Notes under the pieces: model-generated
The model's input: only the letters and a program-made list of their open reading frames with translations
What the model was told of the DNA's origin: nothing
Database searches by the model: none
Assembly (NCBI GenBank): GCA_943704425.1
Contig: CALSCP010001426.1
Span: 1-38,340 of the forward strand
DNA from: Ministeria vibrans ATCC 50519
Taxonomy: Eukaryota; Protista; Filasterea
Direction of reading: 5' to 3'
Length of the DNA stretch: 38,340 bases
Part shown: piece by piece, positions 1 to 38,340 of the stretch
Layout of the letters: every line of letters begins with the position of its first letter
Numbering within the stretch: the stretch's first letter is position 1
Position numbers and translations under genes: made by a program

Positions 1-83
<83 letters not shown>
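1..83. repeat. (AAT)n microsatellite
   Basis: Perfect ATA/AAT triplet run from the window start. Confidence 0.97.
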
Positions 84-86
<3 letters not shown>

Positions 87-246
87 TATTATTTTAATAA
101 GGAGAGAGAGAGCTGCACTCAATGTCAAAACAGGTTACAAGACGTCATATTTATGGTGCGGAAGGACTACTGTGTTTTTGTAATATACAGTCTTGTTTTG
201 ACATTGAGAACATCCCTTCTCTATCAGTTTATTTTCTTATTACACA

Positions 247-3200
247 TCAGATGAAAGATGAGGTGAGCTCCTCGAGCACAGTGCCAATAAGACGGGGCGC
301 AACACCACCACGCACGTGGCCAGAGAGCATGTCGGAGAGACGATAGCGGAGCTGGGTGAAGTCAGGGCGCTTGGTCGCGTCCATGTGCCAGCACTGCATC
401 ATTAGCTCATAGACAACGGGCGGACAGCCACGGGGCGGAGGAAGGCGCTTCCCGTCACGCAGCTTGTCGGACAACTCACGTACGCCCACCGACCGGTACG
501 GGCTAGAGAGAACAACAAAGTTGTAAAAACAGACAGCTCACACCAATCATGATCTGTACCGGACAGTGCCAAATGTCATTACTTCCCACATGACCACTCC
601 AAAAGACCACACGTCCGTCTTCGCCGAAAACTACAACAAAAATTGAAGAAAAAAAAAACACACACGTCAAAGACAGAAACGCGCATGTAAAAGGAAGAAC
701 CTTTCTGAACTCGAGGGACTCGAGAGCCATCCAACGCACTGGCAGTTTGCCTTTGCTCTGCACGCGATAGTAGTTGTCGTCACCCATCCGTCGCGATAGC
801 CCAAAGTCCGCCACCTTGATCACCGACCCCTGGCCCACAAGACAGTTGCGCGCCGCCAGCTATGCACCCACAACAATGTGGTGTCAAAAGAGAGTGAGTT
901 CGATCCCACACACAACGAAAAAAACACGTTTCATCTCGCAATGCATGTGTGACTTACATCGCGATGGACAAAGTTGAGCGTGCCCAGATACTCCATTCCT
1001 GACGCAATCTCAAGCATGATCTTGACCTGCTCCGCAATGGTCATCCTCAACTCAGCGCACGTCACACACAGTCGCAGAAAGTTGCGAAGATCACCATGCG
1101 GACAAAACTGCACAAAGAGGAACACTTAGTATCGTTTCGCACACGTACAGGCACTCTCTCTAATCACTTTGCGTATACTTCTCTCTCCCACTCTCTGTCT
1201 CTGTCTCTATTCTCTCTCCTGCTCTCTGTCTCTGTCTCTATCACTTTGTTCTTTCTCCCTCCTCACTCTCTCTCTCTCTCTTTCTGTCTCTCTCCCCATT
1301 GTACCTCAATGACAAGAAGGAGGGGCTCTTCGGGCATGCAGACGCCGATAAAGGCAATGATATTGTCGTGCTTGAAGCTTGCTTGGAGGGCTGCCTCCGC
1401 TAGGAACTCTTCGCGCTCCTTCGATGTGGCACCGTCGTGCAGTGTCTTGACGGCAACGTAGCGCGCAAGGGGCCCGTCGTTAGCCGTTGCCTTGAGCACC
1501 ACGCCAAACTCACCCTTGCCCAGCTCCTCGATAAAGTTCAGGTTGCGTCGGTCAAACCGGTAAGCTGCGAGTGCTTTGGCGGAGTCGGGAGCGACACTGG
1601 GAACGAGCACCGAGACAGACTGGTACTTGGCAAAGTCCTCGTTGTTATTATTGTTGTTGTTGTTGTTCAGCCCTGTCGTGTTGTCGTCGTACACATCAAG
1701 CGTCGAGTAAATGGAGTCACCCGGTTGACGTTTCTCGTACACATCGGTGCCGCTCTCACTGCCCATCGCCCCGCTCGTGTTGGTGTAGGTTTGGGTACCG
1801 CGGAATGGGTTGGACATGCGCGAGGAAGTCCGTCGCGTCTTGCGGAACGTCTGATAGATGGACTCAGCTCCCTCGTGCACCGTGCGCTCGTACGTCTCAT
1901 AGTCGTCGCCAGCCTCGGCAATGATGCCCGTCGTACGCTTGCCACTTGGTGACGCGAGCGTGCCGTACGCAGCCGAGACGGGCCGCTGGTACTGTCCCTC
2001 GTTTACATACGCAACATCGTCCGAGTTAGGCGGCCGTGCCCCGCCACCACCGCCAGACAAGCCGTACGCCGCTGCGTTCACATAGATATCGCTGTTATCT
2101 TTCGACTTGCTCGCCAGGTCCTGATACACATCCGCATCGAGAAGCTCCTCGTCGTCCGATGCGCTCTCAAGGCGAGGCGGCCCGTCCAGTGTTGCATAGA
2201 GGTCCTCTTCGCGTCGCTCTGCCTCCTCCATCATCATTTCTTGCACCAAATTCGCATACGCTTCGCCGCCCTCGCTCACATCTGTGACGCCATACATCTG
2301 ACGCAGGTTCTCCAAGTCAACTTGCTGGCCTTCGGCCGTCGTGAGGGTGGCGGCCGAGTAGAAGGCGGGGTCAGCCATGTCACCGGCGGGTACCGGGGGT
2401 GTCGACGGTTTCAAAGGTGCAGATGTGTCCCGTTTCGTACCGAACACATCGGGCTCCGAACTATCCTGAGGCGTTGCCTGGCGTGTCTTGAAGAATTCAA
2501 GCGGACGCGGCTCAACGTCCGCCGTGTTGATCATGCCCGCAGCACCCGCACCCGAATTCATAGCATTTAGTTCCATGCTGCTCTGACTCGTCTTGAGACG
2601 CGACTGCGAGCGACGTCGATGGCGACGCAGCACCACAAACACCACAACAATGAGCACAACACAGACAACAGCAGCAATAGCCGCAATCACAGCAGACGAG
2701 CCCGAGCTCGACGGCGACGAGCCTGCAGTAGGCGCCTGAGCCCCAGCCGGATTGGTTGCATTGCCAAACACGGAAATGAGAGAAAAGTGGTCCATGTTTC
2801 CACTGACTTTGCCCGAGGCCAGGTCCACCACCATTGCCGAGACAAACGTCCAGTCAGAAGGACCACCAAACATAACGCTGAAGTAGGAGATTGGATCGCT
2901 CTGCTGAAAGGAGCCTGTCTTGAGGCTCACTTCGGCGCGAATGGGCTTGAGCCAGGTACGCGGCGACGGACTCAGCTTGTACCAGTGGCCGCTGATGACG
3001 GCACCTGATGGACCGTCTCGCTGACACCACGGTGCATACAGCTCAACCTGAAACAACTGCGGAGTGCTCCAATAGCCCACGGGGATGGTGAGACTGAGAC
3101 CCGTCACTTCAATGACACCGCCAAGCGACGGGTCAATGACGATCGACGCCAGTGTGCTAGTGCTGTTGCACACAAACTGGCAATCGGCAACCTCGCCGTT

Positions 3201-6200
3201 GCCCAGGAGAATCGAGCCGTCAATCTGACATGTGTAGGTGAACGTGGTCGCACCCGAAATGCGACCCGTCAGCGAGTAACTCGTGTCGCACGTATACTCG
3301 GCACGTGTACCAACGGAAAACACGGGGGGCAGCACACGTGTCGCATGTGCCACATTGGGCAGTGTTGTGCTACTGCAGAGAGTCAGCGTCGTCTCACAGT
3401 TGACGCCAGTGCGCTCATCTGAGCAAGTGCAAGAGTACGTTGGATGTGAACTGACACATGTGCCATCACCTTGACAAGGCGAAGAGTCACATGCATTGAT
3501 GGGAGAAGAACAGAGTGCATCGGAGTAGCCTGTAGCGGAGCAGTCGCACGAGTAGGTCCCTTCCGCCTCCTGTTCACACACACCACCATTTTGACACGGC
3601 GACGAGGCACACTCGTCAATGTCCACATCACAAAGAGTACTCGTAAAGCCCGCCGCACATGTACACGCAAAGGAAGCAACTCCATCGGAACATTGTGCCC
3701 CATTGTGACACGGAAACGACGAACACTCATCAATATTTCCGTCGCACTGCGCTCCAGTGTATCCCGCAGCACACGCGCAGGCAAACGAGGCAACACCATC
3801 CGTACACGACGCCCCATTGCGACACGGTGATGAAGCACACTCGTCAATGCTTGACTCACAAAGTGTGCCAGTGTAGTCCTTTGCACAGTTGCAAGAAAAG
3901 GAGAACGTATGATCGAAACACTCCCCACCATTCTGACAAGGAGAAGAGTCACACTCGTCACTGTTGACGTCGCACAAGGTTCCAGTAAAGGCAGTGAGGG
4001 TGCAGTCACACAAAAATATACCCACTGACGGCTGGGTGCACACACCAGCGTTCTGGCAAGGTGATGATGCACACTCGTCAATATCATCGGAGCACAAGAA
4101 ACCCGAGTAGCCTTGAGCACAGACACAGGTAAATGCATTGGGGGCGTCTACACAGGTGGCAGCGTTCTGACAGGGAGACGAAACGCACTCGTTAATGCTG
4201 ACATCGCAGCGAGTCCCAGTGAACCCCACCGGGCACACGCACATGTATTCAGCTACTCCGTCGACACACGTGGCACCGTTCAGGCATGGCGACGAAGCAC
4301 ACTCGGCAATGTTCATCTCACACAATGTGCCCGTTTGGCCCGCCTGGCATATACACGTGAAAGACGTTCCTACAGATTGGCACGTCGACGCACCCCGGCA
4401 TGGATTGCTCAAACAGTGGTCCACAACCGAATTGCAAATTGTGCCTGTGAATCCGGTCGACGAACAGTCACAAGTAAACTGTGACACCAAATTAGAGCAC
4501 ACTCCGCCNNNNNNNNNNNNNNNNNNNNNNNNNNNNNNNNNNNNNNNNNNNNNNNNNNNNNNNNNNNNNNNNNNNNNNNNNNNNNNNNNNNNNNNNNNNN
4601 NNNNNNGCATGGATTGCTCAAACAGTGGTCCACAACCGAATTGCAAATTGTGCCTGTGAATCCGGTCGACGAACAGTCACAAGTAAACTGTGACACCAAA
4701 TTAGAGCACACTCCGCCGTTCCGGCACGGTGAAGATGCGCACTCATCAATGTCGACGGAACAGAGGCCACCGGTAAAGCCTGCGACGCACGAGCAAGCAA
4801 ACCCATCGACCCCATCGGCGCATGTGGCACCGTTCTGGCACGGTGACGACACGCACTCATCAATGTTCTCGGCACAAGTCAAGCCTGTAAACCCCGCAGC
4901 ACAGCTGCACATAAAGGATGCAACGCCGTCCGAGCAAACACCGTCATTCTGACATGGTGAAGATGCGCACTCATCAATGTCGACGGAACAGAGGCCACCG
5001 GTAAAGCCTGCGACGCACGAGCAAGCAAACCCATCGACCCCATCGGCGCATGTGGCACCGTTCTGGCACGGAGATGAGACACACTCGTTCAGGTTCACGT
5101 TACACATGGCACCGGTAAAGCCTGCGGCGCAAGTACATGAAAATCCATCAACCCCATCAACGCATGTGGCGCCGTTCTGGCACGGTAACGACGCGCACTC
5201 GTCAATGTTCACGTCGCAGAGAGTGTCAGTGAAACCCACCGAGCAGGCGCACGTGAACCCGTCTACAGTAACAATACACGCGCCATTGAGGCCGCATGGA
5301 CTCGACGCACACTTGTCAATGTTGACGTGGCAAAAGGCGCCCGTGAAGCCGACGGGGCAAGAACAAACGTGTTTACCAAGTCCCGAGCTCGTGCCTGTCA
5401 CAACAAGTTGCCCTTGCATTGACCTATGAATCTCGCACTGATAGAAGATGGTACCCTCGCTCGTTATGACTTGTTCATACGTAGATCCGACTGGAAGGGG
5501 GCCGGAGTCAAACGACATGGGGCCCGCATGCGTAGTGACCGTGTGAGGCACCGAGGTGATGGTCCAGCGAACCGTGTCACCGACGCTGACGTTGTTTGAT
5601 GCAGGTGTACACGATTGACACCATGGAATCTCGATAACTCCTAACTCAACGCACGTCCCGCCATTCTGGCACGGATTCGAGTTGCACTCCTCGATGTTAA
5701 TGTCACATCGAGTGCCGGTGAGGCCAATTGGGCACGTGCACGTAAATGATGTTTCCACCGACTGGCACGTCGACGCACCCTGACATGGATTGCTCAAACA
5801 GTGGTCCACAACCGAATTGCAAATTGTGCCTGTGAATCCGGTCGACGAACAGTCACAAGTAAACTGTGACACCAAATTAGAGCACACTCCGCCGTTCCGG
5901 CACGGTGAAGATGCGCACTCATCAATGTCGACGGAACAGAGGCCACCGGTAAAGCCTGCAACGCACGAGCAAGCAAACCCATCGACCCCATCGGCGCATG
6001 TGGCACCGTTCTGGCACGGTGACGACACGCACTCATCAATGTTCTCGGCACAAGTCAAGCCTGTAAACCCCGCAGCACAGCTGCACATAAAGGATGCAAC
6101 GCCGTCCGAGCAAACACCGTCATTCTGACATGGTGAAGATGCGCACTCATCAATGTCGTCAGAACAGAGAACACCGGTAAAGCCTGCGGCGCAAGTACAT

Positions 6201-9200
6201 GAAAATTCATCAACCCCATCGGCGCATGTGGCGCCGTTCTGGCACGGTGACGACACGCACTCATCAATGTTCTCGGCACAAGCCAAGCCTGTAAACCCCG
6301 CAGCACAGCTGCACATAAAGGATGCAACGCCGTCCAAGCAGACACCCCCATTCTGACAGGGTGAGGATGCGCACAAGTCCGAATCCACGTCACACACGGA
6401 ACCGGTACCTTCAATGCAAACACACAAATATGCATCCAACTCGTCGACGCATGTGGCAGTGTGGTGACACGGAGATGAGGCACACTCGTCAATTTGAGTG
6501 TTACAATGTAAGTCGGTGTAGCCGGCAGCACAAGTGCACATGTATGTTCCAGCAGAGTCGGTACATGTAGCCCCGTTTTGACACGGAGATGAGATGCATG
6601 GCGTTTCGAACGCGACATGAATCACTCCTGCCATGAGGCTCTGGTGAAATGCACACTCAAAGGGGAAATCACCCGTCGCGTAGAATACGAAGGAAAAATT
6701 CGCCCCTGGCAGTAGACTGCCACTGTCAAAGACACTCGGTGAATCTGTTGACGTCACGGTGTGCTCGAACTCGTCGGTGACAGTCCATGTCACGGTGTCA
6801 CCAGGTGCCACGGTGGTAATGACGTCGTTTCCGGCAGTATTGCAAATGAGAAAGAGACACCAGTCAATGTGGTGAACGATACCCGAGGGAACAAGCGGCG
6901 CGAGGGTGCCATTGACACAAAATGCAACGTCGGGAGTACATGCGCAAACATACGAGTCCAGGCCGTCGATACAGGTTGTGCCTGTAAGACAGGGGCTCGA
7001 TGAACACTCGTCAACGTTGGTGGAGCACTGCGGGCCAGTGAAGCCAGCGGCACAGGCGCACCTAAAGCCGGACACCAGGTTGGCACAGGATGCGCCATTT
7101 TCACAGGGAGACGAAGCACATTCGTTTAGATCAAAGTTGCAGAGTACGCCTGAAAATCCGTGTGGACAGACACACGTGAATACGCCAGCATTGTCAATAC
7201 ACGTCGCAGATTGCTGACAGGGCGACGAGTCACAACTGTTCACGGCAAGCGAGCAGTCCACGCCATCGTGCCCCGTGCCGGTGCAGTCGCAACTGAAGCT
7301 GTCGACACCGTCGGAGCACACACCACCGTTGAGGCAGGGCGACGATGTACACTCGTTCAGACTCGCAGAACACACATCACCGGTAAAGCCCGACGCACAG
7401 GTGCACGCAAACGCATTGGCCAAATCGATGCAGGTCCCAGCATTTTGGCACGGTGACGAGGCACACTCCATCATGGCCACGTTGCAGAGCGTGCCCGTCG
7501 TGCCTGCTGTACACGTGCACGTAAACGCGTTAAACATATTCGTGCAGGTGGCTCCCAGTTGACACGGCGACGAGGCGCACTCGTCAACGTCGCTCTCGCA
7601 CAGGGCCCCAGTAAATCCCTCGGCGCAGGTGCACACAACGGAGCCCGCGCCAGCGTTCACACAAGAACTCGCACCGTTTTGACAGGGTGACGAGGCACAA
7701 TAGTCAATTGTCGACTCGCAGAGGGTGCCTGTAAAGGAAATAGGACACTGGCAGTGGGCACTGGCCACGTTTGGATCTGACACGACGCAGGTTGCGCCGT
7801 TAAGACATTCCAAGGAGTCGCATGGGTCGGTGCAAACACCAGGCACTGAGGTCAGAATTCCCTCGCGTGTACACGTCAAGTTGAAGCTTGCAAAGGCGCG
7901 AATACCGTGTAAACCTGTGAGAACGGGGCATGTGAATACAACCGTCTCGTCTAGCGACAAATCTGTCGTATTGCTGGGCGTGGCCCCTCCTGCAATCGAC
8001 GAGGGCACGGAACATACAGCGGTTGTGTGACATGCCAAGTCGGGTGTTGATTCAAAGTTCAGCGTCGCACCCTCGGCAATGGTCAGACGTCTACCATCGG
8101 TAGCACGCAAATGACCAATGCTGGCAGTGGCATTTGCAGCAATGACGATGGTGACGTCGGGCGTGGTGCTGTTTAAATCGACGAACATGGCGGGACAAGG
8201 CACAGCGCCTGAGGCCCACTGATGCGGGTCGTTCCACAAGCCATCGCTACTGCCTTGCCAGTAGGTGTAGAAAGTTTGGCAGGCGGGACGAGTGGAAAGA
8301 TCCCACGTGAACGCCCCCGAGCTGGTGCACGTCGGCATTGTGAAGGAGACGACACCATACTGGCCGTCCACCCAGTAGAGTTCGTCGCAGACGTAGATGA
8401 GCGGTTCAAGATAGCGGGCAGTTGTGGCGGGTTGACCATGGGGAAGGTCGGGGGCCGGATCGCATTCAATGGTCGTGTCGCAGTCAACACCCTCGTAACC
8501 TGTGACACACTGCTTGAGACCATCTGACGCACAGGTGTAGGTGGGACCAGCCAGACAAAACACGGTGCAGGCCTTGGGAACATTGCCGTTGGGGTAGTAG
8601 TTGGGAGAGCATGTGCGCTCGCCCGTTTGTGGGTCGCACGTATACGCGACAGATCCCGGATCACATTCACGACAGTTGGGACCGATGTGGTTTTCGAGGC
8701 ACGTCACCTGAGCATCGAAAGTAACGGTGTTCCAATCGTTGAGAAAGACAGATTTAGTGTAACGAGTCGAGGAGGACGCGGTAAACGCTGTGCCAAAGAC
8801 CTGTCCCGTTGGCGTGGGACTGGTAAGAATGGGGGATGTGCTAATTAGGAGGAGAGGAGAGTGAGTCACAGAGTCGACGGAACACACACACACACACACA
8901 CACACACAACGTACGTTCCCTGCCGGTCGTCCGCGAACGGCGAATCGTCATCGATGCACTCGATCCGCAGGGTTATGATCGCCAGCGTAATCCTGTTTTG
9001 GCTGATGTACGTCTCCCCGTCTGTAACTGTTCCAAATTGCCAACTAAGCGAGGTTTTTTTTTTTTCAGTACATTTTTGTCGGAAACAAAAACAGCGGGTG
9101 GGGCACAGCAGAGAGGGGTATTGTGATGAGGATGAGGCATGGTAGTATGTCGCATGAAAAGGAAGGTACCTGGGGGTGTTTGTGTCCTGGATAGACGGCA

Positions 9201-9393
9201 AATCCTTGCTGGAGAATTGCGAGAATGAATACAGATTGTTGCCTGCATTCACAGCGATGCGGCAGTAGATGTCGCATGCGTTGAGAAAGTCGCAGTTGTC
9301 AAAGGTTCCAGCTATGAGGGACACGTCGACGCGATAGCCGACCTGCGCGACGCAGCAGGGCGCGAAGAGCAGCGCAAACACAACCCACAGCAT
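247..9393 (-). CDS. Multi-exon receptor tyrosine kinase with C2, DSL-like, sushi, EGF, cupredoxin and ZU5 ectodomain
   Basis: Signal peptide [16 protein letters not shown]. In-frame GT-AG splices join 9393-9170, 9043-8915 and a long exon from 8840 (interrupted by N gap 4509-4606) to ~1305. At least 32 EGF repeats (CxSSPCxNGxxC). TM segment [22 protein letters not shown] followed by RRHRRR. Tyrosine-kinase motifs [31 protein letters not shown] and [16 protein letters not shown] lie in small 3' exons. Stop at 247. Confidence 0.93.
4398..6250. repeat. Near-identical internal duplications of EGF-coding blocks around an assembly gap
   Basis: 4398-4508 equals 4607-4717 on either side of the N gap. 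~4608-4985 recurs at offset +1176 (identical alternative-frame ORFs 4614-4952 and 5790-6128). Confidence 0.9.
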
Positions 9394-10188
9394 TGAATTA
9401 GGACGGCCAGACGCGCGCTGCCGTGCTCACTTCAGAACTACAGGTGGTGGTGCCAGAAGCGGTGACGGTGGCGAGGAATTCGATTGAACTGTCAACTGTG
9501 GAGTGTGGACTGGTCAGTGATCAGACCCAAACGTCAAACAACAACAATCTTAGCGTTTCTAAACACTGCATTCGACCTGGCGGACGCCGCCGCGAAACGA
9601 GCAAGCTTACTTTGTTGAGTGTTGACTGACTTGACTGCCTCCTATGCGCTGTTCTCCCTCTCCCGCGGGCACAATCACTGTTTCTGTACGTGCACCCACC
9701 GCCCGTCAGTCGGTCGGTCACAAGAAAAATAAATAATCAATATGAATAATAAATATTGATGATTTTTCGAGGTCATTTTCATTGGTAATGAATCTCTGTT
9801 TTAATGCTTAACTTTACGCCTGTCCAACATATGCAGCGAAGAAGGCGCGGCCAAGCAAGGAAGTGGCGAGGGGGCACACCAGCCGTTCCATCGGCACAGC
9901 CAGCCCACACACACACGCCGGCCGAGCTCGCACGTACTACGCCCTCATTGCCGGACTCTTTCTCTTATACCAGGCAATGCTCACCAGGAAGGCCATCATC
10001 ATGGAAACTCGCCCGTGTTTCCAGAAGGACATGAGAGGTGCCATTTCGAATTGATCAGTCTTGTATCAATTTTTTTTTGTTTACTCGTGAGTGGTGCTGT
10101 TTCAGCGAGTGTGAACTACCTCAACGTGTGTGTCATTCACCCACTCACGTGAACGAACAGCGAACTTGATTGTTTTTTTTTTTGTGTA

Positions 10189-11596
10189 ATGAACAAGACG
10201 TCAAGTTCATCCAACTTTGTACAGACGCTCATGGTCGCTGCACGCCGACGGCCCTGCCTTGCGCTCCTCGGCCTGATTGGCCCATTGTTTATTGTATCGC
10301 TAGGTAGGTTGAGCGAGTGATGGATGTCAGTGTGTGACATGATGTGGCACCGCTTCTTCCGGTGCAGTCTCGGCGATTTTGACGCCGACCCATTCGATGA
10401 GCACGGCCGACGAAGCGTCGTTTGCCGCGCCTCAGCTTGCTCGACATGCTCCTGGCGGCGTAGCGGGAGTGCGGGGTAGGCGTGCCAACTTCAAAATGGC
10501 GGCTGTGGAGGACGCAGAGATGGCGGATGCTGCACCGGCACTGCCACCACCCCCGTCGCCAATGAGAATGTCTGCAGCGTCCTTCACACGGCAGGACGGG
10601 CGCGCCGTCGAGACTGAGAACCACAACACCAACGACGGCGAGACCAACAGCGCTGATGGACTGGCGCCTGGTGAGCGAATGCTCATCAAGACTGCTCAAT
10701 TGCGGGTGGCTCTTGCGGTATACGTTGTGCACCAAAGGTGGTGGGCTCGCTCATGTTTATTCTCTGTAGAAAGAAGAGATGGACAAGGCGGCGATAGCAG
10801 TGGAGTCGTACATCAAGTCAGTGGGAGGGTATCTGTCAGATGCACAGGCGTCGCGCAGTGGCACAGACGACGATGCGTACGTGGAGAAAACGTTCACCTT
10901 CCGCGTGCCCGAGCGTCTTTTTGACGATACAGTCAATGGGCTTCCGGGAGTTGTTGGGACTGGCGCGTCGGTACTCATGCGTAATGTGCAGCAAAGGGAT
11001 GTTACCGACGAGTTTGTGGATCACTCTGCGCGCAAAAAGACGCTCGAGGTAAGAAGAGACAAGTGGAGAAATTGGTATTGACAAAGGGTATGGTATTGTT
11101 TCAAACAGGCGACACACGCACAGCTGGTTGTGTTGATGGGAAAGACGAGCAAAGTGGACGAGATTCTGTCGGTGCGGCGTGAGCTGACGTCAGTGACGCA
11201 ACAGATGGAAGCGCACAAGGCGCGTCTGCTGCACCTGAGCCGCAGTGCCACCCTGGCGACCGTGCGCTTGACCCTCGTGCCCCAGTCTGCCCGCGTTCCC
11301 CCGCCTGTCGACCACTTCTTCAACTGGAACCCAATGCGCACGCTGGCACAGGTACGATCATTGAGCCTTCTGCAATAGACAAAAAGTCAAAGGGCGCACG
11401 ATGTAATTCTTATCACTGCATTGTGTCTCACTTGCAGGCTATGCGCACTTTGCTAGTGGCCGTCGCACACACTCTCGATGCGCTCATCTGGATGGGTGTC
11501 GTTGCTGTGCCTGTCTCGCTAGTGGTTCTTGCACTCCGACCCCTCCTCCGCTGTCTACCTTCCCTCGCGTCAACTTCCGCCTCAGTCAATGCCTAA
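10189..11596 (+). CDS. DUF4349-family membrane-anchored protein (spliced)
   Basis: N-terminal hydrophobic segment, then RMLIKTAQLRV, SVGGYLSD, FTFRVP, RDVTDEFVDHSARKKTLE, VDEILSVRRELTSV..MEAHKARL..SATLATVRLTL, and a C-terminal TM. Matches the DUF4349 pattern as recalled. GT-AG introns join the ORF fragments. Confidence 0.8.
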
Positions 11597-11886
11597 CATA
11601 TCAAACACAATCATTATAAATAGTTTTATTTAATTATTATTATTAATTATTTTGGGGTCCATTTTCGTGCAAAAGTTTATTGTTACAGAGACGCTAAACT
11701 CTTATTACTATTATTAGATTGAATTTATTCGTAATATTATCAATTATTTTACTATTATTATAATTTTATGACAATTAATTATTTCTAATAGAAAATAATT
11801 ATATTTATATACTGCTGTTGAGTTTGTGTGTCCTTTCGACTTGGTTGAGTGTGTCGTCGAGTCTCAACGCGCATGTGCTATTGCTG

Positions 11887-12022
11887 TTACGTTGTTGTTG
11901 TTGTTGTTGTTTGACTCGTCTCAGGATACGATGGGCGTTTGGAAGCGTTTGGCAGGGGCGCAGTGGGAGCCTTGCGTTTGCGTCGTGTCGACTGACCCAG
12001 ATGCTGACTCTTCTCCAACTAG

Positions 12023-12054
<32 letters not shown>

Positions 12055-12480
12055 ACAATATCTCTGTCTCAGTTGACTCGGGCGTGTTCGTGAGCTCACC
12101 CTTTCGGCAATGGTCTTTGCAACGTCGACCTGGTCGGGAATGTGGACGAATCGGACGGTGCGGCCGTGCACGAAGAGGTGCGCATGCTGCTGCGTCGTGC
12201 CCTGCAACAAACGATGAGAAAGGCTCATGCGGGCGTGCGGCGCCTTTGATGGAGTGCATACCGACACAAGGCGCAGCGCTGCCTGCTCCATGGTGATGCT
12301 ACAGACGAGGCGTGGTCAGCGCAGTCCCATGATCATTCACCATTGTGTTTACTTCATGTCCACATCCACATTGACAATCCGTCCGACCGCTTTCGAGTCG
12401 TTTCGGAGCTCCACCGTTGTGACCAGTCCTTCGATTCCCTGTAACAGACAACACAGTGTCTTTTCCGACCGGCGATAGTC
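11887..12480 (-). CDS. LSM10: U7 snRNP-specific Sm-like protein LSM10 (first exon not resolved)
   Basis: Four spliced exons give DYRRSEKTLCCLLQGIEGLVTTVELRNDSKAVGRIVNVDVDMN-ITMEQAALRLVS-GTTQQHAHLFVHGRTVRFVHIPDQVDVAKTIAER-LEKSQ...*. This closely resembles LSM10 (LLQGLQGRVTTVDLR..GRIDNVD.FMN..LFVTGRNVRYVHIPD). The ORF track recovers it only in part. Confidence 0.85.
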
Positions 12481-12749
12481 CTGTAGAGACATCAAATCGA
12501 TTTAGAAATAATGTGTTAATCAGTGATTCAATAATAATTATTATCTATACGAGGAGTAATATTGTTAAATTGAATTTTTTTGACGACAACGTATCTAAAC
12601 TTTGAACGGTAAAACACTCGTGTAGTCGTGTGCTCGTGACCTCGTGCTGACGGTTTTAGTGATATTACTAATATTTTATTGAATAGGAAAATATAGAGCC
12701 CTTTATTTGACTCTGAACGCGTCATATTATTTACAGAGCGAGGAGTGAA

Positions 12750-14527
12750 TCACATGAGGCCCTGATTCTCAAAGCTAATAGCGGCAGAGGGCTTGTCGTC
12801 GGGAGCAACAGCAGTAGCAACAACAGCAAGAGCGGACGGGTCGGCGGTCGAGTCGCGCGACATGGTCGAATCAGTGCGCTTTTTGCGGCGGATGCTGATG
12901 CGGGTGGGCGCGGGCGAGAAGATGGAGTCGACGACGGCCTCAGGCACCTGTGCATCCTCAGTGATCACCTCGACGGCCGTACCTTCGTCCGCCTCGACAG
13001 GCGTCGCTAAGGTCTCTGGCGTATACTGCGGCACCGACTCCCCACCAAACGAGCCCTTGGGCCTCTGGCTCGCATTGCTCTTCTCACGCTTGATGGACGC
13101 CCGCCGCTCCTTCTCCTTCTCCTTCAAAAGAGATTTCTCGCGCTTGACCGCCTCTTTGGCCGCCTGGATGCTCTGCTTGCGTTCCACCTTGGCCTTCTCG
13201 GCCTCAACACGTGCCCGCTCGGCCTCGGCCACCTTGGCCTGCTCCTCCTTGGCACGTCGTGCCCCCTCCACCACCTTGGCCTCGGACTCTGCATGCGCCC
13301 GTGCCTGCGCCCCACTCATCGTCTGCGTGTCGCTGCTCAATTCCACCTCCACCCGTACCACGTGCACTTCGGCCACAACAGTCTCGCTTTCATCCTCATT
13401 GACGTCTCCGTCGCCATCCCGCTCTGCCTTACCCGTCTTGTTCGCCGTCTGTTCCTCCGCCTCTCCCTTTTTGTCCGCCATCCACGATGGCATGGCCGCA
13501 ATCGATCGTTGCTTGCGCGACATCTGCTTCTCGCGCAGAGCCTCGTCGTCCTCGGGTCGTGCAGATGCGGCGCGGGCCTTGCGTTGCACATACGCAAGCA
13601 CTTTGGCATCCCCTGCCCGCCACACCGCCTCAGGCAGCGTCTCGAGCGTGCCGCCGTCACCCGTGTTGCCCGCGACCACCGTCAGCGTGTGTAGTTGCGT
13701 CATTTTTATGAGGTCGTCCAGCGGAAACACCCGTAACTTGTTGTGGTCCATGAGAAGCACTTGCAGTGCCGAGAGCATCGACAGAGTGTCTGGGAGCGAA
13801 GTGATCTAAGAAAAGAAAGAAAGGAAAAAGAAAAGGTTTGGAGGAGCGACAGCAGCGGTACGCGTCAGCATGTATGCCGTACGTTGTTGTGGGAAACATC
13901 GAGCTCTACAAGATTGCTGCAGTGGCCCAGTTCGCGCGGAAGCTCCGTCAGATTGTTTTGCGACAGACGAACCACTGTGAGCTCCGAGGCCCGTCCAATG
14001 CTCGGCGGGATCCGTGACAACATGTTTTCTCTCAAATCAAGCAGCTTGAGCTCGACGAGCTCTTCAAACACATCGTCGGGGACTACCAGAGAGAATGTTA
14101 TTATTCAGGTGACCGCAAAAAGGGCAGTCGCCCACACGAGCAGAAGGGAGGCGGGCTGGAGGGCCCACGCAGGACCCCTGCATGCAGCGCAGCCCATTTC
14201 ACAGTGGGGTCGGTGTCGGTGGTCAATTCAATGTGAGTGGGAAGAGAAGAGACAATCCAAAAAAAAAAGGAAAAAAAAAGGAAAAAAAAAAATAATAAAA
14301 AACGAACCTTGCTTCAATTTTGAGGTGTGGGCATTGAAGACGACAACGCGACGGGCGAGGGCGGGCAGTGTTGCCGACCAAAAGGGGGATGGAATGGACG
14401 AAGCATTGAGTTGGAGGCTGATGGGGAAGGAGGCGGGCGGGGCGGAAGGCGCAGCGGCACCAGCCCGCCCGTGCGCCCCCCTGCCCTTGGGCGCCTCGTG
14501 GGCAGCTTTACTTGCACCTCCACCCAT
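12750..14527 (-). CDS. Leucine-rich-repeat protein with N-myristoylation-like start and charged coiled-coil C-terminus
   Basis: MGGGASK start. LRRs LKLLDLRENMLSRIPPSIG, LTVVRLSQNNLTELPRELG, LVELDVSHNN and LQVLLMDHNKL. E/K/A-rich helical tail. Internal exon boundaries partly uncertain. Confidence 0.8.
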
Positions 14528-14602
14528 GCTCAGCCAAGTGGAAAAAGTATATGTACAAGAGGCTGCTTTCATAGTGATCTTATTCAGGTTGGTTTCAAAT
14601 GT

Positions 14603-15911
14603 TTACAATTGCCACAGTGCGAGGGTGAGTGTCTCGTAGGGGCTATTGGCACCGCTCTCATACAGGCAGAATATGTTTCGCCCGTTGCTGGCGAGCGATG
14701 AGTAGGCGGCGGGTGAGGTCGAGAGGGCGACGTACGGCAGCCACGAGAGCCCACCGTCGAGGGACTGGATCACGCCCATGTGTGTGCGACTCGTTGCCAT
14801 GGGCTGACTGGCAAGCAGCCGGGCACCGCCCACGGCAAGAATGCTACAACGAAAGAGGAATATAAAATAAAAAAACAAAAAAAACAAAAACAAAAAAGAG
14901 ACGGAAAGACGAAAGAGTGGGTGTACCTGCCCTCACAGGCAGTGCTGGGAAAGGCGGCGCCAGCTGCATCCGACGCATTCACCCAGGAGACGCCCAGGTC
15001 GCTGCTCCAAGCAATGCTACGACGTCCATTGCTATTGCGCATCCACAGGACGAGGCGACCGTCGTCCAGCTGTGCCACCTGCGCCTCGCCCGTCCCGGCC
15101 CACCCTACATGCGCTTGCTTCTTCCAGCCCGTCTCGCTGCCGTCTCCGACAATCACGTAGCTCTCATTCTGGTACGCCCCCACCACAAAGCCACCCTTTT
15201 TCGCCTGAATGCCTCCCGGAGGACCCGTGCCAAAGAATCCCTATGCAATGCGAGTGCCAACGAAAATGTCAATGCGGAATCAAACAGCACTACGAACCTG
15301 TCCAATGTAGCTTGTTGTCGACGTGATATCAAAGGGATCGGTCCAGGTTGCTCCCTGGTCGTGGCTCGACATGACAAACGCCTTGGTGTTGTCGCGGTTG
15401 AAGAGCAGATGCACAGAGCCCGACGCCGCATCAAACACGGGCGCTACCACGCGAGACAGACGGCGTCAAGGGATCGCGAGGCGGCAAAGGGGCTCTTACC
15501 GGGATTGCCAATGGACGTGGCGTGCGGGTACTCGTCGCGGACAACCACAATGGGCCCCCACGACACTCCACAGTCGGTCGACTTCTTGTACACGATCATG
15601 ACATCGCCATGGTCGCCGCACTTGGCCGCCTTGTCGTGCAAGCCGCGGCCTTCCGCAAACGCTAGGATCGTTTCTTCGCCCACAAAAAGGACTGGACGGC
15701 GGCAGAGGGGGGNNNNNNNNNNGGGGGGGTTAGAAAGAAAGAAAGGGGGTTTAGGTCAGTTTGTTGTTGACATCGATTTACGTGCGGGAATGCGAAAGCA
15801 ATAGTAGCCACCCTCGCCGCTCGAGAACACCACAGAAGAATTCACAGAAGGCTCTGCCAAGGTCGCTGGCGTTGTGAACAGAAGAACAAGGCCCAGTAGC
15901 AGGCGAATCAT
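14603..15911 (-). CDS. Secreted/lysosomal exo-alpha-sialidase (GH33, NEU1-like)
   Basis: Signal peptide MIRLLLGLVLLF, FRIP motif (GGYYCFRIPA), ILAFAEGR, Asp-boxes STDCGVSW, SSDLGVSW and SLDGGLSW, LWMRN, AAYSSL, CLYES. Several introns, one containing a short N gap (15713-15721). Confidence 0.9.
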
Positions 15912-16658
15912 GAGAACAATATACTTTTAAAGTGAAACTTGAAAGAGTTCTTATAGCTAATCAAAAACTATTCACTGTTCTTTGTCGTTGACGTTCAGCC
16001 CCTCTTAAAAGGGCCAAACTCCCCGTTTTTGTTCTAGTGATCAATAATTTAGCTTTTACTTGCACACGTGCCCTCCAGTACTTGATTCCGCACCGCCTGT
16101 GCACGTCGCTGTCCCTCTGCTTGCTGTTCTGTCGTGAGGCGAACCGGAGAATGGTGAGTTGCCTTTTGATCTCCAACTCTTGCAAGTGCCCTTGTGCGCG
16201 CCCAAGCGAACCGTCTCTTTGAAATGGTCTCCCCGCTCGCCTCCGTGGTCAATGGGCCTCCTTTGCTGTGTGTCTGCCTTGTCTCGTTTTTTTCCATCTT
16301 TTTCGAAAGAACACGTCGCCACTTGCGACATGCTTGGCTTGGGCGCATCACGAAGGCACCCTGGGGCTTCCATGGCCGCGCATGTCACATGCATGCGCAG
16401 CAGCGACCTGATTGTGCGGTGGTTCTCGCAGGCGCACTGGGACATGCGCTGAGTCGCTTTGCGTTGACATGTCAGCCTCAAGCACTCTCTTGGGCCCCAC
16501 AAAACCCTTTTCCGCCCCTTAATGACAATCATGCGCCTGTGTGCAATTCTATTCCCCTCCATCCGCTACTCCTACGCGTACCTGTCGTCTTTTAACTTTT
16601 TTTTCTCGCACCGGACTTTTTTTTTTTCTGTGCGACTGACATTTTGGCGTAGGAGTCC

Positions 16659-17890
16659 ATGCTGGACACCTCGCCGCCCGAGGTGACCCCGGAGGCGGGC
16701 GATTCTCTACAGCAAGCACCGCCAATGCCCCCCATGCGCCCCGCTATGCGTCCTATTCGCCCAAAGTCCAAGCATAAGCAAAAGTCGCGGTAAGTTTCAG
16801 TCGTCGCTCTGTCTCGTCGTGCAAGCGCCCCTGCTGCCGCTACGCGGCTGTGGAAGCATTAGTCATGTGTATGGCGTTTGTTTTGTGACTTTCCCTCTCA
16901 GTTTTTGCTCAAGTTCAGACACACTACTTCTTATCTCTCTCTCCTCTGTCTCTCTCATTAGGTATGTAAGACCAGGCAAATGTGATCATTGTAAAACGGA
17001 AAAGACACCGCTGTGGCGCAAGTGGGAAAACTTGACACTCTGCAACGCGTGCGGCCTCTGTACGTGATGCACCCTTGTGTGTGAACCACTCGCCTTCTAA
17101 ACCATCTTCACTTTTTTTGTTGTAGACATGCGCGTGCACCATCAGAAGCGCAATCCCGAGGCTATTTTGGCGTTGCTTCCGGGCGGAAAAACACGGCCGG
17201 CAAAAGGCGAGGAGACAAAGAGGGAATCGGAAGAGGGCACGGCAACAACACACTCCAATTCCGATGTGTCTGCGTCGCACGAGGCGTCCGCGCCCGCACC
17301 AGCACAGTCGTCGTCCGCACCTCAACAACGGTCGTCATCGTCGTCGTCGTCGTCTTCGTCGTCTCAATTGTCACGGCGCGACGCCTCCTTGGCATCAGAG
17401 CTGATTCTTCCACGCCAACTACGAGATCGGTCCCTTCTGCGTCCCGTGGTTGCACCCCAGTCGCACCACCGCTCCTCCACCACCTCCTCCCCCGCCTCCA
17501 CTGCCACACGCACCAACTACACTGCCGCCACCACTGCGTTTGATGCGCTTTTTGAGTCGTCCGACGTATGTGCCGTCTGCCATGATCTCAACCTGCCAGC
17601 GGTATTTTACACCAATGGTCTGCCAAATTCATTCACACGTTTCTCTTACTGTATCGATTGTAGCGCATGGCATCACAGCCTTTGCCCTCCACGGCCGATC
17701 GCTCGCCCTGGGTTCAATGCGCCGATGTACGACTTGCATAATTCATTTTTTATTATAAATCTCATCTCTATTTTTAGTGTGACTTATGGTTTCATAAACT
17801 GTGCGTGTCAACTGAACTGGCGGCTTTGAGCGAGTACGAAATTACGCATTATCCGTTTGGGTGTCGCGATCACGATAAACGACGCGGGCG

Positions 17891-17928
<38 letters not shown>

Positions 17929-18635
17929 ACGCAACAACATCGGCAACAACAACAACAGCAACAGCAGCAGGGGCAACTGCAACCGTCTCTGCATCTGCTG
18001 CTGTTCCTGCTGCAGTAGCTACTGCTGCTGCTACTACTACCACTCCAGTGACGCACGCAATGACGCGTGGTACTGCATTGGGAACGAGTGGTGGGGCTAT
18101 GACTGCTGTTGATGGATCTTTGGCGGGTGCGCAGCCTATGGCAGTGTGGCAGGTCAAAGAGGAACTGGAGACGCTGTGTGCTGCTGCTGCGGTGGCTGGA
18201 GATGGTAGTACCATGGCGGCGTCGTCATCGTCATCACTGGGGGGAACATTTGTGGACGAGCACGATGTGGACCAGGTGCGGTGCGTGACGCCCTTAGATC
18301 TTATGCTGGGCGGGGCGGGGTTAGCTGGTGTGGCAGGCCAGGGTTATAGTGGGGGTGCCGGTGGCGGCAATGGGCAGCGGACGGGTCTGAACAGCGGACG
18401 AAGCAGCATCGGCAGCACACTGGGCAGTCAGAGCACACGCAGCACGCCCGTTGAGGCACCTTTGACGTCACTTCTGCTGGCGGATACGCCCTCTGCTTCG
18501 ACCCTTATGGACACGACAGACACGGACGACTTCTTGCGCGACGTCGATGCGTCTCTGTCGCCTTACCTGCCTGAGGATAAGAGCAAGCTCAGCATTCTCG
18601 CTGCCAGTCTTAAGGCCATGGTGGACCTTGTCTAG
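16659..18635 (+). CDS. GATA-type zinc finger plus PHD finger transcription regulator
   Basis: Spliced GATA finger CDHC-KTEKTPLWRKWENLTL-CNACGLYMR. PHD finger assembled across two short introns: CAVC...WVQCAD|CDLWFHKLC...YPFGCRDH. Low-complexity Ala/Thr/Ser C-terminus. Confidence 0.85.
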
Positions 18636-18783
18636 ACACTTGAAAAATACACGACATTTATTGAACAGTTGACACACTAAAATTCAAATTTCAAATTTCA
18701 GGAGGGTGAGTCCTAATGAACTAATAAAGTTAATAGAAATAATTAATAATAAAAATAATATTTAAATATTATAATTATTTTTA

Positions 18784-18829
<46 letters not shown>

Positions 18830-18867
18830 TAAAATTAATTTTATTGTATGTATATTCACTGGAAGAA

Positions 18868-21800
18868 TTAGCGCCAAGCAACCTTGCCAACGGTGAGCAG
18901 TGCCTTGTCAAGCGCCGCGGAACGAGTGCCATCGCCCACCTTCCACTCGCCCGGTCGCTTCTCGCGCAACACTATGGACGTGACAAGCAAGGATATGCCG
19001 CTCTTGCTACAGCGCAGTCCAGGGCTCAGCGACACCTCATTGCGCCCAATGCATAGATGTAAACGGTCGGGCACGGCAACCACCGCTCCTTTGGCCAGCC
19101 CCACGCCGCCCGGTGATACCTCTGTGATGGTGCCTCGCTGGGCTCGCCGCAGTCGTAAGGTGCCGTTTAAAAAGGTTGGCGAGGCTGAGGCCGCGCCCCC
19201 TGACACATCCGGCTCCCATGCGTCAATGTTCGGCGGAATGATGCGGTCGAGCAGCGTCATAAAGTCATCGACGGCATGCATATTGGTGCGCACATCGCTG
19301 AGAAAGCGGGTGCGTGCCTCGAGAGCACGTGCCGCCAGTTCTTCGGGCGACGGCAGCACAAATGGAGGTACGGCCGCGTCGAGGAGTGTGGTGAGAGAGG
19401 CGCTGTTGGGCACGTAGGTGTCCTCTTCGAGAGCCTCCGTGTGGAGTACGTTAGGAACGTTGTCGCACACGCGAGTGCTCGCGAAGCGTTTGGTACTGTT
19501 ATTTGACGCGATCGTCTCGAGGAAAGACAGGCAGCGCAGCAGACCTGTCCAGCTACCGACGCGCGCTGCGCGACGCCACTCGGACAATTCACTGTGTAAT
19601 TGACTGATGGTAAATGCCTCGTAGCGAATGTAGTGCTCGAGGGCAATGAAAATATCGGCTCCATTGAGACGGGCCTCCATTTCGGCGACGGTGGTTGCAC
19701 CCGCTCGAATGGTTCCCGAGAAGTGAGGTATGGCAAGCGACGAGCGCGTGCGACTGGGCATGGCAAGCGGCGCAGGACGCGAGGATTTGCGTGGGTTGCC
19801 CAGCGAGACGGCTGAGCGCGGCGGAATCTCGGGAATGGCGGTGTGCGCATGACCATCGACAGGGACACTGCTTATCTCGGGCAGCTGGTCACTGCCGGTG
19901 TCGTTGGACGAGACGTCGGTGATGTCTGCGCCATCCTCGAGCGCGTCGAGTTCCAGCCGTGTGTCAGGCACGGTTGTGCCAGCACCTCTGTTCAACTGCG
20001 ACGATACTGATGTCGTCGCCCCAACCGCCGCGAGTGCGGTGTTGTCCGGCTCGACGTCGGCAGTACTTGTGGGAACAGTATCGACCACACTTGCATAGGC
20101 TGGAGCCGGTCCAAGATCCGCCATCTCCTCCTGGTCATCCTCTGTGTCTGCCCCGGCTGCTGTTGCCTCTTCTTGGATGTACCTGAGTGGTGGTGGCACC
20201 GGCGGCACATCCGTCTCAAGCTCGTCGTCGGGCTGCGCCACAACGACCATTTTTACGCGACGCTGCCAGGCGGCGCGCCGTTCCATCCAACTCCCCATCA
20301 TCACGCCGGCGTCAACCAGAGTTCTCTCGACAGCCAGCAGACGTCGCTTGACGGCTTGGCGATCGCGGGCAACATCGGAAGCTTTGGCATACATGACGAT
20401 GAGCATGGCCAACACGCCAAAAATGACAAGGTAGCCACAGAGCAGCATCACATAGACACGACCCGACGTGGTCGAGCGGAAGACTGTCTGAGCGAGCAGC
20501 AGCGAGAGCGCGGTCCATGCCGACAGAGCATAGCCGGTCGCCTTTACCAGCCACATGGCCGTCGAGTTGACGGGTGCGTAGCCGTAGAGGCGGGGAAAGA
20601 GAGCGAGGGAAAAAAGGAGAACAAGCGAGAGCGCAAGCAAAAGAGAGAGTGCGACCACGGGCGCCTGAGATCCGAGAAAGACGGCACATATGACCATCAT
20701 GGCCTTGATCAGACTGCTGAGCGCCGAGAAAAGACGAGCCGTGCGCAAGTCTACGTCGGCCGTGCCATCACTCAGTCGGTAGCTAATGCCCAAAATGACG
20801 GCGGTGATGGTGTACCAGGCAAAAGCAAAGAATCCCACGGCAGCCATGGTGGAGTGCGAGCCGGTCCAGCACACAACAGAAGGATCGTCGCGGAGCAGTG
20901 CGGGCGCCGCGTTGGTGCAGGCGAGCACGGAGAGTAAGCTCTCGCAGACGGTAACAAAGAGCACGTCGCCCAGAAGAGAGGCAAGCAGTCGCCAGCCAAC
21001 GGACTTGCGAACGGTGTCGCGGGGCACGTGATCAACGACCCGCTCAAGCACTTCGGGCGCCGAAATGGTCAAGACCCACAGGGCAAAGAGCGCCACGGCC
21101 AGCCACAGGCGTACTTCGACCGAGCCAAATCCGTCGTTGAAAAGGAGGCCACGTGCCGCCGTCTCAAGACCGTGTGCCAGCGGAATCAACAGGTTAGGCA
21201 ATGAGAAGGAGAGCGCAACCAACTGGAGCGTCTCCAACAGCTCGCCTGCCAGCACAAGCACATTAGCCCAGTTCCAGCGGACAAACTTGAAAGGCTCGGC
21301 GGGCGCCTCGCGCGCTGATTGACGAGGCAGCAGAACGAGAAGGGTACCAAGGAGGGCTAAGCTAAAAGAGAGGGTGGCCACGAGAGGCAGGGACACATTA
21401 CCCGCTGCAATCCAGCTCGATGCGAGGTCGAGTGTAAACCAGAGAGGGAAGGCCATGGAGAGGACTGCAAGCACGGCTGCCACCACAACCGAGAGAGTCG
21501 CCGAAAAGTGCTCTTTGAGAGCGCGCTGAAAGGCCTCGACAGGGAGCAATGCGGACCAGAGCAGCGTCGCAACCAGGAAGCGATAGGTGCTCCAGCGCGT
21601 GAGGAGCGACAAAGCCTGTGAGATGTCCTCGAGCACGTCGGGTGGATACTCAAGAGCCCGATCACGCGCGAGTCGCCACGAGCGCTGTTGGAAGAGATCA
21701 CGAGCAAGGTCGGAGAGAAGTGGAAGGGCACGCCACACACACACCAGAGTGAGAAGAATGGAGAAGACCCCGGCAGCGTCGCGAGCGTATTCGCGCAGGG

Positions 21801-24509
21801 ATTCAATGGCAATGTCACGACGGTCGTACCAACGGCGCTGAGTGTCGCGCACGAGCTGGGGAAAGCGATAGATGCCAAAGAGATTGAGAAGCACAAGCGA
21901 GGCGTACACAAAGGAACCGTGTGTGAGGCACGCGACCACCACGGAGCGAGTTTCGGCACGCGTCCGCGACGACAAACCCGTCTCGCTGGCCCACAGGGGT
22001 ACGGATGGTGACTTGAAGTCAGCAAGATCGGAGTGTACCTGTTCAAGAACACTCGCCAAGGATGCTTCATCCTTGGCAAGTGTCATCAGGTTGGCACGGT
22101 GGCACGTGTCGTCGGGTCGGCGCACAAAAGCCACCTCGTGCTTGAGACGTGCCTGAAGGAGACGTACACGTTCGCTTCGTTCGAGCCAGACAAGTTTGTG
22201 GAGCAGGTGACCAAACCGAGCAGACTCTCCAAGCGACCCAAGTTCGTTGTGGGCGTCAAGCTGCGCCTGAAGCAATTCCACGTAGCGCGAGTGGAGTGCG
22301 TCACGCAGGGAAAGCGAGTACGCTGTGCGTTTGATGGATGTGCTCAGCAAATCTGCCGCCTGGGCGAGCGCTTCGGCGCGCTCTGCCTCGACAATGCCCA
22401 AGACCGTCTCGACAATGCGGCGCTGGCGGCGATGGTCGTGGTGGACGTCATCTTCGAGAAGATGCACAAAGATGGCAATGGGACGGGCACACACAAGGAC
22501 AAGGAAAAGAAGGAGATGCACCAGGTCGATGAGAAAGAGACGCGCCTCGCTGACCACTGTGATTTCAAACTCCTTGTAAAAATCGGAGGAGGAAGCAAGC
22601 GCACCCAAGAGTGACATAGTGCGCAGGCCCGTGAGTGCCAGAAACAGGGCAATGGCAAGCAAAGGAATGTCAATGAGGAGCAGGGCAAACTGAGTGGCGA
22701 TTTTGCGACGGAGGGGCCAGGCACTGAGCGATGTGACAGGGGACGCCTCGAGAGCCGCACGTTGTCCAAAAGGCGAGTGGTCGGTGGGCATGGCGGAGGC
22801 GGTGATGGAGGCACCTGCGTCAATACCAGCACGGAGGGCGGCAGCCGTTGCTTGCTGCGCCTGGCGACGGGCACGTTCAGATGCCCACTTGGCACGTACC
22901 TTGCGGATGGTGCGGACGAGAGGAGGAGAACGCCAGAGGGTAACAAAGACGAACAGCGCTAGCAACAGTACGCAGGGGTCGACGAGCGTCACAAAGGCAT
23001 GGTAGACGAGGCGGAGGCGAACGTCGTGTTGGCGTGTGCGACTGTCGTGACTGCTGGCGTTGTCGGAGTCGAAGGGACGCGCAAAGAAGCGGCCGCGGTA
23101 CGGAGCGGCGACAATGGCACAGAGGAGACAAGGCACGTCGAGGACGAAAAGACCCGCCTCAATGAAGATGAGCTCGCGTACGTTGTTCTGCGTCCACTTC
23201 CAGTTGATGTGACGCACCTGATCGACGGCAAAGTAGAGTCGCCAGGTGAGCAGAGCCAAGGGCAACACCGCAATGGTGGCAATGTCTGCGACGAGCAGAA
23301 GGAGGTTTTCAAAGACAAGGCTACGCGCGTCGCGAAACATGGAACTTGTCCAGGTTTTGTCGCCGGGAAGAGCATGACGGCGCAGATCGCGCACGAGAAA
23401 GGGCAGACGGGTGGTGCAGCAGAGAGCAAGACCAAGGAGAAGACAGGGCAGGTCGGCAAAGAGGACGAGAAAGCAGTGGCGTACAATGACAAAGCGCATC
23501 CTCAGACCCAACTTGTCCCCCTTGACAGCGGCCATTTTCGCGCGGACTAGGCGATGTCGCCACGACAGCAGCACAATAATTCCGGTGGGCACAAAAACCA
23601 AGTCGACAAAGAGCATTGCAAAGTGTCGCAGGATGATGGAGCGGTAGTCCCAGACAATACTTGAATTGTGTTGTTTGACAGCCCGCAAGTCGCGCCAGAG
23701 TGCCAGGCACCGCCAACCAGTAACGTGAAGCACAAGGAAGGGTGGCAGAACAAACACCAGGTCAAAGACAACCAGGCAAAACATCTGAACACAGAGAAAG
23801 CGACTGAAAGACGAAAATAAAAAGGGGAAAACGAGAGCGAGAGCAAAGTGAGAAGAGGTACGGAGAGCGAAGTGTGTATGTGCGTGAGAAAAAGAAGTGG
23901 GAGGGACAAAGTGATAGAGAGTGAGTTTGAAATTTGAGAGAGTGTGTTTGAGAGAGAGAAAGAGAGAAAGAGATAAAGAGAGTGAGAGAGAGTGAGAGTG
24001 AGAGAGAGTGAGAGAGAGTGAGAGAGAAAATGATGGAGAGAGATACAAAGATAACAAAATAAGAGAATAACAGAAGAACGTAACAAAGTATGAGAGAGAG
24101 AGAAGAAGCGACAAAGAGAAGAGGAAGAGAAAAGTAGCAAAGTGGAAGAAGATAACAAAGTGATAGAAACAGAGAGCGCAAGAAAGAGAAACAGAGAAAT
24201 AGAGAGAGTGCGTGCCCGACAGAGGACAGACGGTGACAGGCACCGTGTAGAAGTGTGCGCAGCCTTACTCGCAATCCCAGTCAGTCAATTCTTTGACGAG
24301 TGTTCGGAATTTGTAGACAGTCAGAAAGACAACGAGCCCGCAGACAAGGCATATCCCATCCAAGAGACGCTCCCCAAGAAACTCGAGCACCGTCCATATC
24401 GACCACAGCGCCTACATCGCCAGAAGTGTGAGTTTCAAAAAAACCGATTCTTATTTTGGAAGAGGCAAACCTTCTTGATCACCCAGGCGACCGCCTCAAT
24501 GAGTTCCAT
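18868..24509 (-). CDS. Large multipass membrane protein of unknown function with ~10 hydrophobic repeats
   Basis: Long coding exon ~23784-18868. The ORF's N-terminal CT-rich part is intronic. Probable start MELIEAVAWVIKK at 24509. Many TM segments and a LRDDPSVVCW..H motif. Confidence 0.75.
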
Positions 24510-24872
24510 GGTCGCAGACTTGGAGGATGGTGATGGGGGAGAGAGCCTCGACCGACACGGCAAGAAAGCAAATAATATGAATGAGTAGAATCGATATTCG
24601 ATGGTCGAACGACGGATGAATTCAAATTGGCTCGCTCATCAAGATCGGCGCGCGCCCCTCTCGCACGCTCCACCGCCTTCACGCGACCCCCCTCCCTTCT
24701 GCCCTCAACGTGGCAGTTTCTTTTTCTTTTTTCTTCTTTTTGTGTATCGCTCAAGTGGTACGCGGTGACTTGTCCGGTGAGGAGTGATTGTCGAGTGACA
24801 GTCGAGCTTAACGACAAAGTATGAAAATACATTCATTTCAATTTTTAATTATTTTTCTCTGTGTGTCTCAGT

Positions 24873-25418
24873 ATGCTCGTCGAGGGAGTCGGTGACGAAG
24901 TGCTTGTAGCGTTTGTCGTGCTCTTGGGAAGTGGGATGGTTCTTGTGGTGAGCTGTCTCGAAGCACTCCATTCCCGACTGACTCCGTTGCGCGCGACGCC
25001 AAGCGCCTCGTCAGCGCGTCCCTCTGCACCTGGCTCGCCAAACGAAGCGCTGCCGTCGAACCCAGCGACGTCGTCCGAGTCTGGGAGGGATGCGAGTGAG
25101 AGGACGGCACGCACAAGTGAGGAGACGGCGAACGAGCGCCTTGACGACTTTGCTGCTCGCCAACGCCTCGATCTGCGCCACCAAGTCGACTTGTTCACGG
25201 TGCCTCTTCAGTCCCACAAAATTGGTTTTGGCCTGTGCGCCTTTTTCTTTGTCACAATGCTTTCGGAACCGATCCTGTCGCTGGGCGCTCTGGCGTTCGC
25301 TGCCGTCCTTTCGTACATTGTCTACCTCCGATACCTACTGTGCATCTATGGCGTCCCGGCGGTCGGCGTCGTCGATACTGTTGATCTCGATCGGACAGTT
25401 TCTGTGAACAATAGGTAG
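24873..25418 (+). CDS. Small membrane protein with TMUB1/RNF170-like N-terminus
   Basis: Starts MLVEGVGDEVLVAFVVLLG (compare TMUB1 MTLIEGVGDEV). Low-complexity middle and C-terminal hydrophobic hairpin. No ubiquitin-like or RING domain visible. Confidence 0.6.
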   Translation: MLVEGVGDEVLVAFVVLLGSGMVLVVSCLEALHSRLTPLRATPSASSARPSAPGSPNEALPSNPATSSESGRDASERTARTSEETANERLDDFAARQRLDLRHQVDLFTVPLQSHKIGFGLCAFFFVTMLSEPILSLGALAFAAVLSYIVYLRYLLCIYGVPAVGVVDTVDLDRTVSVNNR

Positions 25419-25489
25419 AGATAGATGTGTCTTGAAGAATGAGTGACCTTTCTAATTAATTTATTAACACGCCTCACAATCAACTCTCG

Positions 25490-25749
<260 letters not shown>

Positions 25750-26095
25750 GCATATACTTCGCTTTCAGTCATCCTTGGAAAATTGGCATTCGCTTTACCT
25801 GGCCTGGCGCCAGCGAAGATGATTCAGAATTAGGGTGGGTTCAAGTCTGGGATGAACAGCGTGCACGAAGTGTGTCGGTCGGAGGAGATTTACGACTTTT
25901 GCTGGGCCTCAAACGTCGAAACAACTTTGTGTGTCCGGCGCTCGAGGGGATTACTGTGAGACTGGCGAATCGCTAGGAAGCGCATGTTTGCTATGCGAAA
26001 GATACGAAGGCCCTGTAGGGGCTTGAGAGTGACCAGGTTGTATGATTTGTTGTGACTTTTTGACGTATGAACACTATTATTATACTTTTGTCTTT

Positions 26096-29000
26096 TTATT
26101 GTTCGGTAGAGATGATGCTGACGATTGAGTCTTGGACAGTGTCGGTATTGGCGGCGGTTGATGGGTCGCCTGGTGTTATAGCTGCAGCTGTTGGTTGCGG
26201 AGATGCCTTGCCTGGGCTGGTATTGCTGTTGCTGTCGCTGAAAGAAAAGGGCGACGGAGAGTCGACGTGGAGGAGGTACTCGAGGACGTGGAGAGGTGGT
26301 GTGTCAAGGTCGTCATTGGCGCACGAACGTAGTGACTGGGCGAGAAGCACAACGTTCTCGGACGAGCAAGCGGATGAGAGACTGTCGTGCGGTGGTTCTT
26401 GATGTGCGCCAATAGGCGACGCAAGAGGCGAAAGCAGAATGCCGGGTGTGCTCCAAACGGACTCGCCGCTCCCTGCATCGTCATTGTACTCGTCTTCTCG
26501 GTCGCTGTTGTCGGTGTCGTTGACGACTCTGTTGTTGTTGTTGTTGTCTTGCTCGCGTACGCTGATCATGTTGCTGCGTGCCAAGGAAGGAGAGCGCTCT
26601 GGCAGCGGGTGAAGAGGGCCGCCAAAGTAATTCGATGATTTGCGGGTTGGGTCACGATGGGCGCGTTTTGACGCGAGGCTGTTGCTGTGAAGATTGTCGC
26701 GATCGTTGTCTTGCGCCTTCTCATTGATGTCGTCGAGCTGAAGAGATGAAGTATTGATGTCGTCGAGAAGAGATGAATTCAAAGGCTTGGGCTGGGAATT
26801 GGCATCTTGGGGAGCGGACGTGGTCACGAGACGAGTGCGTTGACGGATGGAGGTGGACGCCTGTTTTGTTCGCGAGCGAGCCGAGCGGGTGCGACGTGAG
26901 ATGGGCGAAAGCGATGCGCGCGTGTCTGTCTCGATAGACGAAGGGTTCAGCGCGCGTGTCACCCAGCTGGGCAGTTCAGTGTTGTGAGGAGTGTCAGCTG
27001 CAAAATTGCGCGTCGCCATGGCAGATTGGCGCGCGAGCACGTGCATTGAGCGGGAGGCGTTCCATTCAAATCCCACGGCATGCAGCTGCTTGATTTGCTC
27101 ATGCGTCAGCTGCCCTTGTTTGGCGCGATAGCGAACGTTTGAGATCCACCTAAAAAAGAAATATTATAATGCCGTAAAAAAAAAGATTAATCATGAAAAA
27201 ATAATAGTGAGTGAACGATTCAATTGCTTACTTTCCAAATCCTACGTCAAACTTGGCATTGCGCTGCAGGAAAAAAATAATAATAATGAATAAAAATTAT
27301 AATTATAATGAATAACAATAATAATCAGAATAATTATTATAATAATATTATTCTGTTTTTTTTTCGTTGTTCGGCGGGGGTTTCAGATGATCATGACTGT
27401 ACCGGCACGTGACAGTGGCCATATGTACTCTTCCAAACGCGCAATCGTGCAAGGTTGTCATCCCAATTGTGTTGCCGACTCACGATGCGGGTGTCTTGGG
27501 CGGTCGATGAAGCTGACGAAAGCGTGCGCTTAAATGGAGTTGTCGAGGTCGAGGTCGAGACGAGTGACGCCGATGACGTTGACTTGGTGCTCATACTGCC
27601 GTTGTCAACGTCGCGGGGTGGGGTCATTGGCTTTAATACGTCATGCGTATCATGGCACGGCCAGTCGCCCGGAGCCTTTTGCATGACGCCTGCCGCGGGA
27701 GATGTCGGGTCTGGAGAGGGTTGCGGGAGTCTCGTCGTGGACCAGTCAAAATTGATAGAGGCCATGAGGCGTATTTTGCGAGCACGATGGGTGTAGGCGA
27801 AGCTGTTGAACATCATGCGCTCGTTGATTACAAAGAAGTGCAGTTTCTCGTCGTGTGAGCGAGGTACATTACTGGTGCCTGTGCGCGCGTAGTAGACTTG
27901 GAGCTCCTCAAAGTGTTTGAGCCATTGAGTTGGAAGCACCTGCAATGAATCGAGTGAAAAAATACAAAAATTATTGATATAAAATGTAATAATAATAATA
28001 ATAATAATAATTAATTATTATTATTATTATAATAATAAATTATTATTATTGTAGCGCGCACCTCTGCGTCAGGAATGTCTGGGTGACTGTCGACGTCGTC
28101 AAACGTGTGTGAGCCCATCTCATCTTCATGAGAGTTGTACTTGTCGTATCGAACGCGTTTTTGCTTTATGCGACGATGCCTGGGGTGTGGACGGCCGCGG
28201 TGACGGTACACGCGGCGTCGACCAACCGCAAACATGGCGGGTTCTTCATCGCCCGGTTTCCACACGTCTTCTTGTGAACTCGAGTCTTCTGCATAAACTC
28301 GTTGCTTGACGTCTTCGTCCTCGTCACTGTCGTCCTCGTCACTGTCGTCGTACCATGAGGCAAGAAGGGTAGTGCTGCTACTGGAGACTGTTGTCGAACC
28401 ACCCGACGAGGCGCTTGACGGCGACGGATCAATTGAATGATCTGCATGAGAGGTGTTTTTCGTCGTTGGGGTGCCTATGGGAGTCGACCTTGAGAAGCTC
28501 GCAGCGGGACAATGAGAGGGGCGTTTGCGCTTTCGGCCCTGCTTCAAAGTGCTTGTTATGGGTTCATTGCTTGATGTGGGGGGTTCGTTTGAGGAAGGGC
28601 GGCGTCGACCGGTGGTTTGAGCGCTCGTGTCTTCGATGTCTTCTTCTTCAACGTCATTCACTTCGTCGTCGTCTTTGTCAGCGCTAGCTGCTTGCTTGCT
28701 GTGTCGCGTCAAGGGAATCATTGGGTTGCTATAACTGTTTGGCGTGACATGGGAGGTTGGCGTGGGTGGTGTCTTGTCGCGAGTGATCATGAGGCGAAGC
28801 GGTGAGGCGATTTGTCGAGTTTCGTTTGCGGTTCGACGCTGTTTTTGCCACAGTCGCTCGGAGTGCGTCGGCAAGGCTTGTGTGCACGTCATTGGTGCCG
28901 ATGCAAGAGGAGGTGTGGAGCTTTCGGCGCAAAATGCATTGCGTGTCTCGTTCGAGACGTCGCAGCCGTCGAGTGGAGCGATACGAGGTGCAAGCAAATC

Positions 29001-29447
29001 TTTGGTGTTTTGCGTTTGCGTTCGCGTCGGCAGATGCATGTCACTGGAGACTTGAGTGCCAGATCGCATAGAGTCGCGTAAGTGCAACCCTTGAGCGCCA
29101 AGCAACGGTTCCGCAGGTGATTCGCGTATATCCCGTGAGACTGTGGCGACGGCAACGGCGGAAGTAGAACGTGTCGAGCGACCTGTTTTTTTTGTCACTA
29201 GGACTGCAGCAGCGCCTGTTGCTTCGGTGGCTGACGGCGGTGCTTGTGGGGAATGGGTAGGGTATTGTTGTGTCTGAGTAGTATTGGTGCGCGATGCAGT
29301 TCCGGGAGAGCGCCGAAGAGAAGCGCGAGTCGCAGGAAGAGAAGCGTCCGAGTGACGCAGGCTGCGAGCGGCAGCTGGCGGCGTTCCAGCGCGACTCTGC
29401 TGCAACGACTGCAAGTATTGCATACTACGCATCGAGTCGCGCCCCAT
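26096..29447 (-). CDS. Protein with two helicase-associated (HA) domains and long disordered regions
   Basis: HA1: QWLKHFEELQVYYARTGTSNVP...INFDW. HA2: NWDDNLARLRVWKSTYGHCHVP|...|WISNVRYRAKQGQLTHEQIKQLHAVGFEWN. Exons ~29447-28062, 27939-27401, a micro-exon ~27267-27231, and 27149-26096. NLS-like GRKRKRP. Confidence 0.8.
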
Positions 29448-29806
29448 ACGGAAGAAAAAAAAGTGATACAATTATAGTCTTGAAAAATCAAAAATCAGTT
29501 GAGAAAAAAAGCGCAAAAATAATTATTAACAATAATAATTATTATTATTAAAAAAAAATTTCTTCAATAGAAGATTATTATTATGATAATATTTTTTGAA
29601 AGTGGTTGTAAGATGTTTGTGTTGTCGATGTCGACGTCGTCGTCACTTTTGGTTTATGATTGATATGATTGTAATAAATTGGAAATGTCTTCTTCTTCAA
29701 AATAATTATTATCAATAATAATTATGATAAATTATTTTATTTTTATTATTATCGGCGTGTCATGATTGTGCTAGTTTCAAAGTCTATCTAAGCAACAACA
29801 ACAACA

Positions 29807-29807
<1 letters not shown>

Positions 29808-29866
<59 letters not shown>
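29808..29866. repeat. (TTA)n microsatellite
   Basis: Pure TTA run in AT-rich intergenic DNA. Confidence 0.95.
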
Positions 29867-29869
<3 letters not shown>

Positions 29870-30150
29870 ATTATTTTCATAAAAAATTAATTTATCTTGA
29901 GCTACTTTTACAGCCAGGCCTTTGTGCGTGTGTGCAACACCTAAATTGAACTATTATTGCATTTTGCCTGAAATTTTATGTAACCTGCAGGCGGCCGTTA
30001 TTAATAATACTCCAGCTATTATAGGAAGTTACTTTTGTGAATTAATAAAGGTTGTGTATTGGCCGCCAGCAAAAAAAAAATAATCATGAATAATATTTAT
30101 TATTATTATTAGAAGATCAAAGAAATCGAAAAAAGAAACAAACGGAGTAT

Positions 30151-33100
30151 TTAGTGCGCACGCGTGGTGTAGGTTGTTGTGGTGGTGGTGGATGAAGAAG
30201 GGGCGGCAATAACGGTGGTGGCGGAGCGAGAAAGAGTCGGGGGAGGTACGTAGGAGCGCGAAGAGGAGGTGACGGTGGAGCTCAAGGGTGCAGCTCCCGC
30301 GTTATATGAAGAGCGAACAAAGGTACCGCCGGCAGATGCAGATAATGGGCCTGTGCTGCTTGCAAGAGTGGTGGTGAATCGGCGACTGATCGCAGCAGTT
30401 GACGATTGAGTGGGGCCGCCTTGAGCAGCTTTTATAGCACTGCCTCGACAAGCAGTGGGACGCTCGTCGTCATACCAACCAGCAGCGCCTGAGTCACGAC
30501 GGCCCATGCTGGCGGCGGTGGAAGAGCGACGGGACGACTCGCGCTTATAGTCAGGTTTGTAGTGGTGTGGTGCCGGTGTGTTGGTCTTGTATGCATTGAC
30601 CTCTATAAATATATAAAAATATAATTATAATAATAATAACCCCCCACCCAAGAAAAAAAAAATAATAATATTAAATCATTATTGTAAAATTAATTATTAA
30701 ATAGCAAAACCAAACCAACTTTTACTAAATAACAAAAACAAACAAGTTATTACAAATCAAAGGAAAGGGGTACGGGGAAAACCTTGGTTTGCCCCAAAGG
30801 TTACTCGGTTACTCAATTAAAAAAAACAAAAAAACAATTCTACAGCGCTACTACTTTTTTTATTACAATACTTTAGTAACTTTAGTAACTTTTATATTAT
30901 TCTACTATCTATACACTCTAAAGAGGTTACTAAAGAAGTTACTAAAGGTTACTCAAGTTACTAAAGCATCAGAAAATCCATCATACTACCCTGCCTCTTT
31001 TCTTTCATTTTGATGTCTTTCGACTGATGTTTCTATACTAAGGTTTGTAATACATTAACGGCAGTGTGGTCCACGGGCTGTGCAGAAGATTGATCGTCAG
31101 AAAGCTCGTCTATTTCAGAGTAGGCGGTGAAGTTTGGATAACGCTGTTTAGACAGTGCTTGGAGTGCTTTGAGAAATTTTTCGAAGAGAGACCTGCCGAA
31201 AACTTGCAGCTCATGATGCGAAGCTCTGACACCCAAATGATTTAGGTGGTCGTAGTCGGAGTCCATTTTTTGAACGAGCAACTGAAACTTCGCTGGAACG
31301 TCCACGAAAGCGCATGAGATGTTCAGGCTCTGCGCACGATTTCTGATCTTCACCAAATGCCTCAATGAGGCGATGGATTCCTGCCACCCAGGGGAGTGTT
31401 CATCGAGCATTGAGGTCATCTTCTCAATTAAAGGGCTCAGTTTTTCTTTCGCTGAAGACAATAAAGAAGTGATACGAGAGTAGTCTCTCATAGATTGCTG
31501 GTCGCCTCTTTGCTGATGGTCACTAGTAAGAGTTTCTAAACAGCTGATTCCCTCGAGTAAGCTGGGATAGCTGATGTTCGCATTCTGCGCTTCTCGAAGC
31601 AGGTTTTGAATAGCTTCACGTAATTCCGTCATCTTCAGTAGATCGAGACGACTGCTGAGTTCAGACTTTTGTTTTTCCATGACTATCGAGTCGAGACCCT
31701 TACGTACTTCCTCCATTGCCTCCGTATACTGCTGATGAGCCGTCTCGAAATTGTTCAACCAAGTCCTCACAAAATGAAACACAAACAGGCCCTTCAGATT
31801 CAATCCAAACGCATCGAGACTGTCCGCGTCATGGCCTGAATATAGGGTGGCCAGAGTGGATTCCAGAGCTACTGAAGACCAATTAGACGGCTTAATATAC
31901 ACACCAAAGGAAAAAACCCACCGCATCGTTTGTGTAAAACAGACCAGTAATAGAATGGCAGCCGTCACGAGAACAGCCAAACGAAAAGACATGATGTGAT
32001 CGACACTGCATAAGGCTTGTACGTAGATAAATGTCGTGCTGTTCAGCATAGAACTTCCATAGAGGAAATGAGAGCGATACGTATCGCACTCCCCGTTTTT
32101 CAATTCAAATTGGCTTGTGGTGAAGTCAGCACACACGGTGCAGTCAAAACTGGTATTTTTCTTCAAAGGGATACCATAGACAAATAATAGCACTATATAT
32201 ATGATAGAGACCAGACAGAGGATGACCGAAAGGAGACAAGCAGTGTATGAACGGCGGACAGCACCAGCAGACATGTTTGCAATCGGATTTGCGAGAACAG
32301 ACTCCAAATCGCTCGATTTCTTCTCCTTGATATAGATCTCAGTCAAGGCGACGATATTACGCACGTTCTCGAAATGGGGTGCAAGGATAATGAAGAAAAG
32401 GAGGGCAACGAGGAGGGAAATGGCTATGAACACACCTGCGTTCAACGCTTCAAAATTGCTGCGATTCTCACCAAATTCCGTTGCAACACTGCATCGAGTG
32501 TTCAGCCATGCACGTGTCGAAGACAGGTTCGTCGACGAGATGACTGGGACACAGGCAAAATCCGCAGGGAAGAACAGAGAGAGGGCGTTCAAAATAATCA
32601 GAAAACCACTCGTATACACAAGCAAACGCAAAAACCACGGCAAGGGAACACCCAATAGCGAGTTAAAGTATTGACGGTCGACAAGACTTTCCATTATCAC
32701 AACGAGATGTGAACAAGAATGAATTGTAGACGTATTCAGTATTCACTATCCGAAATTCCTTTTTTGCATCAAAAGTACACAATCCATTTGTACTACAGAC
32801 ACGTTTTTTTGTTTTTTGTCGCTCCACATCTGCACTCCACACGTTAAATGGGTTGTATTCTAGTAAATTTAATATTATTATACTATCTATCCACTCTAAA
32901 GAGATTACTAAAGTGGTTACCAAAGGTTACCTACTTAACTTTGAGTAAATCTATCAGAACACACACCTGCCATACTGCCTCTTTTCTCAGGTGCAGTGAT
33001 TTGCCCCCTTTGCAATAAACAACACATCAATATTTTATTTTGAAAGTTGACAGGTAAAAAGGCCATAGTGTATTAAAATTGAATCACTCATCTGTCGGCG

Positions 33101-36100
33101 GACACATATAGCCAGTGACGTAGGAAACGGGCAAATAGCGCTTGTCCTCACGATCGATAGTATCGTTGCAAGAGTCCCTGGCCTGTTGGTCATATTCTCT
33201 CAAAAGAGGGCCAAGGTAGCTGAATTGAGTGCTGTGCAGATCGAGCTTTGGCTGTTGCACTTTGAGCTGGCACAAAGCGTATGTGGTACACGATATAATT
33301 TCGTTGTTACCACACCGCAACGAATGAGACTTTTTATCCGCCTCTGAGGATGCGAACACTGTCCATTCACATGGCATATTAGCCGATGTCATTTCGCCCA
33401 TGGGCTCTTGGTAGTGCAGTCCTGAAGCAGCATAAGTCAATTGAATAGCCTTCATAACCGCCATTTTTCAAAACGGGACACTTGTATTTCAACATTTTCT
33501 TATGAAATATGCCTTTCTTCTCAGTCTTATAGTTATTAGTTGAACACCACTCACTATAAGCTCTGAAAGCATCACCATTGGTAACAAAATTCTTTGACTT
33601 AGATACCTTCGCTTTAATAAATTGTTGTGTTGTGTCAAGATGTGAGACATACTTTGTAAATTCTTCGTTCACAAAAACAGATTCCGTGAATTTCTTTGTT
33701 TTGTAGACTCGCACTGCTCCTTGAACCAGAAAAGTAAAGACTTCATTCAAGTACTTCTTCAGTATGTCATCCAAAAATTGTTCGTCACGTCTTCTTTCCA
33801 TTGGTTTCGTTGGTTTCTGAACGAACATGTAATTAAACGGCATCAATTTGCATCGGTTCATCATTGGTTCTGAGTGATTCCAAATGGGCTTGTCATTTCC
33901 AATGAGTAACATTTTTACCATCAGTCTGACAGTGAATAATTCATCCCTCATTCGTCGCATGGAGATAGTGTCATCACCTGTGATAATCTTGATTGTTTTT
34001 TCGTTCAAAACACATTCAGACATCTCAGCGAATGTTCCCAAATGTTTGTTTAAAACTTGAATCAACTCTGGTGTAGGGCCATTGCTAACTTTACTGCTCA
34101 TACTAGCAAATAACGACTCACTAACACTGGTGTGTAAATGACTACCAAGGATTCTCTCCAAAACTTTGAGGAGACTCGATTTACCATTATTGCCGTCTGG
34201 CCCAGACATTAGAAAGAAACACTTCATAAAATTCCATGGGGATATCATGTAGCCAAATTGCTCTTGGTATCTACGCAATGTGTCTGTGTCATTTGGTGGT
34301 AGGAACGACTTGAAAAGCTTTTCAGCATGTGTTGTATTGTCTGTCAGAGTCACATCAAGAGTGAAATCGAAATAGTCTTCTTTAACACGTTCTCTTATCG
34401 AACCATCACGCAAATCAACACATGCCCCGTTCGCTATCGGGAGACAGTTCTTACTACTGTTAAAATGAAAGTTTTCATCTCTGATTAGGTTGCCAAGCAA
34501 CTGGTACACTGCTTCAAGATAGGATTTCCCATTAATCTTTTGTTTCAAATCAACCATCCATTTAGACTGCTCTGGCTCTAGGAGCAACTTATATTGTTCC
34601 ATGAGAATGATATTGACTATTTTCAAGAGTTGTGGCTTTTTCTTCACTTCCCACAACAGAGTCGTCGCGTTCCACAAATGTCCACTCATTAAGTCTGATT
34701 CCAAGATTAGAATGCCACTGTTTTCAACAATAGTGGAAGCTCCAGTATGGCCGTTCGAGAAGAGTTCTTTATTGTCCATGTGTATGTAATAATTATCTTA
34801 TATCTATTATAATTATTATTTCTTTAAATATTAAACGAATTACGAAGCGAATTATATATCTGCCTTAAGGAGGATGTGCTTTAACGTTTTTGAGTTGAAA
34901 TGATTCGTTAACGTTACAAATTGCTTGTGATATTTGGTTTGTTTATGTTTCCATAAATTGGATTTTGTGGTCGTCTTCCCACATTCGCACTCAACTGGCT
35001 GATATAAATCAGGCCTTCCTTTGTCCTTATGTGATTCATAGTATCGCTTATTGTACTCCTTTGTATTGGTCATTACATAATAATGAGATTTAATCTTTAA
35101 GTCTTAAACGTACGTTAAGGAATCGATGTTTGTAAAAAGTGGTTTGATTTTGCAAGGGGCAAACCAAGGTTTTCCCCGTACCCCTTTCCTTTAAAAAGAG
35201 GCAGTAGGGCACATAGGGGGCGCTTTTTTGCCCCTTTAGTTTCCAAATTTTGGTTGGTCAGGTCGTTCGTTGGTTAGTTTATATATATGACTCTATTATT
35301 TAACACTTTTACACTAAATAATAGTATGTATATCTCTATAAAGTGTAAAAGTGTAAAACGTGTAAGGTTCGGTTGGCAGGTGAAAGATGCTGTTTCCCCA
35401 GCTGAACCTAAAAGTTTTTACACTTATTCACAATTCAATTTCTCCTGAAGTTTGCACTCTAACATGTTGGTGAAAAGTAGTGTAAAATATAATGTAAAAT
35501 TAAAAAAATAGTGCTAATCTATTTTGTGATTTGTAATAACTTGTTTGTTTTTGTTATTTAGTAATAGTTGGTTTGATTTTGTTACTTAATAATTAATTTA
35601 ACAATAATGAATCTCATATTATTATTTTTTTTTCTTGGGTGGGGGGAATAATAATAAAAAAAAATATAAAAAAGTTTTATTAGTACCTTTTCCTTCCTTA
35701 TGACGGTAGTGGGCGAGAGAGGAAGCAGGGGGCGCCTTTCCATGGGCATACGTGTGACCATCGCCTGTGCTGTATGTGTTGGGCGCGGGCGTGGTCGACG
35801 AGCGCGCGGCGGTGCGTGTGTGCATGCCTGACGAGGGTGCTGTGCGGAAGGACGATTCAACTGCCGTCTTTCCAAGCAGTTCCGGTGCTGCATGAGCGTT
35901 GGGTGCCGGGTTCTCGCCCACGAGTGCTACGAACCATTAATATTGAATTATTTTTCTCATACATGTACAGGGCTATAACAATCGTTTGCGTATAATAGAC
36001 AAGACAATCACATGTGATTATTTAATTTGCCCCGTACTTGTGCGGTGCGTGTGCTTCACACCGAAACCATAGCTTGGCGCTCGCCTCTTATCGGAAAAGT

Positions 36101-37198
36101 TACCCTCGGGCTTGTATTGAGAGGGGGCAGGGACGTCGGGCACTATATATAAAAACATGGGTCACTGAACATTATCAGCTGATATTAAAAATAATAAATT
36201 TATTATTATTATTTATTATTAATTGTTGGATTGTTAATACGCGTTGAATAATTGGGCAGTTTGGTGCGTCCTTGGCACGTGTGCTGAATGGTGTCTGACC
36301 AACCATCCTTGGCACGGCGATTGACCTTTGGGTTGACCGCGGCGGGGCCAGCGCCGAGGCGCATTCCGTACAAATCTAAAGGGACCCAAGAAGATAAAAA
36401 AAGGTTGGGTCAAGCTTAGCTTGGACGTATTAAGGTGAACGATCGGAGTGTGGAATGATAGTGACAACTTATAAGTTGCAATAATAATACTAGTGAGAGC
36501 GGTCCTTTTTCGAGCCTGACCATGAGGCGTTGAATTAATCGGCGAGGAGGTGGTTGAATATGTAATTGGCGTGGTGGTGGTTTGGTGGTGGTTTGGTGGT
36601 TTGGGAATGTGTTGATTGTTTTACCTGTCTCGATGCCACCGACGGAAAGACGAGATCCAAACGAATAGGCGGGGCCTCGTTTGCGTCTAGGATCGTGCTG
36701 TTGACTCTGGCCAACGAGAGTGGGAAGCGCATATGTTCCTATTGAGAAGAGGAAGAGAAAAAAAGAATTGCAAAGTTAACAAAAGGTACTGAAATGACTC
36801 CTTTAGGAATAATCTGAGAGGAATCCGCTAGGCTGCATTCAGCACTAGACGGCATTATGTATACTCGCCACGTAAGGAGGTAGAAGAGAACACGCGGATG
36901 AAAAGCGGCGATGAATGAAAAATATTTGACATTCCTTGACAACGCGTCGGACGCGCCCAGCAACGCCCACGCACGAGTGGGTTTCGTGCAAACGGTATCA
37001 TGAGATGTGTGCCATCCACTGGTTAAGTGCAATGGCGAGTGCGAGCGTGTGCTTTTAGCGGCAATTCCAACGATGTGGGCGGGGGCACTTTCCTCACTTG
37101 GCATTGGGTGTTCCTTGGGTGTTTTTTTTTCTTTTTTTTTGTTAGCTCATACCAGGACCGGGGTTCGGCGGCTTTGAAGCAAAGCAATGCGATGGCAT
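30151..37198 (-). CDS. ODF3/SHIPPO-1/CIMAP1-like ciliary protein with PGP/PAP-x-x-Y repeats (6 exons, ~363 aa)
   Basis: Exons 37198-37153, 36738-36625, 36375-36241, 36142-36038, 35926-35687 and 30602-30151, all GT-AG and phase 1, splice in frame (1092 nt): MPSHCFASKPPNPGPGTYALPTLVG..RGPAYSFG..GAGPAAVNPK..VPAPSQY..APSYGFG..NPAPNAH..TPAPNTY..KEGKE|VNAYKTNTPAPHHY. Confidence 0.85.
30640..30759 (+). repeat. Left terminal inverted repeat
   Basis: Reverse complement of 35527-35646 with about 9 differences by manual alignment. Confidence 0.93.
30759..30795 (+). repeat. 37-bp GC hairpin motif, exact inverted copy at 35156-35192
   Basis: AAAGGAAAGGGGTACGGGGAAAACCTTGGTTTGCCCC. Stem GGGG-a-AAACC / GGTTT-g-CCCC. 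Confidence 0.9.
30796..31005. promoter_or_regulatory. Iteron-like GTTACT array (putative replication origin), degenerate direct copy at ~32870-32990
   Basis: Eight GTTACT/AGTAAC copies in direct and inverted orientation around TACTATCTATACACTCTAAAGA, ending in CTGCCTCTTTTC. Confidence 0.55.
31033..32694 (-). CDS. Four-TM pannexin/innexin/LRRC8-like large-pore channel homolog with helical C-terminal tail (intronless, ~553 aa)
   Basis: LPW-TM1, loop 1 with FACVP...WLNTRC, TM2 ending APHF, Y..C-TM3, loop 2 with FDCTV...ALCSV, TM4 followed by RWVF. Topology and Cys placement follow the pannexin-like fold. Confidence 0.65.
   Translation of the reverse strand: MESLVDRQYFNSLLGVPLPWFLRLLVYTSGFLIILNALSLFFPADFACVPVISSTNLSSTRAWLNTRCSVATEFGENRSNFEALNAGVFIAISLLVALLFFIILAPHFENVRNIVALTEIYIKEKKSSDLESVLANPIANMSAGAVRRSYTACLLSVILCLVSIIYIVLLFVYGIPLKKNTSFDCTVCADFTTSQFELKNGECDTYRSHFLYGSSMLNSTTFIYVQALCSVDHIMSFRLAVLVTAAILLLVCFTQTMRWVFSFGVYIKPSNWSSVALESTLATLYSGHDADSLDAFGLNLKGLFVFHFVRTWLNNFETAHQQYTEAMEEVRKGLDSIVMEKQKSELSSRLDLLKMTELREAIQNLLREAQNANISYPSLLEGISCLETLTSDHQQRGDQQSMRDYSRITSLLSSAKEKLSPLIEKMTSMLDEHSPGWQESIASLRHLVKIRNRAQSLNISCAFVDVPAKFQLLVQKMDSDYDHLNHLGVRASHHELQVFGRSLFEKFLKALQALSKQRYPNFTAYSEIDELSDDQSSAQPVDHTAVNVLQTLV
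33084..33464 (-). other. Short ORF or possible captured gene fragment overlapping the helicase 3' end
   Basis: 126-aa ORF with no recognised motif. Confidence 0.3.
33379..34779 (-). CDS. D5-like (poxvirus D5 / P4 alpha type) superfamily-3 helicase lacking the primase domain
   Basis: D5_N-like LPIANGACVDLRDGSIRERVKEDYF, Walker A GPDGNNGKS, Walker B TFAE, motif C LLIGNDKP, Arg finger MNRCKLMPF, and winged-helix-like AFRAYSEWC. Confidence 0.92.
   Translation of the reverse strand: MDNKELFSNGHTGASTIVENSGILILESDLMSGHLWNATTLLWEVKKKPQLLKIVNIILMEQYKLLLEPEQSKWMVDLKQKINGKSYLEAVYQLLGNLIRDENFHFNSSKNCLPIANGACVDLRDGSIRERVKEDYFDFTLDVTLTDNTTHAEKLFKSFLPPNDTDTLRRYQEQFGYMISPWNFMKCFFLMSGPDGNNGKSSLLKVLERILGSHLHTSVSESLFASMSSKVSNGPTPELIQVLNKHLGTFAEMSECVLNEKTIKIITGDDTISMRRMRDELFTVRLMVKMLLIGNDKPIWNHSEPMMNRCKLMPFNYMFVQKPTKPMERRRDEQFLDDILKKYLNEVFTFLVQGAVRVYKTKKFTESVFVNEEFTKYVSHLDTTQQFIKAKVSKSKNFVTNGDAFRAYSEWCSTNNYKTEKKGIFHKKMLKYKCPVLKNGGYEGYSIDLCCFRTALPRAHGRNDIG
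34852..35073 (-). CDS. Small viral-type zinc-ribbon/C2H2-like protein
   Basis: KEYNKRYYESHK followed by VECECG...NLWKHKQTKYH, a pattern typical of small NCLDV/PLV/virophage ORFs. Confidence 0.75.
   Translation of the reverse strand: MTNTKEYNKRYYESHKDKGRPDLYQPVECECGKTTTKSNLWKHKQTKYHKQFVTLTNHFNSKTLKHILLKADI
35193..35526. promoter_or_regulatory. Second iteron-like module with GTGTAA/TTACAC repeats
   Basis: Begins AAAAGAGGCAG (reverse complement of the CTGCCTCTTTT box), followed by a GGGGGCGC-T6-GCCCC hairpin and repeated GTGTAAAA/TTTTACAC. Confidence 0.5.
35527..35646 (-). repeat. Right terminal inverted repeat
   Basis: Reverse complement of 30640-30759. Confidence 0.93.
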
Positions 37199-37549
37199 GA
37201 TGGTTGACGCAGTAGAGACTAAGTGTTCTTATTTGGGAGAAAAAGAATGACGGAGTATGGACTATGGGAAGTGACTGAAAAGTGACTAGTGGACTACTCT
37301 TTTGATGTGTGCCCTTGCTTGCTGTGTGAGCGCATCTGTGGCTCTATGCCGGACGCCCTTATTGCCCTATGGGCTATGGGTGAAATTGGGTGAAATTGGT
37401 GGATTGGGTGCTCCATCTTCTTGAGGCTTCTTGGGGCGAGTGTATGATGGCGGAAGCACTAGCTAGATTACTCTTCAATGACAAACGATATTTGATTCCT
37501 ATATTTCCTTTTAATATTTTCACACACAAGTTGAGTGAACGTAGGCACT

Positions 37550-38230
37550 ATGCGCTCAGTGCCATTGACGATCGGCTGGATCGTGGCGCTCATGATCGGT
37601 GTGACGCAAGCGACTGTTTTGCGGACGTGTGTAGACAGCCGTTGTCGAGGTACGAAGAGAAGCATCAGCGGCGTGCACTTCGATGCAACAGCCCACCGCC
37701 GTGGGTGTCTACCGATCGCATCAGCGAAGAGCTGTTTATATGGATTGGTTTGACGTGGAACTTGACCTTTTTGATGCGATTGCGCTCTCGTCCCGTAGAA
37801 CCCATGATGCGCGTCGTCGTGACCGAGGCCCACGACGGACGAGGCGGCAGTATTCCGTTGAAGCCTGGGCAGGTCTTTCTGGTGTATTCGACTGAGGATA
37901 CGGGCATGATGTTCGCAGGTAGGGCGATGGAGAAAAAAAAAAAGAAATCCAGGAGAAAAAAAAAAACCAAAACTGAGATGATTTTGAGCAATGGCGACCA
38001 TTAAACGCTCGCTACTGTTCTGTGCAGAGGGTGATGAAACCCGTGGACTGATTCCTCACTCTAAAGTGGAGATATTGGAAGAGTTTGAACAGGGAAGGCG
38101 CACGCCTGTAGCACTTTCACGCAACATGAAGGATCAAGTGGCGGACTTGGACCAAGCACTCGCCGAATGGGACCCCTTGCTCGCGGCAATCAGTCGACAC
38201 GAGCTCAATAGCAGCCCTCAAACCGATGCA
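37550..38230 (+). CDS. Signal peptide plus MIA/OTOR/TANGO1-like extracellular SH3 (MOTH-like) protein, 5' part only
   Basis: Exons 37550-37649, 37799-37918 and 38028-38230 splice in frame: MRSVPLTIGWIVALMIGVTQATVLRTCVDSRCREPMMRVVVTEAHDGRGGSIPLKPGQVFLVYSTEDTGMMFAEGDETRGLIPHSKVEILEEF. Donor GTAAGA at 38231; the gene continues beyond the window. Confidence 0.72.
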
Positions 38231-38255
38231 GTAAGAGGATCGCTAATCATTTGCA

Positions 38256-38257
<2 letters not shown>

Positions 38258-38336
<79 letters not shown>
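38258..38336. repeat. (TG)n microsatellite (intronic)
   Basis: Pure TG run. Confidence 0.97.

Positions 38337-38340
<4 letters not shown>

Follow-up and report, generated by a model that had tools for sequence, protein, structure and literature searches.

Among the hallmarks of animal multicellularity is Notch-Delta signalling, and the date at which its ligand was assembled is debated. Published work dates the DSL domain to before the animals (Capsaspora, ichthyosporeans) and places the MNNL-DSL pair no deeper than the choanoflagellates, and MNNL itself has been viewed as a later invention of the animal stem (PMC4810162). Capsaspora owczarzaki is described as having a "Delta-like" receptor tyrosine kinase with two DSLs and EGF repeats (PMC4810162, citing Suga et al. 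2013, PMC3753549), and a protein combining MNNL and DSL has been found in the choanoflagellate Salpingoeca dolichothecata (Richter et al. 2018, PMC6040629). In animals, DSL ligands bind the EGF repeats of Notch (PMC4810162).

Here we describe an expressed gene in the window, the whole 38,340-nt stretch of Ministeria vibrans DNA that was analysed. It probably encodes a receptor tyrosine kinase of type I, belonging to a unicellular eukaryote, whose membrane-distal tip is homologous to the receptor-binding head of Delta, Serrate and Jagged. Its 5′ gene structure, expression, DSL homology, domain order and kinase motifs are shown below, and we infer both the C2 fold of its first module and the proposed mechanism. 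The domain order is a signal peptide, a probable C2/MNNL-type module of about 147 residues, a fused pair of DSLs, a Sushi-like module, an EGF stalk, a transmembrane helix, a Tyr-rich linker and a kinase. The protein motifs quoted in an earlier sequence-only reading of this DNA are found in the translation. That reading had raised the objection that the organism might be an animal with known orthologs, and nothing suggests a sequenced animal: the genome measures 29.7 Mb, and among the named proteins listed none exceeds 74% identity to its HSP70.

The gene lies on the minus strand, with its ATG at 9393 and its 5′ coding part in three exons. It is expressed, and both of its 5′ coding introns, whose splicing had been proposed from the letters, are spliced in public RNA contigs. 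The start codon and a signal peptide of 17 residues occupy 9343..9393 (-), and both paralogues have an equivalent signal peptide. Upstream, a 5′UTR intron (9496..9610, -; GT..AG) is placed from the loose ends of RNA contigs at 9495, which continue at window position 9611 onward; it is spliced in the X2 and X3 contigs and retained in an X1 contig. Exon 1 (9393..9170, -) encodes in its mature part (9170..9342) the first portion of the putative C2/MNNL-like module, with the motif CD-x-Y-C-R-I-A-V. Intron 1 (9169..9044, -; 126 nt, GT..AG) is in frame and free of stops but is removed in RNA, as the joint 9043/9170 is present in contigs of three RNA runs (X1-X3); this joint was not found in DNA run X6. 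Exon 2 (9043..8915, -) would supply the middle of the module and carries W-x-F-G and a ten-residue motif. Intron 2 (8914..8841, -; 74 nt) contains a CA microsatellite, and its phase is common to all three paralogues. In the RNA contigs (X1-X3), 8920-9043 adjoins 8300-8840 with five unplaced letters between them, a spacing that agrees with exon 2 ending at 8915 and the acceptor lying at 8840. Exon 3 (from 8840 downwards, -) begins with a Pro/Thr linker and a predicted two-strand hairpin before the first DSL. The RNA contigs placed on the gene cover its first ~3 kb only.

The two overlapping DSL modules recognized in the sequence-only reading are real. DSL1 (8567..8701, -) and DSL2 (8480..8611, -) share one Cys-to-Cys segment (C77-C91), and Pfam DSL (PF01414) matches two stretches of the protein from 8401-8848 (-) with 24.8 bits, marginally above the cut-off of 24.2. 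A profile built from this gene and one paralogue retrieved 217 proteins at E ≤ 1e-3. The top matches ranged from E 4e-40, the best, to 1e-22, and Pfam DSL was present in 10 of the 10 scanned, with up to 14 copies per protein; in one profile match (P0005) six DSLs come after a Pfam MNNL, and those matches with an organism named in the source are cnidarian or annelid. In a 27-sequence alignment that includes animal tandem DSLs, C47, C56, C59, C68, G73, C77, C91, C95, C103, G107, C111 and C120 are invariant or nearly so, and the six-Cys DSL framework with its conserved Gly before C5 is present. The sole PDB sequence match of DSL2 is the Drosophila Serrate DSL (E 0.015). An AF2 model of the DSL region (pLDDT 78) gave DLL1, JAG1, DLL4, JAG2 and Serrate as top Foldseek matches, and model residues 77-124, corresponding to DSL2, superpose on the DSLs of JAG2, JAG1 and DLL4 with an rmsd of 0.7-0.8 Å over 43-44 residues (34-40% identity), although the model was built from a DSL-rich alignment and its fit to DSL structures is thus not independent. 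As judged from these comparisons, the DSL modules are genuine and homologous to the DSL of animal Notch ligands. One part of them differs. Alignment with animal DSLs shows that the C3-C4 loop of both modules is 4-5 residues shorter and lacks the R-x-R-D-D and G-H residues. Work by Cordle et al. in 2008 reportedly identified this Arg/Asp-rich loop, ending in GHY, as the Notch-binding face of Jagged-1. The paralogues keep D..D..GHY in the loop, and their DSL2 loop is full-length, whereas that of the window gene is shortened.

The module ahead of the DSLs is less securely assigned. It follows the signal peptide immediately and precedes the DSL, which is the place of MNNL, and its 147 residues from signal peptide to first DSL Cys (57+1+42+1+46) are close to the 157 positions of the Pfam MNNL model. 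The sequence-only reading had called it a C2 domain and had proposed Pfam searches with MNNL and C2, which came back empty: MNNL (PF07657) gave no match at E ≤ 10 on exon 1, exon 2, the exon 3 start or the exon 1-intron 1-exon 2 read-through, nor any in a six-frame genome search, and C2 matched no single exon and not the read-through. A targeted HMM built from 16 animal MNNL regions gave weak and short matches to exon 1 (hmmsearch, positions 37-61, shuffle p 0.003; hhalign P 0.0009-0.0018) and to exon 2 (positions 104-122, shuffle p 0.013; hhalign P 0.0005-0.0015). These matches span 19-25 columns each and are collinear, with a spacing of 41 residues versus 43 in the template. The paralogue exons matched the same HMM with shuffle p 0.0005 and 0.004, and hhalign also matched both exons as three-paralogue profiles. 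The pre-DSL part of exon 3 (8702..8840, -) had no significant match to the MNNL profile by hmmsearch or hhalign; it is proposed to form the last strands of the module, and AF2 predicts strands at 24-32 and 38-46 (block pLDDT 76-89). In the ESM atlas, the nearest named clusters to exon 1 + intron 1 + exon 2 were C2 (0.90) and MNNL (0.87, rank 6), and exon 1 alone had B9-C2, NT-C2 and C2 on top, with recognition values (2188 and 2218) under the level where matches exceed mere leads. Other comparisons were less favorable. The module has four Cys versus the usual six of MNNL, none of them on MNNL Cys columns, and three-paralogue exon profiles run against all PDB sequences found no Notch ligand, only chance-level matches (scorpion toxin, eIF6). 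A single-sequence AF2 model of the read-through (8917-9342, -) was unusable (pLDDT 34). When the read-through was aligned by MAFFT with animal MNNL proteins of full length, the exon 1 part matched well; the exon 2 part did not, owing to the insert that the intron encodes. With the Pfam models silent, the MNNL-profile matches weak and the language-model neighbours pointing to the C2 clan, the C2 identification is only probable: the first ~147 residues probably form a divergent C2/MNNL-type beta-sandwich.

Directly after DSL2 comes a Sushi/CCP-like module (8294..8464, -), with a Pfam Sushi score of 14.8 bits, under the cut-off; the paralogues carry Sushi at the same position. This module and about 200 further residues stand between DSL2 and the first EGF, so the strict C2-DSL-EGF order originally proposed does not hold. 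The EGF stalk (3390..7830, -) is matched by Pfam EGF with 411 and 161 bits. At least 32 repeats had been claimed, and the stalk is indeed long; a regex count of the cysteine pattern gives 31 complete repeats, 16 with a cbEGF-type start, and further ones interrupted by inserts or the gap. At least one insert, at about 6614-6814, is plastocyanin-like (Pfam Copper-bind 26.5 bits). A run of Ns at 4509-4606 lies inside the EGF array, and the reading frame changes there; open frames enter it from both sides on the same strand with near-identical EGF units. Beyond the stalk, a hydrophobic 22-mer followed by RRHRRR marks the transmembrane helix (2628..2693, -), and a cytoplasmic linker of about 360 residues (1557..2627, -) contains 19 Tyr, with YxN motifs among them. 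The tyrosine-kinase domain (250..1556, -; Pfam PK_Tyr_Ser-Thr) is encoded in at least four pieces. It retains the G-loop, VAVK, HRD then LAARN, DFG and PVRWMALE (tblastn with a Ros-like kinase), and from these motifs the kinase looks intact. With a signal peptide, a single transmembrane helix and a cytoplasmic kinase bearing the Tyr-kinase signature, the protein has the features of a receptor tyrosine kinase, as the sequence-only reading had said, and head, stalk, helix and kinase motifs sit in one gene; we infer continuity from head to kinase over the N gap, backed by the paralogue on C2159. Word-indexed protein searches with the head and cytoplasmic regions turned up neither a near-identical nor a related long protein.

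The genome contains this head in three genes, at least two of which are kinases. The other two, on contigs C2159 and C313, have heads of signal peptide-module-DSL-DSL-Sushi with intron positions and phases identical to this gene. The C2159 paralogue has the same head, one 4131-aa open frame, and kinase exons that are 59-85% identical to those of the window gene; no kinase was found where it was looked for, downstream of the C313 copy. The stalks of both consist of Sushi, EGF_CA and REJ, whereas the window gene has an EGF array. Simple genome searches with exon 1 or exon 2 recovered the window itself only, and the paralogues surfaced only through the DSL profile.

Several other explanations have to be weighed. 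We find it scarcely credible that what we call DSL modules are just EGF repeats of the generic or laminin type. Weak matches to PEAR1L-EGF and EGF_laminin (12.5 bits) do overlap the DSLs, and Pfam DSL reached only 21.2 bits, under the cut-off, in the six-frame genome search; on the protein, however, DSL is the best-scoring Pfam family on the two modules, above its cut-off and ahead of laminin-EGF, the family profile retrieves DSL proteins first rather than EGF proteins, and the structural matches of the model are Notch-ligand DSLs. It is also very improbable that the assembly gap has brought together two genes, one for the head and EGF part and another for the kinase part. The N run shifts the reading frame and the RNA contigs reach only the first ~3 kb, as such a chimera would allow, but strand, open frames and near-identical EGF units agree across the gap, and in the C2159 paralogue the same head is linked, with no gap, to a kinase closely related to that of the window gene. 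A more serious alternative, though in our view an unlikely one, is that only the DSLs are shared with Notch ligands, the first ~147 residues being a lineage-specific beta-rich module unrelated to MNNL/C2 and the whole a "two DSL + EGF" kinase like that of Capsaspora. The silence of Pfam MNNL and C2, the failure of the exon profiles to find a Notch ligand among PDB sequences, the different Cys pattern and the weakness and shortness of the targeted matches all favor it. Against it, two exons match MNNL independently, in order and rightly spaced, in this gene and in the tested paralogue as well as in the three-paralogue hhalign comparison, both language-model searches end in the C2 clan, and the module equals MNNL in size and position.

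A different question is whether the head acts as a true Delta, binding a Notch-like receptor of its own in cell-cell signalling with the kinase as an added output. We consider this improbable. The head is homologous to a Notch-binding head, and the genome encodes LNR-TM-ankyrin proteins, with genes on C2097 and C2583. However, in the C2097 gene the signal peptide directly precedes the LNRs with no EGF repeats between, no EGF-like open frame was found in the ~5 kb upstream of the LNRs on C2583, and no EGFs were seen within the open frame read on C386, whereas animal DSL ligands contact EGFs of Notch (PMC4810162). Both DSLs also lack the Arg/Asp-rich loop. Because the receptor-binding loop is shortened and both examined LNR-ankyrin genes are without EGF repeats before the LNRs, canonical Notch-ligand function appears unlikely.

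Our preferred reading, a receptor tyrosine kinase with a Delta-type head, suggests from its architecture a receptor or adhesion sensor, and no Notch ligand as understood in animals. The head, carried on a stalk of at least 30 mostly calcium-binding-type EGF repeats with plastocyanin-like inserts, would touch a partner on another surface, possibly lipid and calcium through the C2-like apex and protein through the DSLs. Such contact could cluster the receptors and let their kinases trans-phosphorylate, and phosphotyrosines in the linker might then recruit SH2/PTB proteins.

The sequence-only reading had proposed this gene as a candidate source of the Notch-ligand module, an inference that presence alone does not permit. 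If the first module is an MNNL-type C2, the complete head of the ligand would go back to the ancestor shared by filastereans, choanoflagellates and animals, and would have been coupled to phosphotyrosine signalling and not to Notch. It is conceivable, though in our view rather unlikely, that the full head (C2/MNNL + DSL) predates the filasterean-choanozoan split as one unit, that it first served in a receptor tyrosine kinase that sensed contact, and that animal Delta lost the kinase and was paired with an EGF-bearing Notch. Were this so, the head would be a mobile cassette, set on differing stalks (EGF/cupredoxin versus Sushi/REJ). The gene in any case offers a concrete protein for asking what a Delta head binds without a canonical Notch.

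Compared with known systems, the protein resembles Delta/Serrate/Jagged (4CC0, 4XBM, 5MVX, 7ALT) in having an N-terminal module, DSL and EGF-type repeats in a type I membrane protein. Its layout departs from the canonical one of MNNL, one DSL, EGFs directly after and a short non-catalytic tail: animal ligands have a single DSL followed at once by EGF1, no kinase and a head that binds Notch EGF repeats, whereas the window gene has two DSLs, places Sushi and ~200 residues ahead of EGF1 and carries a kinase in the tail, and no EGF-bearing Notch was seen in its genome among the genes examined. The best sequence matches are cnidarian multi-DSL proteins (for example Nematostella XP_032232843.2, Clytia delta-like B and Actinostola KAK3698607.1), in which MNNL precedes DSLs that are linked by sharing a Cys-Cys segment, just as the two DSLs of the window gene are. 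Unlike it, they carry 6-14 DSLs, lack a kinase and mostly end in short tails, and their C3-C4 loop is full length with D..GHY. The S. dolichothecata protein is likewise a non-animal holozoan combination of MNNL and DSL, but Pfam detects both of its domains, it comes from a partial contig, and a kinase has not been reported for it. Finally, the Delta-like receptor of Capsaspora, compared here through its published description, has two DSLs, EGFs and a tyrosine kinase, as in the window gene. A head of this type on a kinase is therefore not unprecedented, a similar receptor having already been reported; what the window gene adds to that description, which reports no MNNL/C2, is a probable C2/MNNL-like module before the DSLs, a Sushi-like module after them and plastocyanin-like inserts in the stalk.

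The Notch-ligand-like head on a receptor tyrosine kinase that was proposed by the sequence-only reading is confirmed, and its interpretation is supported in part: the Delta-type head on the kinase is real, with solid DSL (Notch-ligand receptor-binding) modules and a probable C2 part, but its presence alone does not make it the source of the animal module. The head (signal peptide, C2/MNNL-like module, DSL1, DSL2 and a Sushi-like module) makes up the 5′ end of a large gene on the minus strand; translation from the ATG at 9393 starts with a 17-residue signal peptide and contains the motifs quoted in that reading. Splice sites were placed by eye and then compared with public runs. Translation and RNA contigs delimit coding exon 1 (9393-9170), and RNA contigs delimit exon 2 (9043-8915) and exon 3 (8840 downwards), all on the minus strand. 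Intron 1 (9044-9169, minus strand) reads CT..AC on the plus strand, hence GT..AG on the gene strand, and is skipped in contigs of about 3 kb from each of three RNA runs (X1-X3). In the same contigs, 8920-9043 adjoins 8300-8840 with five letters unaligned between them, which is consistent with exon 2 ending at 8915 and the next acceptor lying at 8840, the aligner having halted early because minus-strand intron 2, between these two positions, contains a CA repeat. A 5′UTR intron (9496-9610, minus strand) has been removed in X2 and X3, whereas X1 still contains it. The splices proposed for the two coding introns were borne out in contigs of all three runs, and since the DNA run X6 lacks the joint, X1-X3 represent transcripts. 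Intron 1 is 126 nt long, in frame and stop-free, so its retention would add 42 residues inside the C2-like module; no such form was seen among the RNA contigs. Searches were run per exon, on the separate coding pieces.

The DSL identity of both modules is solid on sequence comparison. Pfam DSL matched two stretches at 24.8 bits (cut-off 24.2), with laminin-EGF far behind at 12.5 bits, and phmmer matched a single sequence in the whole PDB, the Serrate DSL of Drosophila (E 0.015). A profile built from the studied gene and its paralogue on contig C313, scored against 1.84 billion representatives, retrieved 217 proteins at E ≤ 1e-3 (best 4e-40). All ten matches scanned by Pfam carry DSL domains, with as many as 14 in one protein, and the matches with a named source organism come from cnidarians or annelids (Nematostella, Clytia, Sanderia, Actinostola, Exaiptasia, Owenia). 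Every cysteine of DSL1 and DSL2 is kept in the alignment with 25 profile matches, in which the two modules share a segment that runs from C5 to C6 in DSL1 and from C1 to C2 in DSL2. This shared segment accounts for the description of the modules as overlapping, and both are real. The initial 146 residues encoded by exon 3 were modelled with AlphaFold2 on this alignment (pLDDT 78), and the best Foldseek matches of the model were DLL1, Jagged-1, DLL4, Jagged-2 and Serrate, with SCARF1 among them. Model residues 77-124 superpose on the DSLs of Jagged-2, Jagged-1 and DLL4 at 0.7-0.8 Å with 34-40% identity; as the model was built on a DSL-rich alignment, this fit is corroboration but not independent.

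For the C2 (MNNL) domain, the evidence is divided. Pfam MNNL (the N-terminal C2-type domain of animal Notch ligands) and C2 gave no match on any exon, the six-frame genome or the read-through of exon 1, intron 1 and exon 2, whereas weak profile and language-model matches speak in its favor. We searched each exon separately with an HMM of the MNNL regions of 16 animal matches. The exon 1 match covers positions 37-61, the C-D-x-Y-F-k-i-C strand, and that of exon 2 covers positions 104-122, a strand ending D-x-D...D; the two are collinear, with a spacing of 41 residues versus 43 in the template. Composition-preserving shuffles reached the observed scores in 6 of 2000 (exon 1) and 26 of 2000 (exon 2) cases, and in 1 and 8 of 2000 for the C313 paralogue. 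With hhalign, two- and three-paralogue exon alignments hit the same template positions (P 0.0005-0.0018). The part encoded by exon 3 had no significant MNNL match, exon profiles gave only chance-level matches against PDB sequences, and a single-sequence fold of the N-terminal part yielded no usable model; in the model of the exon 3 start, a predicted two-strand hairpin leads into DSL1. ESM-atlas returned C2 clusters (0.90, 0.88, 0.88) and, at rank 6, an MNNL cluster (0.87) for the read-through, and B9-C2, NT-C2 and C2 clusters (0.92-0.76) for exon 1 alone; the recognition values lay under the tool's trust level, which makes these matches leads. The ten best family-bearing matches of each query share a family or clan. 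The module, of 147 residues, is placed exactly at the MNNL site, and we consider its identity as C2/MNNL fairly probable.

The DSLs and an EGF stalk are present, but the claimed C2-DSL-EGF order is not strictly kept: the first EGF is separated from DSL2 by the Sushi-like module and about 200 residues that belong to no family. By cysteine pattern, the stalk has 31 complete EGF repeats, 16 with a calcium-binding-type start, a repeat number made uncertain by an N gap (4509-4606) between near-identical units, where the frame changes. The units flanking this gap recur at ~5790-6130. Pfam also finds at least one plastocyanin/azurin-type copper-binding insert in the stalk (6614-6814, minus strand, 26.5 bits). 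From its sequence, the EGF array looks recently amplified. Next come a transmembrane helix, a linker of 360 residues that contains 19 tyrosines (several in YxN motifs) and the kinase, which has all catalytic motifs. The receptor most likely uses its head to sense contact or a ligand and gives a phosphotyrosine output; canonical Notch-ligand activity is unlikely.

Three genes in the 29.7 Mb genome carry the head, with both head introns at identical positions and phases. The C2159 paralogue (C2159:134064-137495, L025, and L027:999-2037, minus strand) carries it on a Sushi/EGF_CA/REJ stalk together with a tyrosine kinase that shares 59-85% identity with that of the studied gene; this argues that head and kinase are one gene in the window too. 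The C313 paralogue (C313:112000-126694, L005/L020), with a head by eye ~85% like that of C2159, continues into a Sushi/REJ-type stalk with a transmembrane helix and a tail rich in Tyr. The 11 kb that follow yielded no kinase, and this gene is possibly a Delta-like member without one. The head looks like a cassette that different stalks can carry. Other Pfam DSL matches, up to 30.6 bits, occur on C2494, C2427 and C2457 (L001, L002, L003) inside very large open frames of 7098 and 14922 aa or long Cys-rich repeat arrays. None of them has the C2-like head, so this genome makes wider use of DSL-like modules.

The genome also encodes LNR-TM-ankyrin proteins, examined here in two Notch-like genes (C2097, L019:3417-7319, which starts with a signal peptide, and C2583, L016:1-1809; both minus strand) with LNR domains, a Notch juxtamembrane-like region, a transmembrane helix and cytoplasmic ankyrin repeats; EGF repeats ahead of the LNRs are absent in both. 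C386 and C985 hold additional LNR loci. Separately, an intronless HSP70 (C2175, L028:1501-3318, plus strand) is 100% identical to one ENA protein and shares no more than 74% identity with any named protein among the matches listed. The 90% cluster of that ENA protein includes a EukProt entry under the name Alexandrium margalefii (MMETSP0661); a related organism may have contaminated this transcriptome.

Our literature search found no published report of MNNL in any filasterean. Notch-related domains in Ministeria were mentioned in 2025 (PMC12166595), and a 2024 paper likened a Ministeria PTK to DLL, JAG and NOTCH by EGF repeats only (PMC11594159). Capsaspora receptors resembling Notch and Delta were noted by Suga et al. 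2013 (PMC3753549), and Murata and Hayashi 2016 (PMC4810162) described one of them as a "Delta-like" receptor tyrosine kinase that has two DSLs as well as EGF repeats, treating MNNL as a later invention. Richter et al. 2018 (PMC6040629) reported MNNL+DSL in one choanoflagellate and cited DSL from ichthyosporeans. In animal DSLs the C3-C4 loop is Arg/Asp-rich and ends in GHY, whereas in both modules of the studied gene it is 4-5 residues shorter and lacks those residues; it is full-length in both paralogues. Neighboring DSLs of cnidarian arrays share a Cys-Cys segment, as do those of the studied gene.

What the first reader, a model, noticed from the sequence alone, without database searches (positions are those of the whole stretch)
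31033..32694. Pannexin/innexin/LRRC8-like large-pore channel encoded on a virus-like element
Seen: four hydrophobic helices, two Cys in loop 1 (FACVP, WLNTRC), four Cys in loop 2 (FDCTVC, ECD, ALCSV), Pro-Trp before TM1 and Pro after TM2. Known: LRRC8 has KPWW..TM1..ICLP..YVDAVC and DCTV..RCAH; pannexins have ISCF..FVDSYC; viral innexins (vinnexins) are known from ichnoviruses. Inference: an intronless, intact large-pore channel homolog carried as cargo in a probable non-metazoan host, with a ~280-aa helical tail instead of LRRs. It could act in cell death/defence, ATP release or cell coupling, and it bears on the origin and horizontal spread of this family.
Basis: partly seen in the sequence, partly recalled or inferred. 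Interest (0 to 1): 0.88.

Follow-up and report, generated by a model that had tools for sequence, protein, structure and literature searches.

The report
Pannexin-like channel on protist mobile element
A 5-kb mobile DNA element inside an intron of what is likely a single-celled relative of animals carries an intact gene for a four-helix membrane protein that is likely, though not proven to be, a distant relative of the pannexin/LRRC8/innexin large-pore channels known from animals.

Summary
Observation confirmed. 31033-32694(-) is an intact, intronless 553-aa ORF with four hydrophobic helices and Cys-bearing loops. Its single database relative (P0002, E 1.3e-9) keeps P-x-PW, two Cys per outer loop and the TM4 Trp. 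It lies on a 5,007-bp element (30640-35646) with 121-bp terminal inverted repeats, a D5/P4-type helicase and a C2H2-like finger. The element interrupts an intron of a host SHIPPO-repeat gene, and no capsid or integrase was recognised. Contigs from guessed-RNA runs cover the ORF, one ending in a poly(A) tail. A second copy (about 87% identical) differs mostly at synonymous sites in the membrane domain.

Homology to pannexin/innexin/LRRC8 is likely (about 0.6) but not established. Foldseek ranks PANX1, PANX2, INX-6 and LRRC8A as the top six, but E-values are 0.27-0.74 on a low-confidence model. Nine of 26 LRRC8-invariant columns match (3 of 150 shuffles do as well). Pfam, HMMER and HHalign are not significant. 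The host is inferred to be a flagellated unicellular holozoan. Best reading: a glycosylated, non-junctional large-pore channel subunit with a new helical tail, carried as cargo on a non-autonomous virophage/PLV-like mini-element.

The parts
30640..35646 (.). 5,007-bp TIR-bounded mobile element (GC 0.39 against 0.54 for window 1-30639)
   Evidence: both junctions carried by DNA contigs (record 1 with the left-TIR variant rows; record 8)
30640..30759 (+). left terminal inverted repeat, begins CCCCCC
   Evidence: 121-column match at 92.6% to the right TIR
35527..35646 (-). right terminal inverted repeat
30629..30639 (+). left copy of an 11-nt flanking duplication (candidate target-site duplication; period 3, so 2, 5, 8 or 11 nt all fit)
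   Evidence: flanks; the 11-mer occurs 69 times in the window over both strands, so weak evidence
35647..35657 (+). right copy of the flanking duplication
30759..30795 (+). inner perfect 37-bp inverted repeat, left arm
   Evidence: 100% match
35156..35192 (-). inner perfect 37-bp inverted repeat, right arm (334 bp inside the right TIR)
30868..31003 (.). module A: imperfect palindrome of short iterons; direct repeat of module B; holds the poly(A) site at about 30969
   Evidence: z -3.1; 19-T loose end in run X6 where the genome has no T tract
31033..32694 (-). 553-aa four-TM protein, likely pannexin/LRRC8/innexin-type channel subunit
32569..32625 (-). TM1 (aa 24-42), preceded by P19-W20
32440..32568 (-). 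loop 1: C48, C68, predicted helix 57-67, sequons N56 and N77
32383..32439 (-). TM2 (aa 86-104)
32179..32235 (-). TM3 (aa 154-172)
31996..32178 (-). loop 2: conserved C185 and C229 on predicted strands 183-189 and 223-229, extra C188 and C203, sequons N180 and N218
31939..31995 (-). TM4 (aa 234-252), followed by conserved W259
31036..31887 (-). helical cytoplasmic tail, about 280 aa, no LRR; its end changes fast between the two copies
32861..32987 (.). module B: 78% direct repeat of module A, upstream of the channel ORF
33084..33464 (-). 126-aa ORF of unknown function; overlaps the helicase ORF by 86 nt; a second copy elsewhere has different DNA upstream of 33435
33379..34779 (-). 466-aa D5/P4-type superfamily-3 helicase, no primase domain recognised
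   Evidence: TIGR01613 E 1.5e-28, below cut-off; PHROG primases E 4e-42; ASFV C962R helicase part E 3.6e-7
34852..35073 (-). 73-aa ORF with a C2H2-like zinc finger
   Evidence: Pfam zf-C2H2 E 0.089 on aa 5-73, below cut-off
35299..35358 (.). module C: second kind of iteron palindrome
   Evidence: z -3.7
30603..35686 (-). host intron (GT...AG) that holds the element; 77 nt without it
   Evidence: inferred from sequence, splice not seen in RNA
30151..30602 (-). last exon of the interrupted host SHIPPO-repeat gene
   Evidence: SHIPPO-rpt E 0.005; in frame with the upstream exon
35687..35929 (-). middle exon of the host SHIPPO-repeat gene (5' boundary approximate)
   Evidence: SHIPPO-rpt E 0.02
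36024..36158 (-). upstream coding stretch of the host SHIPPO-repeat gene (boundaries approximate)
   Evidence: SHIPPO-rpt E 1.2e-4, above cut-off

Best explanation
The ORF encodes a four-helix membrane protein that is likely a very divergent member of the pannexin/LRRC8/innexin superfamily and would assemble into a non-junctional large-pore channel; it is cargo of a 5-kb TIR element, likely non-autonomous and virophage/PLV-derived, inserted in an intron of a likely unicellular holozoan host. Shown: the ORF, the four helices, the conserved 2+2 loop cysteines, the element's ends and genes, and a second copy under purifying selection. Inferred mechanism: both termini are cytosolic. Two inter-loop disulfides (C48-C229, C68-C185) staple loop 1 to the loop-2 hairpin, as in Panx1. 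The loop-1 helix (57-67) lines the outer mouth of a 6-8-subunit ring. Ser58 sits where Panx1 has Trp74, which would give a wide, weakly selective entrance. N-glycans on both loops would block docking, so the channel would release ATP, osmolytes or ions to the outside rather than couple cells. The helical tail, replacing the LRRs, would be the gating or sensing module. The element has a helicase but no recognised integrase or capsid, so it would have been moved in trans. It most likely picked the gene up as a cassette between repeated palindromic modules.
For: Conserved in the only relative found among 1.84 billion representatives, P0002 (E 1.3e-9): P19, W20, C48, C68, C185, C229, W259. Nine of 26 LRRC8-invariant columns are identical in both proteins; local shuffles reach 9 in 3 of 150 and 3 of 150, and the reversed pair scores 2. 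P0002 alone matches 12 of 25, above all 39 overlapping decoy windows (max 11) and all 60 shuffles (max 10). Foldseek on the TM-domain model puts PANX1, PANX2 (twice), INX-6, LRRC8A and PANX1 at ranks 1-6 of 350,542 chains, and 23 of 48 rows shown are this superfamily. The model has the loop-1 helix and loop-2 strands described for Panx1 (PMC7108861 passages). Cys spacing in loop 1 is 20 and 21 against 18 in Panx1. A genuine LRRC8 domain finds 26 LRRC8 chains and no pannexin or innexin at E<=10, so negative sequence searches are expected in this superfamily. The gene is functional by selection: 26 synonymous against 9 non-synonymous codons in aa 1-300, and 19 of 24 in aa 54-103 (p 4e-8). Contigs of four guessed-RNA runs of one study match the ORF without differences, and one ends in a non-genomic poly(T) at 30969. 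Element.
Against: No significant score in any homology test. Pfam gave no Innexin or Pannexin_like hit. HHalign against three LRRC8-type rows gave probability 1%, in the wrong register. hmmsearch, a BLOSUM profile score and HHalign were all within their shuffles. The window protein alone matches 8 of 25 invariant columns, inside the decoy range. AF2 models are poor (pLDDT 42.8 and 45.5). Foldseek E-values of 0.27-0.74 are no better than the best hit among unrelated viral proteins (0.22), TM-scores are about 0.2, and the PDB rows are redundant (three families, not 23 independent hits). In the VIA re-alignment the best pannexin is rank 13 (Z 6.3, rmsd 12.3, 183 aligned), below unrelated helical proteins. 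Topology by charge is uninformative (K+R: 2, 3, 6, 4, 2). The host clade is inferred, not determined. The RNA label of the runs is a guess. Oligomer state and channel activity are untested.
Confidence: 0.57

Rival explanations
1. An unrelated orphan tetraspan protein (adhesion protein, receptor, toxin or antidote) whose disulfide-stapled loops resemble pannexin by convergence.
For: All profile tests non-significant. VIA-align tops out on generic four-helix bundles. P0002 gave no usable Atlas hit (recognition 1613). Cys and Trp weigh heavily in the invariant-column test, and only decoys from one host membrane protein were available.
Against: Three families under 20% identical to the query (PANX, INX, LRRC8) share Foldseek ranks 1-6. 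The order PW - TM1 - C - helix-C - TM2 - TM3 - C - C - TM4 - W is collinear with LRRC8 in both proteins.
Confidence: 0.25
2. A large-pore-fold protein, but closer to connexins (a four-cysteine form) or basal to both the connexin and the pannexin groups.
For: F-x-C after TM1, and in P0002 the residues after the last loop-2 Cys and at the end of TM4, resemble connexin motifs (recalled, not tested with sequences). The outer-loop fold is shared across large-pore channels (PMC7108861 passage). An earlier AI note describes a four-Cys connexin.
Against: Connexins have C-x6-C-x3-C and C-x4-C-x5-C (PMC11117596 passage), so outer Cys 11 apart. Here loop-1 Cys are 20-21 apart and loop-2 Cys 13 or 44 apart. 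Foldseek ranks 1-6 are pannexin, innexin and LRRC8 chains.
Confidence: 0.1
3. A true homolog, but the host is an animal or the locus is animal-derived contamination, making it an odd metazoan paralog.
For: The host tyrosine kinase and EGF arrays are also typical of animals. LRRC8-type TM domains with other tails exist in unnamed metagenome contigs (Pannexin_like plus FN3). No whole genome was held.
Against: Dense genes with short introns, together with DUF4349, helicase-associated (HA) and BNR domains, fit a protist (recalled distributions). The element is joined to host DNA at both ends in DNA contigs.
Confidence: 0.06
4. A dead or artefactual ORF, or a misassembly.
For: The TIRs have diverged by about 7%, so the insertion is old. 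The window has N gaps elsewhere.
Against: 553 codons open, purifying selection, a distant natural relative, and matching contigs in DNA runs of two studies.
Confidence: 0.02

Closest known systems
Pannexin 1/2/3 (chordate innexin homologs)
   Same: Four TM helices, two Cys per outer loop, loop-1 helix ending in the second Cys, loop-2 strands, outer-loop N-glycosylation sequons. Top Foldseek ranks.
   Different: No significant sequence score. Ser, not Trp, ten residues before the second loop-1 Cys. Extra 30-residue loop-2 insert with two more Cys. A 280-aa helical tail. Intronless and on a mobile element in a probable protist.
LRRC8/VRAC (Pfam PF12534 Pannexin_like)
   Same: P-W before TM1, four loop Cys, Trp at the end of TM4 and an Asp-bearing motif after it, all in register.
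   Different: No LRR domain, no PF12534 hit, much shorter loop 1 and inner loop, only one Trp in the PWW motif.
Innexins and viral innexins (ichnovirus vinnexins; nimavirus g155)
   Same: Same predicted fold; INX-6 is Foldseek rank 4. Precedent for a virus carrying such a gene, intronless in ichnoviruses (PMC7016691 passages; PMC8402728 abstract).
   Different: Vinnexins are close homologs of insect host innexins. This protein lacks YYQWV, has no PF00876 hit, and sits on a 5-kb capsid-less element.
Unnexins of trypanosomatids
   Same: Claimed four-TM large-pore channels in unicellular eukaryotes (PMC10400985 passages).
   Different: Unnexins carry YYQWV and lack extracellular Cys. This protein has the Cys-stapled loops and no YYQWV.
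Endogenous virophages / Polinton-like viruses and transpovirons
   Same: TIRs, lower GC than the host, superfamily-3 helicase, stand-alone C2H2-type finger (PMC10120064 and PMC3671162 passages).
   Different: 5 kb rather than 15-30 kb. No major capsid protein, ATPase, protease, pPolB or integrase recognised. Transpovirons use a superfamily-1 helicase and are plasmids of giant viruses.

Membership tests
Pannexin/innexin/LRRC8 superfamily | Four TM helices | tested here: met
   Hydropathy of the query and P0002; helices in the model
Pannexin/innexin/LRRC8 superfamily | Two conserved Cys in each outer loop | tested here: met
   C48, C68, C185, C229 kept in P0002 and aligned to LRRC8-invariant Cys
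Pannexin/innexin/LRRC8 superfamily | Inter-loop disulfides (first loop-1 Cys to last loop-2 Cys, second to first) and loops outside the cell | not testable with these tools
   Coordinates of the model were not available; pLDDT under 50 in the loops; charge bias uninformative
Pannexin/innexin/LRRC8 superfamily | Loop-1 helix and loop-2 beta strands | tested here: inconclusive
   H57-67, E183-189 and E223-229 appear in a model with pLDDT about 35-43 there
Pannexin/innexin/LRRC8 superfamily | Significant profile similarity (PF00876 or PF12534) | tested here: not met
   No hit at E<=10; HHalign 1%. Caveat: a true LRRC8 domain also fails to find pannexins by phmmer, and the query profile has two rows
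Pannexin/innexin/LRRC8 superfamily | Structural superposition on the protomer fold | tested here: inconclusive
   Foldseek ranks 1-6 but E 0.27-0.74 and TM about 0.2; VIA Z 6.3, rmsd 12.3, 183 aligned
Pannexin/innexin/LRRC8 superfamily | Hexamer to octamer with a large pore; dye or ATP permeation | not testable with these tools
   Needs expression; the complex predictor was not available
LRRC8 proper | C-terminal leucine-rich repeats | tested here: not met
   Tail has no LRR hit
Innexin proper / vinnexin | YYQWV motif at TM2 | tested here: not met
   Absent from the query and P0002; motif from PMC10400985
Connexin | C-x6-C-x3-C and C-x4-C-x5-C | tested here: not met
   Spacings against PMC11117596
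Virophage / Polinton-like virus | Terminal inverted repeats and superfamily-3 (primase-)helicase | tested here: met
   primase domain not recognised
Virophage / Polinton-like virus | Major capsid protein, packaging ATPase, integrase or recombinase | tested here: not met
   The element has four ORFs taken as genes; none hit such families in Pfam, NCBIfam or PHROGs, and no other ORF over 135 codons is present
Cut-and-paste DNA transposon (MULE/hAT-type, non-autonomous) | TIR plus a fixed-length target-site duplication | tested here: inconclusive
   Duplication of 2, 5, 8 or 11 nt inside an AAT microsatellite; no second insertion available to compare

The most novel reading that the evidence does not exclude
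This is a genuine Cys-loop pannexin/innexin/LRRC8-type channel in a unicellular relative of animals, and it travels as a cassette on virophage/PLV-derived mini-elements. The animal large-pore channel family would then predate animals or have entered them through mobile DNA. The fast-changing helical tail would be a sensor that opens a cell-death or ATP-release pore in virus defence.
Probability: 0.3. Interest if true: 0.9.

Novelty: new variant of a known kind. Interest (0 to 1): 0.66.

Why it matters
Two reviews state that innexins/pannexins and connexins have not been identified outside animals (PMC9750855 and PMC9816575, passages). The one claimed exception I found, trypanosomatid unnexins, lacks the extracellular cysteines (PMC10400985). 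A protein with the pannexin/LRRC8 cysteine scaffold in a unicellular holozoan would move the origin of this channel family to before animals, or show horizontal spread on virus-derived DNA. It would also supply a cloned single-exon gene, with a natural paralog and a distant relative, on which the ancestral function (ATP release, volume control, cell death or coupling) can be tested directly. Even if the homology fails, this is an undescribed, selected membrane-protein family on an undescribed 5-kb helicase-bearing element.

Tried and rejected
No whole genome was held.

Homolog searches. The word-index search found nothing for the full protein (7,999 candidates scored) and only P0002 for the two-row profile. 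Five element or ORF sequences are not in the collection by exact look-up. No related loci were found for the channel profile in metagenome or viral contigs (439 and 131 pattern matches, none confirmed), for the helicase in viral contigs, or for the inner repeat. An innexin-motif scan of viral contigs gave 0. PDB sequence searches gave only chance hits. Rfam found nothing. Bacterial promoter and terminator scans were at chance level.

Structure. The full-length single-sequence model gave meaningless Foldseek and VIA lists. VIA wide on the TM model lists generic helical bundles (best Z 12.5, rmsd 3.3, 182 aligned, a designed protein) and no large-pore channel among 50 rows. No connexin, CALHM, claudin or tetraspanin appears among the 48 Foldseek rows shown; such absences exclude nothing. 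The viral structure library gave no hit under E 0.2. The complex predictor was not available, so no oligomer test was run. The Atlas did not complete for the window protein; for P0002 it gave no usable hit.

Own statistics. The block-chain score gave z about 4 for the two-row profile, but the trace was out of register and driven by columns where one row is a gap, so I rejected it. Its single-sequence scores were not significant (z 0.5-1.3), and its decoy was translated in the wrong frame (redone). One search timed out and was rerun.

Reads. No RNA holder is on record; runs X6-X9 and X11 are guessed RNA. In those runs the helicase ORF and the host SHIPPO exons have no or almost no cover, and no joint across the host intron or across an empty site was listed in any of the 8 runs laid (of 13 listed). 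This shows neither silence nor fixation. Contig depths were not used as copy number. The 90-nt skip at 31494-31585 has no splice ends and is read as a difference in the second copy.

The Mimivirus-type hairpin rule for the poly(A) site (recalled) was considered and dropped, because the site lies at the edge of the palindrome. The search of earlier findings held nothing for this genome or these sequences.
Full report
Observation. The window holds an open frame at 31033-32694 on the minus strand, 553 aa from ATG, with no intron. Hydropathy gives four membrane segments, aa 24-42, 86-104, 154-172 and 234-252. Loop 1 has C48 and C68, and loop 2 has C185, C188, C203 and C229. N-glycosylation sequons lie in both loops (N56, N77, N180, N218).

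Host. The window is eukaryotic, gene-dense and intron-rich. It encodes an EGF-array receptor with a canonical tyrosine-kinase domain split by short GT-AG introns, plus DUF4349, BNR, GATA, helicase-associated and SHIPPO-repeat domains (16 pieces scanned). I infer a flagellated unicellular holozoan, choanoflagellate-like, at about 0.9. This rests on recalled domain distributions, not on a tree. No genome was held.

The element. Positions 30640-35646 are bounded by inverted repeats matching over 121 columns at 92.6%, with a perfect inner 37-bp inverted repeat. The same 11 nt flank both ends, but they lie in an AAT microsatellite, so a duplication of 2, 5, 8 or 11 nt fits and the evidence is weak. 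GC is 0.39 against 0.54. Four ORFs, all on the minus strand, are taken as genes: a C2H2-like finger (weak), a 466-aa D5/P4-type helicase, a 126-aa unknown and the 553-aa protein. No capsid, polymerase or integrase was recognised.

Insertion site and modules. SHIPPO repeats occur on both sides of the element. A GT donor at 35686 and an AG acceptor at 30603 join the flanking exons in frame, leaving a 77-nt intron without the element. So the element sits in a host intron; this is inferred from sequence. DNA contigs carry both junctions. Three palindromic modules divide the element. A and B are a 78% direct repeat flanking the 553-aa gene; A and C fold better than all 200 shuffles, B does not. Loose ends show that other loci share module B and the 126-aa region with different neighbours, which suggests a mosaic of cassettes. 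TIRs, low GC, a superfamily-3 helicase and a stand-alone C2H2 finger match virophage/PLV parts lists (passages of PMC10120064 and PMC3671162), but those insertions are 15-30 kb and carry capsid genes. In a choanoflagellate, transposon duplications range from 2 to 9 bp (PMC6875170 passages), so capture by a cut-and-paste transposon is not excluded.

The gene is alive. Of 13 runs listed, 8 were laid; all are contigs. Four guessed-RNA runs of one study hold contigs identical to the ORF. One ends at 30969, 64 nt past the stop, in 19 T that are not in the genome, as a poly(A) tail would. A fifth guessed-RNA run of another study covers part of the ORF. DNA and guessed-RNA runs also hold a second copy: 57 differences in 448 nt, 45 in 344, and 109 plus 6 gaps in 630. 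It continues for about 1 kb past the stop in sequence unlike this element. The variant tables showed 40 of 208 and 40 of 249 rows, 50 distinct sites inside the ORF. These give 26 synonymous and 9 non-synonymous codons in aa 1-300, against 2 and 9 at aa 507-545 (Fisher p 0.0015). In aa 54-103, 19 of 24 are synonymous where 25% is expected (p 4e-8). The membrane domain is under purifying selection and the end of the tail changes fast. The rows may mix more than one extra copy.

Relatives. One protein among 1.84 billion representatives scores: P0002, 482 aa, E 1.3e-9, 26-28% identity, a singleton from an unnamed 2.3-kb contig. It keeps four TM segments, P-x-PW, C48, C68, C185, C229 and W259 and a loop-1 sequon. 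It lacks the loop-2 insert with C188 and C203. The family pattern is therefore 2+2 cysteines.

Is it a pannexin/innexin/LRRC8 homolog? For. A motif scan gave 11 loci, of which three long ORFs are Pfam-confirmed LRRC8-type domains; the other eight were short or unrelated frames and were dropped. Six relatives of one were added. In a joint alignment the PW, all four Cys, the TM4 Trp and a following Asp fall in register. Nine of 26 columns invariant in five LRRC8-type rows are identical in both proteins. Local shuffles that keep the rough position of each Cys reach this in 3 of 150 (window 8) and 3 of 150 (window 16); the summed score is reached in 7 and 8 of 150. P0002 alone matches 12 of 25, above 39 decoy windows and 60 shuffles. 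Foldseek with the TM-domain model returns PANX1, PANX2, PANX2, INX-6, LRRC8A and PANX1 at ranks 1-6, and 23 of 48 rows shown are this superfamily. That model shows a loop-1 helix ending at C68 and two loop-2 strands bearing C185 and C229, the layout described for Panx1 with its Cys66-Cys267 and Cys84-Cys248 bonds (PMC7108861 passages).

Against. There is no Pfam hit. HHalign gives 1%. hmmsearch is matched or beaten by 166 and 194 of 300 shuffles, a BLOSUM profile score has z under 1, and HHalign scores are reached by 46 and 33 of 100 shuffles. The window protein alone matches 8 of 25 invariant columns, within decoys. Model confidence is 42.8 and 45.5. Foldseek E-values (0.27 and up) equal what unrelated viral proteins reach, and TM-scores are near 0.2. 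VIA puts the best pannexin at rank 13 with rmsd 12.3. As a calibration, a real LRRC8 domain finds 26 LRRC8 chains and no pannexin or innexin at E<=10, so the sequence negatives carry little weight here. My estimate is about 0.6-0.65 for homology to this superfamily, 0.1 for a connexin-leaning or basal large-pore protein, and 0.25 for convergence.

Mechanism (inferred unless marked). The protein would sit with both ends in the cytosol and its Cys loops outside, stapled C48-C229 and C68-C185. Six to eight subunits would form a ring. Ten residues before the second loop-1 Cys, Panx1 has the constricting Trp74 and the LRRC8 locus L007 has Arg, whereas this protein has Ser58 (shown). That would give a wider, less anion-selective mouth. 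Loop glycosylation hinders docking in pannexins (PMC8769644 passages), so a single-membrane channel is more likely than a gap junction. The tail replaces the LRRs; other LRRC8-type domains fetched here carry FN3 instead, so tail exchange has precedent. Its fast change fits a sensing or gating role in a conflict, such as release of ATP or cell death on infection, but that step is speculation. The element would be non-autonomous, moved by an unknown partner, and old (TIRs 7% apart). Whether it gave the gene to the host or took it from the host cannot be told from this window; both copies appear intronless, with GC3 0.52 against 0.60-0.67 for two host ORFs.

Compared with what is known. It works like a pannexin by inference. 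It should not be filed as a pannexin, innexin, LRRC8 or connexin, since profile similarity, YYQWV, LRRs and the connexin Cys spacing were tested and not met. Viral innexins exist, but are close copies of arthropod host genes (PMC7016691 passages; PMC8402728 abstract). Reviews say these families are unknown outside animals; unnexins are the exception and lack loop Cys. Six searches (listings of up to 25 papers each) showed no report of a Cys-loop pannexin-type protein in a unicellular holozoan or on such an element. I saw listings and passages only. PMC6391747 (passages) added nothing on this point. The original LRRC8-pannexin paper and the unnexin discovery paper were not read, and no supplements were read; the innexin alignments in the supplements of PMC8769644 could bear on the homology claim.

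Verdict. The feature is real, the gene is intact and under selection, and the carrier is a genuine but minimal virus-like element. The channel homology is the best-supported reading but remains unproven. New variant of a known kind; interest 0.66.

Noticed in passing
L001:23-1618 and P0003-P0008: Metagenome proteins with a Pfam Pannexin_like TM domain fused to FN3 (PF00041 in three of six) instead of LRRs; unnamed sources, short contigs.
   Followed up: partly
window 30868-30969, 32861-32987, 35299-35358: Three iteron palindromes divide the element into cassettes; other loci share module B with different neighbours (loose ends at 32845, 32881, 32882). Could be origins for the helicase or recombination sites.
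   Followed up: partly
window 33084-33464: The 126-aa ORF has a second copy with different DNA upstream of 33435, and that copy is the one seen in guessed-RNA contigs; the helicase C-terminus runs 86 nt into it, so 33435 may be a mosaic junction and the ORF a fragment of a longer gene.
   Followed up: partly
window 31920 and 32700: Loose ends point to a third locus sharing sequence up to 31920, and to an alternative 5' end at 32700 in one guessed-RNA contig.
   Followed up: no
window 30151-36158 (-): The element and its poly(A) site lie on the same strand as the interrupted SHIPPO-repeat gene and could truncate its transcript.
   Followed up: no
window 247-9393 (-): Very large receptor tyrosine kinase with about 30 EGF repeats interrupted by cupredoxin-like (Copper-bind) modules.
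   Followed up: partly
window 4608-4907 and 5784-6083: 300-nt repeat at 100% identity next to an N gap in the EGF array; probably an assembly artefact.
   Followed up: no
window 18868-24243 (-): 1,791-codon open frame for a multi-pass membrane protein with no Pfam family above cut-off; used only as a decoy.
   Followed up: no
P0002 residues 190-230: Residues after the last loop-2 Cys and at the end of TM4 resemble connexin motifs (recalled); not tested with sequences.
   Followed up: partly
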